Of a stretch of 64,000 nt of DNA, positions 1 through 64,000 are shown one piece after another. Positions within the stretch are counted from its first letter, which is position 1. Each line of letters begins with the position of its first letter. This DNA is from an uncultured bacterium (GTDB taxonomy: Bacteria > Fidelibacterota > Marinisomatia > Marinisomatales > Marinisomataceae): positions 137,371-201,370 of the forward strand of contig CALSRE010000002.1 in the NCBI GenBank assembly GCA_943788675.1. Direction: 5' to 3'. The notes below the pieces were generated by a model, which worked only from the letters and a program-made list of their open reading frames with translations, was not told the DNA's origin and made no database searches. A program made the translations under genes and the position numbers.

Positions 1-1330
1 CCTCAGCATTAAAGGTATCATATCCATAGTATGGATATGATTGATTCTTTTGACTTAGATAAGAATGATAAGCATGGCCTAGTTCATGTGCCAATGTAAA
101 AACATCATCTAAAGTTCCAGCAAAATTTAGCTTAATTCTTGGAGGCAAATCCCAAGTAGAAGACATGTAAGCTCCACTTTCTTTACCTTGATTTTCAAAA
201 ACATCTATTAAATTTTCATTGTACATTTTTTCAGTGAATTTTTGCAATTCTCCATCATTTGCCTGCAATAAAGGCTGTAAAGCTTCTAAAACAATTTGCT
301 GAGCTTCTTCGTAAGTATACTCTCTAGTAAAATCTGCTAAAGGAGCATAAGTATCAAAAGGCTTAATTTTATCAACACCTAAACTTTTTGCCTTTATTTC
401 TGCCCATCTATGAAGAGGTTGAAGGTTATTATTAACACTTTTTACTAAATTTTTATAGATATCAGTAGAAATTCCTGAGCCTTTCATTTTCGCTTCTAAG
501 GAATTATCATATCCTCTAGCATTAGCATAAAATATATTACCCTCAATATTACCCTTCATAAGAACAGACATAGTATTTAGCGATCCTTTAAATGGAACAT
601 ATAAAGCTTTATACATATCTTCCCTTACTCTTCTATCAGTAGATTTAGTGTACTTACCATATCTTCCAGGAGACATTGTAAGTTCAATGCCATTTTCATC
701 TTCAAAAGTACCCCACTTAAAATCTGTAGCTCTCATAATATCATAGGCTTCATTCGATACTCCGGAAAGCTTTCCTGCCATACTTAAAATTCTTTCTTCT
801 TTTTCAGATAGAATGTGTGGTTTGGCTATATAAATATCTTTAAATACTTTTTCATACTCTTTTAAGGAAGCATTTTCATTCATAAATTTTTCTAAAAGAC
901 TATAATCAGATTCAAGTATTTCAGGAGTCCAATAAGCTGTTAATCCTCCATACTTAATCCAAACATTTCTAACTCTTTGAACCATTTCCTGATATTTTTC
1001 ATTAGTTAAATCACCATTCAAAGAATTAGACGCGTAGTGATAAAGTTTTCCTAAATACTGGTTAACTTTCTCGTCAAGCTTTATCGATTCTAGTAAAATT
1101 TCCGGACTTGATGTTAGCTTACCTTTATAGTTGACCATATCAGGGTATAGTTTCTTAACTTTTTCAAGATCTTGCTCCCATATCTCATCTGAAGCGTAGA
1201 CAGCTGTAAGGTCCCACTTATACTTTGCATCGATTTCAGATCTTAATGGAATCGATGAACTAGGTTGTGTTTCGTTTGATGAACATGCCATAACGATGAA
1301 AATGTAAAAAATTATTAATCTAAAATACAT
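1..1330 (-). CDS. pepF: oligoendopeptidase F-like M3B metallopeptidase (lipoprotein); C-terminus lies beyond the window edge
   Basis: Not in the ORF track because it is open at the window edge. My minus-strand translation from the ATG at 1330 gives MYFRLIIFYIFIVMACSSNETQ... (signal peptide plus lipobox VMAC). It stays open to base 1 and reaches the zinc motif HELGHAYHS (HExxH), typical of the PepF/M3B family. Confidence 0.75.
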   Translation of the reverse strand, partial: MYFRLIIFYIFIVMACSSNETQPSSSIPLRSEIDAKYKWDLTAVYASDEIWEQDLEKVKKLYPDMVNYKGKLTSSPEILLESIKLDEKVNQYLGKLYHYASNSLNGDLTNEKYQEMVQRVRNVWIKYGGLTAYWTPEILESDYSLLEKFMNENASLKEYEKVFKDIYIAKPHILSEKEERILSMAGKLSGVSNEAYDIMRATDFKWGTFEDENGIELTMSPGRYGKYTKSTDRRVREDMYKALYVPFKGSLNTMSVLMKGNIEGNIFYANARGYDNSLEAKMKGSGISTDIYKNLVKSVNNNLQPLHRWAEIKAKSLGVDKIKPFDTYAPLADFTREYTYEEAQQIVLEALQPLLQANDGELQKFTEKMYNENLIDVFENQGKESGAYMSSTWDLPPRIKLNFAGTLDDVFTLAHELGHAYHSYLSQKNQSYPYYGYDTFNAE

Positions 1331-1352
1331 AGTAAATATTCCTTGTTTGTTT

Positions 1353-1380
1353 TTGAAGTAATTAACTTAAATAGTATAAT
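1353..1380 (+). promoter_or_regulatory. candidate sigma-70 promoter (TTGAAG-16 nt-TATAAT) of the patatin-like gene
   Basis: TTGAAG at 1353-1358 and TATAAT at 1375-1380. Only 10 nt separate it from the ATG at 1391, with no Shine-Dalgarno in between. Confidence 0.4.
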
Positions 1381-1390
1381 ACATTTATAA

Positions 1391-2197
1391 ATGAAAAAAA
1401 ATTATAAAATAGGTATTGCTTTGGGCGGAGGAGCTGCTCGTGGATATGCGCACATTGGTGTTCTAAATGCTATTGAAGAACGAAATATTCCAATTAGCTT
1501 TGTATCTGGAACTAGCATTGGATCATTCATCGGAGCTCTTTATGCGTCAGGAAATCTAAAGAAATTTGAAGATAAAATTCGTACAAGAAATAGTTTTATG
1601 AAAGATGTGCTATTTAAGCTTGATCCTGTTTTTCCAAAACTTTCTGTGATGAATGGAAACGAAGTTGTTAAGGTATTCAAAGAACTTACCGATATAAGAA
1701 CCTTCGAAGAACTTGATATTCCCCTTACTACTGTTTCAACAGATATTATTAATAACAAAAAAATTGAATCAAAAAATGGAGATTTAATCAATGCTATCAA
1801 AGCGAGTATTGCCATTCCAGGAGTGCTCTCACCTACCTATATAAATGACAATCTATGTGTTGATGGTGGTCTTATAGACCCTGTCCCCTTACAATCTATT
1901 GTAGATATGGGATCAAAGCTAACTATAGCCGTTAATTTGTACGGCCTTCAATCATCGGAAAAACAAGATAATAAATATAACATTGTTGATATTGTTGACA
2001 GATCGGCTAAGATTATTTTGAACAATATAACCCATCTTAGTTTTAAAAATAACGAACCAGACATATTAATTGAACCTCCAATAGATCAATTTAGAGGATG
2101 GGATTTTCACAAATCTAATGAATTAATTAAGATTGGCTATGAACAAGCCTCAAAAGTATTAGATCGAAATGAAAGTTTATTTCAAAACAATTCTTGA
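1391..2197 (+). CDS. patatin-like phospholipase
   Basis: GGGAARGYAHIGV oxyanion motif, GTSIGS (GxSxG nucleophile) and a DGG catalytic Asp motif in the 268-aa ORF. Confidence 0.85.
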   Translation: MKKNYKIGIALGGGAARGYAHIGVLNAIEERNIPISFVSGTSIGSFIGALYASGNLKKFEDKIRTRNSFMKDVLFKLDPVFPKLSVMNGNEVVKVFKELTDIRTFEELDIPLTTVSTDIINNKKIESKNGDLINAIKASIAIPGVLSPTYINDNLCVDGGLIDPVPLQSIVDMGSKLTIAVNLYGLQSSEKQDNKYNIVDIVDRSAKIILNNITHLSFKNNEPDILIEPPIDQFRGWDFHKSNELIKIGYEQASKVLDRNESLFQNNS

Positions 2198-2198
2198 A

Positions 2199-2849
2199 TT
2201 ATTTTTCAAGAACTTCGCTTCTCTTCATCATTTTTACAGTCATTTCAATTTTTTCAAGCGGATTATCATTCATATCTTTTTCAACATTTGCTATAGAATC
2301 AATCACTTCTAATCCTTGAATGACTTTACCAAATACGGTATAGTTATTATCTAAGAAACTAGGATCGCCATGGCATACAAAAAATTGACTTGACGCGCTA
2401 TTAGGATCATTTGTTCTAGCCATAGATAAAACTCCCTTTTCATGAGCAATACTATTGAACTCCTGAGGAATTAACCATGTAGAAGAATCGTTTTCATCAC
2501 CAATACCAAAGAACTTTCCGGCTCTTCCGCCAGTTCCATGCAGGGACCTATTTTCTAATTTAGAATTAGGATCTCCACCCTGAATAACAAAATCAGGAAT
2601 TACTCTATGAAATGTCGTTCCATCAAAATATTGTTCATTTGCTAAAGCCACAAAACTTTCAACATGCATCGGTGCTACATCTGGATAAAACTCAACTATC
2701 ATGTCGCCGTATTTTGTTGAAATTACTGCTACTTCTGTTTCTTTTTCATAATTCATTATAAATACCCCTATTAATATTAAACTTATTATAGCCATCATTA
2801 TGGCAAAATACACTGAACTGAAAATTTTCAAATCAATAATTTTTTTCAT
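2199..2849 (-). CDS. cyclophilin-type peptidyl-prolyl cis-trans isomerase, N-terminally membrane anchored
   Basis: FHRVIPDFVIQGGDP and SMARTNDPNSASSQFF cyclophilin signatures, with a hydrophobic N-terminal segment. Confidence 0.9.
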   Translation of the reverse strand: MKKIIDLKIFSSVYFAIMMAIISLILIGVFIMNYEKETEVAVISTKYGDMIVEFYPDVAPMHVESFVALANEQYFDGTTFHRVIPDFVIQGGDPNSKLENRSLHGTGGRAGKFFGIGDENDSSTWLIPQEFNSIAHEKGVLSMARTNDPNSASSQFFVCHGDPSFLDNNYTVFGKVIQGLEVIDSIANVEKDMNDNPLEKIEMTVKMMKRSEVLEK

Positions 2850-2916
2850 TCTTTTTCCTTAATTATATAACCATTGCTGCATATACCATACACAGCAACG
2901 GTTAAATATATTATTC

Positions 2917-3870
2917 TTATTCTTGAGATTCAGTAATTGCTCTAGTAAACTGATTTACTCCTGTGATTTTACCATCAAGATCAAAAAAGTATGTCTCTGA
3001 AGCTTCAAAATCTGTGACACTTCCATCTTTACGAACAATTTGTGCTCTTGAATGAACAATAAGTCCAGATGATGGGTCAGTATCTTTAATTTTGATTGGA
3101 ATCATTGCCCAAGGTTTCCAAGATTGCGATTCTCTAGTTGAAAATTCTTGAATAAAATCTTCTTTAGTTAAATCCATTCCGTTATATGAAAACGGATATT
3201 TAACGTATTCTGAAAATCCTTCAACATCTAAATTATTAGCAGCTTCAAGAAATTTTTCCATGGTTTCAACTTCACCTCTGTTAGAAAAAACAAATGGTCT
3301 TCCAGAATATTCATTCTCAGGATTTAATCCTAAAAACTTACCACCCTCTCTAATGCCATATTCACTATTCTCAACATCTGGTCTCATTGTACTCCATATT
3401 CCGGACAATTTTCCTTCATCTTCATCATCAAATCGTAATATGTCGATATAGTGAGTAGCAGATTTAGATCCATTCTTTTGAACAGAAGTATCATAGGACC
3501 AAGAAACTACAAATGCACCATTGTCATCGACCATTCTAAGTGGAACCATAGCCCACGGTTTCCAAGAATAAGATTCTTGATCATCCATTTGGTCTGCAAA
3601 AGGCTTCATCTCCTCTGTAACTAAAGAAGAAAAAAGCTCCTTATCAAGATTTGAATAAGCATCTGTAAGAGCCAATGCTTTATCCATATAATCATCGCTT
3701 GCTAGAACATATGCTTTACCGTAATTCTCATTTTCTTCGCCATTAAATGGCATATTTTTACCAGCAGATTCTACCCCATCATAATTAACAACTGGCGGTG
3801 ATGCAAACATCACAAATAAACCAGCAGCAAAAAGTAAAAAAGTAGGAACTGAATCGTAATTTAATTTCAT
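2917..3870 (-). CDS. secreted hypothetical protein with two tandem NTF2/SnoaL-like repeats
   Basis: N-terminal hydrophobic signal. It carries an internal duplication: ...ESYSWKPWAMVPLRMVDDNG... and ...ESQSWKPWAMIPIKIKDTDP... The start is preceded by a GAGGGG SD. Confidence 0.6.
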   Translation of the reverse strand: MKLNYDSVPTFLLFAAGLFVMFASPPVVNYDGVESAGKNMPFNGEENENYGKAYVLASDDYMDKALALTDAYSNLDKELFSSLVTEEMKPFADQMDDQESYSWKPWAMVPLRMVDDNGAFVVSWSYDTSVQKNGSKSATHYIDILRFDDEDEGKLSGIWSTMRPDVENSEYGIREGGKFLGLNPENEYSGRPFVFSNRGEVETMEKFLEAANNLDVEGFSEYVKYPFSYNGMDLTKEDFIQEFSTRESQSWKPWAMIPIKIKDTDPSSGLIVHSRAQIVRKDGSVTDFEASETYFFDLDGKITGVNQFTRAITESQE

Positions 3871-3969
3871 GATTACCCCTCTTAATTAATTAATAATGAG
3901 AAGATATTATGCAAATTTTGAGAAGATTGCATTATAAAACTTAGATGAATGATTACTGATATTTTTTTG

Positions 3970-4042
3970 TGGAGCTGACAGGGATCGAACCTGCGACCTC
4001 GTGAATGCCATCCACGCGCTCTCCCAACTGAGCTACAGCCCC
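3970..4042 (-). tRNA. tRNA-Ala (anticodon GGC)
   Basis: The reverse complement reads GGGGCTGTAGCTCAGTTGGGAGAGCGCGTGGATGGCATTCACGAGGTCGCAGGTTCGATCCCTGTCAGCTCCA. It folds by eye into a cloverleaf with anticodon loop AT-GGC-AT, the G3:U70 Ala identity pair and a TTCGATC T-loop. No encoded CCA. Confidence 0.9.
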
Positions 4043-4045
4043 AAA

Positions 4046-4711
4046 TTATTTGTTCAATTCTTTCCAATCTTTATCAAACTGAGCAAGTCCTTGATCGGTA
4101 AGGCTATGCTTATACATTTCTTCAAAAATCTTTGGAGGAAGTGTAACAATATCAGCTCCAGCTTTATATGAATCATTGATATGCTCAATATTTCTAATTG
4201 AAGCGGCCAAAATATTAGTAGTAGTAATGCTATTTAATGTAAATACTCTTTTTATTGAAGATATTAAATCAATTCCGTCAATATTATTATCTTCACATCT
4301 TCCAACAAATGGTGAGATATAACTTGCTCCTGCTTTTGCAGCAAGGATTGACTGACTCAAAGAAAAAATTAATGTTACATTAACTTTGATATTTCTATCA
4401 GATAGAGCTTTGCATGCTTTTAATCCCTCGTAAGTACAAGGAACCTTTATTGTAATATTATCGCCTATAGAATGATACTGTTCAGCTTGTAAAATCATTT
4501 CTTCTGCATTATCAGCTACTACCTCAGCACTAATACTTCCAATACGATATCCACGACCTGAAAATACAGAGGAAATCTCAGAAATCACTTCAACTGGATT
4601 TCTCCCTGCTTGCATCATTAAAGTTGGATTAGTAGTCACACCATCAACAAGACCAGTTTGATAATGATGTTTTATGACATCTACGTCTGAAGTATCTAAA
4701 AATATTTTCAT
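4046..4711 (-). CDS. tal: transaldolase / fructose-6-phosphate aldolase family (short Tal type)
   Basis: MKIFLDTSDVDVIKHHYQTGLVDGVTTNPTL and ITIKVP motifs. I prefer the ATG at 4711 (MKIF...) over the TTG at 4720 given in the track. Confidence 0.9.
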   Translation of the reverse strand: MKIFLDTSDVDVIKHHYQTGLVDGVTTNPTLMMQAGRNPVEVISEISSVFSGRGYRIGSISAEVVADNAEEMILQAEQYHSIGDNITIKVPCTYEGLKACKALSDRNIKVNVTLIFSLSQSILAAKAGASYISPFVGRCEDNNIDGIDLISSIKRVFTLNSITTTNILAASIRNIEHINDSYKAGADIVTLPPKIFEEMYKHSLTDQGLAQFDKDWKELNK

Positions 4712-4718
4712 AATTTGC

Positions 4719-4746
4719 AATTTAGTAAAATTACTTGAATTTGCAA
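4719..4746 (-). promoter_or_regulatory. candidate promoter of tal (TTGCAA-16 nt-TAAATT)
   Basis: On the minus strand, TTGCAA lies at 4746-4741 and TAAATT at 4724-4719. Only 7 nt separate it from the ATG at 4711, with no SD. Confidence 0.35.
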
Positions 4747-4761
4747 TTGTCTTTAAATTTT

Positions 4762-4789
4762 AAAAAAAGGGCTATAAAAATATAGCCCT
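4762..4789 (-). terminator. rho-independent terminator after the 4817-5707 lipoprotein gene
   Basis: Perfect 9-bp stem AGGGCTATA / TATAGCCCT (4768-4776 / 4781-4789) with loop AAAA. On the minus strand it is followed by a run of 7 U (4762-4768 are A on plus). Confidence 0.75.
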
Positions 4790-4816
4790 TTAATTTTTAA
4801 TTAAAATTAGTGGAAG

Positions 4817-5707
4817 TTATCCGCGAGTACCGCCTTCGCTCTCTCCGTCGGAATCATTTCCTCCATCTCGTTTACAATTATCTCTCCATGCTTGTTTCAT
4901 TTCTTCGCGAGAATTAACAGTAACAGAAGAGCCATCTTCAAAAACAAGATCTACCGGAAAAACGACTTCAGGTCTTTTCTTTCTGCCATCGTAAGATTCG
5001 TAGAAAGCTTTCATTTTTGCTTCTAAATCTTCTTCATCATCTGCAGTCAATGTTGATCCATCAGGCATCGTAAAACTTACAGGGAAAGCAAATGTAAAGC
5101 ATTTCTTATCATTTTGCTCGCCTCTACATGCTTGAAACGCTTCTTTTAATTCATCTACTGAATTGATAGTTACTATTTCAGCGTCCTCTCCACGATATTC
5201 AATTTGAATAGGATATGCAAAAGCAGGTTTCTCTTTTTGGCCTGTTTCTTGATAATGAGACTTCATTGTTGAATAAAATTCTTTATAGTCATTCACTGTA
5301 TAAGAAGTTTCACCCAAAGAAAATGTTAGAGGAAAAACATACTTGAAACATCTCTTAGCGTATCTTTTTCGATCATCCATTCCACCTCTGTTACCAAGCT
5401 TTCTACCATCTTTAGTAAAATATATTTGTGTTATATCTCCGGCATCTAGCGCCATATCTCCTAAGGATAATTGATACCCATAGTCAGGTGAGATTTCGGC
5501 TTTAACCATCATATAATCAAAATATTCTGATCCAATAACTAATTTTGATGAATTAGGAATATCTACTTCATCTATCTCAAATTTGTTTGGATCAGCTTGA
5601 ATTGCTTCAATCAGTTGAAGGTCGGTCATTTCATCCATATATGACATGTTATCATCACATGAACTGACCATAAAAATTAAACTAAAAATCAATAATAACT
5701 TTTTCAT
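4817..5707 (-). CDS. lipoprotein of unknown function with four ~40-45 aa repeats
   Basis: Signal plus lipobox MKKLLLIFSLIFMVSSC. Repeated modules are CFKYVFPLTFSLGETSYTV..., AFAYPIQIEYRGEDAEIVTI..., CFTFAFPVSFTMPDGSTLTA... and VVFPVDLVFEDGSSVTV... Confidence 0.65.
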   Translation of the reverse strand: MKKLLLIFSLIFMVSSCDDNMSYMDEMTDLQLIEAIQADPNKFEIDEVDIPNSSKLVIGSEYFDYMMVKAEISPDYGYQLSLGDMALDAGDITQIYFTKDGRKLGNRGGMDDRKRYAKRCFKYVFPLTFSLGETSYTVNDYKEFYSTMKSHYQETGQKEKPAFAYPIQIEYRGEDAEIVTINSVDELKEAFQACRGEQNDKKCFTFAFPVSFTMPDGSTLTADDEEDLEAKMKAFYESYDGRKKRPEVVFPVDLVFEDGSSVTVNSREEMKQAWRDNCKRDGGNDSDGESEGGTRG

Positions 5708-5733
5708 AATTTCCCTTTAAATGTTATAAAAAT

Positions 5734-6255
5734 TTACTTCCTTTTTTTTGTTCTGTCAAAATCTCTCTTTTTAGACATTTCAGGCCTATCATCAAACACG
5801 CGTTTTGACATTTGAGATTTCAATCTTTCTTGTTGAAATACTAATTTTGTTCGCTGCTCATTAGAAAGTACATTGGTAGTTTTTCTTAAAAAATCAGCTT
5901 CAAGCACTGCTAACTGATCTTTCATTTCTTTTTGAAGTTTGATTGCTTTATCTACATCAAACTTTGCAGCATCTTTAGTTTTCATTCTTAGACTTGCAAC
6001 TTTTTTACGAAATTTTTTCTGTACTTCATTTACTTCATTTCTGTATTCTTTTTGCATCGGAAAAAATTGTTCAGCTTGCTCAACTGACAGGTTTAAATAA
6101 TCTGTTTGAATTCCAATCATTGTTGATTGATGTTGATTTTTTAATTGCTCCATTCGCTCTTTGCGAACTTTTATTTCATCACGATCGCTTCTATCCATTT
6201 GCCCTTGAGCAAATAAACTTGTTAAAAATATTGCGATTAAAATTGTTATTCTCAT
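5734..6255 (-). CDS. periplasmic Spy/CpxP-like (LTXXQ-motif) protein
   Basis: Signal peptide MRITILIAIFLTSLFAQG, then a charged helical protein with LSVEQAEQF and LSNEQRTKL motifs. I chose the internal ATG at 6255 because the longer ORF would overlap the upstream gene. Confidence 0.5.
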   Translation of the reverse strand: MRITILIAIFLTSLFAQGQMDRSDRDEIKVRKERMEQLKNQHQSTMIGIQTDYLNLSVEQAEQFFPMQKEYRNEVNEVQKKFRKKVASLRMKTKDAAKFDVDKAIKLQKEMKDQLAVLEADFLRKTTNVLSNEQRTKLVFQQERLKSQMSKRVFDDRPEMSKKRDFDRTKKRK

Positions 6256-6316
6256 TATGACTCCTAAATTGTTTTTATATCTTATATACAATCCTGTTAG
6301 CAAAAATGTTCCTAGA

Positions 6317-6679
6317 CTATTTTTTCCTTGCTGCAATAAATGATTTTATTGCTGCAATAAATCCAACCAAACATAATACGCAAGCTGTAAATTGCTCAAT
6401 AGTTGCTAGAGGCCTGCTTAGCTCGATACCTTTTAAAAGATAATTTAATAAATCAAATGCTGATCCATAAGTTGCTCCAATCCCCAAGATTAAAATTAGA
6501 ATATTAATGTGAGCAAAATGCCTATGCAAATTTGGAAATTTTCTTCCAAAAAATAAACCTATCTGTATTAATAAGCCAAGAATTGAAGGTATTAGAGCAG
6601 TAAATGTCATAGAAAAAGCATAAAATGTCACTCCTAGAACAATTAAACTGATGCTAATTTGACTAAATATTTTATCCAT
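6317..6679 (-). CDS. small integral membrane protein (about 4 TM), unknown function
   Basis: 120-aa hydrophobic ORF preceded by an AAGGAAA SD, 10 nt downstream of the tyrA stop. Confidence 0.55.
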   Translation of the reverse strand: MDKIFSQISISLIVLGVTFYAFSMTFTALIPSILGLLIQIGLFFGRKFPNLHRHFAHINILILILGIGATYGSAFDLLNYLLKGIELSRPLATIEQFTACVLCLVGFIAAIKSFIAARKK

Positions 6680-6689
6680 TGTATTTCCT

Positions 6690-7403
6690 TTATTTTTTTA
6701 AAATTTCGTTAATTTTTTTGAAACTTTCACTTAATTCTGATACCATTTTTTGCGTATACGGATTGTAGCTTTGAATATCCTCAAACAACTCCCATGAATC
6801 ATTGCATGTTTGATTTACCAATTTATGTAAGGCCTTATAACCCTCTGTGTCAATCCTTGTTTGATCTGTACCAAAATCATCTATAACTCTTCCAATAAAG
6901 TGAGTTAATCCCTGAGATCTTGCAGCCATCTTATCATGTTCTTCAGCTGAGATTTCTTCGATAGTGATATTTTGGCTATTAAAATAATTTTTCCAAAATT
7001 CAAATCTACCATGCAAGTCCCTTACTGACTCCATTGTCATTACAGATCCGCTATCCTTTAAAGAATCCGGACCAAACAACGGATGAGTAGCAATAATATC
7101 TATTTCAGAAGATAGGTTTTCTATCATAACATTCTTTGGAAACACTTTTACAGAGCAAACATCTATAACGGTTTTTTCCCCTTGAATATCATTTTTAACC
7201 TCATGTATTAATGATTCAAAATCTCTAATAGGTACAGCTATGAAAATTGTTTCATTTTGAAGAGCTTTTGCCAAAGAAACTTCATTGACATCAGAGTTAT
7301 TAACGCTTTTTTTATCGTAAACATCCACTTCAAAGCCTTTTGAAAGCAGTGCATGTAACATTGCCCCAAACCTTCCATAGCCAATAATGCTTACTTTTTT
7401 CAT
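6690..7403 (-). CDS. tyrA: prephenate/arogenate dehydrogenase (short, no regulatory domain)
   Basis: N-terminal Rossmann motif IIGYGRFG and the THPLFGP motif. It overlaps the pheA stop in an ATGA arrangement. Confidence 0.8.
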   Translation of the reverse strand: MKKVSIIGYGRFGAMLHALLSKGFEVDVYDKKSVNNSDVNEVSLAKALQNETIFIAVPIRDFESLIHEVKNDIQGEKTVIDVCSVKVFPKNVMIENLSSEIDIIATHPLFGPDSLKDSGSVMTMESVRDLHGRFEFWKNYFNSQNITIEEISAEEHDKMAARSQGLTHFIGRVIDDFGTDQTRIDTEGYKALHKLVNQTCNDSWELFEDIQSYNPYTQKMVSELSESFKKINEILKK

Positions 7404-7969
7404 GATGACAGTTTCTTTACGGCTAAAAAGAGAGTTAAATTTCTCTTTAAATCATGAATATCTTTTTGCAGAATATTTAAACCATACTTTTCAGCTGAAA
7501 ACTTACTAGCTATTACGGCCACATTTTCAGATAATTTTCCTTCTGATAAATCTTGCGCTGCTTTTGCAGTATCATCTTCTTCAACAAGCTTTTTAGACCA
7601 AAACTGTTCAGCTAAATAATCTTTGCACTGCTTTAAGGCCTGTTGATGAGAATGAATTTCTTCAATATCTCCAAGAGCAACTCCATTCTTAGCTAGCAAA
7701 TTTTGGCTAATCTCAATATAAAACATATCAATTATTTCGCATTGATTTTTTGCTAAAGCTTCGATGCTTTCAATTACTACCCCGCCCTGTGCATTTTCCA
7801 TTGCAAAAATGCCTGTATCAATACTTCCATCTGTCAGACTGTTTAATACATTCATTGAACCAACCAAATAAGCTAATTCAAAGTCGTCTATACCAAATTT
7901 TTTACAATACGATTTAGCTGCTTGCTCGCTAAAACTACCTTCTATTCCCTGAATTCCTACTTTAATCAT
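7400..7969 (-). CDS. pheA: prephenate dehydratase, catalytic PDT domain only (no ACT domain)
   Basis: Contains GIQGIEGSFSEQAA, FAMENAQGGVV, SHQQALKQC and NLTLFL(AV), which match PDT-domain landmarks. At 189 aa there is no room for the C-terminal ACT domain. Confidence 0.8.
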   Translation of the reverse strand: MIKVGIQGIEGSFSEQAAKSYCKKFGIDDFELAYLVGSMNVLNSLTDGSIDTGIFAMENAQGGVVIESIEALAKNQCEIIDMFYIEISQNLLAKNGVALGDIEEIHSHQQALKQCKDYLAEQFWSKKLVEEDDTAKAAQDLSEGKLSENVAVIASKFSAEKYGLNILQKDIHDLKRNLTLFLAVKKLSS

Positions 7970-8394
7970 TTTCTCTCCAATATATGCTCTATTGCTGTAA
8001 TATAACTTTGTTTACCTTCACCGTAAAATTGACCAATACAAACAGTTTTAATCACAGAAGTTTTTCTAAAATTTTCTCGTTTATGAATATTTGACAAATG
8101 CACTTCCACGGTCTTTAACTGCGTTGCTACTATTGCATCTCTTAATGCATAAGAATAATGCGTTAAAGCTCCTGCGTTAAGAATACAATAATCAACATCT
8201 TTTCTTTTTTGGTGTAAAAAATCTATAATACTTCCTTCTGAATTTGACTGAAAAAATTCAAAATCAATATCTTGGCAACTATCGTGGTTTTTGATCCAAT
8301 TATTAACTTCCTCAAGAGAGTCGTATCCATAAATCTCTGGCTCTCTTTCTCCAAGCAAGTTAAGGTTAGGTCCATTTACAATAATTATTTTCAT
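7966..8394 (-). CDS. aroQ: 3-dehydroquinate dehydratase, type II
   Basis: IIVNGPNLNLLGEREPEIYG and LNAGALTHYSYALRDA motifs. Confidence 0.93.
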   Translation of the reverse strand: MKIIIVNGPNLNLLGEREPEIYGYDSLEEVNNWIKNHDSCQDIDFEFFQSNSEGSIIDFLHQKRKDVDYCILNAGALTHYSYALRDAIVATQLKTVEVHLSNIHKRENFRKTSVIKTVCIGQFYGEGKQSYITAIEHILERK

Positions 8395-9461
8395 AATACT
8401 TTTAAACTCTCAATAATTTGCTCAAATGATATATTGTCATTTATTTGTGACTTTCCAATCTCATCCAACAAAATAAATTTTACATTTGAAGCTCTGATTT
8501 TCTTGTCACTTTTAATATAGGTCATAAACTTATCATAATCTTCAATACTTACTGATGGTAGATCAAATTTTGATAATAAATATAAAGATTTATTGTACTC
8601 ATTGTTTGAAAGATTTCCATACTTATTTGATAAATATAAAGCACATTTCATCCCATAAAAAATTGCTTCTCCATGCAACAAAGTTCTGTAGTCAAAATAT
8701 CCCTCGATTGCATGTCCTACAGTATGTCCAAAATTCAATATCATTCGTAACTCATTTTCATTGACATCCTCACTAACAACATCGCTTTTTATCTCACAAC
8801 ACTGTATGATGATTTTTTCTAAAATTTTTATTGATTTATTTTCTATAATATTATCAATACTTGAAGCGATAAAATCAAATAATTCTCTATCATAAATAAA
8901 ACCATATTTTATTGCTTCTGCTAGAGCTGCATTTATTTGCCTATCTGGAAGTGTTAATAAAAAATTGATATCTATTTCAACCGCTTTTGGTTGATAAATC
9001 CTTCCAACAAGATTTTTGCCACTTTTAAGGTTAATACCAGTTTTACCTCCAATAGAAGAATCTACCATAGCTAATAATGTAGTAGGATATTGAACATAAT
9101 CAATTCCTCTCATATAAACTGAAGCAGCAAATCCAGCAATATCACCTACAACTCCTCCGCCAACTGCAAGAACAATTGATGAACGATCAAAGTGTTCTGA
9201 AGCCATCTTGTTGGTAATTTGTGTAATTGTTTCAAATGATTTAGCTTGCTCTCCATCATCTATTAAATGAATACTGATATTTGATAACTTAGATAATTGA
9301 TCAAATTTTTCTTTATAAAGCTTGTAAATATTATCCTGGCTGATGAGCATACATTGAGATTTTGTTGAAGATGCAACATGCAATATTGAGCTTACAAAGC
9401 TATCAATCATGCTTATTTTATAGCTGTCTAAACCTAAATCTACTTTAATTTTATTAGCCAT
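8391..9461 (-). CDS. aroB: 3-dehydroquinate synthase
   Basis: GGGVVGDIAGFAA, the NLVG segment (GKNLVGRIYQP) and FGHTVGHAIE motifs. I chose the start at the ATG at 9461 (MANKIKV...). The 33-codon extension in the track lies inside aroK. Confidence 0.9.
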   Translation of the reverse strand: MANKIKVDLGLDSYKISMIDSFVSSILHVASSTKSQCMLISQDNIYKLYKEKFDQLSKLSNISIHLIDDGEQAKSFETITQITNKMASEHFDRSSIVLAVGGGVVGDIAGFAASVYMRGIDYVQYPTTLLAMVDSSIGGKTGINLKSGKNLVGRIYQPKAVEIDINFLLTLPDRQINAALAEAIKYGFIYDRELFDFIASSIDNIIENKSIKILEKIIIQCCEIKSDVVSEDVNENELRMILNFGHTVGHAIEGYFDYRTLLHGEAIFYGMKCALYLSNKYGNLSNNEYNKSLYLLSKFDLPSVSIEDYDKFMTYIKSDKKIRASNVKFILLDEIGKSQINDNISFEQIIESLKVL

Positions 9462-9963
9462 TAACAAACTCCATAATCTTATCACAGTTATCACTAAGAG
9501 AATTTCTGTCAGTATCAACCTCACAGCTTGATAAAGAAAGATATAATTCTTTTCGTTCATTAAAAATCTTTTCTAACAACTGATGCTTGTTATTTTCTTT
9601 AAGTAATGGTCTTGAAGAGTCACCTTCGAGTCTATCTGTCAATACTTGCATAGATGTTTTGAGATAAATACAACACATACTAGCCATCAAATCATAACTC
9701 TTCTTAAATGTAACTGCTCCACCACCAACGGCTAAAACAATATTATTTCTTGATGAATATTTTTTTATTTCATCATATTCAAATTCTCTAAATTGTACTT
9801 CGCTTTTACTAAAAAGCTCATTAATTGATAAATTTTGCTTATTTATAATTTCTTGATCGATATCTATAAAACTCCATCCAAGCTTTTCTGAAAGCATTTT
9901 TCCGGTTGAAGATTTTCCAGATCCCATCATCCCAATTAAACAAAGTTGATTAGTATTTTCCAC
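9454..9963 (-). CDS. aroK: shikimate kinase
   Basis: Walker A motif LIGMMGSGKSSTGK and a size of 169 aa. Confidence 0.9.
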   Translation of the reverse strand: MENTNQLCLIGMMGSGKSSTGKMLSEKLGWSFIDIDQEIINKQNLSINELFSKSEVQFREFEYDEIKKYSSRNNIVLAVGGGAVTFKKSYDLMASMCCIYLKTSMQVLTDRLEGDSSRPLLKENNKHQLLEKIFNERKELYLSLSSCEVDTDRNSLSDNCDKIMEFVNG

Positions 9964-11110
9964 TGCTCTTGATATGTTTTTTTAATTGCTCCATGCTATC
10001 TCCACCAAATTTTTCTAATAAAGCGTCAGCTAAAACAATAGCTAACATGCTCTCACCAATAATTGATGCTGCAGGAACAGCGCAAGAATCGGTTCTTTCT
10101 TTATGTGCAAGCTTGGGCTCCATATTGGTTAGATCGATTGATCTGAGCGGCTTTATAAGCGTAGAAATGGGCTTCATGCTCACTTTTACGTGTATGGGCT
10201 GAGCATTGCTCATTCCTCCTTCAATACCTCCGGCATTGTTGCTTGCTCTCACGATTTTATCATTCTCATATAATATTTCATCATGTAATTCACTACCAAA
10301 TGCAGCAGAAGAGGCAAATCCGGCTCCAACTTCTACTCCTTTAAAAGCATTTACAGACATCATTGCCTGAGATATTCTTGCCTGCAATTTTCCATCTGCG
10401 TTAATATAGCTTCCTAACCCGTATGGCATACCTTTTGCAATAACTTCAAAAGATCCTCCAACAGAATCTCCGTTACTTTTGGCTTGATCAATAACTTCTA
10501 TCATTCTGTTCTCAGCCTCTTTATCTAAACATCGAACGGAGGATTTATCAGCTAAACTGTTCAATTTTGACATGCTTAAATCTTCATCTAATGCTTTAGA
10601 ATCTATGACATCATGAATTTGATAGACTCTGCTCCCAATTTGTATTCCAACCTCTTCTAATAGTTTTCTACAAACTGCACCAATCGCAACCCTCATCGCA
10701 GTTTCTCTAGCAGATGATCTTTCAAGAACATTTCTAATATCATCAAAATCATATTTCATTACTCCAGCTAAATCAGCATGACCAGGTCTTGGCATCGTAA
10801 CTTTTTTATGGTCTTTTTTTGGTTTACCAACAGCCATTCTATCTTCCCAATTAACCCAATCTAAATTTTTAATAATTAAAGAAATTGGCGATCCTAAAGT
10901 AACCTGATGTCTAACGCCGGAGAAAATTTCAGCAAAATCTTTTTCAATTTTCATTCTCTTTCCCCTACCGTGACCCTGCATTCTTCTAAGCAAATCAATT
11001 GATATATATTCCTCGGTAAGCTCTAAACCTGCAGGTATTCCTTCAATGATTCCTGTCAGCCCTTTTCCATGCGATTCGCCAGCAGTCATATATGATATCT
11101 TCTTTAACAT
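9950..11110 (-). CDS. aroC: chorismate synthase
   Basis: TAGESHGKGL, RPGHADL and ERSSARETA signatures. Confidence 0.95.
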   Translation of the reverse strand: MLKKISYMTAGESHGKGLTGIIEGIPAGLELTEEYISIDLLRRMQGHGRGKRMKIEKDFAEIFSGVRHQVTLGSPISLIIKNLDWVNWEDRMAVGKPKKDHKKVTMPRPGHADLAGVMKYDFDDIRNVLERSSARETAMRVAIGAVCRKLLEEVGIQIGSRVYQIHDVIDSKALDEDLSMSKLNSLADKSSVRCLDKEAENRMIEVIDQAKSNGDSVGGSFEVIAKGMPYGLGSYINADGKLQARISQAMMSVNAFKGVEVGAGFASSAAFGSELHDEILYENDKIVRASNNAGGIEGGMSNAQPIHVKVSMKPISTLIKPLRSIDLTNMEPKLAHKERTDSCAVPAASIIGESMLAIVLADALLEKFGGDSMEQLKKHIKSSGKY

Positions 11111-11925
11111 ATTATTTTCTCCAATTGTTTAATAATGGAATCAATTTTTGAATTCACATTATAGGTAGTTTCATTCCAAATTTCAATAGACTTCAATGCT
11201 TGAAATATTAGCATATCTAGACCATTAACTTTTTTTCCGTTAGTTTCAAATCTATTTAAAAACATTGTTGATTTAGAAGTGTAAATAAGATCTATTAAAT
11301 CAGCATTATCATTGACAGCAAAGTCAAAAAAATTATCACTATCGTTCATTGAATACATTCCAAGAGGAGTTGTATTAATAATCAATTCACAAGTTGAATG
11401 CTGCTTCCTAAATAAAACAATGTTATCATAGCCTAATTCTTTGGCAAATTCTATAACTTCAAGTGCATTTTTTTCACTTTTATTTTTAACAACAATCTCT
11501 CTTGCTTCTGAATCAATCAACGATTTAATAATAGTTTTTGCAGAAGAGCCTGCGCCTAAAACCATGCATTTTTTATTCTTTACTGCAATACCGTTTCTTG
11601 AACAAAGCATATCAAAACCATATTTGTCTGTATTGTATCCTTTTAAAATACCTTCTTTCATTGAAATACAATTAACATTATTTAGTATTTTCGCCTCGTG
11701 ATTAAGCTCATCCAAATAACCAATTACTTCATTCTTAAAAGGAATAGTAACATTTAACCCATTATAAGATGTTATTACTTTTTCAAAGAAGCTATCTAGC
11801 TCACGTTCAGTTAGTTTAATTTTTTCAAGAAAACAATCCTTAATATCTAGTTCTTTGTACAAAACTTTGTGCAATTCTGGGCTAATACTTTTAGAAACTG
11901 GATTACCTATTAATGCATATTTCAT
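11104..11925 (-). CDS. aroE: shikimate 5-dehydrogenase
   Basis: IGNPVSKSISP, NVTIPFK and VLGAGSSAK (NADP-binding) motifs. Confidence 0.9.
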   Translation of the reverse strand: MKYALIGNPVSKSISPELHKVLYKELDIKDCFLEKIKLTERELDSFFEKVITSYNGLNVTIPFKNEVIGYLDELNHEAKILNNVNCISMKEGILKGYNTDKYGFDMLCSRNGIAVKNKKCMVLGAGSSAKTIIKSLIDSEAREIVVKNKSEKNALEVIEFAKELGYDNIVLFRKQHSTCELIINTTPLGMYSMNDSDNFFDFAVNDNADLIDLIYTSKSTMFLNRFETNGKKVNGLDMLIFQALKSIEIWNETTYNVNSKIDSIIKQLEKIIC

Positions 11926-13172
11926 TCAGCTACTCTTTTTATCAAATTAAAGAAGTTTGGTAATGAAATATCGATGCAATCTTTGTTATCTAGATGATAT
12001 TTTCCAAACGATGTTAAGCTCAAGATTGTGAAAGCCATAGCTATTCGATGATCATGAAAAGTTGTAATTTCAGCTAACTTATCAGGCTTACCTCCCTCGA
12101 CAAAAAGACTGTTATCTTTTTCGTAAGCATTAATTCCAAAAGCATTAAGATTATGTATAATTGCGTGCAACCTATCACATTCTTTATATTTTAATTCTTC
12201 TATATTTCGAAATATTGTAATGCCATTAGAGTATGCTGCTACAACAGATAAAATAGGTATCTCATCTATGATTGAAGGAATTATTTCAGACTCTACTTCT
12301 ACCGAAGTTAGATCAGAAGTGCTAAAAGTTATATCTCCGGTCTTTTCACCATTATTCAACTGTTTATTGCCCACAGCTAAATTGCAATTCATTTTTTTTA
12401 GGACGTCAATAAATCCAATTCTAGTTTTATTCAACAGCACATTATTAAGAGTTAATTCTGAGTTATCATTTATTACGGCTATAGCTGCAAAAAAAGCTGC
12501 AGATGATGGATCTGAAGGAATTGTTATATTAATAGGATTAAGTTTATTTTTTAGAGGATAAATATTAATACTTTTGTCTATAAAACTAATAGTTGCGCCC
12601 ATATTTTTTAACATAACCTCTGTATGATTTCTTGTTAAAATATTCTCATGAACTGTTGATGGACTATCTCCTCCTAAGGCGGCTAGCAAAATACATGATT
12701 TGACTTGTGCGCTAGCAACAGGAATTTTATAATCAATAGAGCGTATTCCTTCTTTAGCATTTATGGTCAATGGCAACAAATTATCGTTAGAAGAAATATC
12801 ACAACCCATTTTTTGCAATGGAGTGATAATACGTTTCATTGGCCTAGAAGACAATGAGCTATCTCCAACAAGAGTAAAATCTAATTTTTGTGAAGATAGG
12901 AGCCCTGAAATTAGTCTTGTTGTTGTTCCAGAATTTCCACAATCTAATTTTTCATTTGGGTTAGTTAATTCTACCCCCTCAATAGTAATAGTTTGATTTC
13001 TACTATCAATTTTAGCTCCGCAGGCTTTTAATGCATTGATTGTTGATTGTAAGTCAGCACCATCATTCAAATTCCTAATGGTACTTTTTCCATCTGCAAT
13101 AGATGAAAGCATTATTGCGCGATGAGAAATTGACTTATCTCCCGGTAAATATAATGTTCCTTTAACTTGCAT
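11922..13172 (-). CDS. aroA: 3-phosphoshikimate 1-carboxyvinyltransferase (EPSP synthase)
   Basis: LPGDKSISHRA, CGNSGTTTRL and DHRIAMAF motifs. Confidence 0.95.
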   Translation of the reverse strand: MQVKGTLYLPGDKSISHRAIMLSSIADGKSTIRNLNDGADLQSTINALKACGAKIDSRNQTITIEGVELTNPNEKLDCGNSGTTTRLISGLLSSQKLDFTLVGDSSLSSRPMKRIITPLQKMGCDISSNDNLLPLTINAKEGIRSIDYKIPVASAQVKSCILLAALGGDSPSTVHENILTRNHTEVMLKNMGATISFIDKSINIYPLKNKLNPINITIPSDPSSAAFFAAIAVINDNSELTLNNVLLNKTRIGFIDVLKKMNCNLAVGNKQLNNGEKTGDITFSTSDLTSVEVESEIIPSIIDEIPILSVVAAYSNGITIFRNIEELKYKECDRLHAIIHNLNAFGINAYEKDNSLFVEGGKPDKLAEITTFHDHRIAMAFTILSLTSFGKYHLDNKDCIDISLPNFFNLIKRVAE

Positions 13173-14513
13173 TTATTTCTTTAATTTTTCTGCAATGTTA
13201 AATGAAAGCTCTAAAGCTTGGTTCGCATTTAATCTTGGATCACAATGAGTATGATATCTAGAGTTCAAATCATCATCTCCAACCTTATAAATTCCTCCAG
13301 TACATTCAGTAACGTTCTGACCGGTCATTTCTAGATGAATACCTCCAAGATGTCTTTCTTTCGACTTTAAAATTTCAATGGCTTTACTTGTTTCATTCAA
13401 AAGTGAGTTAAAGTCTCTTGTTTTTAGACCTGACGATGACTTAACTGTGTTGCCGTGCATAGGATCTGATATCCATAATACATTCTTTTTATGCTTTACT
13501 ATAACATCAACCAATTCAGGGAGATACTTATCAATACTTTCTTCTCCATACCTAAAAATAAGTGAAATCTTTCCTGGATCATTGGTAGGATTAATTTTAT
13601 CTATTATTTTGATAAGCTCTTGATTATCAAGGCTAGGGCCGCATTTAATACCAATCGGATTGCTAATGCCGCTACAGTACTCAACATGTGCACTATCAAT
13701 AAAACGAGTTCTATCACCTATCCATATAAAATGTGCTGAAGTACAATATATTTCATTAGAAAGTGAATCAACTCTGGTTAAAGCTTCTTCGTATGGAAGA
13801 TGTAAGCCTTCATGACTAGTGTAGAAGTCAACAGTATTTAAATCAATTACAGTTGAAGTATTTACACCAACCGCGTCCATAAAATCTAAATATTCATTAA
13901 TTTTACCAGCAATCTCTTCATATCTCTTTCCTTCTTCGCTAGCTTTTACAAATCCCATATTCCAGGAATTAACTTTACGCAAATTTGCAAAGCCTCCTTG
14001 AGCAAAAGATCGCAATAAATTCAATGTTGAAGCTGACTGTGAATAAGCTCTTAACAGTCTTGCAGGATTTGGTTCACGTTTTTCTTCAGAAAACTCTATT
14101 CCGTTGATTGAATCGCCATAATAGCTATTTAATGTCTTTCCATTAACAGTTTCACGATCCGAAGATCTAGGTTTTGCAAATTGTCCAGCGATTCTTCCAA
14201 GCTTGATTACTGGAACTTTTAATTTAGCTGTAATAACTGCACTCATTTGCAGAATAACCCTAAAAGTGTCTCTAATATTATTTGCATTGAATTCTTTGAA
14301 ACTTTCTGCACAATCACCTCCCTGCACCAAAAATCCATCTCCATTACTTGCCTTAGCTAGTTCTTGCTTTAAATTTCTACACTCTCCAGCAAATACTAGA
14401 GGAGGAAAACCTTCAAGTTTTTTTAATGCTTTTTCAAGCTGTTTTACATCATTATACTCCGGAATATGTTTAATGGTAAAATTTTTCCATGAATCTTTTG
14501 TCCATTTTGACAT
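13173..14513 (-). CDS. 3-deoxy-7-phosphoheptulonate (DAHP) synthase, class II
   Basis: 446 aa with PPLVFAGECRNL and GFLVQGGDCAESF, which are characteristic of class II (plant/actinobacterial type) DAHP synthases. Confidence 0.9.
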   Translation of the reverse strand: MSKWTKDSWKNFTIKHIPEYNDVKQLEKALKKLEGFPPLVFAGECRNLKQELAKASNGDGFLVQGGDCAESFKEFNANNIRDTFRVILQMSAVITAKLKVPVIKLGRIAGQFAKPRSSDRETVNGKTLNSYYGDSINGIEFSEEKREPNPARLLRAYSQSASTLNLLRSFAQGGFANLRKVNSWNMGFVKASEEGKRYEEIAGKINEYLDFMDAVGVNTSTVIDLNTVDFYTSHEGLHLPYEEALTRVDSLSNEIYCTSAHFIWIGDRTRFIDSAHVEYCSGISNPIGIKCGPSLDNQELIKIIDKINPTNDPGKISLIFRYGEESIDKYLPELVDVIVKHKKNVLWISDPMHGNTVKSSSGLKTRDFNSLLNETSKAIEILKSKERHLGGIHLEMTGQNVTECTGGIYKVGDDDLNSRYHTHCDPRLNANQALELSFNIAEKLKK

Positions 14514-14773
14514 TATAATTCCTCGACTTTCTTTGATTCTGTAATGATAGATTTATAGATAGGTTTTAAAAATGAAGCTTCTACAGTAGAAAACCTTGCA
14601 TCAATTTTAGCATAAATTGCATTTTCTCTTTCTTGGTCTAAGACTGGTAGTCCTTCTTGTTTTTTGATATACCCTATTGTATTTACCGCATCTAATCTTT
14701 CTAATAATAAGTCAAAAATTTGATTATCAGCTTTATCTATTCTATATCTGTTTTCTAATATTTTTTTGTTCAT
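14513..14773 (-). CDS. chorismate mutase (AroQ class, monofunctional)
   Basis: RIDKADNQIFDLLLERLDAVNTIGYIKK is a typical CM_2 helix. I prefer the ATG at 14773 (MNKKIL...) because the GGAGG SD lies inside the first codons of the track ORF (ATGGAGGAAAAAATG). Confidence 0.85.
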   Translation of the reverse strand: MNKKILENRYRIDKADNQIFDLLLERLDAVNTIGYIKKQEGLPVLDQERENAIYAKIDARFSTVEASFLKPIYKSIITESKKVEEL

Positions 14774-14790
14774 TTTTTCCTCCATATAAC

Positions 14791-14819
14791 AAAAAACCCT
14801 AGCGGGTTTTGCTAGGGTT
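14791..14819 (-). terminator. intrinsic terminator, candidate attenuator of the aromatic amino-acid operon
   Basis: The minus strand reads AACCCUAGC-AAAACCC-GCUAGGGUU followed by UUUU. That is a 9-bp stem and a 7-nt loop, ending 18 nt before the chorismate mutase ATG and 29 nt after the leader ORF stop. Confidence 0.7.
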
Positions 14820-14847
14820 CATGTAGAGTTTTGATATAATTATATCT

Positions 14848-14907
14848 TTAGGCTTCTACAGTCCCCCTGCTTCTAAAATAAAAATAGTAGTTATAAAATT
14901 TGCTCAT
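14848..14907 (-). CDS. Phe/Tyr-rich leader peptide (19 aa): MSKFYNYYFYFRSRGTVEA
   Basis: My translation of the minus strand gives ATG AGC AAA TTT TAT AAC TAC TAT TTT TAT TTT AGA AGC AGG GGG ACT GTA GAA GCC TAA. Seven of codons 4-11 are Phe or Tyr. It lies between a promoter-like element and a terminator, directly upstream of the pheA/tyrA-containing operon. It is too short for the ORF track. Confidence 0.6.
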   Translation of the reverse strand: MSKFYNYYFYFRSRGTVEA

Positions 14908-14913
14908 TGAACT

Positions 14914-14942
14914 AGTTTAAACATCGATATATACGGATTCAA
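14914..14942 (-). promoter_or_regulatory. candidate sigma-70 promoter of the leader/aromatic operon (TTGAAT-17 nt-TAAACT)
   Basis: On the minus strand, TTGAAT lies at 14942-14937 and TAAACT at 14919-14914. The leader ATG (14907) is 6 nt downstream of the -10 element. Confidence 0.45.
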
Positions 14943-14950
14943 GGAAAATA

Positions 14951-17347
14951 TTATTTAGATTTAAAAATCAATTTAGAAGATTTGGTATCATTGATAGCAT
15001 CATAAGAAAATTTAAAAGGTTTGAATTCACCAGCATTATACATTTCAGTTTGATCATCATAATGTTGTGACCTAAAAAGTCCTGACTGTCCAGTCGGTAA
15101 AATACTATATCCATTATCAAAGTTTGAAAAATCAATTACTCTCCTCATAGATGACCCTGCACGAACATTAAATGGCTCGCTAACAGAGTAACTTGCTGCT
15201 CTAGGAGTCATACCTGACCCCGCCATTGGATATGGCCCTACACTAAAGTTAATTAATCTTTTTACTAGAGGGTCTTTATCCAGACGATGACGATAAGTCA
15301 CTTGGTGCACCTGACCCCATGATAAGTCTTTTGGGTTTCCATAATTTTCTGCAAGAAATACATGTGCATCATGGAAAGACTTATTAACGATATCATTTAA
15401 GGTTTCTTGTTCATCAGTTAACACATTATCTACCCATAATGTCGCCTCACCATCAAATGTTTTTCTTATAGCCAATGAACGGATATATTTCAAGCTGTAA
15501 AACGTGTCAAATGAATCATCCCCAAAACTATACAACTCATCCTGAAATAGATTTTGAACTAATTGTAGATATACTGCATGAAAAGCTACTGTAGCACCTG
15601 AATCAATTGATTCAATACCATCCCACCCTTTTAGCATGTCATATATTTTATCTCCTTCATCTGAAAAGCCTTGAGTATAATTTGCAATAAATAAAGGAGC
15701 ATATTCTTGTCCAAACGGTGATGTGATATCATTGAGAATAGATTTCATATCATTAACGTCAAATTTAGCATCGATTCTTAATCTTCTATCAATTTGCTCT
15801 CCACGACTAGGGTCTGCCCAATATCGTGATATGTAGTATGGATATTCATCCCCAATAATCTTATTATTTCCATTAGAAATATATCCTTTATCAGGATTAA
15901 AAGAATATGGCATTTCATCAAAAGGAATATATCCTTGCCAATCATGCTTTGTGGTAGTTCCGTCAAAAGGAATAAGCATTTCAGCATCAAACCTTATCGG
16001 AACCTTTGAACTAGGTCTCCATCCAATATTGCCTTCCTTATCAGCGTATGTCCAATTTTGACCTGGAGCACCAAACATCTTAGAAGCCTCAGAAAATTCT
16101 TCCCAATTAGATGCCTGAGCTAACATAAACAATCCTGTAGTTTCATCAAAAGCGTCATATTCAGTCCATTGAAATGAAATGGCTTTATTCAATGCTTTCG
16201 CATCTCTGTGTATCTTGCTTACAATTGGACCTCTGTGTGTAGAACGAATAGTAATTTTTCTAATATCACCAGACTTTAGAGTTATCTCCTCTTCTTCAAT
16301 TAATAAGTCTCTCCATTCACCATCTACATAATACTGTGTTTGATCTTCGTTTAAGGATTCAATATAAAAATCCATGTCATCTGTCATGACATTAGTAAAA
16401 CCCCATCCTATGTATTCATTATGTCCAATGACTGGTAAAGGAAATCCATAAAGACCATAGCCGCCAAAATTAAAGTTGTCACTTTTTAGTCGTATCTCAT
16501 ACCACCAGGGTGGCTGATTGTAGGCTAAGTGAGGATCGTTTGCTAAAAGTGGTTGTCCAGAAACTGTTTTAGAACCAGAAACAGCCCAGGCATTTGAACC
16601 ATATCCATGTCTATCTGTTTTTAATAGACTTCTTAAACCTTTGGTGTCGCTGGCAAATTGCTGATAGCTTTTAAGTAACACATCATTTGATGCTATTGTG
16701 ACATAATCTTTCTTATATGCGGGTAAAATTTCAGCTAAATATTCTGGACCAAGCTGCTCATTAATTGCTCCAAAGAAAAGTTCTGAATCCCATCCCCCTT
16801 GCAATTCCCAGGCCATCATTGTGCTTAAAGCAATAATATCTAGAGGTTCGAAGACAGGTAATTCTTTGATCTGCAATAACTTGAATTCTAATGGATATTC
16901 TGATGTACTTAAGCTTTCTACATAGGCATTAATACCATAGCAGGTATCTTCTAAATGCTTCATAATTTCAGGAGGTACTTTATCAAAGGTTTTCTTGGCA
17001 GTTTTTTCAAAACCTAGGGTTCTTAGAAAACGATCTTCAGCAAATAATGTATCATTTACAACAAGACTTAATTGCCCTTTATATGCATATTTCATGAAGG
17101 CCATTTGGAATAATCTATCTCTAGCACCGATATATCCAGCAACTTTAAACATATCAGAATCATTTTCTGCGAAAACACTGGGAACGCCATAGTCATCGAA
17201 GAAAACTTCTACATCTTCAGATAGAGATAATTGAGAATTTATTCCTTCGTAAGAAACTTCTACAGGCTTTAAAAATGAATTAATTGAGTAATTTATTATT
17301 ATGAATAAAATAATTAATGAAAATAGAATTTTATAACGGTTTCCCAT
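14951..17347 (-). CDS. penicillin acylase / acyl-homoserine-lactone acylase family Ntn-hydrolase
   Basis: About 800 aa with an N-terminal signal/anchor and a GSNAWAVSG (Ser nucleophile of the beta chain) ... LLANDPHL signature. I prefer the ATG at 17347 over the TTG at 17362. Confidence 0.85.
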   Translation of the reverse strand: MGNRYKILFSLIILFIIINYSINSFLKPVEVSYEGINSQLSLSEDVEVFFDDYGVPSVFAENDSDMFKVAGYIGARDRLFQMAFMKYAYKGQLSLVVNDTLFAEDRFLRTLGFEKTAKKTFDKVPPEIMKHLEDTCYGINAYVESLSTSEYPLEFKLLQIKELPVFEPLDIIALSTMMAWELQGGWDSELFFGAINEQLGPEYLAEILPAYKKDYVTIASNDVLLKSYQQFASDTKGLRSLLKTDRHGYGSNAWAVSGSKTVSGQPLLANDPHLAYNQPPWWYEIRLKSDNFNFGGYGLYGFPLPVIGHNEYIGWGFTNVMTDDMDFYIESLNEDQTQYYVDGEWRDLLIEEEEITLKSGDIRKITIRSTHRGPIVSKIHRDAKALNKAISFQWTEYDAFDETTGLFMLAQASNWEEFSEASKMFGAPGQNWTYADKEGNIGWRPSSKVPIRFDAEMLIPFDGTTTKHDWQGYIPFDEMPYSFNPDKGYISNGNNKIIGDEYPYYISRYWADPSRGEQIDRRLRIDAKFDVNDMKSILNDITSPFGQEYAPLFIANYTQGFSDEGDKIYDMLKGWDGIESIDSGATVAFHAVYLQLVQNLFQDELYSFGDDSFDTFYSLKYIRSLAIRKTFDGEATLWVDNVLTDEQETLNDIVNKSFHDAHVFLAENYGNPKDLSWGQVHQVTYRHRLDKDPLVKRLINFSVGPYPMAGSGMTPRAASYSVSEPFNVRAGSSMRRVIDFSNFDNGYSILPTGQSGLFRSQHYDDQTEMYNAGEFKPFKFSYDAINDTKSSKLIFKSK

Positions 17348-17397
17348 TACAAAAACTAACAAGAAATTACTTTTTAAGAGAGTAATTTTTTAAAAAC

Positions 17398-18378
17398 TTA
17401 ATTCATGAGATTTTTTAAAAAAAAATCAGCAGCAAATTGAAATGATTGTCCTCTAGCATCGTCATTTCCACCCATCGTTGGTCCTCTTCCTGCGCAAGTT
17501 AATAATGCCAACTTTTGTCTTATAGGAGTGTTGATTGGAATATTCCAAAATTCGCTTAGAAATAAAGTGCCTTGATCATCCATTGGAAAGAAACAATCTC
17601 CAAGTGTATATCCATTCTCCATTGTGGTTAACTCCATTTCTCTATCAAAAGAGTGGTGAGCATCTTCATATATAGTAATATCTATATTATGCGGTAATCC
17701 ACTTTCATTTAACTTGCCTAAAAGATTTGTACATGCAGAGGCAGGCACCCAGTCATCTAATTCTCCAATGAGAATATGTACAGGTGCTTGACTAAAAATC
17801 ATGGACTCTGCTGGGTGAGGATATGCTAAACACCCTGGATAAATTGGTAAGTGAGCAGCAAATCTAAATTCTCCATTATCTATAGCATTTATTAATGGCA
17901 TCCAGGCAGAATATAATGACACAGTGCCACCTAAACTCCATCCAGTTATTCCAACTCTATTAATATCGATATTCGAATGTGTAGATAGTGTTTCAAGGGC
18001 AAGATAGCTATCAAGAATCATCATGGCAGATGTAACTTCTACCTGACTACCAACTGTAGACTGAATGTCTCTACTGTCAAAACTTTGCAATTGAAACGTG
18101 GCAAACCCCAATGAACGATACATTTCTAAATACTTTAAATGATGAGATCCCCAATTTAAGCTTCCAGCAACACCAATAATTAATGGATATTTTATATCTG
18201 AATCAAAATTTTCTGGAAAAGTTAAAGCGCCAAAAACAGTTTGTTTCTCTTGATTATTTAAATCAGTGATTATCTCTTCAAAAGAAAAAGGATTTGCACT
18301 TTCAAAAGTAATTATTTCATTTAAAGATTCCTGTGCAATTAAAAACGAACTAATTAATAACAACGTCAACTTTTTCAT
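17398..18378 (-). CDS. secreted alpha/beta hydrolase (dienelactone hydrolase-like)
   Basis: Signal peptide, a GWSLGG nucleophile elbow, and distal Asp/His candidates (ELDDWV, AHHSF). Confidence 0.7.
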   Translation of the reverse strand: MKKLTLLLISSFLIAQESLNEIITFESANPFSFEEIITDLNNQEKQTVFGALTFPENFDSDIKYPLIIGVAGSLNWGSHHLKYLEMYRSLGFATFQLQSFDSRDIQSTVGSQVEVTSAMMILDSYLALETLSTHSNIDINRVGITGWSLGGTVSLYSAWMPLINAIDNGEFRFAAHLPIYPGCLAYPHPAESMIFSQAPVHILIGELDDWVPASACTNLLGKLNESGLPHNIDITIYEDAHHSFDREMELTTMENGYTLGDCFFPMDDQGTLFLSEFWNIPINTPIRQKLALLTCAGRGPTMGGNDDARGQSFQFAADFFLKNLMN

Positions 18379-18869
18379 TTCTTCTCCAATAATTGTAAAT
18401 AAGATTTAAATAATAATCCTCCGCCTCCACTATACCCCACAAGATCCCCTTTGCTTCCTACAATTCGATGACATGGAATAATAATAGGAATCTTATTAGA
18501 CCCACTGGCTCTACCAACCGCACGAGCAGATTTAGGCTCTTTTATTTTTACAGCAACCTGTTTATAACTTCTTGTTTCTCCATAGGGAATTTTAGACATC
18601 TCACTAAAAACTTTTTTTGAAAAACTTGATCCACTAACAGATGTTGGTATGTCAAATTTTTTTAACTTCTGATCAAAATAAGCAGTTAATTGATTTTGAA
18701 CCTCTTTTCCCAGTTTTGTAGAGCTATTATTTAGGATTTTTAAGGATAATTGGGTATATAGTAGTTGATTTTTATGATCGGCAAATGTCAATTCATATAA
18801 TTGTTCATCACTATAAATAATTCTAAAATAGAATGGCAAGTTTGGTATTTGAAAAATCTTTTTGTTCAT
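18375..18869 (-). CDS. ogt: methylated-DNA--protein-cysteine methyltransferase
   Basis: IPYGETRSYKQVA and the IPCHRIV (PCHR active site) motifs. The ATG at 18869 forms an ATGA overlap with the upstream stop. Confidence 0.9.
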   Translation of the reverse strand: MNKKIFQIPNLPFYFRIIYSDEQLYELTFADHKNQLLYTQLSLKILNNSSTKLGKEVQNQLTAYFDQKLKKFDIPTSVSGSSFSKKVFSEMSKIPYGETRSYKQVAVKIKEPKSARAVGRASGSNKIPIIIPCHRIVGSKGDLVGYSGGGGLLFKSYLQLLEKK

Positions 18870-19195
18870 GACCAATAATTAATATCGTCATGAATTTGTA
18901 CTATTTGGATTCTCATTTTTTTATACCATTGCTTCCCGTGTTTTTTTGCTTCAATATGTAAAAAATCTTTTCTCCATATATCAATACTTTTCAAGTCTTT
19001 CCAATAAGAAATAAAAGTATTTTGATTTCCATCGCCAAATTTATCATATCCTAAATAGCCTGGAACATCCACAACCGCATCAATGGTTTTTTTATCCATA
19101 TCTTCATATCCATCAAGGTTGTCACTTAATTGATAAGAAAAAATTACTGCATAATTTCCTTGAACATTATTGGGTACTTGGTGAGGATTAATCAT
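18866..19195 (-). CDS. ABM (antibiotic biosynthesis monooxygenase-like) domain protein
   Basis: 109 aa with a ...PGYLGYDKF...FISYWKDLKSIDIWRKD pattern typical of the ABM/ferredoxin-like fold. Confidence 0.5.
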   Translation of the reverse strand: MINPHQVPNNVQGNYAVIFSYQLSDNLDGYEDMDKKTIDAVVDVPGYLGYDKFGDGNQNTFISYWKDLKSIDIWRKDFLHIEAKKHGKQWYKKMRIQIVQIHDDINYWS

Positions 19196-19217
19196 AAGCT
19201 AATGACCAAATATTTCA

Positions 19218-19529
19218 TTACAGCTTTACAGCTGTTCCATAAATGAAAATTTCAGAAGCTCCTGCTTGAAGCATTGAAGTTGTAAAACGTACCCCAACGA
19301 TGGCATCCGCATTCATCTCTTCTGCTCTTAAAATCATTCTATCCATTGCTTGCTGTCTAGACTCAGCCATTAGCTTTGAATATTCAGTTATTTCTCCACC
19401 AACAACATTTCTAAGTCCAGCCAAAATATCTTTTCCTAAATGTCGCGCTCTTATAGATTGACCGCTTACAACTCCTAACACTTTTGACACTGATTTATTT
19501 TCAATTTTTTCTTGAGTGGTTATAATCAT
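19218..19529 (-). CDS. YbjQ/UPF0145 family protein
   Basis: 103 aa containing LGVVSGQSIRARHLGKDILAGLRNVVGGEI.EY...R..A...M...A...GA.AIVGVRF, characteristic of YbjQ_1. Confidence 0.85.
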   Translation of the reverse strand: MIITTQEKIENKSVSKVLGVVSGQSIRARHLGKDILAGLRNVVGGEITEYSKLMAESRQQAMDRMILRAEEMNADAIVGVRFTTSMLQAGASEIFIYGTAVKL

Positions 19530-19732
19530 TACTTATCAATCTCCTTTGAATAGTATGAATCTTCTTTATTATTTAAACGATCTTTGAGCACCTTGATAAA
19601 TAGTATAAGCAATCCTGATGAAGCCAATAAAAGCAATAAACCATCAGGATAAAAAACTTCAACATCAGCAATGATAAAGTTGATTATCAATACATAAAAT
19701 CCAATTAACAATATATACCCTAATTTTTCCAT
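19529..19732 (-). CDS. small 2-TM membrane protein, unknown function
   Basis: I chose the internal ATG (MEKLGYILLIGF...) because the longer track ORF would overlap the divergent TlpA-like gene start. The protein is hydrophobic, and its stop overlaps the YbjQ start by 1 nt. Confidence 0.4.
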   Translation of the reverse strand: MEKLGYILLIGFYVLIINFIIADVEVFYPDGLLLLLASSGLLILFIKVLKDRLNNKEDSYYSKEIDK

Positions 19733-19784
19733 ACAAGACAATTTAAGTAGTTTATTTAAAAAAACTATAATATTATCAGGAACT

Positions 19785-20414
19785 ATGGACGCAAAAAAAC
19801 TATATGTTATCATCCTAGGAATGGGAATTGCTCTTGCTTTTTTAGGCTATAAATATGTTACCACAAATAATGATTTAAAAAAATACAAGGGGTACTATAA
19901 AGACCTTTCTATTACATATTTGAATGAGATTATGCAAGCACCGGCATTAGAGCCATCTTTAAAAGATGGGAATATTATTTCTATAGATTTTGAAACCAAT
20001 GCTTTGCAATTCACTAATCTTGATAACAAAATGTTTTCAATCCAAGATTTTAAAGGAAAAACTCTTTTTATTAATTATTGGGCTACTTGGTGCAATCCTT
20101 GCTTAGCTGAAATGCCTTCAATGGCTGACTTATATGAACGTTACAGCAGCAATGATGCTATCGTTTTCTTATATCTCTCAAGAGAAGAACTAAAAACAAT
20201 TCAAGAATACATTCCTAAAGATGAATCGCTTCAAAAACTTCCAATATATAAAGTCGTTACAGATGATGAATTTTTTGCCACTACTGGAATTCCAACAACT
20301 TTTATTATTAATTCAAGCGGAGATCTGATTGTCAAAGATGTCGGAAGTGCATTTTGGAATGACCAATCAGTATTTAATTTTATCGATAACTTATTAGGAA
20401 TTGATGAAGTCTAA
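19785..20414 (+). CDS. TlpA/ResA-like thiol:disulfide oxidoreductase (membrane anchored thioredoxin fold)
   Basis: N-terminal TM segment and a WATWCNPC (CxxC) active site. An AGGA SD lies 5 nt upstream and TATAAT lies at 19766-19771. Confidence 0.85.
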   Translation: MDAKKLYVIILGMGIALAFLGYKYVTTNNDLKKYKGYYKDLSITYLNEIMQAPALEPSLKDGNIISIDFETNALQFTNLDNKMFSIQDFKGKTLFINYWATWCNPCLAEMPSMADLYERYSSNDAIVFLYLSREELKTIQEYIPKDESLQKLPIYKVVTDDEFFATTGIPTTFIINSSGDLIVKDVGSAFWNDQSVFNFIDNLLGIDEV

Positions 20415-21999
20415 TATTTTAATTAATACAGATAATAAATTTCCATATTTAGGCAATGGTATCAATTTCGATGAAAAACTTTTTGGGTTAACCTTTGATG
20501 CTTCATTGATACAAAAAACATCTGAACTCATTTGGAAACCAAACTCAACGCTTCCATATTCGACTTTAAAGAAACTTCCAGCTCCCTATACTTGCTTATC
20601 TGATATAGCAGAAGAAATGGCAGTAAATAATTTTGGTAAGACAGGGTTGATTGGTAAAAATTCATTACTTGAAGAAGTCAAAGCATTGGACGATTCCTTG
20701 ATGGATAGATTTATTTTAGATGTTCAAAATCATATTACACACCCAACGCATGAATCAGCTGAGCTTATAGCTAATGTGAGATGTTGGTCTTCTTGGCTTG
20801 CTAATGGTGTAAAAATTGAACCTATTTTTAATGGAAGCAAAAAAGCGTGTTCATTCATTCCATGGCCTCTATCTGGCTTACTCTTACTTTCATCTAGAAT
20901 CATTGGGCAACAACCGGAGTTTGAATATGCTGCTGACTATGTTTTAAGGTCAGGTATTTTACCAAAAGATGAATTAGATGACTACAGCGATATAAATCAA
21001 AATATTGACTATATAAGATCAATAAAGCCTGTAGTTGCTTTTCATGATTTTGACGGAAATGAACAAGGCTTTAGAATGACCCATCTTGCGATGGAACGAA
21101 CTTCTCAAATGATGATAGAAAATGCATTATTTGGAGTGGAAAATGAAGATATCAAAGAGAATCTTGAAAAGATTGAACTAGCAACAATGCAATCTAATCA
21201 ATTGTTCAATGCAATGTGGAAAGTAAGCGAGCCTTTACTTTACAACAAAGAAGTTAGAATCTTTATTCAAGGGCTTTTTGGAAATCAAGGCAGTATCTAT
21301 TCAAATAATGGTCTCTTTTTTGAAAAATGTGGTGATAGATATAGTGAAGAATTTAAAGCCAGTGGTTTATTTATTTCAGATTTGCACGGTCAAACGGGTG
21401 CAAATAGCTCCTACCATCCAATTGCTGATGAGATTACAGGAGTTGGTGATCATACGCATGCTTACATAGCAGATAAGCATGTTGACAACTCAATTATTAA
21501 AAGCGTTCTTGAAAAAGGATATGTTGGTGCTAGCGATTTGCCTAAGGATGCTAATGTAGACTCTCTTACAAAGCTTTTAAAATCATTCAGAGTTGGATAT
21601 AGACCACCAGCACATCATAGTATGATTGTAAGAACAAGAAATATTCTTCAAAATTCTGATTATTTTTCCAGAATTGAGTCAAATAACGAATATAAAAAAA
21701 TACTGGCCAGTTCAGTTAGATGGATTATTCAGCACAGAATAGATCATTATAAAATGGTAGTCAGCTATATATTAAGAGCGCCAGATCCGTATAAACATCA
21801 AACCAAAGCAAAAGGTACTGGCGGAACACCTACTCCAACCTTCCTTCCAAAGATGTTTACGCATAGCATTGATAGGCTTCAAAATTTAGTTGAAAATGAA
21901 AATCTACCATGGGCTGATAAGTTAATCAATATTACTTCTAATCATGAAACTGCGATGCAGCAATTTCAAAAAATTGCTCTTGAATCAGAAACAGATTAA
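20404..21999 (+). CDS. indoleamine 2,3-dioxygenase (IDO)-like heme dioxygenase
   Basis: The C-terminal half aligns by eye with landmark segments of human IDO1: GQTGANSS ~ GGSAGQSS, YRPPAHHSMI ~ YMPPAHRNFL, RIDHYKMVVSYIL ~ RSYHLQIVTKYIL (proximal heme His conserved), and AKGTGGT is identical. The ATG at 20404 overlaps the upstream gene by 11 nt. Confidence 0.8.
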   Translation: MKSNILINTDNKFPYLGNGINFDEKLFGLTFDASLIQKTSELIWKPNSTLPYSTLKKLPAPYTCLSDIAEEMAVNNFGKTGLIGKNSLLEEVKALDDSLMDRFILDVQNHITHPTHESAELIANVRCWSSWLANGVKIEPIFNGSKKACSFIPWPLSGLLLLSSRIIGQQPEFEYAADYVLRSGILPKDELDDYSDINQNIDYIRSIKPVVAFHDFDGNEQGFRMTHLAMERTSQMMIENALFGVENEDIKENLEKIELATMQSNQLFNAMWKVSEPLLYNKEVRIFIQGLFGNQGSIYSNNGLFFEKCGDRYSEEFKASGLFISDLHGQTGANSSYHPIADEITGVGDHTHAYIADKHVDNSIIKSVLEKGYVGASDLPKDANVDSLTKLLKSFRVGYRPPAHHSMIVRTRNILQNSDYFSRIESNNEYKKILASSVRWIIQHRIDHYKMVVSYILRAPDPYKHQTKAKGTGGTPTPTFLPKMFTHSIDRLQNLVENENLPWADKLINITSNHETAMQQFQKIALESETD

Positions 22000-24236
22000 A
22001 AAGTTTCAGGGACTAGATGTTCAATAAAAAAATCGGTCATCTTTTTATATAAATGATATCTATTTTTCCAACCATCTGCAGGATTTTCTTGGGTTAGAAA
22101 ATTATTATTATACATTCCATGGTTAGCATTTGGATATATAAACATTTCCATATCTTTTCCATGTTCAGCGTACGCTTTTGCTAGCTTCAATGAATGTTGA
22201 TGATGAACATTGTCATCTGCATTTCCATGTATTTGTAATAAGTGGCCTTTTGCCTTATCTACATGTGTTAATACTGAAGCATTTTTATATCCTTCAGGAT
22301 TATCTTCAATAAGACCCATATATCTTTCAGTCCAAATTGTATCATAAAGTAATGGCTCAACATTAGGTGCGATAGAGATACCAGCTTTGTAATAATCACT
22401 AGCTAAAGTCATGCACATATTGGTTAAATATCCACCTCCGCTCCAACCCCAAATTCCAATATTATCTGCATCAACATAAGTTAACCCCTGAAGATATTTT
22501 GCAGCAGATATGTGATCTTTCACTAAATATTTTCCATAATCTCCGTAAGCTAAATCTTTAAAGGCTTTACCTCTTCCGCCTGTACCCCTATTGTCAAATG
22601 AAAAAATAATGAAATCTCTGCTGGCAAAAAATTGATGTAAAGTATGACTACCAGCTCCCCATCGATTCATCACTAATTGAGATCCTGGTCCACCATAATT
22701 ATATAAAATTACTGGATATTGTTTCATAGGATCAAAATTATGTGGGTATGTTATCAAGGCATTCAGTCTAGTTCCATCATCTGCAAAAATATTAATTAAT
22801 TGAGGATATGTTAAACCAAGGTTATCAAACTTTGATTTATCAGTTTCTTTTAAGACTCTTACAATTTTTCCACTATTTTGTCTTAAAAATGTTTTTGGTG
22901 GAATAGTTAAGCTTGAATATCCGTTAATAAAATAATTTAAAGTAGGAGAAAAAGCTGCGGAATGTGAACCATTTTCTTTGGTAATTCTTTTTAACTTTGA
23001 ACCGTTAAATCGAACAGAGTACAAATGGTTTTCTGTTTCAGTCTCTTTCTTACCGGTGAAATAAATAATTTCTTTTTTGTAGTCTATTGCATTTATAGAA
23101 CTAACCTCCCATTCACCTCTCGTAATCTGGTTAAGGAATCTTCCATCAGGTCTATTTCGATAAATATGCTTGAATCCATCTCTTTCAGAAAGCCAAATAA
23201 TTTCACCACTTTCCAAAATAGCAAAACTAAAACCTCCTCTTGTTGTCCATGTTCCAATTTCTTGAGGAACTGTAAAAGGATCTCTATCAATCCATGAATC
23301 ATTAGAGTCATTAAGAATTAATTCTCCATTATTCATCGTAAAATCATACCTATATAGATTCCAATCATTTTGCTTGCGATTAAGAGTTGCAAAAAAAAGA
23401 TTTTCTGAATTATCTTGCCAAATTATATCAGGTATATAGTATGCAGTATCTGGAAGATTAACAGATCTGTATTCTTTATTCTCTAAATCTAAAATACTTA
23501 TTGATACTACTGGATTATCTTCTCCGGTTTTTGGATAACGGATATACTTTACTACAGGATACTGAGATTCATAATCTACAAGTGGATATTTTTTAACGTA
23601 AGTTTGGTCTTCTCTAATAAATGCGATATGTTTGCTATTAGGACTCCATTTATAAGAATCATATGTGCCAAATTCTTCTTCGTATACCCATCCAAAATGT
23701 CCATTTAAAATATTCTCACTTCCATCAAAAGTAAGCTGCTCTTCAAGGTTACTAGCTAAAGAAAAAAGATATAAATTATTATCTTCTCTAACAAAAGCAA
23801 TATTTTCTGAGTCTGGGGAAAACTTAACATTCCTCAATCTATCAGGGTTAGAAGTAACAGAAGTTAAGGAGTTTGATTCTATATCAAAAATATAGTACGA
23901 ACCATATGAGGAATGTCTCCAGATTTTAACTGAATTTTTTTTTAATAATAATTTTTTTTGATTTGGACTAAATGAATATGAGAAGTTATTTATTAGAGAC
24001 TTTGGAATGCTAAATGATTTGGTTGTATCATTTGAAGCAAGATTATAAATGTAAAAATCTAACCCACTATCACTCTTTGTTGAAAAATAATATGCATCCG
24101 TACTATTTTTCCATGTATACTTACCTATAGATTCCGTACTAAAAGTACCATCTAAAACACTTTTAAGCGGTATCTCTCCCTGTGAAAAAATATTGCTTAT
24201 CATCATAGTTGCAAAAATGTATATTTTATATCTCAT
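21996..24236 (-). CDS. dipeptidyl-peptidase IV family serine peptidase (S9B)
   Basis: 746 aa with a signal peptide, a DPPIV-type beta-propeller N-terminal region, and a GIWGWSGGGY nucleophile motif with distal D/H (GNADDNVHHQHS). Confidence 0.88.
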   Translation of the reverse strand: MRYKIYIFATMMISNIFSQGEIPLKSVLDGTFSTESIGKYTWKNSTDAYYFSTKSDSGLDFYIYNLASNDTTKSFSIPKSLINNFSYSFSPNQKKLLLKKNSVKIWRHSSYGSYYIFDIESNSLTSVTSNPDRLRNVKFSPDSENIAFVREDNNLYLFSLASNLEEQLTFDGSENILNGHFGWVYEEEFGTYDSYKWSPNSKHIAFIREDQTYVKKYPLVDYESQYPVVKYIRYPKTGEDNPVVSISILDLENKEYRSVNLPDTAYYIPDIIWQDNSENLFFATLNRKQNDWNLYRYDFTMNNGELILNDSNDSWIDRDPFTVPQEIGTWTTRGGFSFAILESGEIIWLSERDGFKHIYRNRPDGRFLNQITRGEWEVSSINAIDYKKEIIYFTGKKETETENHLYSVRFNGSKLKRITKENGSHSAAFSPTLNYFINGYSSLTIPPKTFLRQNSGKIVRVLKETDKSKFDNLGLTYPQLINIFADDGTRLNALITYPHNFDPMKQYPVILYNYGGPGSQLVMNRWGAGSHTLHQFFASRDFIIFSFDNRGTGGRGKAFKDLAYGDYGKYLVKDHISAAKYLQGLTYVDADNIGIWGWSGGGYLTNMCMTLASDYYKAGISIAPNVEPLLYDTIWTERYMGLIEDNPEGYKNASVLTHVDKAKGHLLQIHGNADDNVHHQHSLKLAKAYAEHGKDMEMFIYPNANHGMYNNNFLTQENPADGWKNRYHLYKKMTDFFIEHLVPETF

Positions 24237-24360
24237 ACGTAAATAATAATTATTTTCTATGTAATAAACTATCCAAATGAATCAAAATTTATGAAATACA
24301 GTTATCAAATTTTTTAATAGGTTTGCAAAAACATTACTGCTGTTATAAATTCCAAACTCT

Positions 24361-26220
24361 ATGGGAATAATAACTAAAATGAGAAATCAAATGCAAATAG
24401 TCATGTGGACTATTTTGATACTATTTGTTACTAGTATGGCAATAGGTGGTTTGGTTGGTGGTGCTAGTGTAAATGATATCTTTAACGGTAACCAAAGTGG
24501 TACTCAAATTGGATCATTAAACAATAAGCCCATTTTTTTAGAGGATTTTAATGCTTTAGTTTCATCTGAAATTAACAGAACTGCTGGCAAAAATAAAAAT
24601 TCACTTTCAGATGAACAAGTTGAATATATTAAGGCAATTGTTTGGGAAAGACTAATTAATGATTTACTAATTCAGGAGCAAATTGAAGTAAATAAAATTA
24701 CAGTTGGTGATAGTGAAATTTTATTTCAAATGCAAAATAATCCTCCTCCTTTTTTAAGATCAAACGATTCTTTTAAGACAAATGGGGATTTTGATTTAGA
24801 AAAATATCTAAATGCCGTGCTTTCGCCAGGACTTGTTGATTGGAAACCTGTTGAAGATTTTATGAAAGAAGTTTATTTACCAAATTACAAACTTCAACAA
24901 TATATTTTAAACTCAGCACATATTAATCCTGAAGATATTTTAAATGATTTTAAAAAGAAATTTGTTGAATATGATTTAGAAATACTTCACATAACTGAAA
25001 ATTCAGTTGATAATGAATTTTTTAATTCAATGACAAATGGAAGACCTACTGATTTAGAAATAAATAATCTTTATGTTAAAAACAAATCAAAGTATGAACA
25101 ATCAGAAAAGCGATACCTAAAATATGTCAGATGGCCTATTGAGCCATCGAAAAATGATTCTCTAAGAGTAGAAATACTAGCAAAAGATTTATTTTTTAGA
25201 GCAAAAAATGGTGATGATTTTGCAAACCTTGCTAATCAGTATACAGATGATCCTGCAAATAATTTAAATCCAAGCAGTCCAAAAGGCGGTAACTTAGGAT
25301 GGTTTTCAAAAGATCAATTTATTCCTGAATTCAGTAATGCAGCTTTTGAGGCAAATAAAGGTGATATTGTAGGCCCCATTTTAACTAATTACGGTTATCA
25401 CTTAATTAAAATTAATGATATAAAGAAAGATGCTAAAAATGATAAAGTTAATGCTTCTCATATTCTTTTAAGAGTTAAACCGGGTAAAGAAACAGAAGAT
25501 GCCATCCAAGGCATTGCTAGCCTATTCTCTTTAGAAGCTTCAGAAAATGGTTTTACTGAAAGTGCTAAAAAAGAAAATCTCGAGATATATGATTCAAATG
25601 GCATTGTCAAACAATCTATTTTTATAGATGAAGCTGTAGGTCCTGTTAGAAATGCAGTTAATTTTGCATTTAATTCATCTCTAGAATCTGTATCAGATGC
25701 TTTTAAAAATGATAATTATTTCTTTGTTTTTTATCTTAATAAAATTGAAGAAAAAAGAATTGCTACAATCCAAGAAGTAAGGGAAGAATTAAAGGAAGAA
25801 TTTTTATCAAATTTAAAAAAAGAACAAGTCAAAATTCTAGCTGAATCTCTTTTTAAAGATTCATCAACTGAAAGAAATCTTTTACAAAAATCTAAGGAAA
25901 ATGAATCTTTTGAATACATTGCAAAAGACACTTCTGTTTTGAATGGAAGTTTTAAATCAATTGGTAAAAGTAGTTTTGTAGTTGGCGCTCTTATGAGTTC
26001 AGAGATTGGAGATGTGATTGGTCCACTGCCCACTATAAGAGGACAAGCATATATTAGAGTTCTTAACAAAACAAAGATAAACCAACAAGATTTTGATGAA
26101 ATGAAAGAATCTATCAAATTTAGTTTATTAATTAATAGACAAAATTTAATATGGGAAAATTGGATTCAAGCGCTAAGGGATGAAGCAAAAATTAAAGACT
26201 ATAGATTTGATATCTTTTAA
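24361..26220 (+). CDS. ppiD: periplasmic chaperone / parvulin-type PPIase, PpiD-like
   Basis: N-terminal membrane anchor and a large SurA-like region, with a PpiC rotamase motif GGNLGWFSKDQFIPEFSNAAF...GPILTNYGYHLIKI. Confidence 0.8.
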   Translation: MGIITKMRNQMQIVMWTILILFVTSMAIGGLVGGASVNDIFNGNQSGTQIGSLNNKPIFLEDFNALVSSEINRTAGKNKNSLSDEQVEYIKAIVWERLINDLLIQEQIEVNKITVGDSEILFQMQNNPPPFLRSNDSFKTNGDFDLEKYLNAVLSPGLVDWKPVEDFMKEVYLPNYKLQQYILNSAHINPEDILNDFKKKFVEYDLEILHITENSVDNEFFNSMTNGRPTDLEINNLYVKNKSKYEQSEKRYLKYVRWPIEPSKNDSLRVEILAKDLFFRAKNGDDFANLANQYTDDPANNLNPSSPKGGNLGWFSKDQFIPEFSNAAFEANKGDIVGPILTNYGYHLIKINDIKKDAKNDKVNASHILLRVKPGKETEDAIQGIASLFSLEASENGFTESAKKENLEIYDSNGIVKQSIFIDEAVGPVRNAVNFAFNSSLESVSDAFKNDNYFFVFYLNKIEEKRIATIQEVREELKEEFLSNLKKEQVKILAESLFKDSSTERNLLQKSKENESFEYIAKDTSVLNGSFKSIGKSSFVVGALMSSEIGDVIGPLPTIRGQAYIRVLNKTKINQQDFDEMKESIKFSLLINRQNLIWENWIQALRDEAKIKDYRFDIF

Positions 26221-27161
26221 TTTTCCCTAAAATAACCAAGCTTATCATATCTTTCGACTCTATTTTCAAGAAAATCTTTATTAATATTTTTCTTTAATTT
26301 ACTAAGCTCGTTCAATATTGCCTTTTTCAATATTGATGCTGTTTCATCAAAATGTCTGTGTGCGCCTCCTGATGGCTCATAAACAATCATATTACAGATA
26401 TTATGCTCCATTAAGTCTTTCGGGGTTAGTTTTAAAGATTCGGCTGCATCAGGAGCTTTTGTTGAGTCTTTCCATAGGATTGATGCGCACCCTTCTGGAC
26501 TAATAACAGAAAACCATGTATGCTCTAGCATAATCATCTTATCGCATAAACCAATTCCTAAAGCACCTCCACTTGCACCCTCTCCAATTACAACTGACAA
26601 AATTTGAGTTTTTATAGAGGACATTTCAAATAAATTATTTGCAATAGCATATCCTTGACCTCTTTCCTCTGCTCCAATACCAGGATCTGCTCCAGGAGTA
26701 TCAATCAAGGTTACAATAGGCAGTTTAAACTTTTCTGCCAATTTCATTACTCTTAAAGCTTTTCTGTATCCTTCAGGCTTCATCATACCAAAATTTCTAA
26801 AAATGTTATCTTTAGTATTTCTTCCTTTTTGCTGTCCTATAATTACTACCTTAGTATCTTCAATAATTCCAATACCAGCAATAACAGCGTTATCATCAGA
26901 AAAAGCCTTATCTCCATGAAGTTCGGTAAAATTATCGCACCAAGCATTGATATAATCGAGTGTATATGGTCTATTAGGATGCCTTGCTAACTGAACAGTT
27001 TCCCAAGGTGAAAGGTTTGAAAAAATATTTTTTTCTAGTCCTTCTCTCTCTTTTATTAATTCATTTAATTTTTCAGGTTCTGTTTCAGAAATAGATAGTT
27101 TTTCTATTTCTATGTCTAAATCTTTAAGTGGTTTTTCAAATGATAAATAATGTTTTTTCAT
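26217..27161 (-). CDS. accA: acetyl-CoA carboxylase carboxyltransferase subunit alpha
   Basis: Contains LDFEKPL-like (SFEKPLKDLD), RHPNRPYTLDY, the segment IDTPGADPGIGAEERGQGYAIA (cf. canonical AccA IDTPGAYPG) and IGEGASGGAL. Confidence 0.95.
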   Translation of the reverse strand: MKKHYLSFEKPLKDLDIEIEKLSISETEPEKLNELIKEREGLEKNIFSNLSPWETVQLARHPNRPYTLDYINAWCDNFTELHGDKAFSDDNAVIAGIGIIEDTKVVIIGQQKGRNTKDNIFRNFGMMKPEGYRKALRVMKLAEKFKLPIVTLIDTPGADPGIGAEERGQGYAIANNLFEMSSIKTQILSVVIGEGASGGALGIGLCDKMIMLEHTWFSVISPEGCASILWKDSTKAPDAAESLKLTPKDLMEHNICNMIVYEPSGGAHRHFDETASILKKAILNELSKLKKNINKDFLENRVERYDKLGYFREN

Positions 27162-27170
27162 CTTTTTAGC

Positions 27171-27873
27171 CTAAATAATCTCCAAAATCCAAAAAGCCAA
27201 ACTTTTAAAACAGCCTCCAAGCATAACTGCTTTACTCATTTTGGATTCACCTACAGTTCTATCAGTAAAAACTATTGGATGTTCAACCAATTTACAACCT
27301 TTTTGGTATGCTCTAAATGAAGTCTCGATTTGAAAGCAATAACCTTGAGAGGAGCATTCATTATATTTAATTTTTTTAAGTGTACTCAACCTCTCCAAGC
27401 TTTAAATCCTGCAGTTAAATCTTTCACAGGTACACCTGTAATTATCTTAGCGTACAAATTTGCAAAATAACTGATATACAATCCTTTGAATTGGCCAATT
27501 AATAACTCTCAATCCACCTTTATATCTACTACCTATTACAAGATCATTTTTATCTAAAAGACTAAACATAGGTACAATTTCAATCGGATCATGTGATAAA
27601 TCTGCATCCATTTGAATGATTTTATCGTAGTTGTTTTTGATAGACCAATTAAACCCGTCAACGTATGCTGAACCAAGGCCTTTCTTTAGCTTCTCTTTTT
27701 AAGATAAAAATTTTATCATTTTTCAATCCTTCAACAATGCCAGATGTATCATCAGGTGAATTATCATCTATAACAAGAATATTAACATCTATATTTTGTT
27801 TGAAAATCAAATCTATTGTTTTAATAATGTTTTTTGATTCATTGTAGGTTGGAAGAATGACTAAATTTTTCAT
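27171..27873 (-). pseudogene. GT2 polyprenol-phosphate mannosyltransferase (Dpm1-like), interrupted by at least 3 frameshifts
   Basis: The N-terminal fragment is LPTYNESKNI...VIDDNSPDDT. By my translation the middle piece is in another frame (GLGSAYVDGFNWS...QMDADLSHDP...GSRYKGG), then YFANLYAKIITGVPVKDLTAGFKAWRG, then the C-terminal fragment SQGYCFQIE... Frame changes occur near 27683, 27475 and 27397. Confidence 0.7.
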
Positions 27874-28875
27874 GAATTTATAGATATTGTTTTAGCAATC
27901 ATTTCAAGTTGTCGCATATAAAATGCTTTTTTTCCACCAGGATTAAAAACTAGATAACTTATATAAAATGTTCTATCATTTTCATAGTCATAGAATACAG
28001 TATCCTCTAAATGGACCTCCTTTAGCATCATCAATAGACTCCCATAAACCAGACACTTCGTACGATGATTCAGATTTGAAATCTTTAAATTCAATATTAA
28101 TATATTCTTTGATTATACCTAATTGATTCAAAATACATCTGGGGATATTCTTTTACATACTTCTAAGACTTCTTCCTCGCTGAAAAAATTACCATCTCTC
28201 CAATGAACTGCAATCCACCTAAAAGGTAATTCATGTCCAATCCAAAAAAATGATTCTTCGCTATCATTTTTTATTAGCTCCCATCCCCATGGTATTTTCA
28301 TACTCCAATCGTACTTTATTGTTGAAGATCCTGCTCAAGCTCTTCCTGTCTTTCATTTTCTAGAAAATATTGAGATTGTTTACTGAAAAAGTTTTCATCG
28401 AATTGATTTCGAATAAATTCATTATTGAGCTACTAGATAATCTTCAATTTGTTCTGGAGTACTTCCACTTAAAATCATAAATAATTGATTTTTTGCGAAT
28501 TGATCCTTTGATAAGTATTACCGGAACTCCTGTTAGAGTGTTTTATTGAAGGCATTTTGACCCTAAGAGCTCCTTCGCAAGCTTAGTACCTGGGTTTAAT
28601 TCATAGCTGCCGATGGAGGCAACAACAAGGTTGGTTTGCGTCTTTAGTGCTGAAAAACTTTCAGGATCTGCAAACTTAATATTATAAAAAGATTCAGGAG
28701 ACGGAGTCAAAATTGTTTCATTAAAAATAGTCGACAAAAGGCTTCTAATTTTTTCTCTATCTTCTTTAGCTGCGAGCACAACGATGTCGTCATTTCCGCC
28801 GATTGCATCCCTTTTATATTCACAACTAATTACAAAAATGATTGTAAAAAATATAATAAAGCTTCTTTTAATCAT
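27870..28875 (-). pseudogene. DUF4837-like lipoprotein, interrupted by several frameshifts
   Basis: The start is MIKRSFIIFFTIIFVISC (lipobox) and the reading frame then changes repeatedly. Fragments include ...IPWGWELIKNDSEEESFFWIGHELPFRWIAVHW... and the C-terminal ...DYENDRTFYISYLVFNPGGKKAFYMRQLEMI. The family assignment is from memory of the motif pattern. Confidence 0.45.
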
Positions 28876-28892
28876 TTTTTGACCTTTGAAAT

Positions 28893-29598
28893 TCATACAT
28901 AAATACAATAAATAAAGATAATAAAAAAGAACATTAACATTGGTTCCCAAGTCAATAAAGGGTATCTGACAAACTTGTCACTTGCAGATGGTGGAGGTTG
29001 CACAGAAGAATCTTGTGTACTTATATTAGCAGCATACTGGATAGAAGTTCCTCCATGAGGATTATAATACTTTAAATTAATCAAAGAATTATCTTGCAGT
29101 ACTAAAATTATTATTTATTCCCTGATAAAAGGTTAAGCCATTTTGATCGCGAACCTTTCTCAAGTTCAAAACTTTCTGCTGAGATTTGGAACTCTTCGGA
29201 TCCAAAAGGAATTTGAACCCCTAATATTAAAGTATTAATATCTTGTAATCGACTCAAAATTATATGAAAATCTTCTTGGCCCTGGGTCTTTTATAAACTT
29301 ATCCAAAAACAAATAAATGGTATGATTCCCGTTTTGATTTAAGGTTTTCAGCAAATTATTTTCTACCTGAACTATTTGTTCAAATTCTAAGCTGTCTGTA
29401 GATATTGTATACAAAACGGAATCGATATTTGCAGGATATTGGGAAAGTAATATCGTTATTGTTTGACTTGTCAAACTTATACTCTATTGCAACGCCTGGA
29501 TAAGAAAATTCTGGATAGACAGTCACAGATAATGTATCAATAACAGATTGACCAAATACTTGACTGAAAAATAGTAAATAAATAAATGTTTTTTTCAT
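28893..29598 (-). pseudogene. secreted, C-terminally anchored hypothetical protein, interrupted by at least 4 frameshifts
   Basis: Signal peptide MKKTFIYLLFFSQVFGQ. My translation must switch frame near 29470, 29240, 29130 and 29095 to continue to the hydrophobic C-terminus LLTWEPMLMFFFIIFIYCIYV. Confidence 0.4.
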
Positions 29599-29601
29599 AA
29601 G

Positions 29602-30299
29602 CTAAGTTAAACGAAAAATAACAAATAAATCATAAAATGCATGAGTTAATGCAACTATCCCAAATCCTCGATTAATATAAATTGCTAGATAAGTAAATAC
29701 CAGCTAAAAATCTTAATGTGAAAGAGATGGGCGTAAATGACTCCTCACCAATATAGTGAAACATTGAAAAAAGAATTGAACTAGCTACAATAGATAGTAT
29801 TAATGAAGAAAACTCTTTTGTTTTTAAAATAAATGATATGCTTTTTGCAAGAATGAATATCAATAGAAATCTGAATATTAACTCCTCATATAAACCTGCA
29901 CCAATAGATAAAATGAAATTGCTCAACCAATTAAAATTTTCACCTTGAAATAGATAAATATTTTTTAAAAAAAATAATAATAAATATGCATAAGCTAAAG
30001 ATTCTATAGTCATAAAAAATAAATAATTATAGTTAATGTTAAATGTTTTGAAATTTTTTCTTTGAGAAATTAAAATAAAAAATAATACAGCAATAAATAT
30101 TGAACTTGCAGCATAGTATCCGTTTAAGTCCAAGCATTTTAATAAATTCTTCAATTAAAACATCGCCTCCATTTTTTGCGTAAGAAATACCTGTTTGAAA
30201 CATAAAAAAAATACCCATTTCATATATCAGAAATAGAGGTAATGTAATAAGAAGGCTATAAAATAATGATTTTGATTTAGAAAAATAATCTTGAAGCAT
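29602..30299 (-). pseudogene. CPBP (CAAX-protease/bacteriocin-processing) family intramembrane protease, 2 frameshifts
   Basis: EELIFRFLL (EExxxR) and SMFHY motifs lie in the 29672-30154 frame. The third motif region RGFGIVALTHAFYDLF is in a different frame at the 3' end, and the N-terminus is in a third frame (30039-30299). Confidence 0.65.
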
Positions 30300-30300
30300 A

Positions 30301-32082
30301 TCAAATTTTGAGAACGGCTAATAAGGCTTCTTGCGGAACTTCAACTCTGCCAATTGTACGCATTCTTTTCTTACCCTTTTTCTGCTTTTGAAGCAATTTA
30401 TTCTTTCTAGTTACATCTCCACCGTAGAGCTTTTCAGTAACATTTTTTCTGAAAGGAGCAATATTTGTTCTTGCAATTACTCTAGTACCTATCGATGCTT
30501 GAATAGGAATCTGTATTTGATGTCTTGGAATTAATTCTTTTAATTTTTGACATAAGGCTAGACCTCTATGGTAAGAGTCTTTTTTTGAACAAATCATTGA
30601 TAAGGCATCAACTGGCTCTTTATTTATTAAAATGTCCAATTTATCTAACTTGCTCTCTTTATATTCTTTAAAAGTATAATCAAATGATGCATACCCTTTT
30701 GAACCAGATTTAATTCTATCATAAAAATCAAAAAGTATTTCTCCAAGAGGGAGATCATAGATGAGCTGTACCTTAGATTTAGATAAATATTGAGTAGATT
30801 TATATTTTCCTCTTTTTTCTTCACAAATCTTCATGACATTACCAATATAATCTACAGGAGTTAAAATTTCTGCTGTCACTATAGGCTCCATTAAGCTCTC
30901 CAAGAATTTTGGTTCTGGTAACAATGCAGGTCTTTGAACCTCTTCTTGAGTGCCATCTTTTAGATTTGCTAAATATTTAACATTAGGACTAGTGGTGACA
31001 ATGGATAAATTAAACTCTCTTTCAAGTCTTTCTTGGATTATTTCCATGTGCAATAACCCTAAAAAGCCACATCTATAGCCAAAACCAAGGGCATCGCTTA
31101 CCTCAGGCTCAAAAGAAAGTGATGCGTCATTAAGTTTCAATTTTTCAAGTGCAGTCCTAAGATCATCATACTCTCCCGCATCTGCTGGAAAAAGTCCTGA
31201 AAAAACCATGGGTTTTATTTTTTGAAATCCCGGTAAAGCTTCTTTACATGGTTTATTAAAATTTGTAACTGTATCACCAGCAAGAACATGTTCAATGTCT
31301 CTAACATTTGCGATTATATAGCCTACTTCTCCTGCTTTGATTGAATCAGATTTTTTTCTATCAATAATAAAATGTCCAACTTCATCAACATCATAATGAG
31401 TATCATGCGCAAAAAATTTAATTCTACTTCCCTTTTTTCAAGGAACCTTCATAAACCCTCACATAAGCTACAACACCTCTATATCTATCATAAATTGAAT
31501 CAAAAATTAAACCTTTAAATTCTTCATTTTTTGGTTCTTCTGGAGCGAGGAATTTTTGAAGTAATTGCATTCAAAATATCTTCTATCCCTTCGCCTGTTT
31601 TAGCGCTAGCAAGTAAAATATCTTCCTTATTACATCCTACCATTTCAATAATTTGCGCTGTGACATTTTCAATATCAGCATTCGGTAAATCTACTTTATT
31701 AATCACAGGAATTATTTCAAGATCATTTTCAAGAGCTAATAAATAATTTGTGACTGTCTGAGCTTCAATACCTTGTGCTGCATCAACAATTAATAAGGCG
31801 CCTTCACTCGCAGATAAAGTTCTTGAAACTTCGTATGTAAAATCTACGTGACCAGGTGTATCAATTAAATTTAATATAAAGTCTTTATAGCTAATTCTAA
31901 TGGAATGACTTTTAATTGTAATTCCTCTTTCTCTTTCAAGCTCCATGTTGTCAAGAACTTGATTCTGCATTTTCTTTTTTGAAATTGTTCCTGTATGCTC
32001 AAGCAATCTATCTGCTAAGGTAGACTTACCGTGATCATATGTGCAATAATGCAAAAATTTCTAATGGTTTTGTGCTATTCAT
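30301..32082 (-). pseudogene. lepA: translation elongation factor 4 (LepA), interrupted by about 4 frameshifts
   Basis: The fragments cover a full-length LepA: IRNFCIIAH / [12 protein letters not shown] / DTPGHVDF / NKVDL, then [30 protein letters not shown], then SRIKFFAHDTHYDV...MVFSGLFP...C-terminus. Frame changes occur at the T/A runs 32068-32071 and 31433-31438, near 32037 and near 31550. Confidence 0.85.
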
Positions 32083-33664
32083 GAAAATGATTTACAATTG
32101 GTATTCTTCTTCCAATACCGAACGCTTTTCTACTTACCCTTAAAACAGGAGCTGCCTGTCTTCTTTTATGTTCATTAATATTTATCTTCTTTTTGAGGCT
32201 TAAAAACTCCTCATCTGAACTTTTAGACTCACTATTATCCATTACTATTTCATCAACTAATGGACTTATTAATTCATAATCAAATGGATCGAATTGATCT
32301 GGAGCAAGCTCAGCAGAAGGAGTTTTTTTGATGATATTGTTAGGAATAACTTCCTTGTTTTTGTTTATCCATTGTGAAAGGTTATAAACTTCAGTTTTAT
32401 TTAAGTCTCCAATTGCAGATAATCCTCCACTCATATCGCCATATAAAGTGCAATATCCAAGAGCTAGTTCTGTTTTGTTGCCAGTTGAAAGTACTAAGTA
32501 ACCAAATTTATTTGACATAGCCATCAATAGATTTCCTCTAATTCTTGATTGAATATTCTCTTCTGCAACATTTTTATCCAATCCTTTAAAACTAGGAGAA
32601 AGTACATCCAAATATTTTTCAAATAACCCATCTATATCAATTGTTTCAAAATTTGTTTTTAAATTTTTAGCTAATTGTTTAGCATCAATCTTACTATGAT
32701 TGCTTGAAAATCTAGAGGGCATAGAAATTAAGTATACATTTTTAGCTCCTAAAGCATTGACAGCTAAACAAGCCACTAAAGCAGAGTCAATACCGCCACT
32801 AAGGCCAATTACTGCTTTACTATGACCAGTTTTAGTAAAATAATCTTTTATTCCTAATGATAGCCCATCAAAAAGCTGCTTATTTTTAGAAAATGATGGA
32901 ATAGATTTTGATGTTTTTAAATCAGTTAAAATAGTTTCTTCAATAAACCCGCTAGCCATTTCAATTAAATTCATATTCTTGTCAAAAATCATTGAAAATC
33001 CATCAAAAATCAATTCATCTTGCCCTCCAACTAAATTGCAATAAACAAAAGGACAATTAGCCCCTTTAAATTTGCGCTTAACAAGATTAACTCTTTCTTC
33101 TTTTCTGTCTTGAGCAAATGGTGAAGCTGAAATATTAATAATTAAGTCAGGATTATGTTTCATTAATTCAGCTGAAAGCTTTCTATCGTATTCATCATCC
33201 CACAAATCTTCACAGATTTGAAGACCAATATTATATTTTGAATCTCTAATTTTTAAAGAAAAAATTCCAATAGAATTTCCATTTGAAAAGTATCTTCTTT
33301 CATCGAAAACGTCATAGTTTGGTAAGTGTATTTTGTGGTACTTAAAAGCTACTTTACCGTCTTGACATATTGCTGCTGCGTTAAAATTTTTACCATCAAC
33401 TCTATCTACAAATCCAACAATACATGGAACAGTGACGATTTTAGATAAATCTTTTAAGGATGAAATGTTTTTTTCAATAAATCTATTATTGCTTAACAAA
33501 TCTTGAGGAGGATATCCTGTAATAGACATCTCCGGGAAAATGACAAGATCTGCTCCATCTTTTATTGCGTCAAGATAGCTAGAAGAAATCTTTTCAAGAT
33601 TAGTTTTAAAACTTCCAAGAGTTGGATTTATCTGGCAAACAGCAACATTTATAGCTTGAGACAC
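32075..33664 (-). CDS. nadE: glutamine-dependent NAD+ synthetase (CN-hydrolase + NAD synthase domains)
   Basis: N-terminal nitrilase-like domain (VIFPEMSITGYPPQDL, ICEDLW) and a C-terminal LSGGIDSALVA PP-loop. Confidence 0.93.
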   Translation of the reverse strand: MSQAINVAVCQINPTLGSFKTNLEKISSSYLDAIKDGADLVIFPEMSITGYPPQDLLSNNRFIEKNISSLKDLSKIVTVPCIVGFVDRVDGKNFNAAAICQDGKVAFKYHKIHLPNYDVFDERRYFSNGNSIGIFSLKIRDSKYNIGLQICEDLWDDEYDRKLSAELMKHNPDLIINISASPFAQDRKEERVNLVKRKFKGANCPFVYCNLVGGQDELIFDGFSMIFDKNMNLIEMASGFIEETILTDLKTSKSIPSFSKNKQLFDGLSLGIKDYFTKTGHSKAVIGLSGGIDSALVACLAVNALGAKNVYLISMPSRFSSNHSKIDAKQLAKNLKTNFETIDIDGLFEKYLDVLSPSFKGLDKNVAEENIQSRIRGNLLMAMSNKFGYLVLSTGNKTELALGYCTLYGDMSGGLSAIGDLNKTEVYNLSQWINKNKEVIPNNIIKKTPSAELAPDQFDPFDYELISPLVDEIVMDNSESKSSDEEFLSLKKKININEHKRRQAAPVLRVSRKAFGIGRRIPIVNHFHE

Positions 33665-34107
33665 TTATCTGCTTCCTCAATTAAAGAGTCAATAGTTTCT
33701 ACTTGAATAGACTTAGGAATATCCCAACTATTATAAGCTATCAATTGTTTTTCTTGGGCTAAAGTAAATGCTATTTCGCTTAAAGTTCCATATGCACCTG
33801 AAATAGCGACTCCAATATCGCAATTGTAGCTAATTAATGCATTTCTAGTTATATCCATTCCTGTTGAAATGGGAATACTAAGAAATTTATTTCCAGTTTT
33901 GAAATCTTTGTCTTTTAAAATACCAATACAAGTCCCATTGCCCATTGAAACTCCTTTTGCAATGGCCTCCATGACACCTTCACCGCCACCACAAAAAACT
34001 AGCCAATTTTTTTCTGCCATTCTTTTTCCAATTTCTACGGTGTCATTATAAATTTCTTCAGTTATAAATCTTCCTCCAAAAACAGCAATTCTGCCATCAA
34101 ATTTCAT
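33649..34107 (-). CDS. TIGR00725/LOG-like Rossmann-fold nucleotide-binding protein
   Basis: 152 aa with IAVFGG...VFCGGGEGVMEA...GIL... and GTLSEI, typical of the LOG/DprA-like lysine-decarboxylase-like family. Confidence 0.7.
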   Translation of the reverse strand: MKFDGRIAVFGGRFITEEIYNDTVEIGKRMAEKNWLVFCGGGEGVMEAIAKGVSMGNGTCIGILKDKDFKTGNKFLSIPISTGMDITRNALISYNCDIGVAISGAYGTLSEIAFTLAQEKQLIAYNSWDIPKSIQVETIDSLIEEADKCLKL

Positions 34108-35396
34108 TAAGGCTCCAATCTTCCCATTGTTCTAGGGAAAGGAATAGTTTGTCTTACATGATCAATTCCACAAATCCAAGAAACAGTTCTTTCTAAACCG
34201 AGACCAAAACCTGAATGAGTTACAGATCCATACTTTCTTAAATCTAAATACCACTTAAATGCGCTTACAGGAAGCCCATGATCTTCAATACGCTTTACAA
34301 GAGTATCATGGTCGTCCTCTCTTTGTCCTCCACCTACAATTTCGCCATAACCTTCAGGAGCAATAACATCGACTCCTAAAGCTAACTTATCGGAATCGTC
34401 TCTTTTCATATAAAAAGCTTTTGTTTCATGAGGCCAGCTATGTATCATGACAGGGCTATCATATTTTGAAGCTATTAATTCTTCGTCCGGAGATCCAAAA
34501 TCGCTCCCATATTCAAATTTTTGACCATTATCATTAAGAATTTTTGCTGCCTCATCATAGGTAATTCTTGGAAATGGCGATTTTACCTTTTCAAGCAACG
34601 ATATATCTCTTTCTAAGATTTTAAGCTCATCTTTACAATTCTTTAAACTTTCCGAAACAATATGGGTGATAAATTCTTCTATTAAATCCATATTTTGATC
34701 TAAATCACAAAAGGCCATTTCTGGTTCTACCATCCAAAATTCAGTTAAGTGTTTTCTTGTTTTTGATTTCTCAGCTCTAAAACAAGGACCAAAACAATAA
34801 GTTTTTCCAAAAGCCATTGCACCTGCTTCTTGATATAATTGTCCGCTTTGAGTTAAATAGGCAGAGCGATTGAAATAATCAGTTTCAAAAAGAGTTGTTG
34901 TTCCTTCGACTGCGTTTCCAGTAAACATTGGAGAATCAATTAAAACAAAGTCTCTGTTATCAAAAAAATCTCTTATAGATTTAATAATATTTTGACGGAC
35001 TTTCATTATTGCGAACTGTTTTTTGGAACGCAACCAAAGATGTCTATTATCCATTAAGAAGCTAACACCATGCTCTTTTAGCGCAATGGGATATTCTTCA
35101 GCAATATGAATAACCTTCATATCCTTTACAAGAATCTCTACCCCAAGATCAGATCGTGAGTCTTCTTGAACAATCCCAGTAATCTGAATTGATGACTCCT
35201 GTGTTAAAGATGTATCAAGCTTGAATACTTCTGAACTAACATCGTTGCTTGTTACTACGCATTGAACAAAACCGGTACCGTCTCTTACGATTGCAAACCA
35301 GATTTTACCAATAGATCTCATATTGTAAATCCATCCATTTAACTGAACTTCTTTACCGATAAAATCTTTTAATTTATTTATAGTTACATTTTCCAT
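34107..35396 (-). CDS. asnS: asparagine--tRNA ligase
   Basis: Class IIb OB-fold N-terminus with motifs FRAEKSKTRKHLTEFWMVEPE and GFGLGLERTV. The size (429 aa) and sequence pattern match AsnRS. Confidence 0.9.
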   Translation of the reverse strand: MENVTINKLKDFIGKEVQLNGWIYNMRSIGKIWFAIVRDGTGFVQCVVTSNDVSSEVFKLDTSLTQESSIQITGIVQEDSRSDLGVEILVKDMKVIHIAEEYPIALKEHGVSFLMDNRHLWLRSKKQFAIMKVRQNIIKSIRDFFDNRDFVLIDSPMFTGNAVEGTTTLFETDYFNRSAYLTQSGQLYQEAGAMAFGKTYCFGPCFRAEKSKTRKHLTEFWMVEPEMAFCDLDQNMDLIEEFITHIVSESLKNCKDELKILERDISLLEKVKSPFPRITYDEAAKILNDNGQKFEYGSDFGSPDEELIASKYDSPVMIHSWPHETKAFYMKRDDSDKLALGVDVIAPEGYGEIVGGGQREDDHDTLVKRIEDHGLPVSAFKWYLDLRKYGSVTHSGFGLGLERTVSWICGIDHVRQTIPFPRTMGRLEP

Positions 35397-35400
35397 TTTT

Positions 35401-35970
35401 TTACCATGTTGAAAGGATTGAATTTACAATATCTGATGCAATTTTGTTAATAGCAATATTAATCGCCAGCTCTCTTGAATCGCCAAATTCGTCATCATCA
35501 TTTTCGTCTAAAAGTCCATCATTATCATTATCTAAGCCATCAGATGAAGGGTCATTATTTATACTATAAGTTCCAAAGCCTGAAAAAGTTTTTTCAATTA
35601 AGTTTATATCATTTTCATTATCTATCCATTTAACTTTCACTGAAAAAGAAAATCTGTATTCATCTACTTGCTCATTGCTATCAAAAGAAAATGGGCCATC
35701 AGAAACATCAGTAACAATTCCTATAATTGAACTATCGCTATTTTCAATATTTGTTACTTTTAAAATATTCTGTGAAGCAATTTCTTGAGTAATTTTTGAT
35801 GTTAAATTTTCAGCAAGCTCAAACTCAGCAGTATCATTTTGAAAGAGCGGAATATTAACATTATTAATATTTGCAGGAATAGACCCTGCCATAGAGTAAT
35901 AACTACATCCCGTCAGTAAAATTATACAACAAAAATTAGTTATCTTTTTTAATCTTTTTTTCAATACCAT
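35401..35970 (-). CDS. LptE-like outer-membrane lipoprotein with an acidic Ca-binding-type insert
   Basis: Lipobox ILLTGC, followed by ...IPLFQNDT.EFELAENLT..I... resembling LptE. The C-terminal part carries DNDNDGLLDEND. Confidence 0.45.
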   Translation of the reverse strand: MVLKKRLKKITNFCCIILLTGCSYYSMAGSIPANINNVNIPLFQNDTAEFELAENLTSKITQEIASQNILKVTNIENSDSSIIGIVTDVSDGPFSFDSNEQVDEYRFSFSVKVKWIDNENDINLIEKTFSGFGTYSINNDPSSDGLDNDNDGLLDENDDDEFGDSRELAINIAINKIASDIVNSILSTW

Positions 35971-37138
35971 AGTCGTTAATTTTCCTATATAAAGTTCTCT
36001 CGCTCATATCTAGAGATTTCGCTGAAGCTCTTCTATTATTATTGAAATGTTCCAGAGTTCTAATAATCATTTCTTTTTCTAAATCTTTAGTGTTAAATGC
36101 GCCAATTGCTTCGCCTTTTATGAGATTATCATCTTGATTAATAATTTCATTATTATGAATTGTTGAGTCAAATGACTGATTAATACTTCTAGAAGAATTT
36201 AAATCAGAAAAACTAGATTCTTTCATCATTAATTTTAAATCTTCAATATCTTGTCTAAGAAAAAGTAACTGTCTTAGAATCAATTCCCTTTCTGCTTGAT
36301 CGGGATCGCGATTCACAACAACTGGCAATGAATCATTTGACTGATTATAGTCAAGTATATCTCCAGCCAATTGATTGCTCACCATTTCAGCAGTTATTCT
36401 TTCTCCTTTTTGTAATATAAGAATACTTTCAACGAAATTTCTAAGCTCTCTAACATTTCCCGGCCAATGATAATTATGCATCTCTTTAATTGATTCAGGT
36501 GTAAAGCCTTTGTACTTAATATTATTTGATCTACTGAATTGCAAAGCAAATCTATCAACTAAAAGTCTTATATCATTCTTTCTATGTCTTAGAGGAGGAA
36601 TATTGATAGTTACCGTTTTAAGCCTATAATATAAATCTTGCCTAAATTTTCCTTCCCTTACAAGCTTCCCTAAATCCTTATTGGTTGCAGCAAGAACGCG
36701 AACATCCGTTTTTTTTGTAATAGAATCACCTACTCTCATAAACTCACCCGATTCTAAAACTCTTAAAACCTTTACCTGTGTTTCTATTGGCATATCTCCA
36801 ATTTCATCAAGAAAAATAGTTCCCTTGTTTGCAGTTTCAAAATATCCTTTTCTTGAATCGCTAGCATCAGTATATGCTCCTTTTTTATGTCCAAAAAGTT
36901 CACTTTCAATTATTCCTTCAGGAATTGCTCCACAATTTACAATTACTAGATCACTAGAAGCTCTTTTGCTTCCGAGATGTAGCGCTTTACTTACAAGCTC
37001 TTTACCTGTGCCAGATTCTCCATTGATGAGTACAGATATATCAACACTGGCTACTTGCGCAACCATTTCTAATACTTGATTGATTCCTTCACTTTCTCCA
37101 ATAATTCCTGCTTTTTGCTTTACTAAATCAATATTCAT
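35936..37138 (-). CDS. sigma-54-dependent transcriptional activator lacking an N-terminal sensory/receiver domain (PspF-like architecture)
   Basis: It starts directly with the AAA+ domain: GESEGINQVLEMV, Walker A GESGTGKE, the GAYT segment (GHKKGAYTDAS; canonical GAFTGA loop position), and RVLESGEFMRVG. The C-terminus has a Fis-type HTH (AKSLDMSERTLYRKI). Confidence 0.88.
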   Translation of the reverse strand: MNIDLVKQKAGIIGESEGINQVLEMVAQVASVDISVLINGESGTGKELVSKALHLGSKRASSDLVIVNCGAIPEGIIESELFGHKKGAYTDASDSRKGYFETANKGTIFLDEIGDMPIETQVKVLRVLESGEFMRVGDSITKKTDVRVLAATNKDLGKLVREGKFRQDLYYRLKTVTINIPPLRHRKNDIRLLVDRFALQFSRSNNIKYKGFTPESIKEMHNYHWPGNVRELRNFVESILILQKGERITAEMVSNQLAGDILDYNQSNDSLPVVVNRDPDQAERELILRQLLFLRQDIEDLKLMMKESSFSDLNSSRSINQSFDSTIHNNEIINQDDNLIKGEAIGAFNTKDLEKEMIIRTLEHFNNNRRASAKSLDMSERTLYRKINDYGIEKKIKKDN

Positions 37139-37152
37139 AATTTCTCCATAAT

Positions 37153-39157
37153 CTATAATTTAATTTCTTTTTCTAGCTTATTCATTTCATCGCGCAATTT
37201 AGCGGCTTTCTCAAATTCTAAATTTTCTGCTGCTTCTAACATTTCTTCTCTAATCATTTCAACTACAATTTTTTTATCTTCGTTTAAAAATCTATCTGTC
37301 GCTATATCTCTTTTAATTTCTATATCGCTTTCCTTAAATGACTCAGCAACACGAGTTGCTTGCATAATTTCATCTACCGATTTTTTTACAGTTTTTGGGG
37401 TTATTTTATTTTTCTTATTGTATTCAAGCTGAATAGATCTCCTTCTATCTGTTTCATCAATTAAATATTGCATTGAATCAGTAATTTTATCTGCATACAG
37501 AATAACCTTTCCATCAATATGACGAGCTGCTCTTCCAGAAGTTTGTACCAGCGAACTTTTAGATCTAAGAAATCCCTTCTTTATCAGCATCCAATATTGC
37601 AACAAGAGATACCTCAGGAAGATCTAAGCCTTCTCTTAACAGGTTTATTCCAACCAAGACATCAAAATCGCCTAATCTTAAATCTCGAAGAATTTTTACT
37701 CTTTCAATTGTTTTAACTTCAGAATGCAGATATCTTACTCTTAATCCAACCGAGCTTAAATATTCTGATAAATCTTCAGCCATTTTTTTGGTCAATGTTG
37801 TTACCAGACATCTCTCATCTTTAGCAGATCTAATTTTAATTTCTGATATAAGGTCATCAATTTGACCGCTAGATGGCTTAATGATCAATTCTGGATCTAC
37901 AAGCCCTGTTGGTCGATTAATCAACTCTACGACAGCTCCTTCTGACAAATCCAGCTCTCTGATATGATGGCGTAGCAGATGCATATACGACTTGATTTTG
38001 CAAAGTTGCAAATTCTTCCGATTTTAATGGTCTATTATCGTAAGCAGAAGGCAAGTCTAAACCCGAAATCAATCAAGTTGTCTTTTCTCTTTCCTGTCGC
38101 CTCCATACATCGCTTGAATTTGAGGCAGATGTAACATGAGACTCGTCTATGATAGTTAAAAAATCATCTGGAAAAAAGTCTATCAAAGTAAATGGTCTTT
38201 CACCCTCTTTTCTGCCATCAAAATATCGTAGAATAATTTTCAATTCCTGAGCAATAACCAATCTCTTCTATCATTTCAATATCAAAATTTGTTCTCTGCC
38301 CAATTCTTTGTTCCTCAAGAAATTTTTCATTTTCATTAAAGAATTTTAATCTAGCTTTTCAAATCACTTCTGATTTTTTTAATTACAGAATCATTTTTAT
38401 CTTTATCAGAAATAAAATGCCTAGCTGGATACAAATAAAACTCTTCATGCTCTTGATATGCTCTTCGCCTGTTAAGCGGATCAAATGAAACAATTGATTG
38501 GATAGAATTATCAAAAATATCAACTCTTATAGCCTTATCTTCATAAGCAGGATATATTTCAAAAATATCTCCTAATATTCTAAAATTACATCTTTCTAAT
38601 ACCTGATCGTTCCTTTGATAATAAATATCAACAAGAAATTCAGTTAAACTACTTCGACTTGTTTGAGAATCTAATCTTAAATGAACAACTTGCTTTTTCC
38701 ATTCCTTAGGATTTCCTAGCCCGTAAATACATGAAACAGAGCTAACCACAATAACATCTTTTCTTTGTAAAAGTGAGCTAGTTGCCTTAAGGCGTAATCG
38801 ATCAATTTCTTCATTCATTGAAAAATCTTTCTCAATAAAAGTATCAGTAACTGGCATGTAAGATTCAGGTTGATAATAATCATAATAACTAATGAAGTAT
38901 TCAACTGCATTGTTAGGAAATAAATTTTTAAACTCTCCATAAAGTTGCGCAGCTAAAGTTTTATTATGAGAAATAATTAATGTTGGCTTTTGAACCTCTT
39001 CAATCACTTTTGCCATTGTATAGGTTTTACCTGACCCAGTAACACCCAACAAGGTCTGATGATCAGTTCCATTTTTTAAACCCTCTGATAATTCAGAGAT
39101 TGCAGATGGTTGATCTCCAGCTGGAGAAAATTTTGATTCTACTTTAAAGTCTGCCAT
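37153..39157 (-). pseudogene. uvrB: excinuclease ABC subunit B, interrupted by at least 4 frameshifts
   Basis: Four track ORFs plus my translations tile a full UvrB: GVTGSGKTYTMA..., [73 protein letters not shown], helicase C region, and the C-terminal UVR domain EFEKAAKLRDE. Shifts occur at the homopolymers 38356-38359 and 38220-38223, and near 38070, 38000 and 37600. Confidence 0.85.
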
Positions 39158-39208
39158 AATGACTAATAATTTAGTTATTACTAAGGATAAAGTAAATTAG
39201 AATGTATG

Positions 39209-39769
39209 TCAATTAGTTCTATTACTTTTCTCTAGCTTAAGAAAAAATCTTATATAATCTAAAAGACTAATAAACAATAAGATTGCAGATATATTTAATA
39301 GATAAGGAGTTATAAAAATGAAATTATCTAACCTTAAAGCAAATAGACATAATGCTGCGCCTAAAAAACAAACACCCGTCTTTCCTAGAATGTTTGACCC
39401 ATATACAGTTTTTAGTTTTGATAGATACCATAGAGAAAAAATCAGTATCGTAAGTTGCCTCAAAAAATAAAAAATTGTAAACCAATTTGAAATAAATCCT
39501 TCTCTATTAAATAGAATGATAAAAGCAAAGAGTGTAATTCCATCTGCAATAGGATCTAGAGTCTTTCCTAGTTCAGATTTTTGATCAAGAAGCCTAGCTG
39601 CAATCCCATCAAGAAAATCTGTTAGCAAAGAAACAGTTAAAATAATTAAAAAATAATTTTGCATTCCATTTTGAAATGTAATAATCATTGGAGCGATCAA
39701 AAAAAATCTCAAAATAGTGATTAAATTTGGAACTAAAAATATGTCCTTAAACTTGAAAAGATTGCTCAT
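39209..39769 (-). CDS. CDP-alcohol phosphatidyltransferase family protein (PgsA-like)
   Basis: DFLDGIAARLLDQKSELGKTLDPIADG matches the D(x)2DG(x)2AR...G(x)3D(x)3D signature. The protein is multi-TM. Confidence 0.85.
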   Translation of the reverse strand: MSNLFKFKDIFLVPNLITILRFFLIAPMIITFQNGMQNYFLIILTVSLLTDFLDGIAARLLDQKSELGKTLDPIADGITLFAFIILFNREGFISNWFTIFYFLRQLTILIFSLWYLSKLKTVYGSNILGKTGVCFLGAALCLFALRLDNFIFITPYLLNISAILLFISLLDYIRFFLKLEKSNRTN

Positions 39770-41022
39770 AAAAGTTCTATTATTTTTTGGGTTGAACCTT
39801 TATGTTTAATGACATAATTCTTAGCATTTTTTGAGCATTGTCTATAAAAATTCATATCGTATAAATTATCAATATTTTTAATTAATTCTTTATATGAATT
39901 AACTGAAAATCCCGCGTTTGATGATTTTAAAAATACTGCATCTAACTTATTTGAATTCTGAAAATTTGGGCCAAAAATTACCGGATTGCCAGCAGCTGCT
40001 GGTTCAGCCAAATTATGGATACCATTTTCTGAAAAACCTCCCCCTACATATGTTAAAAATGTTTGACTATAAATTTTAGATAAAAAACCAACTTTATTAA
40101 CAACAATAACCCTTTCATCTAAATTAAAGATATTGCAATATGAATCAATTATTTTATATGAAATAGATTGACTATCTAGCATAGAACAGTAAAAAGAAAT
40201 ATTTTTATCATTTATTTCATGTGGAACTATAATAATTTTATTCTGCTTATTTTTGTCTAAATATTCAAAAATGCCTGGAAATAAAATATTATTATCCTCC
40301 TCCCAAATACTTGCTAACACTAAAACCTTATTATTCAATCTATCTTCTTTATTAATATGCTCATGTGAAATATTTTTAAGGATTCTATCCATTCTCGGAT
40401 TACCTGCAAAAATTACTTTTGGCGATGAAGATAGTGCAGCAATAGTTTTTTGGTCATTTTTAGTAATGGTAAATATTGAATCAAACATATTAAAGAATAT
40501 TCTTTGATATAAATTTTTGACAAAAGAGTTGAAGTCTTTGCCGTCATTTAATCGTGCCGACGTTAATATTAATTCAATTTTTTTTCTATGCGAAAAGATC
40601 ATAAAATTTGGCCAAAAATCATTTGATGTAAAAAATATTTTGTCAGGATTAACTAACCTCAAAGCTCTAAAAATCGTAATAGGAAAATCAAAAGGAAGAT
40701 AAACTTTACAATCAATATTTTGATTATCTACATTATTGAAACCTGATGGTGAAAAGAACGATACAACAATACCAATACTACTGTTATCTTTTTTTAATGA
40801 ATCTATTAAGGTTTCAATCTGCTGAAACTCGCCATGCGAAGCAACATGAAACCAATATCTTTTATTAAAAGTAGATATATTAAATCTCTTTAAATGTTTT
40901 AATGATTTAAATCTTCCAATTATACCTTCTTTAATTTTTCTATTAAATGGAGAAAGTAAAAATGCAAAAAAAATTATGGGATAAATCAAAACATTATACA
41001 AAATTAGAAAAATTATTTTCAT
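39766..41022 (-). CDS. waaA: 3-deoxy-D-manno-octulosonic acid (Kdo) transferase
   Basis: N-terminal anchor, WFHVASHGEFQQIETLI (cf. HAASVGE) and a C-terminal GGSF-like GGGFSENGIHNLAEPAAAGNPVIFGP motif. Confidence 0.8.
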   Translation of the reverse strand: MKIIFLILYNVLIYPIIFFAFLLSPFNRKIKEGIIGRFKSLKHLKRFNISTFNKRYWFHVASHGEFQQIETLIDSLKKDNSSIGIVVSFFSPSGFNNVDNQNIDCKVYLPFDFPITIFRALRLVNPDKIFFTSNDFWPNFMIFSHRKKIELILTSARLNDGKDFNSFVKNLYQRIFFNMFDSIFTITKNDQKTIAALSSSPKVIFAGNPRMDRILKNISHEHINKEDRLNNKVLVLASIWEEDNNILFPGIFEYLDKNKQNKIIIVPHEINDKNISFYCSMLDSQSISYKIIDSYCNIFNLDERVIVVNKVGFLSKIYSQTFLTYVGGGFSENGIHNLAEPAAAGNPVIFGPNFQNSNKLDAVFLKSSNAGFSVNSYKELIKNIDNLYDMNFYRQCSKNAKNYVIKHKGSTQKIIELL

Positions 41023-41023
41023 A

Positions 41024-42019
41024 TCAACAACTTCTTTGAAATGCCCCAGCTATATCATTGATGTTTATTCCTGTTAAACAATACTGCTCTTTTCTGATGC
41101 ACGGTCTTTTACCATTTTGAGAACATGGCCTACACCAAAGATTATTTTTTTCAAATATTTTGGAATTTGGATGATTTATACTTGCTCCAGTCTCCATAGA
41201 TGTAGGACCTAATATCATCGAAACAGGAGTGTTTAAAGCCTCTGAAGCATGCAAGAGTCCAGTATCGCTTCCAAATGTATGTTCAGATATTGTCAAAATA
41301 CTCATTGCCATTCTAAGCGATGTTTTATCTTTTAGATTAACAATATTAATGTCTTTTTTTATTTCATCGCAAATTGTATCATTTTTTGAACCTAGCAAAA
41401 CGATCTTAAATGCAAATTTTTTATTAAGATTATCAATAAGCTCATTATACTTATCTACTGGAAGTTGTTTCTGTTTCCATGCTGCTCCAGGAACTATACA
41501 TATAAATTCTTGATCTACTCCCTCCTTTTTCAAAAATGATTTTGCCCTATTTATTTCATCGCTAGAAACGTAAAGAGATGTTCTTGGAAATGAATGAATA
41601 TCTTCTAAAATTGAATGGTACATCCTTATATGACTAAAATCTTTTTTGAAAAAATTTAATTTTAAATTGAATAGCATAAATCTTTTCAACCTTGGTTTTT
41701 TAATTTGAAAAAAAATCTTTCTTTTGAAAAAGAAAGATAAGATTTTAGATCTAAATACATTATGGATATCAAAAACCTTGTAATAACCTTGATGCTTAAG
41801 ATGTTTTCCTAAATTTATTAACCCCTTTAATCCTTCTGACTTATCTAACTCAATTATATTATTTATAAGAGGATGATTTTGCAATAATGGAGAAAATTCT
41901 TTTTTTATTAAAAAATCAATAGATGAATTCGGATATTTTTTTTTAACAGAATCTAAAAATGAGGTAGCCAAAATAATATCGCCTATGGAACTCATTCTAA
42001 TAATTAATATTTTTTTCAT
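41024..42019 (-). CDS. glycosyltransferase family 9 (LPS heptosyltransferase-like)
   Basis: ILIIRMSSIGDIILATSFL N-terminus and a C-terminal G.DTGLLHASEALNTP motif. Confidence 0.8.
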   Translation of the reverse strand: MKKILIIRMSSIGDIILATSFLDSVKKKYPNSSIDFLIKKEFSPLLQNHPLINNIIELDKSEGLKGLINLGKHLKHQGYYKVFDIHNVFRSKILSFFFKRKIFFQIKKPRLKRFMLFNLKLNFFKKDFSHIRMYHSILEDIHSFPRTSLYVSSDEINRAKSFLKKEGVDQEFICIVPGAAWKQKQLPVDKYNELIDNLNKKFAFKIVLLGSKNDTICDEIKKDINIVNLKDKTSLRMAMSILTISEHTFGSDTGLLHASEALNTPVSMILGPTSMETGASINHPNSKIFEKNNLWCRPCSQNGKRPCIRKEQYCLTGININDIAGAFQRSC

Positions 42020-42021
42020 AT

Positions 42022-42747
42022 CTATTGATTTTGAAATAGTTTATTGGCAAACCATGAAACTAAAATACTTATCTCAAATAAAATTAGCATTGGAATTGAC
42101 ATTATTATTAAACTAATAGGGTCAGGGGGTGTAATTATAGCTGAAAGAATGACAGTCCCAGCAATTGCTTCTCTTCTATAGGTTTTTAAAAATTTAGGAT
42201 CAACTAGACCAATTGACGAGAATAAAAATGACGCAACAGGCAATTCAAATAACAGGCCAGCTCCAATCATAAGAGACAAAACAAAACTAAAGTAATAATT
42301 AATTGAGAAATTGTTTTGAATATCTGCAGTTATCATTGATGCAAAAAAGTCCAAAGAAAACGGTAGTATCACTTTGTATGCAAAAATTCCACCTAGAATA
42401 AAGCATAAAAAAGCAGTTAAAATTAAAGGAAGTAGAATTTTTCTCTCCCTATCATATAAACCTGGAGATAAAAATTTCCAAATTTGTACTGTAATAACAG
42501 GAATAGAAAAAATTATTCCACCAATTATAGCAAGATTCCATTTTAGAAGAAACATTCCCTGAATTGTTAATACCTGTAAATTTAAATCAGAATTAATCTG
42601 CATAGCTGGCTGTATCAAAAGATCTACCAAGTCATTTGCAAAATTAAAAGTTAAAATTGACATTAAAACAATAGATCCTAACGACTTGAGAATTCTCCAT
42701 CTCAATTCTTCCAAATGATCTACTATGGACATGTCTTGTGAAGTCAT
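42022..42747 (-). CDS. tatC: twin-arginine translocase subunit TatC
   Basis: MSIVDHLEELRWRI start, 6 TM segments and a PGLY motif (FLSPGLYDRERK). Confidence 0.92.
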   Translation of the reverse strand: MTSQDMSIVDHLEELRWRILKSLGSIVLMSILTFNFANDLVDLLIQPAMQINSDLNLQVLTIQGMFLLKWNLAIIGGIIFSIPVITVQIWKFLSPGLYDRERKILLPLILTAFLCFILGGIFAYKVILPFSLDFFASMITADIQNNFSINYYFSFVLSLMIGAGLLFELPVASFLFSSIGLVDPKFLKTYRREAIAGTVILSAIITPPDPISLIIMSIPMLILFEISILVSWFANKLFQNQ

Positions 42748-43685
42748 TTATTGCCCTTAATTTTATCAACAATTTCGTATGGTGATTTCAATTTAATAGA
42801 AGATTCATCAACTTCTGCTAATAAAGACAGTTTTTCTTTACTCCAAAAATTATTTAAAATATCTTTTTCAATAATTGTTTTTATTCTTCTGCTATATCGT
42901 AAAACTTGTCTACTTTGAATATCTTCATTTTCTTTCATTGAGTTATAGTATTCCACAATTGCTTTTGCAAATACATCTAAACCTTCATCAGTTTTGCAAC
43001 TAGTCTTAAAAATTGGGATTTTTTTAAGATTTTTTTTGGTCGATGAAATAATATTGTTTATGGATTTAACTAGCAAATTTGAATCTTTTCTATCTGATTT
43101 ATTAACGACAAATATGTCTGCAAGTTCAAGAATACCAGCTTTTAATAATTGAATCTCGTCTCCTGATTCAGGTACAAAAACTAAAGTAGTCAAATCAGTT
43201 ATTTCAGATACACTATATTCAGATTGACCTACTCCGACGGTTTCAATAAAGATTATATCTTTTCCACTATACGCTAAAATATCACTAAAGTCTTCTGCTA
43301 GCTCTGTTACACCTCCCAGCTCTGCTCTCGAACCCATGCTTCTAACAAAAACATTTTCATCGTTTACTGCATTATTAATTCTTACCCTATCACCTAAAAA
43401 TGATCCTCCAGTAATTGGACTTGATGGGTCGATTGCAATGACACCGACAGACAAACCTGCATTTCGAATCAAAGGAATTAATTTATTCATTAAGGAACTT
43501 TTTCCTGCTCCCGGAGGTCCTGTTATACCAATTTTAAGCGATTCATGTGAATCTTTAAAAATATATTCTGAAACCTGTTTTCTTGAAAAAATATTGTTTT
43601 CTATCCCTGACATTAATTCAGAAATAGAGATAAAATCATTTTTCTTTGCTTTATCAGCGATCTCTTTAAGATTTTTTGACGACAT
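42744..43685 (-). CDS. MeaB/ArgK-type G3E family GTPase
   Basis: Walker A GITGPPGAGKSSL, plus IETVGVGQSE and VNKSD motifs. The start at the internal ATG at 43685 (MSSKNLKE...) avoids overlap with the rpsT promoter. The ATG at 43742 is also possible. Confidence 0.8.
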   Translation of the reverse strand: MSSKNLKEIADKAKKNDFISISELMSGIENNIFSRKQVSEYIFKDSHESLKIGITGPPGAGKSSLMNKLIPLIRNAGLSVGVIAIDPSSPITGGSFLGDRVRINNAVNDENVFVRSMGSRAELGGVTELAEDFSDILAYSGKDIIFIETVGVGQSEYSVSEITDLTTLVFVPESGDEIQLLKAGILELADIFVVNKSDRKDSNLLVKSINNIISSTKKNLKKIPIFKTSCKTDEGLDVFAKAIVEYYNSMKENEDIQSRQVLRYSRRIKTIIEKDILNNFWSKEKLSLLAEVDESSIKLKSPYEIVDKIKGNK

Positions 43686-43735
43686 AGCGTAATTTAAACG
43701 ATAAAACTTAAAACAATAATCAAAATAGAAAATTA

Positions 43736-43764
43736 TTGACATCTATCCCTTTATAGAATAAGTT
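43736..43764 (+). promoter_or_regulatory. candidate promoter of rpsT (TTGACA-17 nt-TAAGTT)
   Basis: A perfect -35 TTGACA lies at 43736-43741 and TAAGTT at 43759-43764, 13 nt before the ATG at 43778. Confidence 0.4.
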
Positions 43765-43777
43765 GCAACCACATTTT

Positions 43778-44035
43778 ATGGATAGACATAAACAACAAAT
43801 TAAAAGAGATAGGCAAGATTTAAAAAGAAGAGCTATCAACTCTCAAAACAAATCTAGAATGCGTACATTAATTAAGAGCGTGTTAACTGCTGATTCCAAA
43901 AAATCTGCTGATGAGCATTATGCTGATGCAGTGTCTTTTATAGATAAAATGGCTAGCAAAAATATAATTCACAAAAATAATGCAGCCAGACAAAAATCAA
44001 AGATTACTAATCACTTAAATTCTTTAGGTAAATAA
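43778..44035 (+). CDS. rpsT: 30S ribosomal protein S20
   Basis: A basic 85-aa protein with RHKQQIKRDRQDLKRRAINSQNKSRMRTLIK... and KNIIHKNNAARQKS. I prefer the ATG at 43778 over the TTG at 43763. Confidence 0.85.
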   Translation: MDRHKQQIKRDRQDLKRRAINSQNKSRMRTLIKSVLTADSKKSADEHYADAVSFIDKMASKNIIHKNNAARQKSKITNHLNSLGK

Positions 44036-45499
44036 CTACTTATCATGCCCTTGATAATTAGGGGCTTCTTTTACAATACTCACCTCATGCGGATGACTTT
44101 CTTTGACTCCAGCAGATGATATTTCAATGAATTTCTTATTTTTGTAAAAAGCTTTTAAATTTTGAGATCCGCAATATCCCATTGATGATTTTAATCCACC
44201 GATAAGTTGGAAGATAGTATTGTTCACTGGACCTCTAAAAGGAACCATACCTTCAATACCTTCTGGAACCAGCTTTAATTCGTCTCTTTCTTGCTGAAAA
44301 TATCTTTCACCTCCACCTTCTTTCATGGCGGCTAAAGAACCCATTCCTCTATATGACTTATATCTTCTTCCTTCATATACTATGGTTTCTCCAGGGCTTT
44401 CATCCATTCCTGCAAGTATTCCGCCAAGCATTACAACATTTGCTCCAGCAGCAAGCGATTTTGCAACATCGCCACTATATCTAATCCCACCATCGGCAAT
44501 TATTGGTGTGTCATGTTTAATTCCAACTTCAGCACAATCTATAACTGCAGATAATTGAGGAACTCCAACCCCTGCAATAATTCTTGTAGTACAGCTTGAC
44601 CCTGCACCAATGCCTATCTTAACACAATCTGCTCCAGATTTGATTAAATCTTCTGTAGCTTCAGGAGTAGCTACATTTCCTGCGATTAAGTCTAAGCTTG
44701 GAAATTCATTTTTAATTTCTTTCACTAAATCTAAAACAAACTGAGAATGACCATGAGCAGTATCTACTACGATTGCGTCAACCCCTACGCTTACTAATGC
44801 AGAAACTCTTTCTTTCCAATCATCTCTAACACTAATTGCAGCTGCAACTCTCAATCTTCCATTTTTATCTTTTGTTGAATGAGGAAATTCTTCTTTTTTT
44901 GTTAAATCTTTAACAGTAATTAATCCATCGAGATTATTGTTTTTATCAACCACTAATAATCGTTCAATACGATGTTTTTGAAGAATCTTTTTAGCTTCAT
45001 CGTTGCTAGTTTTAGAATTAACAGTAACTAAGTTATCTAAGGTCATTCTATCCTTAACTAAAGTATCCAAATTAGATTCAAAACGAATGTCTCTTTTTGT
45101 TATAATGCCAACTAATTTATCATCGGACAATACAGGTAGTCCTCCAATAGAGTATTGCTCCATCAATTGTTTCGCATCTCTGACAGTCTTATTTTCGTCC
45201 AATGTGATAGGATTTCTTATCATACCACTTTCATACCTTTTAACCTTATCAACCATCAGTGCCTGTTCTTCAATACTTAAATTTTTATGAATTACTCCAA
45301 TTCCACCTTGCCTAGCTAAAGCAATGGCCATGTCAGATTCAGTTACTGTATCCATCGCTGCGCTCATTACAGGAATATTTAAAGAAATTTTCTTAGTTAA
45401 TTGAGTAGAGCAATCTGCTTCTTTAGGCAAGATAGATGATTTTTTTGGAACCAATAAAACATCATCAAATGTTAATTTTTTTTCAATATTATTTGGCAT
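44036..45499 (-). CDS. guaB: IMP dehydrogenase
   Basis: LTFDDVLLVP, tandem CBS domains, IGIGAGSSCTTR (catalytic Cys loop) and YRGMGS. Confidence 0.96.
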   Translation of the reverse strand: MPNNIEKKLTFDDVLLVPKKSSILPKEADCSTQLTKKISLNIPVMSAAMDTVTESDMAIALARQGGIGVIHKNLSIEEQALMVDKVKRYESGMIRNPITLDENKTVRDAKQLMEQYSIGGLPVLSDDKLVGIITKRDIRFESNLDTLVKDRMTLDNLVTVNSKTSNDEAKKILQKHRIERLLVVDKNNNLDGLITVKDLTKKEEFPHSTKDKNGRLRVAAAISVRDDWKERVSALVSVGVDAIVVDTAHGHSQFVLDLVKEIKNEFPSLDLIAGNVATPEATEDLIKSGADCVKIGIGAGSSCTTRIIAGVGVPQLSAVIDCAEVGIKHDTPIIADGGIRYSGDVAKSLAAGANVVMLGGILAGMDESPGETIVYEGRRYKSYRGMGSLAAMKEGGGERYFQQERDELKLVPEGIEGMVPFRGPVNNTIFQLIGGLKSSMGYCGSQNLKAFYKNKKFIEISSAGVKESHPHEVSIVKEAPNYQGHDK

Positions 45500-45619
45500 A
45501 ATTATTTCCGGACGCGAAATGTGGAATGGTTTGTGTAACCAACTTTTTAGTATAAAAAGTTTTTACTAAGGTCAACATTGAACAATTTAATAAAAAAGAT
45601 AAGAAAAACCAGGATATTA

Positions 45620-46381
45620 TTAAGCCTGATCAAACCTTAGAAAATCATACTTTCTTTTAAAAGAAAAATAGTAATACATATTAAAAAAAAGGAAGTATGA
45701 AAGACCAATAAATCCAAACCATAATTCCTTAGAAGAAATGAAAATAAAGATAATTAAGGGAAGATATTTTTGAGCATAAATAATTTGATTCTTTGATTTA
45801 AATAATAAAGAAGAAATCAAAAAAGGTATATATATAGCTGCGCTAGTAGCAAGTACTGGCTCATTAAAACGTAGAGATAAAAATAAAGTTAGAGTACTTA
45901 AAAATAGTCCTAAAGAAATACTGAAGTAACTGTTTGATCTATAAATTATATAGAGAACAACATTTAATAAAAATAACCCTATCATCAGCTTTCCATGGAT
46001 GAAAACATTCAATAAACTAAAAAGTGACACAAACAATAGGAAATTTGTTTGGAAATCAGATTTAACCGTTCTAAATGGACCAAAATAATCAAATTTTTTC
46101 ATTAAGTGTAAAAGAAAAATAGTATGTAAAATGATACTAATTACACCAAACCAATCATAGCTACTTAGTGAAAAAACATACTTTTCATTATTTTCAATAT
46201 CAATGGGATTGAAAATAACATAAATATCATATGACTTGATTAAATAATGCTTAAAAGACAATACACACCACATTGGAAAAAACATTTCTAGTCTGTCGAT
46301 AAATTCCTTATCAAAAGATTTAAAAATTTTCTGTAGAAAATCAAACTGATTTGAGTCTTCAGGGAAAAATCTTTTAATCAT
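45620..46381 (-). CDS. polytopic membrane protein, unknown function
   Basis: 253-aa strongly hydrophobic ORF with about 7 predicted TM stretches by eye. No motif recognised. Confidence 0.5.
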   Translation of the reverse strand: MIKRFFPEDSNQFDFLQKIFKSFDKEFIDRLEMFFPMWCVLSFKHYLIKSYDIYVIFNPIDIENNEKYVFSLSSYDWFGVISIILHTIFLLHLMKKFDYFGPFRTVKSDFQTNFLLFVSLFSLLNVFIHGKLMIGLFLLNVVLYIIYRSNSYFSISLGLFLSTLTLFLSLRFNEPVLATSAAIYIPFLISSLLFKSKNQIIYAQKYLPLIIFIFISSKELWFGFIGLSYFLFFNMYYYFSFKRKYDFLRFDQA

Positions 46382-46386
46382 TTAAT

Positions 46387-47787
46387 TTAAATCCAACCAA
46401 TTGAATACAAAAATACAAGAAATATTAATACTGGACAGATATATTTCACTGTGAAGTTAAAGAAAGATTTAAACTTCTTGTTTTCAAAAACTGTATTTCC
46501 GAAATAAATAGAATTAGACTCTCCTATAAGAAGGTTTCTTACCACTTCGTCAATACCCCATACATATCCTGCAAATACAGCTAAAAAGAATCCTCCAAAA
46601 GGTAATAAAATGTTAGATGCTAAGTAATCTGCAATATCGAAGAATGTGAATGCTTTATCTTGAAAACTAAATGTAAAATCTGATAATAGATTAAAAGACA
46701 ACGCACAAGGAATAGCTACTAAATAAACCATGGAAGCCATAATAAGAACTGCCTTCTTTCTTGAGTATTGTTTTTCATCAACTAAATATGCAACACTAAC
46801 TTCTAAAATAGATATTCCTGAAGTAATTGCTGCAATAGAAAGCAATAAAAAGAACAGGAATGCAAAGAAATAACCTCCAGTTAGATCTGATAAGAGAGGC
46901 GGTAAAACATGAAAAACTAACCCTGGACCTGCGGTTGGATCATACCCCGATGAAAAAACAACTGTGAAAATTGCTACTCCAGCTAGAATAGCGATAACTG
47001 TGTCAAGAAATGCCACTAAATACGAAGCATTGACAATATCATCATTATCGGATAAATAACTTCCATATGTCATCATTGCTCCCATTCCGAGACTTAAAGT
47101 AAAAAATGCATGACCCAATGCTAACAAAATTGTTTGACCATTAATTTTTGACCAGTCAGGCTGAAACAGAAAAGATACCCCTTTATTTGCATCTGGCAAA
47201 ATCAGTCCTTGAACAACCAAAATAAGTAAAATAAACAATAAAATTGGCATAAGAAATTTACTAGCTTTTTCAAGACCTGCTCGTACTCCTGAAAGCAAGA
47301 TTAAAACTACAATTGATAAGAATAAAGTGTGATAACCTAAAACCCACAAAGGATTACTATTTTTTAAATTAAAAAAATCTCCTGCAGTTAAAGGAGTGTT
47401 AAAAGCGGGAGTGTTAAATGTTCCTATTAAAGCTTCATATGTATAAGCTAGAGACCATCCTCCAACAACACTATAAAAAGAAAGAATAGTAAAACTAGCT
47501 AGCACTCCAAGCGCTCCGACATACTTCCAAAAAGGATTATTTGTTAGTGTCTTGAATGCGCCTACAGGATTTTTTTTGGTAGCTCGCCCTAAAAGAATTT
47601 CAATATTAAGAATTGGTAACCCTATTAATAGAATACAAATTAAATAAATAAATAAGAAAGCTGCTCCACCGTTTTCGCCGGCTATATAAGGAAATTTCCA
47701 AATATTACCAAGACCAACTGCTGAACCAGCAGCAGCTAAAATGAAACTTGCCTTAGAACTCCATTGCTCTCTATTATTCTCCATCAA
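46387..47787 (-). CDS. sodium-dependent neurotransmitter:sodium symporter (NSS/SNF) family transporter
   Basis: AAGSAVGLGNIWKFPY signature and about 11-12 TM segments. Confidence 0.9.
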   Translation of the reverse strand: MMENNREQWSSKASFILAAAGSAVGLGNIWKFPYIAGENGGAAFLFIYLICILLIGLPILNIEILLGRATKKNPVGAFKTLTNNPFWKYVGALGVLASFTILSFYSVVGGWSLAYTYEALIGTFNTPAFNTPLTAGDFFNLKNSNPLWVLGYHTLFLSIVVLILLSGVRAGLEKASKFLMPILLFILLILVVQGLILPDANKGVSFLFQPDWSKINGQTILLALGHAFFTLSLGMGAMMTYGSYLSDNDDIVNASYLVAFLDTVIAILAGVAIFTVVFSSGYDPTAGPGLVFHVLPPLLSDLTGGYFFAFLFFLLLSIAAITSGISILEVSVAYLVDEKQYSRKKAVLIMASMVYLVAIPCALSFNLLSDFTFSFQDKAFTFFDIADYLASNILLPFGGFFLAVFAGYVWGIDEVVRNLLIGESNSIYFGNTVFENKKFKSFFNFTVKYICPVLIFLVFLYSIGWI

Positions 47788-48202
47788 TATCCCCTTCTTT
47801 ATCTACAGGATTGTTTTGTTTAACTATTCCATCAAAATTATCTAGATGTGCCTCAACTACCGAATCTAGAATTCCATAAAAGTACAACCCAATTGCCATC
47901 CAAGCAAAACGATTTCTCTCTCTTAAATAATAATCCTGAGACTTTGCATCACTTTCAGAATAATTTTTATGTTTTTTTCTGTTTTCATTAAAGCTCCACA
48001 AAGAAAAAATTTCTGCAGCCATCAATGAGTATCCTTTTATTTTTTGATCATTGTAAATTTGACCCATTCCTGGAAATGTTATAGATTTTTTTAGAGCAAT
48101 TTTTGGATCTTTGGCTTGCTCTTCAGGTGTTCTGAAATCTACTTTTTGTTGAGCGAAAGATAGAGATGTAAAAAAAATAATAAAAATTACTATCCTAAAC
48201 AT
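47774..48202 (-). CDS. DUF5683-like secreted/membrane protein
   Basis: Signal peptide and a PGMGQIYNDQKIKGY motif resembling the DUF5683 family. The assignment is from memory. Confidence 0.45.
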   Translation of the reverse strand: MFRIVIFIIFFTSLSFAQQKVDFRTPEEQAKDPKIALKKSITFPGMGQIYNDQKIKGYSLMAAEIFSLWSFNENRKKHKNYSESDAKSQDYYLRERNRFAWMAIGLYFYGILDSVVEAHLDNFDGIVKQNNPVDKEGDIDGE

Positions 48203-48552
48203 TCTACTTCTACATTTGCTCCCATTGGCAATCCTGCGACCTGTATTGTTGATCTTGCAGGAAAGGGTTCAATTAATCTTTTTTCTATTTCAGCATTAAC
48301 TAATGGAGTAATTGATAAATCAGTTAAAAAAACTAAAAACTTTTTAACGTCATTTATTGATTTTCCATTGTCTGACAGCACAGCTTCTAAGTTGTTAAAA
48401 ACCTGTACGACTTCTTCTTCAATTGAGCTATTGTTAAGCTTTCCTGTTAACGAATCAATTGGTATTTGGCCTGAACTAATCCAGCCACCAGATGAAAGCT
48501 CTCTAAACATTGAATATGGTCCAACTGGATTAGGTGATTTGAATTCTGACAT
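48190..48552 (-). CDS. ridA: RidA/YjgF family reactive-intermediate deaminase
   Basis: 120 aa with PVGPYS...SGQIP...VF.TD......N......F....PARS.IQVA.LP....VE.E. Confidence 0.85.
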   Translation of the reverse strand: MSEFKSPNPVGPYSMFRELSSGGWISSGQIPIDSLTGKLNNSSIEEEVVQVFNNLEAVLSDNGKSINDVKKFLVFLTDLSITPLVNAEIEKRLIEPFPARSTIQVAGLPMGANVEVECLG

Positions 48553-48562
48553 ATTTTTCTCC

Positions 48563-48991
48563 TTATAATTTGCATAGACTTAGCGTTGCAAGTCCAATAT
48601 CATCATTTAATTTTCTGTGGGTTTCATTTTGAAAGTCATGAATAATGAATTCTCCAACAGCAGCTACTTCCATTTCAAATAAATGACCCCCAAATACTTT
48701 CATATCATGATTACCTAATGTAATATGAGCATGTAAAAAAGTCTCTCCGTCTTTTATAGCAACATTGCCTTGAAAAGATAACAATTCAAGTATTTCATCA
48801 AAATATCTATGAACATAGTCTTTTGTAGTAATGTCATATGCCCCAATATCAATATTCTTTACTGCGCCTATGCCTGCCAATTGGGCTGAATTTATGTTAT
48901 TTTCCTTACAAAAGATTGTTAATGACTCCATAACTTTTTCGCCCTTTTCGACATGAACTATATATGAATTATTTACTTTTTGAAATTGCAT
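48563..48991 (-). CDS. PPC (DUF296) domain protein
   Basis: 142 aa with the pattern ...GEKVMESLTIFCKENNI.SAQL.GIGAV...IGAYD........GN......HAHITLG...... typical of PPC/DUF296. Confidence 0.65.
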   Translation of the reverse strand: MQFQKVNNSYIVHVEKGEKVMESLTIFCKENNINSAQLAGIGAVKNIDIGAYDITTKDYVHRYFDEILELLSFQGNVAIKDGETFLHAHITLGNHDMKVFGGHLFEMEVAAVGEFIIHDFQNETHRKLNDDIGLATLSLCKL

Positions 48992-51528
48992 TATATTTTC
49001 TCCAAAATAGTTTTAATTGTATTTTTTATAACATCATTGATTTTAGCAGATGAACTTTTTAAGGAAATTCCAGCCATTGCAAAATCTTTTCTTCCACCAC
49101 CGCTTCCATCTAATTGCATAGCTATATCTTTAACTAATTCTCCAGCAATGATTGATTTTTTTATCAAATCATCAGAAACGCCAACTGAAAGTGTTTTTTT
49201 ATCTTCTACCTCTGTAAATAAACAAATTAATCCAGAAAGAAACTTATTTCTAACTCTTCTGTTAATTTCTTTAAGATCTCCAGCTGATCCTAAATTTACA
49301 TTTGCTATTAAAATATCTATATCATCTATGGAAATTCTATTTTCTAAAATTGTATTAATATCAACTGCTTCTATAAGTGATAATTGATTGCTTTTTTCTA
49401 ACTCTTTCTTTTGATGTGCCAGCTCTTGAAGTCCTAATTCTTCAGTTTTCTTTTTTACATAAAGATCAACCTGATTATTAGTTATGGCATGAACTCTTCT
49501 AACTCCAGACGAAATAGCTTTTTCATGCTTTATTTTAAATTTTTGAATTTCTCCAGTATTAGAAACATGTGTACCTCCACATAGCTCTAGCGAAAAGGAA
49601 CCTATGGATAATACTCTTACTTCGTCGCCATACTTTTCTCCAAATAATGCAGTTGCTCCCTCTTTCTTAGCATCTTCGAGACTTTTAATGCTCGTTTTTA
49701 CCTCAATATTTTCTTTAATTTTTTTGTTTACTGTATTTTCAATTTTTTCTATATCTTCTTTTGAAATTTTATTTGGATGTGTTATATCAAACCTAAGATA
49801 ATCTGGGTGCACTAATGAACCTGTTTGATTTACGTGATCTCCTAATACATCTTTTATCGCCTGATGAAGTAAATGTGTTGCTGAATGATTTAGTTTAATA
49901 TCAAACCTTCTATTTTCATCAATTGCACAATCTACATTAAGATTTTTTCCAATAGATCCATTTTTTAGATTGCAAATATGAAAAATAAAATCTCCATCTC
50001 TTTGAGTATCTTGAACATGAAAGGAAAAATCCTCATTTTGAATTATTCCAGTATCTCCAATTTGTCCACCAGATTCTGCGTAAAAAGGTGTTTCTCTTAG
50101 GACTATAATAACACAATCATCCGTAAAAGCGTAATTTGTTATTTCTGAAGACACTTTCATTTTATCGTATCCTACAAAACTAGAATGATTCTTATCTATA
50201 GCTAATTCCCATTTAACATCAGCATTATCCATTATAAATTTTTGACCACTTTTTGCCATAGCTTGCTGTTTGAGCATTTCAATATTGAAGCCATCAACAT
50301 CAACCTTTCTACCAATTTCCTCAGCCATCATCTCTGTCAAATCTAATGGGAAACCATATGTATCATATAATTTGAAAGCGTCGCTGCCATTTATTATATC
50401 TGAATTATTATTTTCTACAATTTTTTCAAATTGAATTACGCCTTTTTCAAGAGTTCTTAAGAATGCATTCTCTTCGCTCAGAATTGTTTGTTCAATGTAT
50501 TGCTGCTTTTCTTTTAGCTCTGGATAATGACTTGACATTGTACTTACCACCGAAGCTACTAACTTATATAAAATCGGCTCTTTGCTTTGGAGATTCATTG
50601 CAAATTTTGACCCTCTTCTTAATACTCTTCTAACAACATATCCTCTTCCATCGTTTGAGGGAATCACGCCATCGGCTATAGCAAAAGATAACATGCGAAT
50701 ATGATCGCAAATTACATTATAAGTAATTTCAAAATCTTGATACTTAGTTCCTGAGAATTTTTCCAAATCTTTGATTGTTGCTGAAAAAAGGTCTGTTTTA
50801 TAATTAGAATCTTGATTTTGAAGAACTGAACAAATTCTTTCCAATCCTGCTCCTGTATCTACATGTTTTTTTGGAAGATCTTCCATAGTTCCATCTTTCA
50901 ATCTATTAAATTGAATAAATACAAGATTCCATAACTCCCAATACTCAGGTGAATTATTAACCATTTCTGCTTTTTGATTTTCAGCATCATCGCCCACATA
51001 ATAGTGAATCTCCGAACAAGGACCGCATGGTCCTGTTTCAGCCATTTCCCAAAAATTATCTTCAGCTCCGGATCTAATAATTCTTTCAGGATTAATATCT
51101 GTACAATCTTCCCATAAATCATATGCTTCATCATCTTTTTCAAAAACTGTAACCCATAATTTTGACTTATCAAGCTTCCATACTTCTGTAAAAAGCTCCC
51201 AAGACCATTGAATAGCTTCTTTTTTGTAATAATCGCCAAAGGACCAATTACCTAGCATTTCAAAGAAAGTATGATGAAAGCCATCTCTACCAACCTCCTC
51301 TAAATCATTATGCTTTCCACTTACACGAATACATTTTTGACTATTAACTAATCGAAGATTGATAGGCTCTTGAGTATTTAAAAAAATTGGTTTGAATTGA
51401 TTCATACCAGCGTTTGTAAATAGTAAAGACTTATCGCCAATTGGTAATACTGGCGCACTTGAAACCCGTTTATGGTTTTTGCTTTCAAAAAAGCTAATAA
51501 ATGATTCTCTAATTTGTGAACTTTTCAT
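48991..51528 (-). CDS. alaS: alanine--tRNA ligase
   Basis: FTNAGMNQFK, class II core motifs, the editing domain HSATHLLH / CGGTHV zinc motif, and a C-terminal DHHA1 region. 845 aa. Confidence 0.96.
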   Translation of the reverse strand: MKSSQIRESFISFFESKNHKRVSSAPVLPIGDKSLLFTNAGMNQFKPIFLNTQEPINLRLVNSQKCIRVSGKHNDLEEVGRDGFHHTFFEMLGNWSFGDYYKKEAIQWSWELFTEVWKLDKSKLWVTVFEKDDEAYDLWEDCTDINPERIIRSGAEDNFWEMAETGPCGPCSEIHYYVGDDAENQKAEMVNNSPEYWELWNLVFIQFNRLKDGTMEDLPKKHVDTGAGLERICSVLQNQDSNYKTDLFSATIKDLEKFSGTKYQDFEITYNVICDHIRMLSFAIADGVIPSNDGRGYVVRRVLRRGSKFAMNLQSKEPILYKLVASVVSTMSSHYPELKEKQQYIEQTILSEENAFLRTLEKGVIQFEKIVENNNSDIINGSDAFKLYDTYGFPLDLTEMMAEEIGRKVDVDGFNIEMLKQQAMAKSGQKFIMDNADVKWELAIDKNHSSFVGYDKMKVSSEITNYAFTDDCVIIVLRETPFYAESGGQIGDTGIIQNEDFSFHVQDTQRDGDFIFHICNLKNGSIGKNLNVDCAIDENRRFDIKLNHSATHLLHQAIKDVLGDHVNQTGSLVHPDYLRFDITHPNKISKEDIEKIENTVNKKIKENIEVKTSIKSLEDAKKEGATALFGEKYGDEVRVLSIGSFSLELCGGTHVSNTGEIQKFKIKHEKAISSGVRRVHAITNNQVDLYVKKKTEELGLQELAHQKKELEKSNQLSLIEAVDINTILENRISIDDIDILIANVNLGSAGDLKEINRRVRNKFLSGLICLFTEVEDKKTLSVGVSDDLIKKSIIAGELVKDIAMQLDGSGGGRKDFAMAGISLKSSSAKINDVIKNTIKTILEKI

Positions 51529-51575
51529 TGATAAAATTGTTTCATATGAATCTAAACAAATAATATATTCATTAG

Positions 51576-52178
51576 GTGAAAAATAATCTAATACTAACTG
51601 TTTTATTTTTGTTTTTTTGTACTCCAGTTTTGTCTCAAAATCAAACTATTAAAAAATTGTATGTAGAATCTAAAAATAATGGAACAGTTATCATGCTTGA
51701 ATCAAATAAAAAATTAAATCTTGAAAATATAACTGCATGGTATTCTTCCGATTGGTTTTATATAACTATTTACGATGCAGAATCAGATAGTCTTACAATA
51801 TCTAATTATAAAAATTACTCATTAAAAAGTGTAGAAATTTCAAATGCTGAAGAATCGACGCAGATAGCACTTCAGGTTAATGAAAATATTGAATCTTTTG
51901 AGATAGATATACCACAAAGAAAAAGTGTTCAATTTCTTCTTAGAAACAATCAAATTATTTCTAAGGATAAAATATCTAAAAACCTATCTGTAAACACATT
52001 ATCAATTAATGATAATGATATCGATGAGACAGAATTATCTGGTGGTCAAGAAACTAACGTAGCATTTAATAGTAAATTAATTGTACTTATTGGTTTTTTA
52101 ATATCAGGATCTGATATAACAAACAATACAACATTTTTACTTGGGTCATTATTAGCAATTGTATCAAATTTAATATAG
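51576..52178 (+). CDS. secreted hypothetical protein with a C-terminal hydrophobic anchor
   Basis: GTG start, signal peptide LILTVLFLFFCTPVLSQ, and possibly an AMIN-like N-terminal domain (weak). Confidence 0.45.
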   Translation: MKNNLILTVLFLFFCTPVLSQNQTIKKLYVESKNNGTVIMLESNKKLNLENITAWYSSDWFYITIYDAESDSLTISNYKNYSLKSVEISNAEESTQIALQVNENIESFEIDIPQRKSVQFLLRNNQIISKDKISKNLSVNTLSINDNDIDETELSGGQETNVAFNSKLIVLIGFLISGSDITNNTTFLLGSLLAIVSNLI

Positions 52179-52179
52179 A

Positions 52180-53124
52180 CTAGAGTTCTACAAACTTATC
52201 GGTGTATTCTAATAGTTTATTTTTGATTCCTTCTTCATAAATGGAATGTCCAGCATCCGGAATTATATGCAAGTCTGCTTCAGGCCAAGCTTTATGAAGA
52301 TCCCAAGCCTGCACCACTGGACAGATAATGTCATATCTTCCATGTACAATAACCGAAGGGATATTTCTTATTTTATCTATATTTTCAATTAAATAGTTTC
52401 CTGTTGGAAACCAGCAATTGTTCATAAAATAGTGGCATTCAATCCTAGCAAACGCTTCAGCAAATTTTTCATCACCAAAATCGGATATAAAATCATCATC
52501 CAAAATTAAACGAACTGAACTTCCTTCCCATGTGCTCCAAGCTTTTGCAGCTTCAATTTTTTTAGCCTGGTCATTTCCAGTCAAAATTTCATAGTATGCA
52601 GCTAGTAAGTTGTCCCTTTTTTCTTCTGGGATTGGAGCTAAAAAAGATTCCCACTTATCAGGAAAAATATTATTTGCTCCAGATTGATAAAACCAATCAA
52701 TCTCTTTTTTTCTTACTAAAAATATGCCTCTTAGAATAAGAGCTTTACAAGATAAAGGATGCTTTTGACTGTAAGCTAAAGATAACGTACTTCCCCAGCT
52801 TCCTCCAAAAACTACCCATTTTTCAATTTGAAGATGCTCTCTAATTTTTTCAATATCTGCAACTAAATTCCAAGTAGTGTTTTCTTCTAATTCAGCAAAT
52901 GGAGTGCTTTTACCGCAACCGCGCTGATCAAACATAATTATTCTCCATTTCTCAGGATTAAAATATTGTCGATAGCTAGAACTAATTCCACCTCCTGGAC
53001 CACCATGTAAAAATATGACAGGTTTTCCATTTTTATTTCCTGATTCTTCAACAAAAATTGTATGCAAATAAGATACTTTTAGATTGAAAGAATTGAAAAC
53101 ATTAGCTTTAGGATATAATTCCAT
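52180..53124 (-). CDS. pip: prolyl aminopeptidase (proline iminopeptidase, S33)
   Basis: HGGPGGG, FDQRGCGKS and GGSWGSTL motifs. 314 aa. Confidence 0.93.
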   Translation of the reverse strand: MELYPKANVFNSFNLKVSYLHTIFVEESGNKNGKPVIFLHGGPGGGISSSYRQYFNPEKWRIIMFDQRGCGKSTPFAELEENTTWNLVADIEKIREHLQIEKWVVFGGSWGSTLSLAYSQKHPLSCKALILRGIFLVRKKEIDWFYQSGANNIFPDKWESFLAPIPEEKRDNLLAAYYEILTGNDQAKKIEAAKAWSTWEGSSVRLILDDDFISDFGDEKFAEAFARIECHYFMNNCWFPTGNYLIENIDKIRNIPSVIVHGRYDIICPVVQAWDLHKAWPEADLHIIPDAGHSIYEEGIKNKLLEYTDKFVEL

Positions 53125-53167
53125 TATTCAATTTAATTAAAAAAAATATTTATTATGAATAAAGTTC

Positions 53168-53195
53168 TTGACGATTGCTACGAAATGCGTAATTT
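53168..53195 (+). promoter_or_regulatory. candidate promoter of the pnt operon (TTGACG-16 nt-TAATTT)
   Basis: TTGACG at 53168-53173 and TAATTT at 53190-53195. There are 18 nt to the ATG and no obvious SD. Confidence 0.35.
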
Positions 53196-53213
53196 TACCT
53201 CGATTTTATTGTT

Positions 53214-54335
53214 ATGAAAATTGGAATTTTAAAAGAAAATAAAGCAAATGAAATGAGGGTGGCTATTGTGCCATCAACTATCTCTGCACTCTCAAAAAAA
53301 GGATATGAATTTTTCATCGAAACTGACTCGGGCATAAATGCTAATTATTCTAATGAAGAATACAAAAATGCAGGTGCCAAGATAGTTGATAAGAATCAAA
53401 TTTTTGATTGTAATATAGTATGTAAAGTTAATTCGCCTTCAAATGAAGAAATTTTATCTCTTAAAGATGGAACATTATTTATTTCTCTATTACAAACAAT
53501 AAAAGAAATTGACTGCGTTAAAGGATTGGCAAGTCAAAAAGTATCTGCTTTTTCTTTAAATCTACTTCCAAGAACTACTCTCGCACAGAAAATGGATGTT
53601 TTAAGTTCACAGGCTAATATTGCTGGATATAAAGCAGTTCTAATTGGAGCAAATCATATTGGTAAATATATGCCTCTTCTAATGACAGCAGCAGGTACTA
53701 TCTCTCCTGCTAGAACTCTTGTTATTGGAGCAGGTGTTGCTGGCTTACAAGCAATTGCAACAGCTAAAAGATTAGGTTCGCAAGTAGAAGCATTTGATGT
53801 CAGACCTGAAGTAAAAGAACAAGTTGAAAGTCTTGGAGCAAAATTTGTTGAAGTAGATAGCGATTCAGATGACGGTGTTGGTTCTGGAGGATATGCTTCT
53901 GAAACAAGCGATGATTATAAAGCTAAACAACAAGAATTAATGAAAGAAAGAGTTGGTAAATCAGATATTGTTATAACAACTGCTCTGATACCTAATAGAC
54001 CTGCGCCAATGCTAATACCTAGAGATATGGTAGAAACAATGGCATCAGGCTCTGTTATTATGGATTTAGCTGCTGAGAATGGCGGGAATTGTGAATTAAC
54101 ATCACCAAATGAAATAGTTAATCATGGCGGGGTCTTAATTGATGGAAACGCTAACATACCAAGTACAATGGCTTTTCATTCTAGTCAGTTATTTTCAAAA
54201 AATATTGAAGCAATAATTGATCACTGTCATTCTGAAGATGGATTTAAGCTTGATAAAGAAGATGAAATTATTGATGGAATGTTATTTTTAGAAAATGGCG
54301 TTGTACGCCATGAACCTACAAAGGAGGCAATGTAA
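53214..54335 (+). CDS. pntAA: NAD(P) transhydrogenase subunit alpha part 1
   Basis: Alanine-dehydrogenase/PNT N- and C-terminal domains, with the VIGAGVAGLQAI NAD-binding motif. Confidence 0.93.
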   Translation: MKIGILKENKANEMRVAIVPSTISALSKKGYEFFIETDSGINANYSNEEYKNAGAKIVDKNQIFDCNIVCKVNSPSNEEILSLKDGTLFISLLQTIKEIDCVKGLASQKVSAFSLNLLPRTTLAQKMDVLSSQANIAGYKAVLIGANHIGKYMPLLMTAAGTISPARTLVIGAGVAGLQAIATAKRLGSQVEAFDVRPEVKEQVESLGAKFVEVDSDSDDGVGSGGYASETSDDYKAKQQELMKERVGKSDIVITTALIPNRPAPMLIPRDMVETMASGSVIMDLAAENGGNCELTSPNEIVNHGGVLIDGNANIPSTMAFHSSQLFSKNIEAIIDHCHSEDGFKLDKEDEIIDGMLFLENGVVRHEPTKEAM

Positions 54336-54616
54336 TGCAGATTGATATTGTTAGTTTAATTACAATTTTTATTCTTGCTGTTTTTGTTGGTAATGAAATT
54401 ATCAATAAAGTTCCACCAACCCTTCATACTCCTTTAATGTCAGGGTCTAATGCAATTTCTGGTATTGCTATTGTTGGTGCTATCCTTGCAATTTTAGTTG
54501 ATGGTGGAGAAATAAGTAAATACATAGGACTTGCCGCTTTAATATGTGCTACAATTAATGTGGTTGGCGGTTTTTTAGTTACAGATAGAATGTTAAAAAT
54601 GTTTAAGAAGAAATAA
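54335..54616 (+). CDS. pntAB: NAD(P) transhydrogenase subunit alpha part 2 (membrane)
   Basis: 93-aa 3-TM protein with the motif PLMSGSNAISGI. It overlaps the pntAA stop. Confidence 0.9.
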   Translation: MQIDIVSLITIFILAVFVGNEIINKVPPTLHTPLMSGSNAISGIAIVGAILAILVDGGEISKYIGLAALICATINVVGGFLVTDRMLKMFKKK

Positions 54617-54617
54617 T

Positions 54618-56009
54618 ATGGAACCTATTCAAATAACAAATATACTATACTTATTCTCAGCTATTGCCTTTATTCTTGGTATAAAGAGACTATCTCATCC
54701 AAAGACTGCAAGGAGCGGAAATCTTCTATCTTCTCTTGGAATGTTAATTGCGGTTATTGCAACTCTAACTTATCCAGGAAAAGAATTTGACTTTACTCTA
54801 ATACTTGCTGGTGTAGCTATCGGAGCTGTAATTGGTTTAATTTTTGCAACGAGAGTTCAAATGACTGAGATGCCTCAAATGGTTGCTATTTTTAATGGAT
54901 TAGGTGGAGCAGCATCTGCTTTCGTAGCATCATCAGAGTTTTTATCCTCCCCAAATAGTCCTTTCATCATTGTTTGTTTAAGCGTATTTATTGGTTCGCT
55001 AACTTTTACAGGAAGCTTTATTGCATTTGGTAAACTTCAAGGCTTTATTTCTGGAAGAGCAATCACTTTTAAAGGTCAACAGGCCATAAATGCAATAATT
55101 GCTTTATTATCTATATCAATAATTCTTGCTCCAGGTTTATTTTTTGAATCATCTATATATGCTGGATATTTAAATGCATTTTATATTGTTATCGCGCTTG
55201 CTCTTCTTCTTGGAATTGGTCTTACTATTCCTATTGGAGGAGCTGATATGCCTGTAGTGATTTCATTGCTTAATTCTTACTCTGGTATTGCTGCTGCTGC
55301 TACTGGATTTCTAATCAATAATAATGCACTTATCATCAGTGGTTCGCTTGTTGGAGCTTCAGGTCTTATTCTTACAAATATAATGTGCAAAGGTATGAAT
55401 CGTTCTTTAGCAAATGTTATTTTTGGAGCAGTTGGAGCGGAAACTTCAGGAGGTGGATCTGAAGGTGGCAAAGAAATCAATATTAAAAGCTACTCTACTA
55501 CTGAAGCCGCAATGATTCTTGATGCTGCTGAAAAAATTATTATTGTTCCAGGCTACGGTTTAGCTGTTGCGCAAGCTCAGCATGTTGCTAGAGAAGTAGC
55601 AGAATCCTTAGAAACAATGGGTAAGAAAGTATTATATGCTATCCACCCTGTTGCTGGAAGAATGCCTGGACATATGAATGTTTTGCTTGCAGAAGCAAAT
55701 GTTTCTTATGATGTTTTAAAAGATTTAGATGAAATTAATCCTGAATTTGAAGATTGTGATGTTGCGCTAATCTTAGGAGCTAATGATGTTGTCAATCCTG
55801 CTGCAAGACATGATCAATCTAGTCCAATCTATGGCATGCCAATCTTAAATGTTGATAAGTCTAGAACTGTTATTATCAATAAAAGAAGTATGAATCCTGG
55901 ATTTGCTGGAGTTCAGAATGAGCTGTTTGGATACGACAACTCTATAATGGTTTTTGGTGATGCTAAAGACATGCTAAATGACCTTCTAAAAGAAGTAAAA
56001 GAATTATAA
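54618..56009 (+). CDS. pntB: NAD(P) transhydrogenase subunit beta
   Basis: Polytopic N-terminal part and a C-terminal NADP(H) domain: PGYGLAVAQAQH, HPVAGRMPGHMNVLLAEA and GANDVVNPAA. Confidence 0.95.
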   Translation: MEPIQITNILYLFSAIAFILGIKRLSHPKTARSGNLLSSLGMLIAVIATLTYPGKEFDFTLILAGVAIGAVIGLIFATRVQMTEMPQMVAIFNGLGGAASAFVASSEFLSSPNSPFIIVCLSVFIGSLTFTGSFIAFGKLQGFISGRAITFKGQQAINAIIALLSISIILAPGLFFESSIYAGYLNAFYIVIALALLLGIGLTIPIGGADMPVVISLLNSYSGIAAAATGFLINNNALIISGSLVGASGLILTNIMCKGMNRSLANVIFGAVGAETSGGGSEGGKEINIKSYSTTEAAMILDAAEKIIIVPGYGLAVAQAQHVAREVAESLETMGKKVLYAIHPVAGRMPGHMNVLLAEANVSYDVLKDLDEINPEFEDCDVALILGANDVVNPAARHDQSSPIYGMPILNVDKSRTVIINKRSMNPGFAGVQNELFGYDNSIMVFGDAKDMLNDLLKEVKEL

Positions 56010-56040
56010 AATTCTTTTAATTTTATTTCTATATTAAATC

Positions 56041-56532
56041 ATGTCAAAAACAACTCTCTATGATATTGCTAATGAATTTGAAAAATCATTAGAAAATCTG
56101 CTTGATCATGATGATTTAGATCTAATCAAAGAAATTGAAGCCATTGAAGGTGAATTCAAATCAAAGTCGACTAATGTAGCTAAATATATTAGAAACCTTG
56201 AACATTTATCTTCTGGAATAAAAGAAATTGAATCAAACCAAAAAAAGAGAAGAATCACTTTAGAAAAAAAAATTCAACGTTTAAAAGATTATTTAAGAGT
56301 TAATTTTGAAAAAACAAATACTGATAGACTAGAAAGTGAAGATATAGTAATTGCTATCTATAAAAACCCTATTAAGGTGAATGTCGTTGATGAAGATCTT
56401 ATCCCTGAAGAGTTTTTCAATATAAATGAAAATAAAGTGCTAAATAAAGATATGATAAAAGAATCTTTACAAAATGGTAGTAATGTTCCAGGCTGTGAAT
56501 TAATTCAAGAAAAAAGGGTAAATATAAAGTAA
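56041..56532 (+). CDS. Siphovirus Gp157-family protein (phage-derived)
   Basis: TLYDIANEFEKSLENLLD...IEAIEGEFKSKSTNVAKYIRNLE...LEKKIQRLKDYL...IYKNPIKVNVVDEDLIPEEF...LQNGSNVPGCELIQEKRVNIK follows the Sipho_Gp157 family pattern end to end. Confidence 0.75.
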   Translation: MSKTTLYDIANEFEKSLENLLDHDDLDLIKEIEAIEGEFKSKSTNVAKYIRNLEHLSSGIKEIESNQKKRRITLEKKIQRLKDYLRVNFEKTNTDRLESEDIVIAIYKNPIKVNVVDEDLIPEEFFNINENKVLNKDMIKESLQNGSNVPGCELIQEKRVNIK

Positions 56533-56536
56533 AATT

Positions 56537-57130
56537 ATGAACAGCCTATTAGCAGAATATCGTATGTATTTCTTGAGAATCTCTATCCTTTCTCTTATTG
56601 TATTATCAATAATGAATAATAATTTTAGAGCATATACCTTAGAAATCACTTCTACCGAATCTCTTCAAATGAGTATAATTGGTTTTATCTTTGTTGTTCT
56701 TGGTTGCTTTGGTAGGATTTGGGCTTCTCTTTATATCGAAGGACATAAAACAAAAAATTTGATAACTGATGGTCCATTTTCAATGGTAAGAAATCCATTG
56801 TATTTTTTTAGTCTGATGATGCTAATTGGTTTTTGCCTTGCTTTAAAATCTATATATTTACCCCTAGGCTTAATTTTAATTTTTATATTTTTTCATATTC
56901 CTACAATAGCTAATGAAGAAAAAAAATTATTGGATATTCATGGTGAAAAATTTGAAGAATACATTAGAATTACCCCTAGGCTGATTCCTAATATATTTCG
57001 ATATAAAAAAACAGACTCAACACAAAGAGTTTTAATAAAAATTAAAAGAATTAATAGTGTACTTATAGAAATTATAGGATACTTATTTTTGTATACTGCA
57101 ATTGATATTATTTACTTTATACTAAATTAA
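56537..57130 (+). CDS. ICMT/PEMT-like membrane methyltransferase family protein
   Basis: Polytopic protein with LITDGPFSMVRNPLYFFSLMMLIG and ANEEKKLLDIHGEKFEEYIRITPRLIP, matching the isoprenylcysteine carboxyl / phospholipid methyltransferase signature. Confidence 0.7.
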   Translation: MNSLLAEYRMYFLRISILSLIVLSIMNNNFRAYTLEITSTESLQMSIIGFIFVVLGCFGRIWASLYIEGHKTKNLITDGPFSMVRNPLYFFSLMMLIGFCLALKSIYLPLGLILIFIFFHIPTIANEEKKLLDIHGEKFEEYIRITPRLIPNIFRYKKTDSTQRVLIKIKRINSVLIEIIGYLFLYTAIDIIYFILN

Positions 57131-57838
57131 TTCTTTTTCTCTAAGCATATTAATCAGATCTTCGCTTTTATAGTCTACATTGTATATTTCATATTGGTTA
57201 TTTTCTTTAAGATGAAATAAAGTTTGACTTCCGATTTCAAGACCATAAAAACGTTCCAAGATATATCTATAAAATGTAAGCTGTAAAGAATAATGGTTAA
57301 AGTTGCAATCTTCTAAATGCCTTGAAGAGCTTAATAATCCTCTTTTTTTTCTAAAAGATCTCTTATCGATTCGCTTATTTGTCTTCCAGTCAACTAAATG
57401 ATACATATCCTGCTCACTATTGTAAACTAAAACATCGATTGTGCCTGCAATGCCTAGCTCTTTTGAGTACACTATAACCTCTGAATAAAAGGTATTATGT
57501 GGATTTTTTTGCTTCTCTTTAACCCACTGAACTCCAGTGACAGACATCTGATGTGTTGGAGGAATGTTCTCTTTAATGAACATTTCTAATTCGTTATGAA
57601 CAATTGTTCCCCTCTCAGCTCCTTTCCCCCATTCTTTGATTACTTCATCTACAGTTTTTCCGCTATACTTTGGATGAGTATTAATTAATTTTCTTGCGAC
57701 TTTTTCTTGATCAAATTTTTCAAAAAAATGGTGTATAAACTCAGTAACGCTAGAAAATTTGAAATCAGGGTTACTTTCAAGAATATATTTATGATTCTCT
57801 TGATCTAAAGAAATATCATTCTTAAATAATTCATTCAT
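57122..57838 (-). CDS. PD-(D/E)XK (RecB/Cas4-like, phage-type) exonuclease
   Basis: HKY...FSSVTEFI N-terminus, GTIVHNELE, GTIDVLVY...YHLVDWKTNK (D...D/E-x-K) and YSLQLTFYRYILE (QxxxY) motifs. No Cys cluster. Confidence 0.7.
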   Translation of the reverse strand: MNELFKNDISLDQENHKYILESNPDFKFSSVTEFIHHFFEKFDQEKVARKLINTHPKYSGKTVDEVIKEWGKGAERGTIVHNELEMFIKENIPPTHQMSVTGVQWVKEKQKNPHNTFYSEVIVYSKELGIAGTIDVLVYNSEQDMYHLVDWKTNKRIDKRSFRKKRGLLSSSRHLEDCNFNHYSLQLTFYRYILERFYGLEIGSQTLFHLKENNQYEIYNVDYKSEDLINMLREKELI

Positions 57839-59278
57839 TTAAGCGCCAATCAAATCAAGGACTAGCCTAATCACTTGACCTGAAGCGCTGTTCTTTTGAA
57901 TGTAACTTCTATTTTCAACATGATAAGAAGTTCCAGCTACATCAAAATGAGCCCATGGAATATCTTTACCGACAAAAGCTTTCAAAAAAGCAGCTCCAGC
58001 TATAGTTCCAGCTTGACCTGGAGAACCTAAATTTTTTACATCAGCAACTTCAGATTTTACCTGGTCGCAATACTCATCCCAAAGTGGTAACTGCCAAACA
58101 TGCTCTCCAGTATTATCTGATGAAACTTTAATATTTTCAACCAATGATTCGTTATTACTCATTAATCCTGTTGCTATATGACCGAGTGTTACTACAACTG
58201 CACCTGTAAGAGTTGCAAAATCAAGCATGTACTCAGGATCGTAATGCTTACTTGCATATGCAAGAGCGTCAGCAAGAATCAATCTTCCTTCAGCGTCGGT
58301 ATTTAACACTTCAATCGTTTTTCCATTGTATGCTGTAAGAATATCTCCTGGCCTATATGCAGAACCGCCTAACATGTTATGTGTTGATGGAACTATTGCT
58401 ACAACATTCATCTTTGGTTTTAATTCAGCAATTGCATTCATAACTCCAAAAACTACAGCAGAACCGCACATATCAAATTTCATTTGATCCATATTTAAGC
58501 CTGGCTTAAGAGAAACACCTCCAGTGTCAAATGTCAGCCCTTTACCAACAAGCATTATTGGTTTTTCATCTTTTTTACCACCGGAATATTCCATGATAAT
58601 AAATTTTGGAGGCTCATTAGTACCTTGAGCAACGCCAGCAAAAGATCCCATTCCCATTTCAGTAAATTCTTCTCTATCAAAAATAGTAACTTTCATATTA
58701 CCTTTCTTTCCAACTGCAGAAGCAAATTCTGCTAATCTGGTTGGTGTAGTAACATTTCCTGGATGGTTTCCTAGATCTCTCGAATCGCAAACAGCGCTAC
58801 CAATAATTACTCCTTTTTTGGCTGCTTCCTCATTGCAAGCTCCAACCATTGTAATGCCATTTAAGTGATAATCCCCTCTTTGATCTGTGAAATAATCTAA
58901 GAACCTATAACTTGATAAAATTAAACCTTCTGCAAAAGCTTGACAAAAATATTCACCTTCGTCAGAAACCGGACATTCTACAGCTATATCACTATATTTG
59001 TGTTTTAAAGCATAACCTACAATCTCTCCAGCTGCTCTTCGAAAATTTTCAGGAGTTTTTTCTGAAGAATTACCTAGCCCATAGTAAACTACTCTAGACT
59101 CATTATCTATTTCAAAAACTAATTCTCCAACTTTTCCTGTTTTATTTTGCGATTTAAACAACTGAGCTAAATCTTTATCCATTGTATCAGAAAATGTAGG
59201 TACAGCAACCATGCTATAGTTTTTGTCTACTAATTCCTTATGATTTTTTAAAAATTTTAATTCTTTAATGTGTGCCAT
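57839..59278 (-). CDS. pepA: leucyl aminopeptidase (M17)
   Basis: VGKGLTFDTGG, NTDAEGRL and TLTGA motifs. 479 aa. Confidence 0.95.
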   Translation of the reverse strand: MAHIKELKFLKNHKELVDKNYSMVAVPTFSDTMDKDLAQLFKSQNKTGKVGELVFEIDNESRVVYYGLGNSSEKTPENFRRAAGEIVGYALKHKYSDIAVECPVSDEGEYFCQAFAEGLILSSYRFLDYFTDQRGDYHLNGITMVGACNEEAAKKGVIIGSAVCDSRDLGNHPGNVTTPTRLAEFASAVGKKGNMKVTIFDREEFTEMGMGSFAGVAQGTNEPPKFIIMEYSGGKKDEKPIMLVGKGLTFDTGGVSLKPGLNMDQMKFDMCGSAVVFGVMNAIAELKPKMNVVAIVPSTHNMLGGSAYRPGDILTAYNGKTIEVLNTDAEGRLILADALAYASKHYDPEYMLDFATLTGAVVVTLGHIATGLMSNNESLVENIKVSSDNTGEHVWQLPLWDEYCDQVKSEVADVKNLGSPGQAGTIAGAAFLKAFVGKDIPWAHFDVAGTSYHVENRSYIQKNSASGQVIRLVLDLIGA

Positions 59279-59290
59279 TTTTAATTTCCT

Positions 59291-59683
59291 TTATAAGCTT
59301 AGATTATGTTTAAAGCTGATTAAATCCCCTGTTTCATTCTTGATTACTGCAACAAACGTAATGTCGGCAGTACAAGCAAGTCTTTTTCCATGATCTTTGC
59401 TTTCTGCAAAGGCCTGAACTTGAACTTTTATCGAAGTATTACCAGCGTCAATTATTTGTGATTTACATTTTACCCAATCTCCAAGATAAACTGGTTCTTT
59501 AAATTCAACCTTATCCAATGCGCGAGTAACCGCACCCCAAGCATCCGTCTCTTCTAAGAATTCTGAAGCCGCTTTTGCTGCAGCCAAATCAAGCCATGCT
59601 AGCATATATCCACCAAAAAGTGTTCCAGCAGTATTAATGTGCGTGGGTTGGACTAACTCTGAATATTCTGAAATGTTATTCAC
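59291..59683 (-). CDS. acyl-CoA thioesterase (hotdog fold, YciA-like)
   Basis: 130 aa with NTAGTLFGGYMLAWLDLAAA, typical of 4HBT/YciA thioesterases. GTG start. Confidence 0.8.
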   Translation of the reverse strand: MNNISEYSELVQPTHINTAGTLFGGYMLAWLDLAAAKAASEFLEETDAWGAVTRALDKVEFKEPVYLGDWVKCKSQIIDAGNTSIKVQVQAFAESKDHGKRLACTADITFVAVIKNETGDLISFKHNLSL

Positions 59684-59762
59684 GTCAATAATTTATAAAA
59701 AATTGCAACTTTGTGAGCGCTTTATTTCAAAAAATTTTAAAATTATTGCTCTTATATTGAAA

Positions 59763-61049
59763 TTAAAGATTTTTAGCAATTGCTTCGCCTTCAGCTATAT
59801 CGACCTTTGAAAAAATATAACCTCCTAAAAGAAACAAAATCATAATTGACATTAATCCAAAGCGAGCTGCTAAAATTTCATCATCTACAATACCGCTTAA
59901 GAGTAAAGTAACAGTTCCCATTAAAATAGGTCCAAAAACTGCAGCAAACTTTCCAAGCATATTGTAAAAACCATAAAACTCAGCTGCCTTATTTTCAGGA
60001 ATTATTCTGGAATATAGACTTCTGCTAAGTGATTGTATTCCTCCTTGAAAACAACCAATCAAGAAAGCTACTATATAAAAATGGGTAATAGTTTCTGTAA
60101 AATACCCTGCAAAAATAATAACTAAATATCCTGCTATACCTAAGTATATACCGTTTTTTAAACCAATGAATTTTGAAAGCTTTATATAGGCAAGAGTAGC
60201 AACAAAGGCTATCAATTGTATAAATACCAGAGCGCCCATTATGGCTGCCTGATCAAAACCTAGAGTAAAAGCAAAATTTGCTGCCATTCTAACAACCGTA
60301 TCAACACCGTCAATATAAAGCCAATATGCTAAGAGAAAAGTGGCAACAACTTTCAATTTTTTTAAATCATTGAAAGTGCTTTTAAATTGAATTAAACCAT
60401 TCTTAATTGAATCACTAATACTTTCCTGATTATGGTGCTGCGGCTCTTCGACAAATAAGATTAATGGCAAAGAAAATACAGTCCACCAAATAGCAACTGA
60501 AATAAAAGAATATTTTGTGGCTTGAACTGCGTCAATTAATCCGAATGTAGCAGGATATGAAATCATCAAAAAATTAATAATTATGAGAATACCTCCGCCA
60601 AGATAGCCTAATGAAAAACCTAATGCAGATACTTGGTCAACACTTTTTTCATCAGAAACTGCAGGCAATAATGAATCATAAAAAATATTTGCTCCAGAAA
60701 ATCCTATAGTTGAAAAAATATACACCAATAGAGCAATTTGCCACATACCTTGAGCAATGAAACCTAAACTCAAAGTCATTACAATACCTAAAAAAGCAAA
60801 GAAAATGAGGAATTTCTTCTTAAAACTTCCTCTATCTGCAATAGCTCCTAAAATAGGCGCCATTAATGCAACAATTAATGATGCAATAGAATTACCAAGA
60901 CCAAGGTAAAAGGTGCTAATAGATAAATTGTCAGGATTAGACCAATATTGGGAAAAGAAAATAGGAAAAAAACCAGCCATTACAGTTGTAGCAAAAGCAG
61001 AATTTGCCCAATCATACAACGCCCAACTATAAGTTTGTTTTTTTGTCAT
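59763..61049 (-). CDS. MFS transporter, UMF1 (Atg22-like) family
   Basis: SWALYDWANSAF N-terminal signature and about 12 TM segments. Confidence 0.8.
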   Translation of the reverse strand: MTKKQTYSWALYDWANSAFATTVMAGFFPIFFSQYWSNPDNLSISTFYLGLGNSIASLIVALMAPILGAIADRGSFKKKFLIFFAFLGIVMTLSLGFIAQGMWQIALLVYIFSTIGFSGANIFYDSLLPAVSDEKSVDQVSALGFSLGYLGGGILIIINFLMISYPATFGLIDAVQATKYSFISVAIWWTVFSLPLILFVEEPQHHNQESISDSIKNGLIQFKSTFNDLKKLKVVATFLLAYWLYIDGVDTVVRMAANFAFTLGFDQAAIMGALVFIQLIAFVATLAYIKLSKFIGLKNGIYLGIAGYLVIIFAGYFTETITHFYIVAFLIGCFQGGIQSLSRSLYSRIIPENKAAEFYGFYNMLGKFAAVFGPILMGTVTLLLSGIVDDEILAARFGLMSIMILFLLGGYIFSKVDIAEGEAIAKNL

Positions 61050-62365
61050 TAGCCTTTTCGCAAAGAAAACTTAATGGTTATGCCCTTTAAATCAAAAGAA
61101 TCCCTTAATTGGTTATGTAAGTACCTTAAATATTGTACAGATATTAGTTTGGGATAATTGCTAAATATCGCAAAAATAGGAGGAGATTGTTGGACCTGTT
61201 CAATGAACTTTAACTTAATTGATTTACCTAACTTAGCTGGAGGAGGATAGTTTCTAACAGCTTTTTCTACCCACTCATTAAGCTTTTTAGTAGACAATTT
61301 TTCTCTTTGCTTAGTAAAAATATCCCAAGCAACTTCTAATATATTTGACACTCTTCTTTTTGTTAAAGCAGAAACAAATAAAATGGGATAATGTCTTAAA
61401 TCTTTGAATTCATCATACATATCTTGCTTATAAAGCTCTGCAGAAACATCAGCTCCTGAAGCTAGATCCCATTTGTTAACAAGAATAATCATTCTTTTTC
61501 CTTTTTTAATTACTTCCTTAGCAATTGATTTTTCCTGTTTTGTAAATCCTTTTTCAGCATCAACAACTAGCAATACTAAATCTGATCTCAAAAGTGAATC
61601 CATTGCTCTAAGAGAGCTGTAAAATTCTATATCTGAATCTATCTTACTCTTCTTTCGAAGACCGGCTGTATCAACTACTTTGATATTTTTTCCATGCCAT
61701 TTAATTATAGTATCCAATGAATCTCTCGTAGTTCCTGCAATATCAGAGACTATTGCCTGATCTCTCTGAAGCAAGGCATTCAACAACGATGACTTTCCAA
61801 CATTTGGCATACCTACAATCGAAAGAGAGCAATCTTCATCTTCATCTGATTTAGAAATTAAATTAAAATCAATATGCTCAAATAATTCATCTAACATATC
61901 TCCAATACCAGCACCGTTTAATGCAGAAATTGGAAAAGGATTTTCAAAACCAATATCAAAGAATTGATCTTTTCTATGATGATGATCTGGAGTGTCACAT
62001 TTGTTAACGCCCATCACAAAATTTTTCCCTGACTTTCTAACTAATTTAGATAAAAGATTATCGTTTGGATTTAAACCGTCTTTTCCATCAACCAAAAAAA
62101 TTATTCCATGACATTCGTTTAAAGCTGCAGAGATTTGTACTTTAATTTTTTTATTAAAAATATCTTCATTGGAACTAACAAATCCCCCAGTATCTATGAT
62201 ATTAAATTCTTGTGAAAGCCATTCTGCGCTTGCATAGACTCTATCTCTTGTTACTCCTTCTAATTGGTCAACAATAGATGTTCTTTTTCCAGAAAGTTTA
62301 TTAAACAATGTAGATTTACCCACATTTGGACGTCCAATAATTGCTATTTTCGGTTTTTTGGCCAT
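61049..62365 (-). CDS. der: ribosome-biogenesis GTPase Der (EngA)
   Basis: Two tandem G domains (GRPNVGKST and GMPNVGKSS, DTGG/DTAG, NKCD/NKWD) plus a KH-like C-terminus. Confidence 0.95.
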   Translation of the reverse strand: MAKKPKIAIIGRPNVGKSTLFNKLSGKRTSIVDQLEGVTRDRVYASAEWLSQEFNIIDTGGFVSSNEDIFNKKIKVQISAALNECHGIIFLVDGKDGLNPNDNLLSKLVRKSGKNFVMGVNKCDTPDHHHRKDQFFDIGFENPFPISALNGAGIGDMLDELFEHIDFNLISKSDEDEDCSLSIVGMPNVGKSSLLNALLQRDQAIVSDIAGTTRDSLDTIIKWHGKNIKVVDTAGLRKKSKIDSDIEFYSSLRAMDSLLRSDLVLLVVDAEKGFTKQEKSIAKEVIKKGKRMIILVNKWDLASGADVSAELYKQDMYDEFKDLRHYPILFVSALTKRRVSNILEVAWDIFTKQREKLSTKKLNEWVEKAVRNYPPPAKLGKSIKLKFIEQVQQSPPIFAIFSNYPKLISVQYLRYLHNQLRDSFDLKGITIKFSLRKG

Positions 62366-62406
62366 AATAAAGGATTATACAACTATGTGAATTGTGGTGC
62401 TATTAA

Positions 62407-62841
62407 TTATTTTAACAAAAAGATGAATATATCAATCCATAGTACAAGACTTACAATTAAGGAATACTGGAAAGGAATTCTTCTTTTAGAGATTTTTGGA
62501 TTTGAAATTCTTACAAAATAATGCCATAGCCTTAGTGCAACATATATCCAAGATAAAGCTAAATTAAATACTGATACATTATTTAAAACGTAAGCACACA
62601 AACAAAAAATTAAAAAGACTATTGGAGCTTGAAAAAGATTTTTATATAACTCTCTAGAAGCTTGAATATTATCGGGAATTTCTTGCCAACCTGGCATGTA
62701 TTTTAACCATCGCGGGTCAAGTTCTTTACTCACTATTGATTTTTTAATTTGCAATGCATTGACTAGTGTATGCAAATGCATCATTAAGATAATTGGAAAA
62801 ATTGGAAATAAAATTAAAGCAGAATTTAAACTACTGTCCAA
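62407..62841 (-). CDS. MAPEG-family-like membrane protein
   Basis: 144 aa and 4 TM segments, with a ...R...N..E....F.......... and RL.HY pattern. The assignment is tentative. Confidence 0.4.
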   Translation of the reverse strand: MDSSLNSALILFPIFPIILMMHLHTLVNALQIKKSIVSKELDPRWLKYMPGWQEIPDNIQASRELYKNLFQAPIVFLIFCLCAYVLNNVSVFNLALSWIYVALRLWHYFVRISNPKISKRRIPFQYSLIVSLVLWIDIFIFLLK

Positions 62842-63820
62842 GATAAACTCTTAAGGGCTCGCTTCTAGTTTTATGAGCTAATCTTCTGATAGCTTTTTCT
62901 TTAATCTGCCTAACTCGTTCTCTAGTTAGACTAAATTGTTCGCCAATTTCGTTAAGCGTGAAAGATCTATCTCTATTAATTCCAAAATACATCTCTATTA
63001 CTGAGCGTTCTCTTTCTGTTAATGTACTTAAAGCAGAAGCGATTTCTTCTTTCATAGAAGTATCCATTACTTTATTATCAGGATCTTTTTCCTGCTCATC
63101 TTCAATAACATTAATTAAAGAACTGTCTTCACCTTCAGCAAATGGAGCATCTAATGAACTATGCCTTCTTGAATACTGTAAAGCATTAAACACTTCTTCT
63201 GATTTGACATCGAGCTGGTGGCTAATTTCTTCCACTTTTGGAGGTCTACCCATTTCAGCTTCTAGTTTTTCAGCTGCTTTAGTTATTTTTGTAATAGTAC
63301 CAACACGATTTAATGGCAATCTTATTAATCTTCCCTGCTCTGCTAATGCTTGAAGAATTGCTTGTCTAATCCACCATACTGCATATGAAATAAATTTAAA
63401 CCCTCTTGACGGATCGAACCTTTTTGCAGCTTTAATTAATCCTAAATTACCTTCGTTAATAATATCAGATAATGAAAGACCATTTCCTTGGTATTTTTTT
63501 GCAACAGAAACAACAAATCTTAAGTTTGCTTCTACTAGTTCTTTCATAGCTCTTTTGTCGCCTTTAGCAATTAAGACTGCTAGTTCTACCTCTTTTTCTG
63601 GAGCTAATGGTTCGTATTGCGATATTTCCGATAAATACATGCTAATTGTACCGCTAGATACTTTAGATCTCTTGATTCTTTCATCAGCTCTACCCAGCGC
63701 TTGTTTTCTTTTTTCTTCTTCTGCCTGCTCCTTTTCAATAGCAGCAGCCATTTCATCAGGGCCAGTAGATTCAATATTCTTTAATTCGTTAGAAAGTTTT
63801 TTTGAGATTTTGGCAGTCAA
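62831..63820 (-). CDS. rpoD: RNA polymerase sigma-70 family factor, RpoD/RpoS type (regions 1.2-4)
   Basis: NLRFVVSVAKKY, GNLGLIKAAKRFDP, YAVWWIRQAI, IRLP and TRERVRQIKEKAIRRL motifs. Short N-terminus. Confidence 0.88.
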   Translation of the reverse strand: MTAKISKKLSNELKNIESTGPDEMAAAIEKEQAEEEKRKQALGRADERIKRSKVSSGTISMYLSEISQYEPLAPEKEVELAVLIAKGDKRAMKELVEANLRFVVSVAKKYQGNGLSLSDIINEGNLGLIKAAKRFDPSRGFKFISYAVWWIRQAILQALAEQGRLIRLPLNRVGTITKITKAAEKLEAEMGRPPKVEEISHQLDVKSEEVFNALQYSRRHSSLDAPFAEGEDSSLINVIEDEQEKDPDNKVMDTSMKEEIASALSTLTERERSVIEMYFGINRDRSFTLNEIGEQFSLTRERVRQIKEKAIRRLAHKTRSEPLRVYLGQ

Positions 63821-63901
63821 TTGATTAATCCTTTTAGTAGAATTTTTATTGTTTTCACAGTCCGAAATTTACCAAATTTTCAAGATTTTCCAAGCTATTT
63901 A

Positions 63902-64000
63902 TTAAGAGAGATTTGAAAGTGCATCTTTTAAAGATTGAAATTTAAATTTATAACCACTTTCTAGAGTTCTTTGTGGTTCCGTTTTAGGGCCGTATAATAA
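63902..64000 (-). CDS. C-terminal 32 codons of a TIGR01777/YfcH-like (DUF1731) epimerase; the rest lies beyond the window edge
   Basis: My minus-strand translation gives LLYGPKTEPQRTLESGYKFKFQSLKDALSNLS*. It resembles the conserved C-terminal ...LL.aGF.F.yp.L..AL..L of that family. Confidence 0.4.
   Translation of the reverse strand, partial: LLYGPKTEPQRTLESGYKFKFQSLKDALSNLS

Follow-up and report, generated by a model that had tools for sequence, protein, structure and literature searches.

The window, as we call the whole 64,000-nucleotide stretch analyzed, belongs to a genome of the Marinimicrobia (SAR406) and carries on its minus strand an operon for aromatic amino acid biosynthesis. Pfam searches place chorismate mutase (CM) as its first structural gene, followed by a class II DAHP synthase (DAHPS), the remaining shikimate-pathway genes, and PDT and PDH (Table 1), the genes abutting or overlapping throughout. 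The PDT and PDH proteins measure 189 and 237 amino acids, respectively, and neither gave a Pfam match to an ACT domain, in line with the earlier statement that pheA and tyrA here lack such domains; transcriptional control of the operon is therefore plausible. Three tightly packed ORFs (6679-4817), for which we found no confident family match, precede the hairpin that probably closes the unit. On the other side, a penicillin-acylase gene occupies positions 17362-14951. The gap between its stop codon and CM was originally given as 165 nt, which holds when it is counted to the first in-frame ATG (14785), a codon that is not conserved in relatives; counted to the ATG that follows the SD sequence, the gap is 177 nt. 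It is within this gap that the elements considered here are found.

Table 1. Features of the aromatic operon and its leader region (positions in the window)
Feature	Positions	Strand	Description	Basis
-35-like hexamer	14937..14942	-	TTGAAT	Direct reading
-10-like hexamer	14914..14919	-	TAAACT; ends 6 nt before the leader AUG	Invariant columns in alignment
Leader ORF	14848..14907	-	19 codons plus stop; MSKFYNYYFYFRSRGTVEA	Direct reading and in-frame conservation
Regulatory codons 4-11	14875..14898	-	F Y N Y Y F Y F; 3 TTT, 3 TAT, 1 TAC
Antiterminator 5' arm	14855..14870	-	GC.GGGG..CUGUAGA, in leader codons 13-18 just upstream of the stop	Pre-terminator fold, swap test
Antiterminator 3' arm	14811..14827	-	UCUACA.U..CCCU.GC, overlaps the terminator 5' arm	Folding, alignment
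Intrinsic terminator	14791..14820	-	9-10 bp stem, 7-nt loop, U-run	Hairpin scan, folding, covariation
SD and chorismate mutase	14513..14783	-	SD GGAGG at 14783-14779; first structural gene, ATG 14773	Pfam CM_2, E = 2e-18
Rest of operon	6690..14513	-	Class II DAHP synthase, aroA, aroE, aroC, aroK, aroB, aroQ, PDT, PDH	Pfam
Probable operon-end terminator	4768..4804	-	Strong hairpin and T-runs	About -13 to -15 kcal/mol on either strand

Leader ORF and candidate promoter

Direct reading of the minus strand returned a short ORF with the same coordinates and the same 19-residue peptide as the original prediction (codons following ATG 14907: AGC AAA TTT TAT AAC TAC TAT TTT TAT TTT AGA AGC AGG GGG ACT GTA GAA GCC TAA). 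As had also been predicted, seven of the eight codons at positions 4 to 11 are aromatic, three being Phe (TTT) and four Tyr (TAT or TAC), and Trp is absent. This composition matches an operon that encodes PDT and PDH and is devoid of trp genes. Among the 602 ATG-started ORFs of 10 to 35 codons present in the whole window, only the leader ORF has 7 or more F/Y/W within 8 codons, and second-order Markov simulations give a chance expectation of 0.075 per window for an ORF as F/Y-rich as this one. The reading frame stands out across lineages, where the peptide ranges from 14 to 24 residues: in 35 distinct leader ORFs, 230 F/Y/W codons fall in frame 0, compared with 60 and 95 in the other two frames, which also contain 65 and 57 internal stops, whereas frame 0 contains none.

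The promoter proposed for this ORF, TTGAAT-17-TAAACT, is present, with a spacing of 17 nt between the two hexamers. In most lineages, the -10 box is preceded at 16-18 nt by a TTGnnn box, and the T, A, A, and final T of the -10 box are invariant columns in an alignment of 17 sequences. The distance from the end of the -10 box to the first in-frame AUG is 6-8 nt in 33 of 36 leaders; in comparison, a promoter-like pair was found at 5-9 nt from 38 of 1600 control ATGs. This spacing supports the predicted transcription start at or near the leader ATG and suggests that the transcript of the leader ORF is leaderless, with its 5' end at or next to the AUG. No SD-like motif precedes the ORF in any leader. 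Since only 13 of the 49 ordinary genes of the window (about 27%) carry such a motif, its lack is, by itself, weak evidence for a leaderless start.

Terminator and antiterminator

Past the leader ORF, from 14819 to 14791, the minus strand reads AACCCUAGC-AAAACCC-GCUAGGGUU and then a U-run, a terminator that our hairpin scan extends to a 10-bp stem at 14820-14794. The 9-bp hairpin and U-run of the original prediction are thus present, and the hairpin does end 18 nt before the SD-led CM ATG; it starts 28 nt, and not 29 nt, past the leader stop, a trivial correction. Three of its pairs have changed on both sides, 98.7% of alignment cells are paired, and the covariation score was reached by none of 500 shuffles. 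The leader terminator and the operon-closing one at about 4804-4768 are the two strongest terminator hairpins outside long ORFs in the window. In a search of the window for other terminators standing just upstream of a same-strand gene, no attenuator-like leader besides the aromatic one was found.

The 5' arm of the terminator has a second potential partner in the last codons of the leader ORF. The pairing originally seen by eye, GGGG..UGUAGA with UCUACA....CCCU, held up to folding as an antiterminator exclusive with the terminator: it is the minimum-free-energy fold of the leader up to the terminator 3' arm (-15.6 kcal/mol, versus -13.7 kcal/mol for the terminator alone), and it competes energetically and forms first. 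The antiterminator is likewise the pre-terminator minimum-free-energy fold in 12 of 13 leaders; when the footprint of a stalled ribosome is removed from the sequence, this is so in 34 of 34. In all 34 non-redundant leaders, the segment that pairs with the terminator 5' arm is located between 24 and 4 nt before the leader stop, and the pairing energy of the arm is below the shuffle mean. A residual 7-bp hairpin (AAAACCC/GGGUUUU) is still possible with the antiterminator formed; it uses most of the U-tract and would probably be a poor terminator.

Within the window's clade, the antiterminator pairs are nearly invariant. The helix is 92% paired in 17 clade sequences, with a single compensatory change (G-C to A-U, in locus L006), and its covariation score was reached by 28 of 500 shuffles. 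Because this within-clade signal is too weak to decide, we used a family-wide swap test, in which ORF 3' ends were paired with terminator 5' arms of their own or of other lineages. Own-lineage pairs reached -12.8 kcal/mol and cross-lineage pairs -9.4 kcal/mol, a difference attained in 0 of 20,000 permutations.

Folds computed with a ribosome footprint indicate which stalls would matter. The antiterminator is kept when the ribosome is placed at codons 4-9, whereas a ribosome at codons 10-11 overlaps part of the antiterminator 5' arm, so termination would be relieved only by stalls at about codons 4-9. A conserved anti-antiterminator or pause hairpin of the 1:2 type was not found across the lineages folded; when full-length transcripts were folded, the window and loci L001 and L002 showed an AU-only helix that pairs the F/Y codons with the post-stop loop, and the other lineages lacked it. 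With no conserved 1:2 hairpin, the default of an untranslated leader would therefore be read-through, unlike in Escherichia coli trp. The minimum-free-energy fold of the whole leader is not significantly more stable than that of shuffles (z = -1.5). Two competing folds are expected to give a weak whole-leader z, and for this reason we relied on stage-specific folds.

Conservation across Marinimicrobia

An in-frame F/Y-rich short ORF, a terminator, and an antiterminator precede CM-DAHPS-aroAECK in 18 of 18 clade loci, and the F/Y-rich ORF with its terminator recurs in many deeply diverged Marinimicrobia lineages, which bears out the original prediction. Indels in the clade leader ORFs come in multiples of 3, the F/Y positions are shuffled, and the run is rearranged between lineages; what is conserved is therefore the aromatic composition and not the peptide sequence. 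Distant Marinimicrobia lineages carry analogous leaders of unrelated sequence, placed before PDT-PDH-DAHPS or PDH-DAHPS. Of 160 loci examined with a uniform detector, 39 gave a match on the strand of the operon; the opposite strand gave none. The gene upstream of the leader varies by lineage (acylase, amino-acid kinase, TrpA, chorismate mutase, class IV aminotransferase, or short-chain dehydrogenase), and downstream there are always Phe/Tyr/shikimate genes. At Pelagibacteraceae-type and other alphaproteobacterial DAHPS loci (L022-L080 and L134-L160, the Marinimicrobia-like L023, L025, L031, L040, and L042 excepted), DAHPS stands alone and no leader was detected.

The aromatic codons also vary with the genes that follow them. 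In 16-gene superoperons that include trpEGDCFBA, two Trp codons interrupt the Tyr/Phe run of the leader (SWYWFF, SWFWFYF, and NWYWFF). This trp-fused type was reached by TrpF queries, the search for PDT homologues having returned the window's own clade only; the sequences of L167, L169, and L175 stop before the operon start and do not cover the leader. Two or more Trp codons are found in all four leaders of trp-fused operons and in 1 of 29 others, in lineages that are phylogenetically related. The sole exception, L110, has no trp genes but retains a scar of the trpE 5' end, from which we conclude that its trp genes were recently deleted, and in its sister, L107, the Trp codons have mutated to Leu and Tyr. 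A point against an attenuator is L174, a lineage in which CM and trpE lie too close together to accommodate a leader. As predicted for a functional leader, codon content thus follows operon gene content in these sequences, Trp codons apparently being added together with trp genes and decaying after their deletion, which provides an unusually clean natural experiment.

Proposed mechanism and alternatives

Our evidence consists of the elements seen in the sequence, the folds that compete with one another, the conservation and covariation of both, and the agreement of the leader codons with operon content; from these we infer the transcription start, the translation of the ORF, ribosome stalling, and the response to amino acids. 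All the computational checks suggested along with the original prediction turned out in its favor. Taken together, these lines make it very probable that the element is a ribosome-mediated leader-peptide attenuator of the whole Phe/Tyr and shikimate operon, sensing charged tRNA-Phe and tRNA-Tyr. Transcription would start at or next to the leader AUG, probably yielding a leaderless message, on which a ribosome could therefore load as soon as its 5' end is exposed. With ample Phe and Tyr, this ribosome would pass the F/Y codons, reach the stop codon (14850-14848), and cover the antiterminator 5' arm; the terminator would then form, and the transcript would end some 18 nt short of chorismate mutase. 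A shortage of Phe-tRNA or Tyr-tRNA would instead stall the ribosome within codons 4-11 and leave the 5' arm free to pair with the 3' arm, including the 5' arm of the terminator. With the terminator blocked in this way, RNA polymerase would read into CM, DAHPS, aroAECKBQ, PDT, and PDH.

The same RNA switch could instead be set by an RNA-binding protein, a small-molecule riboswitch, or uncharged tRNA at a T-box, with no role for ribosome stalling. Aromatic operons of Firmicutes are regulated by T-boxes or TRAP, which gives this proposal a precedent, and the alternative structures are well supported here while translation of the ORF is deduced. We nevertheless consider it improbable. Rfam scans gave no family match in the leader (E up to 10) and none at gathering score in three diverged loci (L161, L010, and L018), ruling out a T-box, the known leader families (Phe_leader, Trp_leader, His_leader, and the leu/phe leader), and the known riboswitches; weak matches to HTH-XRE, CRISPR-DR65, and snoRNAs fall inside coding genes and are due to chance. 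Moreover, the approximately 115 nt that separate the AUG from the U-run are too short for a T-box, and outside the helices, the lineages share no sequence from which a ligand or protein site could be built. Nor would such a switch explain why an in-frame run of aromatic codons is present, why the stop lies where it does with respect to the 5' arm, or why Trp codons accompany trp genes.

Conservation of the ORF in frame might also be expected if it encoded a functional aromatic-rich micropeptide, with the hairpin as the ordinary terminator of that small gene and the operon regulated by other means. Some attenuator peptides do act in trans, an example being peTrpL of Sinorhizobium (PMC7298713). 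A micropeptide of this kind is very improbable in our case: across lineages, the peptide varies in length and keeps only its aromatic composition and an RNA-constrained 3' end, pairing with the terminator arm accounts for its C-terminal codons, and Trp codons come and go with trp genes, which a structural peptide does not predict.

Least probable of all, and rejected here, is the alternative that came with the original prediction, namely, that the hairpin is the plain terminator of the penicillin-acylase unit and that the F/Y-rich ORF arose by chance in AT-rich intergenic DNA: although the hairpin is the first terminator to follow the acylase stop codon and may well stop acylase read-through too, and although TTT and TAT are frequent triplets at a G+C content of 32%, the low chance expectation for such an ORF, its in-frame presence in every clade locus with no reverse-strand matches, the tracking of operon content by leader codons, and the persistence of the element before Phe/Tyr/shikimate genes while the upstream gene changes all stand against it.

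If the ribosome-mediated attenuator is accepted, a broader proposal follows, for and against which we see the case as evenly balanced. Throughout the Marinimicrobia, transcription of the entire aromatic pathway (10 genes here; 16 in relatives, as trpEGDCFBA-PDT-PDH-DAHPS-aroAECKBQ) may be controlled mainly by one leaderless attenuator, compact at about 115 nt, which has two states and reads through when untranslated; its codon mix (F/Y or F/Y/W) would co-evolve with gene content. If so, a whole supraoperon would answer to one sensor that integrates two or three amino acids, in streamlined marine bacteria with PDT and PDH enzymes devoid of allosteric domains. Gene regulation in the Marinimicrobia (SAR406), an abundant group in the ocean with hardly any cultured members, is for that reason very poorly known; the leader offers, from sequence alone, a concrete and testable regulatory element for a central biosynthetic pathway of the group. 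The unannotated short ORF and its attenuator deserve annotation in these MAGs.

Comparison with known attenuators

The attenuator transcripts of Corynebacterium glutamicum, studied by Neshat et al., are reportedly leaderless, like the start suggested here for the Marinimicrobia leader. This actinobacterium also provides the closest analogue, the aroR-aroF system, in which a leader peptide with mixed Phe/Tyr codons (F-Y-F) attenuates the DAHP synthase operon through ribosome stalling (PMC11802643, citing Neshat et al. 2014, J Biotechnol 190:55); in C. glutamicum, a measured effect is given for Phe limitation only (PMC11802643). The two leaders share mixed Phe/Tyr codons, a position before an operon for the start of the aromatic pathway, and attenuation by stalling, and they differ in the number of regulatory codons, three in aroR and seven out of eight in the Marinimicrobia leader. 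There is no detectable sequence relationship between the two, C. glutamicum belonging to the Actinomycetota. Unlike aroR-aroF, the Marinimicrobia unit comprises CM, all seven shikimate-pathway steps, PDT, and PDH (at least 10 genes), to which relatives add trpEGDCFBA.

The original prediction held that a single attenuator governing chorismate mutase through tyrA had not been described in this type of organism. A literature search, which did not extend to subscription journals, found no report of attenuators in Marinimicrobia; the claim has to be tempered because aroR-aroF is a known mixed Phe/Tyr attenuator on a DAHP-synthase operon. The Marinimicrobia leader is thus a well-supported candidate for a new example of a classical, textbook mechanism in a phylum for which we found no earlier reports. 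Given that the mechanism is a textbook one, this is a solid extension of known biology and no surprise; it would extend leader-peptide attenuation to another deep branch of FCB-related bacteria.

With the classical attenuators of Proteobacteria (E. coli pheL-pheA, represented in Rfam by Phe_leader, and those of trp, his, leu, and thr), the leader shares codons for the end product, mutually exclusive antiterminator and terminator, and the placement of the stop codon, such that a terminating ribosome would mask the antiterminator 5' arm. It differs from them in several respects. It has no Rfam match and no conserved 1:2 hairpin, which makes it look simpler, with read-through expected when untranslated; its ORF is devoid of an SD and probably leaderless; its codons are mixed (F/Y or F/Y/W) and not for one amino acid; and it would control the whole pathway, unlike pheL, which controls pheA alone.

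In mycobacteria, leaderless polycysteine short ORFs that begin with a 5'-AUG sense amino-acid supply through a run of one codon and attenuate the downstream operon (bioRxiv 10.1101/834739). The Marinimicrobia leader resembles them in the putative leaderless 5'-AUG and in sensing by a codon run, while theirs are Cys codons before Cys genes in Actinomycetota; it would be a probable non-actinobacterial case of a leaderless attenuator ORF. The mechanism proposed in the mycobacterial study is said not to be a canonical intrinsic-terminator/antiterminator switch, unlike the one proposed here. Finally, the aro-trp supraoperon of Bacillus subtilis is another large aromatic unit under transcription attenuation (PMC1173090). 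In B. subtilis and other Firmicutes, however, the sensor is the TRAP protein or uncharged tRNA at a T-box, whereas in Marinimicrobia this role would fall to the translating ribosome.

A probable leader-peptide attenuator ahead of the aromatic operon

The short open reading frame (ORF) rich in Phe and Tyr codons ahead of the chorismate mutase (CM) gene very probably works as a ribosome-mediated attenuator, the main reading of the original prediction, which the sequence, the competing folds, the conservation and the codon content all support. When re-read on the minus strand, the coordinates first assigned to the region proved correct to within 1 nt. Its features are collected in the table; a terminator scan of the window gives the terminator stem as 10 bp.

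Features of the leader region and operon in the window, with the trp-containing superoperon of L161, a homologous locus
Feature	Position	Strand	Remarks
Penicillin-amidase (acylase) gene	17362-14951	minus	Pfam PF01804; upstream neighbor of the leader
-35-like TTGAAT	14942-14937	minus	17-nt spacer to -10
-10-like TAAACT	14919-14914	minus	6 nt 5' of the leader ATG
Leader ORF MSKFYNYYFYFRSRGTVEA	ATG 14907, stop 14850-14848	minus	direct reading of the sequence
Antiterminator 5' arm GC.GGGG..CUGUAGA	14870-14855	minus	leader codons 13-18
Antiterminator 3' arm UCUACA.U..CCCU.GC	14827-14811	minus	takes in the terminator 5' arm
Terminator AACCCUAGC-AAAACCC-GCUAGGGUU plus U-run	14819-14791	minus	starts 28 nt past the leader stop
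Shine-Dalgarno (SD) GGAGG	14783-14779	minus	precedes CM ATG at 14773
Operon, in order: CM_2, class II DAHP synthase (DAHPS), EPSP synthase, shikimate dehydrogenase, chorismate synthase, shikimate kinase		minus	Pfam
Operon, continued: DHQ synthase, type II dehydroquinase, prephenate dehydratase (PDT, 189 aa), prephenate dehydrogenase (PDH, 237 aa)		minus	Pfam
Superoperon	L161 5754-20393		also L162-L166, L168, L170-L173, L176

The window has a G+C content of 32%, and TTT and TAT triplets are frequent in it. Among its 602 ATG-started ORFs of 10 to 35 codons on both strands, the leader alone has at least 7 aromatic residues per 8 codons, against a chance expectation of 0.075 such ORFs per window in second-order Markov simulations. 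The window also has few strong intrinsic terminators away from long ORFs, and only the leader's lies in an attenuator-like position, just 5' of a same-strand gene.

Mutually exclusive folds and the proposed switch

The stability of the full-length leader is unremarkable (z = -1.5), as expected if the leader is a switch. The antiterminator that had been proposed by eye is the minimum-free-energy structure of the transcript folded only to the terminator 3' arm (-15.6 kcal/mol versus -13.7 kcal/mol for the terminator alone). It persists when the footprint of a ribosome stalled at codons 4 to 9 is excluded from the fold, and a ribosome stalled at codons 10 to 11 begins to encroach on its 5' arm. 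The antiterminator leaves room for a residual 7-bp hairpin (AAAACCC/GGGUUUU), a minor caveat because this hairpin consumes most of the U-tract.

The same competition recurs across the family. When 34 nonredundant leaders were folded up to the terminator loop, with a ribosome footprint in the aromatic run excluded, the terminator 5' arm paired in all 34 with the segment 24 to 4 nt 5' of the leader stop codon, each time with an energy below the dinucleotide-shuffle mean. The pairing sequences vary by lineage (GGGUUGGAGU/ACUCCAACCC, GGGUUUUG/CAAAACCC, GAGGUUU/AAACCUC, CGGGC.GGAUGAU/AUCAUUUG.CCCG, and GGGGC/GCCCC), and the peptide C termini are rich in Gly and Arg because GGN and AGG codons provide the G-run for pairing. 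When terminator arms were swapped among 22 lineage representatives, the final nine codons and the stop paired with their own terminator-arm region at a mean of -12.8 kcal/mol versus -9.4 kcal/mol with those of other lineages. None of 20,000 permutations matched the own-arm value, and nine representatives ranked their own arm first of 22. This own-arm preference is family-level covariation.

On the proposed model, transcription would start at or beside the AUG, and the ribosome would load onto the emerging 5' end. If Phe-tRNA and Tyr-tRNA were both plentiful, it would run on to the stop codon and mask the antiterminator 5' arm as the terminator is synthesized, so that the terminator forms and transcription halts ahead of CM. 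If either charged tRNA were scarce, the ribosome would stall within codons 4 to about 9, the antiterminator 5' arm would bind the terminator 5' arm, and RNA polymerase would continue into the operon. Since no conserved 1:2 hairpin was found in the leader folds, we envisage a simpler two-state switch, with read-through by default if the leader is untranslated. The sequence elements, structures, conservation and codon content in this model are shown by the analysis; leader translation, ribosome stalling and the physiological response are inferred.

Conservation within and beyond the clade

A scan anchored on DAHPS recovered six reference genomes in which this enzyme is 79 to 84% identical to the window's, along with many more at about 60%, and assigns the window to Candidatus Marinimicrobia (SAR406, Marinisomatota, "Neomarinimicrobiota"); metagenomes contributed twelve further loci at 80 to 99%. 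The expectation that relatives would share the Phe/Tyr-rich ORF was borne out, as all 18 clade loci carry a short ORF at the equivalent position (for example, MKNFFDYYYFRSRGTVEA, MKINNNFYYYFNGRGYVGT, MKNFNYYYFYFRCKGTIGA, and MNNFYNFYFYFERRGTVGA). Leader lengths differ by multiples of three, and Phe and Tyr positions are reshuffled; the run of aromatic codons persists, and the stop codon stays in place. In a 17-sequence clade alignment, 98.7% of terminator pairs are intact and three are altered on both sides, a covariation score reached by none of 500 shuffles. The antiterminator is 92% paired, with one compensatory change (G-C to A-U, in clade locus L006); because its pairs are nearly invariant there, within-clade support for it is modest only.

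Lineages at about 60% DAHPS identity have other gene orders (CM, leader, PDT-PDH-DAHPS-aroA and onward, or leader, PDH-DAHPS). In the gap ahead of their first Phe/Tyr gene, they carry a short ORF rich in aromatic codons and, behind it, a GC hairpin with a U-run; the peptides are unrelated in sequence, such as MNYIITKNYYSSYFFFTRERVL, MNIEKFYNFYGYFTHAGEM, MFNYYYWNYRKSGG, MATKYYYQTYFNDGLRVSP, MKIFFYYFKYAIEGLKNCP, MKRKELTGFYYYYYLTNGGVY, and MNRAFLIFSYYFKYFFRSQEVY. A uniform detector (ATG ORF of 9 to 40 codons, at least 5 Phe/Tyr/Trp in 8 codons, terminator at most 95 nt away) matched the operon strand at 39 of the 160 fetched loci and the opposite strand at none. The nonmatching loci form three groups: SAR11-like and other alphaproteobacterial ones with a solitary DAHPS; those whose operon start fell beyond the fetched DNA; and one locus, L017, where the gap ahead of PDH contains only a degenerate leader candidate.

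The alternative that the hairpin is simply the acylase terminator is ruled out, because the leader unit tracks the downstream genes, which are Phe/Tyr/shikimate genes in every case. The upstream gene varies by lineage (acylase, amino-acid kinase, TrpA, CM, class IV aminotransferase, or short-chain dehydrogenase).

SAR11-labeled genomes (Pelagibacteraceae, L022-L041) contain a class II DAHPS 57 to 58% identical to the Marinimicrobia enzyme, solitary, with neither adjoining aro/phe/tyr genes nor a leader. Within the same similarity range, L031, labeled "uncultured bacterium," has the Marinimicrobia-type CM, leader, PDT-PDH-DAHPS layout.

Predicted promoter and transcript start

The highest-ranking sigma-70-like -10 element (TAAACT, TAATAT, TAAAAT, or TAACTT, with TTGnnn 16 to 18 nt further 5') ends 6 to 8 nt 5' of the next in-frame AUG in 33 of 36 leaders; of 1,600 control ATGs, only 38 are preceded by a similar promoter-like pair at 5- to 9-nt spacing. 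Within the -10 element, T, A, A and the last T never change across the clade alignment, and neighboring intergenic positions vary. No SD-like motif was found in any leader examined, which is weak evidence for a leaderless start because only 13 of 49 ordinary genes of the window carry one. The leader mRNA is probably leaderless, with its predicted transcription start at or beside the AUG.

Trp codons follow trp genes

Many Marinimicrobia loci have trpF-trpB-trpA joined gaplessly to PDT-PDH-DAHPS. If the leaders sense codons, such operons should bear a Trp-codon leader at their true start, which was sought on longer contigs reached via TrpF homologues. These contain a 16-gene superoperon, trpEGDCFBA-PDT-PDH-DAHPS-aroAECKBQ (aroA-aroE-aroC-aroK-aroB-aroQ), with CM and a gap of about 180 nt on its 5' side. 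In this gap sits a leader that shares the antiterminator/terminator layout seen elsewhere and mixes Tyr, Trp and Phe codons (MNTNNYYSWYWFFNQDGGS at L161 6078-6137, MNTKYFYSWYWFFNREGVS, MFNSINTSFYSWFWFYFRQGVFLS, and MNYKNIENYYNWYWFFSLKGVT), in lineages with TrpF identity down to about 49%. It is a putative single attenuator spanning all three aromatic amino acids.

All 4 distinct leaders before trp-containing operons have at least two Trp codons, as does only 1 of the 29 remaining leaders (Fisher p = 1.2e-4, uncorrected for phylogeny). The sole exception, L110, has an SWFWFF leader directly 5' of PDT. Right behind its terminator (1016-1205) lie the first ~55 to 107 nt of trpE, which match the beginning of that gene in L161/L176 at 80 to 97% identity. 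Its sister L107 has a shorter scar (~1132-1205), and there the two TGG codons have become TTG and TAT, giving NLFYFF. Fused to the region 5' of PDT, the trpE remnant is the deletion scar of a trp block; these scars and Trp-codon changes indicate that leader codon content tracks operon gene content. The attenuator is not universal in the phylum, since L174 (3898-4187, a Neomarinimicrobiota MAG) leaves no room for a leader in its 29-nt CM-trpE gap; DAHPS is absent there between PDH and aroA.

On superoperon contigs, a threonine/methionine cluster lies 5' of CM (L161 1-5728): aspartokinase-homoserine dehydrogenase (with ACT domains), asd, thrB, thrC and a Cys/Met-metabolism PLP enzyme. In some contigs the last appears as two short ORFs, which may reflect a frameshift or an assembly error.

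Relation to known systems

Taken together, the data support a family of Phe/Tyr (in relatives, Phe/Tyr/Trp) leader-peptide attenuators, widespread in this uncultured marine phylum and probably leaderless. It resembles E. coli trpL, pheL and hisL in its classical mechanism. The leader matched no Rfam leader, T-box or riboswitch family and thus lies outside every curated RNA family. In function it comes nearest to the aroR-aroF attenuator known from Corynebacterium glutamicum, which is reportedly leaderless. There, as stated in a passage of PMC11802643 citing Neshat et al. 2014, a Phe-Tyr-Phe leader precedes DAHPS. The leaderless polycysteine short ORFs of mycobacteria offer a second parallel (bioRxiv 10.1101/834739), and predicted attenuators 5' of tyrA supraoperons in other phyla were catalogued long ago (PMC1173090). 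Within the searchable literature, we found no published link of Marinimicrobia/SAR406 to attenuation. The mechanism itself is textbook; the interest lies in its phylum-wide conservation and in leader codons co-evolving with operon content, and the model is open to testing in existing metatranscriptomes.

Gene boundaries and the end of the operon

Pfam matched no ACT domain in PDT or PDH, in agreement with the original prediction. The true CM start is likely the SD-led ATG at 14773 (86-aa product); the longest-ORF start, ATG 14785, overlaps the SD and is not kept in relatives. Taken at their longest, the shikimate kinase ORF (9963-9454) and the DHQ synthase ORF (9560-8391, 389 aa) share ~107 nt (9454-9560). 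Since DHQ synthase of relatives has 356 aa, aroB probably begins at a start codon further downstream, close to the aroK stop.

A hairpin at ~4804-4758 (about -13 to -15 kcal/mol on either strand, T-runs on both sides), among the few strong intrinsic terminators of the 64-kb window, probably closes the transcription unit; it separates the final ORF of the operon from a fructose-6-phosphate aldolase/transaldolase-like gene (4720-4046). Between tyrA and this terminator lie three closely packed co-directional minus-strand ORFs (120, 200, and 296 aa; 4817-6679), probably cotranscribed with the aromatic operon; no confident family was found for them, and their only matches, to an SMR transporter model and a PB1 domain, are weak.

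What the first reader, a model, noticed from the sequence alone, without database searches (positions are those of the whole stretch)
19785..21999. Bacterial indoleamine 2,3-dioxygenase-like heme protein translationally coupled to a membrane-anchored TlpA-like thioredoxin
The 531-aa ORF shows the hallmark C-terminal IDO segments. These include the proximal heme histidine context (RIDHYKMVVSYIL vs human RSYHLQIVTKYIL), YRPPAH (vs YMPPAH) and an identical AKGTGGT. It also has an N-terminal region that is about 130 aa longer than in animal IDO. Its ATG (20404) overlaps the last 11 nt of a CxxC (WATWCNPC) thiol:disulfide oxidoreductase carrying an N-terminal TM anchor. IDO homologues are sporadic in bacteria and mostly uncharacterised. 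I do not know of any described function for pairing with a periplasm-facing redox protein. No other kynurenine-pathway gene is visible in the window, so the substrate may not be tryptophan.
Basis: partly seen in the sequence, partly recalled or inferred. Interest (0 to 1): 0.6.

Follow-up and report, generated by a model that had tools for sequence, protein, structure and literature searches.

The report
Divergent IDO-like heme enzyme, thioredoxin neighbour
A marine Marinimicrobia (SAR406) bacterium carries a real but very divergent, uncharacterised relative of the tryptophan-cleaving heme enzyme IDO; it always sits behind a membrane-anchored thioredoxin gene in this lineage, but that pairing looks like an inherited operon rather than a working partnership.

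Summary
Both ORFs, the quoted motifs and the 11-nt overlap are real. The 531-aa protein belongs to the IDO family. It scores 38.4 bits on Pfam PF01231 against a cutoff of 26, and its AlphaFold model matches only human IDO1 (TM 0.64-0.75). The proximal His, the carboxylate Arg and the GTGG Thr are all kept.

It falls in an uncharacterised 'long' clade found in Marinimicrobia, scattered other bacteria and marine protists. In this clade IDO1 Ser167 is His, Cys129 is Tyr, Phe164 is Arg and Gly262-Ser263-Ala264 is Gln-Thr-Gly. The resulting Tyr/Tyr/Phe/His/Arg/Thr set mirrors the tryptophan-binding residues of TDO. I therefore favour L-tryptophan, or a close analogue, as the substrate, at moderate confidence.

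The extra 128 residues are spread along the protein and are not one N-terminal block.

The ResA/TlpA-like thioredoxin lies directly upstream in every intact Marinimicrobia locus examined, and the reverse also holds. It is absent from copies in other bacteria. Half of the same-strand gene junctions in the window overlap, so the overlap is ordinary. The thioredoxin domain is predicted to be periplasmic and the enzyme cytoplasmic, so direct redox partnership is unlikely.

No kynurenine-pathway gene is present in the window. Overall this is a moderately interesting, untested variant of a known enzyme family.

The parts
19733..19784 (.). AT-rich 52-nt divergent spacer between the small membrane-protein gene (minus strand) and the thioredoxin gene. 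It is the presumed promoter region of the two-gene operon and contains TATAAT at 19766-19771 and AGGA at 19778-19781.
   Evidence: Sequence read. The promoter scan found no more matches than shuffled sequence, so the promoter is inferred and not shown.
19785..20414 (+). Gene for a 209-aa TlpA/ResA-family thiol:disulfide oxidoreductase.
   Evidence: Pfam Redoxin, AhpC-TSA and Thioredoxin_8 all above cutoff. NCBIfam ResA and TlpA models match but fall below their equivalog cutoffs. Nearest solved structures are ResA 4nmu (E 1.5e-20) and TlpA 1jfu. NCBI names relatives 'TlpA family protein disulfide reductase'.
19791..19862 (+). N-terminal hydrophobic segment of the thioredoxin (residues 3-26), read as a signal anchor. 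There is no Cys, so no lipobox.
   Evidence: Kyte-Doolittle maximum of 1.75 over 19 residues starting at residue 8. The N-in/C-out topology is inferred from the ResA/TlpA family.
20091..20102 (+). Active-site CxxC (C103-N-P-C106) within the invariant motif FINYWATWCNPCLAEMP.
   Evidence: Invariant across 12 orthologues at 56-100% identity. Codons verified.
20396..20399 (+). Shine-Dalgarno-like AGGA, 4 nt upstream of the IDO-like start codon and inside the 3' end of the thioredoxin gene.
20404..21999 (+). Gene for a 531-aa IDO-family heme protein of the 'long', distal-His clade. It has no signal peptide. Its stop codon overlaps the convergent DPP-IV gene's stop by 4 nt.
   Evidence: Pfam PF01231 at 38.4 bits against a cutoff of 26. 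PDB profile hit to IDO1. AF2 model pTM 0.82. The top 50 Foldseek hits are all human IDO1. All homologues begin MK..., which supports ATG 20404 as the start.
20926..20940 (+). Y175 and Y179, at the positions of IDO1 Tyr126 and Cys129. They are comparable to the indole-packing Tyr42/Tyr45 of human TDO.
   Evidence: Residue roles from PMC8518741.
21070..21084 (+). Distal-helix motif F223-R224-M-T-H227, at IDO1 Phe163, Phe164 and Ser167. His227 matches the distal His76 of TDO. Arg224 is specific to the long clade.
   Evidence: Invariant in A1 and A2. Residue table. The best-scoring PDB sequence hit is the IDO1 S167H mutant 6cxu.
21256..21258 (+). R285, equivalent to IDO1 Arg231, which binds the substrate alpha-carboxylate.
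21391..21399 (+). Q330-T331-G332, which replace IDO1 Gly262-Ser263-Ala264 in the distal loop over the heme.
21745..21747 (+). H448, the predicted proximal heme ligand, equivalent to IDO1 His346.
   Evidence: The HMM alignment to IDO1 chains places H448 on H346. It is invariant in every tier examined.
21814..21825 (+). [quoted passage not shown] T472 is equivalent to IDO1 Thr379, which binds the substrate ammonium and carboxylate groups.

Best explanation
The 531-aa ORF most likely encodes a cytoplasmic, heme b-binding oxygenase of the IDO family from a deep, uncharacterised 'long / distal-His' clade. Shown here: family membership, the IDO fold, and conservation of the proximal His (H448). Also conserved are all the residues that hold L-tryptophan in IDO1/TDO. 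These are Y175 and Y179 plus F223 for the indole ring, H227 for the indole N-H (as in TDO), and R285 and T472 for the carboxylate and ammonium groups. Inferred: ferrous heme binds O2, L-Trp or a very close indole amino acid docks in a TDO-like manner, and the 2,3-bond is cleaved to give N-formylkynurenine. The fate of the product is unknown, because no kynurenine-pathway gene is nearby. The upstream gene encodes a ResA/TlpA-type thioredoxin with a signal anchor, whose redox domain is predicted to face the periplasm. The two genes form a bicistronic unit that has been inherited intact throughout one Marinimicrobia lineage. The association is best explained by shared transcription in a very compact genome, not by direct electron transfer between the two proteins.
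For: Family and fold: Pfam IDO is above its gathering cutoff. A clade profile hits IDO1 chains at E 2.8e-6 and aligns H448 to H346. The AF2 model has pTM 0.82. The top 50 Foldseek hits are all human IDO1 with TM 0.64-0.75. Pocket: Y126, F163, R231, R343, H346 and T379 are conserved, and S167->H, C129->Y, F164->R and GSA->QTG are found in all Marinimicrobia and long-clade members aligned. The roles of these residues in IDO1 and their TDO equivalents are given in PMC8518741. Purifying selection: homologues at 52-98% identity keep more than 190 invariant columns. Localisation: there is no hydrophobic N-terminus and the ORF cannot extend upstream. Operon: Trx lies directly upstream in every Marinimicrobia genome locus that has upstream DNA. 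It also lies upstream in 55 metagenomic Trx-orthologue loci, apart from two low-coverage chimeric contigs. The pair persists where both flanks have been rearranged. Against direct partnership: the IDO-like gene occurs without Trx in L016, L001 and five other bacterial contexts. Gene overlaps are the norm in this window, at 23 of 46 same-strand junctions. Only one Cys (C309) is invariant in the clade, so there is no conserved disulfide pair.
Against: No biochemical data exist for any member of this clade. According to Ternes & Schonknecht, only the mammalian/fungal/Gemmatimonas IDO branch turns tryptophan over efficiently, and tested members of the other branches were very slow (PMC4217691). 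Introducing His at position 167 damages human IDO1 activity (PMC8518741). The pocket gains an invariant Arg (R224) and a Gln (Q330), which no characterised Trp dioxygenase is known to carry. No formamidase, kynureninase or other pathway gene is present in the window. A diatom carries a homologue although diatoms are reported to lack the kynurenine route to NAD. The strict two-way co-conservation of Trx and the IDO-like gene is also what a real functional link would produce. The active-site loops of the model have low confidence (pLDDT below 50 at 209-223, 277-296, 328-334 and 460-481).
Confidence: 0.5

Rival explanations
1. The fold is the same but the chemistry or the substrate differs. The long clade's polar distal pocket (Arg224 three residues before His227, Tyr179, Gln330) adapts the enzyme either to an indole or aromatic substrate carrying an extra anionic group, or to peroxide-driven oxygenation. 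A distal Arg/His pair over a His-ligated heme is the catalytic pair of heme peroxidases (my own knowledge).
For: R224 and H227 are invariant in the Marinimicrobia and long-clade alignments. Shorter His-branch IDOs carry I, V or M at that position. Non-canonical IDO branches showed poor Trp turnover where tested. No kynurenine-pathway context is seen in the window or in any other locus examined. The homologue is present in a diatom, a group reported to lack the kynurenine pathway.
Against: The carboxylate Arg (R285) and the GTGG Thr (T472) that bind an alpha-amino acid are invariant, and the aromatic and His residues reproduce the TDO tryptophan set. The i,i+3 spacing differs from the i,i+4 spacing in peroxidases.
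Confidence: 0.25
2. The thioredoxin and the IDO-like protein form a functional module. Possible forms are a shared response to oxidative or heme stress, or a role for the thioredoxin in maturing or supplying the heme enzyme.
For: Adjacency is strict in both directions across 61-98% identity of the IDO-like protein, even where the flanking genes changed. This Trx orthologue group was not found anywhere without the IDO-like gene, and the next-best TlpA relatives are 37% identical or less. Spacing is tight, from an 11-nt overlap to a 5-nt or slightly larger gap. ResA-type proteins act in heme-protein (cytochrome c) maturation (my own knowledge).
Against: The predicted compartments differ: the Trx domain is periplasmic by family analogy, while the IDO-like protein has no export signal. 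The IDO-like gene persists alone after apparent horizontal transfer and in all other bacterial members. IDO enzymes bind heme b non-covalently and need no thiol chemistry (my own knowledge). There is no conserved Cys pair. Operon overlap is generic in this genome. The Trx scan relied on exact peptide patterns, so orthologues in Marinimicrobia that lack the IDO-like gene could have been missed.
Confidence: 0.15
3. The protein is a non-catalytic heme protein, acting as an O2/NO carrier or sensor like the IDO-derived myoglobins of abalone.
For: IDO-fold proteins have been recruited as myoglobins (PMC4191572). Some IDO paralogues have negligible activity.
Against: The substrate-binding Arg, the GTGG Thr and the aromatic pocket residues are invariant over wide divergence. 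That is not expected if no amino-acid substrate is bound.
Confidence: 0.05

Closest known systems
Human indoleamine 2,3-dioxygenase 1 (IDO1; e.g. PDB 5wmu, 6e46, 2d0t)
   Same: Same two-domain fold, matched across the whole protein (Foldseek TM 0.64-0.75). The proximal His (H346/H448), Arg231/R285, Arg343/R445, Tyr126/Y175, Phe163/F223 and the GTGG Thr379/T472 are shared. The YxPPAH and AKGTGGT motifs are shared.
   Different: Only 12-17% identity in the structural alignment. The substitutions are Ser167->His, Phe164->Arg, Cys129->Tyr and Gly262-Ser263-Ala264->Gln-Thr-Gly. There are 128 extra residues spread over the N-terminus, a 32-aa insertion and a C-terminal helix, and the JK loop is 14 aa shorter.
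Tryptophan 2,3-dioxygenase (TDO; human, Xanthomonas)
   Same: The substrate-recognition residue set corresponds one for one: hTDO Tyr42/Tyr45/Phe72/His76/Arg144/Thr342 against Y175/Y179/F223/H227/R285/T472.
   Different: There is no sequence-family match, because only Pfam IDO is hit, and all 50 Foldseek matches listed are IDO1. TDO is a tetramer whose Tyr residues come from a neighbouring subunit, whereas here they lie in the same chain.
Bacterial IDOs assayed by Yuasa, Ushigoe & Ball 2011 (Gemmatimonas aurantiaca, Streptomyces scabiei, Erythrobacter litoralis, Neptuniibacter caesariensis), as summarised in PMC4217691
   Same: They are bacterial members of PF01231. The IDO tree has several branches, each mixing bacteria and eukaryotes, as seen here.
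   Different: As far as I know those proteins are of canonical length (my own knowledge). None is from Marinimicrobia, and no thioredoxin pairing is reported for them.
Uncharacterised 'long' IDO-like proteins of other bacteria and of protists (Chromera velia Cvel_9005, Mayamaea pseudoterrestris MPSEU_000552600, a Neobodo transcriptome entry, and metagenomic proteins P0057, P0058, P0220)
   Same: They match over the full length, including the N-terminal extension (E 1e-66 to 1e-27). The active-site signature is identical, including Arg224. They form a clade with the Marinimicrobia proteins in 99-100 of 100 NJ bootstraps.
   Different: Identity is roughly 20-30%. They are 570-740 aa long, with further N-terminal extensions. 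No thioredoxin neighbour was found in any bacterial context examined.
ResA (Bacillus) and TlpA (Bradyrhizobium) thiol:disulfide oxidoreductases, for the upstream gene
   Same: Thioredoxin fold, WCxPC active site, conserved cis-Pro loop (GIPTTF) and an N-terminal membrane anchor.
   Different: The scores are far below the NCBIfam equivalog cutoffs (74 against 170 for ResA; 66.6 against 230 for TlpA), so this is a family member and not an orthologue. No cytochrome c maturation or Cu-chaperone genes lie nearby.

Membership tests
Indoleamine 2,3-dioxygenase family (Pfam PF01231) | Profile match above the curated gathering threshold | tested here: met
   38.4 bits against a cutoff of 26, E 8.7e-10, covering residues 151-470. 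All 53 close homologues with a precomputed annotation also carry PF01231.
Indoleamine 2,3-dioxygenase family (Pfam PF01231) | Two-domain, mostly helical IDO fold | tested here: met
   AF2 model with pTM 0.82. The top 50 Foldseek PDB hits are all IDO1, probability 1.00, TM 0.64-0.75 normalised to the target.
Indoleamine 2,3-dioxygenase family (Pfam PF01231) | Proximal heme-ligand histidine (IDO1 His346) | tested here: met
   H448 aligns to H346 in the HMM alignment and in the MAFFT alignment. It is invariant in every tier.
Indoleamine 2,3-dioxygenase family (Pfam PF01231) | Substrate amino-acid anchors: Arg231 and the GTGG-loop Thr379 | tested here: met
   R285 and T472 are invariant. Their roles are described in PMC8518741.
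Indoleamine 2,3-dioxygenase family (Pfam PF01231) | Canonical mammalian-type distal pocket (Ser167, Phe164, Cys129, Gly262-Ser263-Ala264) | tested here: not met
   The residues here are His, Arg, Tyr and Gln-Thr-Gly. This places the protein in a distinct branch but does not remove it from the family.
Indoleamine 2,3-dioxygenase family (Pfam PF01231) | Heme binding and O2-dependent cleavage of L-Trp to N-formylkynurenine | not testable with these tools
   This needs purified protein, heme spectra and product analysis.
Kynurenine-pathway gene cluster (kynA/IDO with kynB, kynU, or the NAD route genes) | Neighbouring formamidase, kynureninase, KMO, HAAO, ACMSD or QPRT genes | tested here: not met
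   None was found in the 64-kb window or in the called genes of the related loci examined. Whole-genome presence could not be tested.
Tryptophan 2,3-dioxygenase family | Sequence or fold match to TDO | tested here: not met
   There is no TDO Pfam hit, and all Foldseek hits listed are IDO1. Only the active-site residue set resembles TDO.
TlpA/ResA/DsbE-type extracytoplasmic thiol:disulfide oxidoreductases (upstream gene) | Thioredoxin-fold domain with a WCxxC active site and a cis-Pro loop | tested here: met
   Pfam Redoxin, AhpC-TSA and Thioredoxin_8 are above cutoff. WCNPC and GIPTTF are invariant. ResA and TlpA structures are hit at E 1e-20 to 1e-13.
TlpA/ResA/DsbE-type extracytoplasmic thiol:disulfide oxidoreductases (upstream gene) | N-terminal signal anchor that places the domain outside the cytoplasm | tested here: inconclusive
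   A hydrophobic segment is present at residues 3-26. Its orientation is inferred from the family only, because charged residues flank both sides.
TlpA/ResA/DsbE-type extracytoplasmic thiol:disulfide oxidoreductases (upstream gene) | Orthology to a named member (NCBIfam equivalog or subfamily cutoffs) | tested here: not met
   ResA scores 74.1 against 170, TlpA 66.6 against 230 and DsbE 31.3 against 123.
Heme peroxidases (considered because of the distal Arg/His pair) | Peroxidase fold or family match | tested here: not met
   There is no Pfam or structural match to any peroxidase. The resemblance is limited to two residues, whose geometry could not be checked.

The most novel reading that the evidence does not exclude
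The long IDO-like clade may not be a tryptophan dioxygenase. Its invariant distal Arg224/His227/Tyr179/Gln330 pocket could support a different reaction, such as peroxide-dependent oxygenation or oxidation of an anionic indole or aromatic metabolite common in marine dissolved organic matter. In SAR406 the enzyme would then work as a conserved module with its dedicated TlpA-like thioredoxin. That would define a new enzymatic activity in one of the most abundant uncultured bacterial groups of the ocean, shared by gene transfer with marine protists.
Probability: 0.15. Interest if true: 0.75.

Novelty: new variant of a known kind. Interest (0 to 1): 0.42.

Why it matters
IDO and TDO are intensively studied heme enzymes, yet most of the IDO family tree outside animals and fungi has no assigned function, and the few bacterial members assayed outside the canonical branch were poor tryptophan dioxygenases. 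This locus defines a well-conserved clade that puts TDO-like tryptophan-binding residues, plus an extra Arg, on an IDO scaffold. The clade occurs in a globally abundant uncultured marine phylum, in scattered other bacteria and in several protist lineages. Characterising one member would show whether the distal-His IDO branch is a true tryptophan dioxygenase. It would also show how distal His and Arg residues tune heme-oxygen chemistry on this fold, and whether SAR406 degrades tryptophan aerobically. The thioredoxin pairing is a clean example of an operon conserved strictly within one lineage, and it should be tested for a functional link before one is assumed.

Tried and rejected
(1) A single-sequence phmmer search against the PDB found no IDO. 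A clade profile was needed.

(2) I first read the 570-740-aa middle-tier homologues as eukaryotic proteins with mitochondrial presequences. Context look-ups showed that P0057, P0058, P0220 and P0075 are bacterial. The group is therefore mixed, and the basic N-termini are not diagnostic.

(3) The promoter and terminator scan found no more matches than shuffled sequence, so it gave no information.

(4) The homology search with the thioredoxin listed only hits at 67% identity or more, so it could not show distant orthologues. The metagenome scan with an alignment replaced it.

(5) L092 and L093 looked like thioredoxin genes without an IDO-like neighbour. They turned out to be low-coverage contigs that break or fuse in the middle of the thioredoxin gene.

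(6) The geometry of R224 and H227 could not be examined because the model coordinates are not exposed.

(7) Literature searches for S167H, for Marinimicrobia or SAR406 with kynurenine, tryptophan or dioxygenase, and for bacterial IDO found nothing on this clade.

(8) I rejected the idea that the thioredoxin reduces the enzyme's heme or a disulfide in it. The predicted compartments differ and there is no conserved Cys pair.

(9) I rejected membership of the PrnB/MarE, TDO and peroxidase families, because there is no sequence or fold match.

(10) I considered a link to the nearby shikimate/Phe/Tyr operon. It lies on the opposite strand, four unrelated genes separate it from the pair, and it does not make or degrade tryptophan specifically.
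Full report
OBSERVATION. The window is AT-rich (about 32% G+C) and densely packed with genes. A 209-aa ORF runs from 19785 to 20414 and a 531-aa ORF from ATG 20404 to 21999, both on the + strand. The ATG lies 11 nt before the end of the upstream gene, whose TAA occupies 20412-20414, and an AGGA sits 4 nt upstream of the ATG. All homologues begin with 'MK', which supports ATG 20404 over the TTG at 20401. The quoted motifs are present. The 3' end overlaps the stop codon of a convergent DPP-IV-like peptidase gene by 4 nt.

FAMILY OF THE LARGE ORF. Pfam places the protein in the IDO family (PF01231) at 38.4 bits, above the curated cutoff of 26, over residues 151-470. NCBIfam has no model for it. 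A single-sequence search of the PDB finds nothing, which shows how divergent it is. A profile built from 14 homologues hits human IDO1 chains at E 2.8e-6. That alignment places 'QHRIDHYKMVVSYIL' on 'SLRSYHLQIVTKYIL', so H448 matches the proximal ligand H346. It also places YRPPAH on YMPPAH and AKGTGGS/T on AKGTGGT. An AlphaFold2 model built from the same alignment has pTM 0.82 and mean pLDDT 77. Its 50 best Foldseek matches in the PDB are all human IDO1, aligned over about 460-480 columns with TM-scores of 0.64-0.75 normalised to IDO1. The first refutation criterion, failure of a profile search, is therefore not met. The second, loss of the heme-ligand His, is not met either.

WHERE THE EXTRA LENGTH LIES. 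I used human IDO1 as the numbering reference after confirming that the sequence I recalled is identical to PDB 5ek2_A. On that basis the 128 extra residues are distributed along the protein. About 40 are at the N-terminus, modelled as a small beta-sheet with high confidence. There are insertions at 74-80, 104-114, 197-206 and 316-325, a 32-aa insertion at 353-384, and a 34-aa C-terminal helix. The JK loop is 14 residues shorter than in IDO1.

ACTIVE SITE. A MAFFT alignment of 75 sequences gives the following mapping onto IDO1: Tyr126=Y175, Cys129->Y179, Phe163=F223, Phe164->R224, Ser167->H227, Arg231=R285, Gly262-Ser263-Ala264->Q330-T331-G332, Arg343=R445, His346=H448 and Thr379=T472. According to a structural review (PMC8518741), IDO1 packs the indole against Tyr126 and Phe163. 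It contacts the indole N-H through water to Ser167, and it holds the ammonium and carboxylate groups with Thr379 and Arg231. Human TDO uses Tyr42, Tyr45, Phe72, His76, Arg144 and Thr342 for the same purposes. The protein studied here therefore carries a TDO-like tryptophan-recognition set on an IDO scaffold. In line with this, the best-scoring PDB sequence is the IDO1 S167H mutant. The review also notes that S167H dampens IDO1 activity, so the natural His must work in a co-adapted pocket. The Arg at position 224 has no counterpart in characterised Trp dioxygenases. It lies three residues before H227 on the same helix. That recalls the distal Arg/His pair of heme peroxidases (my own knowledge), but the geometry could not be checked because the model coordinates are not exposed.

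RELATIVES. The word-indexed search returned 54 proteins, all 52% identical or more. Those with names come from Candidatus Marinimicrobia MAGs and are called hypothetical. An exhaustive profile search of 1.84 billion representatives found 126 hits in three tiers. The first tier is this clade. The second is a set of 570-740-aa proteins that match over the full length, including the N-terminal extension (E 1e-66 to 1e-27). The third is a set of 375-550-aa proteins that match two internal stretches (E 1e-10 to 1e-3).

The second tier shares every active-site residue, including R224. It includes proteins from Chromera velia, the diatom Mayamaea pseudoterrestris, a Neobodo transcriptome and other EukProt entries. 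I first took this tier to be wholly eukaryotic, but gene-context look-ups corrected that. P0058, P0220, P0057 and P0075 sit among plainly bacterial genes: a MacB-type exporter with HicB; ftsH-folP-glmM-tpiA-secG; a type I restriction system; and glycosyltransferase with DUF420. P0196 lies in a eukaryotic context.

Most of the third tier also has His167, Tyr129 and [Q/E]-[T/S]-Gly, but carries Ile, Val or Met at position 164. It includes an Aplanochytrium protein annotated as IDO, a euglenid protein, and short bacterial proteins that JGI annotates as IDO (K00463), one of them from a Candidatus Actinomarinales MAG.

In bootstrapped NJ trees the Marinimicrobia clade is monophyletic in 100 of 100 replicates. 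It groups with the long clade in 99-100 of 100. The non-Marinimicrobia long proteins are monophyletic in 72 of 100, so the direction of transfer is unresolved.

This matches the published picture of an IDO tree with several branches that each mix bacteria and eukaryotes. In that picture only the mammalian/fungal/Gemmatimonas branch is known to turn tryptophan over efficiently (PMC4217691; PMC4191572). I found no publication on the long clade or on IDO in SAR406.

THE THIOREDOXIN AND THE PAIRING. The upstream protein matches Pfam Redoxin, AhpC-TSA and Thioredoxin_8. It matches the NCBIfam ResA and TlpA models far below their cutoffs. Its nearest solved structures are ResA (E 1.5e-20) and TlpA. 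It has an invariant FINYWATWCNPCLAEMP active site, a conserved GIPTTF cis-Pro loop and a hydrophobic N-terminal segment. By analogy with its family, the redox domain faces the periplasm.

In 36 species-representative genomes, all Marinimicrobia/Neomarinimicrobiota/Fidelibacterota apart from a few labelled only 'uncultured bacterium' and one labelled Flavobacteriaceae, the thioredoxin gene lies directly upstream of the IDO-like gene. This holds in every Marinimicrobia locus that has upstream DNA, at 61-98% identity of the IDO-like protein. It includes loci where the upstream YbjQ genes are replaced and loci where extra DNA separates the IDO-like gene from DPP-IV.

The reverse also holds. Among 55 metagenomic loci that carry an orthologue of the thioredoxin (49% identity or more), every one with enough downstream DNA has the IDO-like gene. 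The two exceptions are low-coverage contigs that break or fuse in the middle of the thioredoxin gene. The next-best TlpA relatives are 37% identical or less and have no IDO-like neighbour. The third refutation criterion, that the pair is not conserved in any relative, is therefore also not met.

Four observations argue against a direct partnership:

- A 76%-identical copy sits alone between sdhA and sdhB on a contig labelled Flavobacteriaceae (L016). The 52%-identical P0049 has no thioredoxin (L001). None of the other bacterial long-clade loci has one. The enzyme is evidently viable without it.
- In this window 23 of 46 same-strand junctions overlap. In relatives at 72% identity the two genes are separated by 5 nt. 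The overlap therefore reflects genome compaction and is not a special coupling device.
- The IDO-like protein has no signal peptide and its ORF cannot extend upstream. The two proteins are therefore predicted to sit on opposite sides of the membrane.
- Only one Cys (C309) is invariant in the clade, so there is no conserved disulfide for a thioredoxin to reduce.

CONTEXT. No kynurenine-pathway gene occurs in the 64 kb. The only NAD-related gene is a glutamine-dependent NAD synthetase, which all NAD routes share. Ternes & Schonknecht report that diatoms use the aspartate route to NAD, yet a diatom carries a long-clade homologue. This hints that the clade's role is not NAD synthesis.

VERDICT. 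My best explanation, at confidence about 0.5, is a cytoplasmic heme b oxygenase that binds L-tryptophan or a close analogue in a TDO-like way and cleaves the indole ring. It is co-transcribed with a periplasmic ResA/TlpA-like thioredoxin in an operon that one Marinimicrobia lineage inherited as a unit. The main rival, at 0.25, is a different substrate or peroxide-dependent chemistry enabled by the Arg/His/Tyr/Gln pocket. A real thioredoxin-enzyme module is less likely, at 0.15. This is a new variant of a known enzyme family. It is uncharacterised and ecologically widespread, of moderate interest, and open to direct biochemical testing.

Noticed in passing
window 6690-14785 (minus strand): A complete shikimate plus Phe/Tyr biosynthesis gene string. 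It comprises prephenate dehydrogenase, prephenate dehydratase, type II dehydroquinase, DHQ synthase, shikimate kinase, chorismate synthase, shikimate dehydrogenase, EPSP synthase, class II DAHP synthase and chorismate mutase, mostly joined by 1-14-nt overlaps. It lies about 5 kb from the IDO-like gene on the other strand.
   Followed up: partly
window 30301-32054; 37153-39157; 27171-27873: Three genes appear split into separate ORFs. lepA is in two pieces, uvrB in three and a family-2 glycosyltransferase in two; the glycosyltransferase is an intact 236-aa gene in relative L002. The cause could be frameshifts from assembly errors or real pseudogenes.
   Followed up: no
window 56041-57838: A Siphovirus Gp157-domain gene and a PD-(D/E)XK nuclease gene sit directly after the pntA/pntB transhydrogenase genes. 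They may be a phage remnant.
   Followed up: no
L016 3476-6016: On a contig labelled Flavobacteriaceae, the IDO-like gene (76% identical) lies between sdhA and sdhB, together with a VOC/PhnB-like gene and a small membrane-protein gene. This looks like an insertion into the succinate dehydrogenase operon acquired by horizontal transfer. G+C content shows no anomaly.
   Followed up: partly
L122 6834-7691; window 17398-18378: In the bacterial locus that carries P0058, a dienelactone-hydrolase-fold protein with a lipoprotein-type signal (…GLSAC…) follows the long IDO-like gene on the same strand. The window also has a DLH-fold protein with an N-terminal signal-like sequence 1.4 kb upstream of the pair. 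The recurrence may be coincidental.
   Followed up: no
L124 5001-6923 (P0220): This proteobacterial long IDO-like protein begins with a stretch that looks like a Sec signal peptide (…RQAVKLGVVAALLFSPTSAF…). An RPE65-family carotenoid oxygenase gene follows it. Some members of the clade may be exported.
   Followed up: no
window 19529-19813 (minus strand): The 94-aa ORF that appears to overlap the thioredoxin start codon is probably a 67-aa membrane protein that starts at the internal Met near 19732. Relatives align only from residue 28, and the gene is called as 67 aa in L002. This leaves a 52-nt divergent spacer.
   Followed up: partly
L001 5189-5851: Two copies of a repeat whose translation reads 'MTFLNQTTIYVALSGLSVG…' fill the 1-kb gap upstream of the 52%-identical IDO-like gene. 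They resemble REP-type intergenic repeats.
   Followed up: no
window 46387-47787 (minus strand): A sodium:neurotransmitter symporter (SNF) family transporter. To my knowledge its bacterial members include amino-acid transporters for tryptophan, tyrosine and leucine. It is too distant from the pair to link the two.
   Followed up: no
L092, L093: Two low-coverage metagenomic contigs carry the thioredoxin gene truncated and joined to unrelated genes: a radical-SAM-like ORF in frame in one, and SRPBCC-like plus SDR genes in the other. They are probably assembly chimeras but could be real deletions that removed the IDO-like gene.
   Followed up: partly
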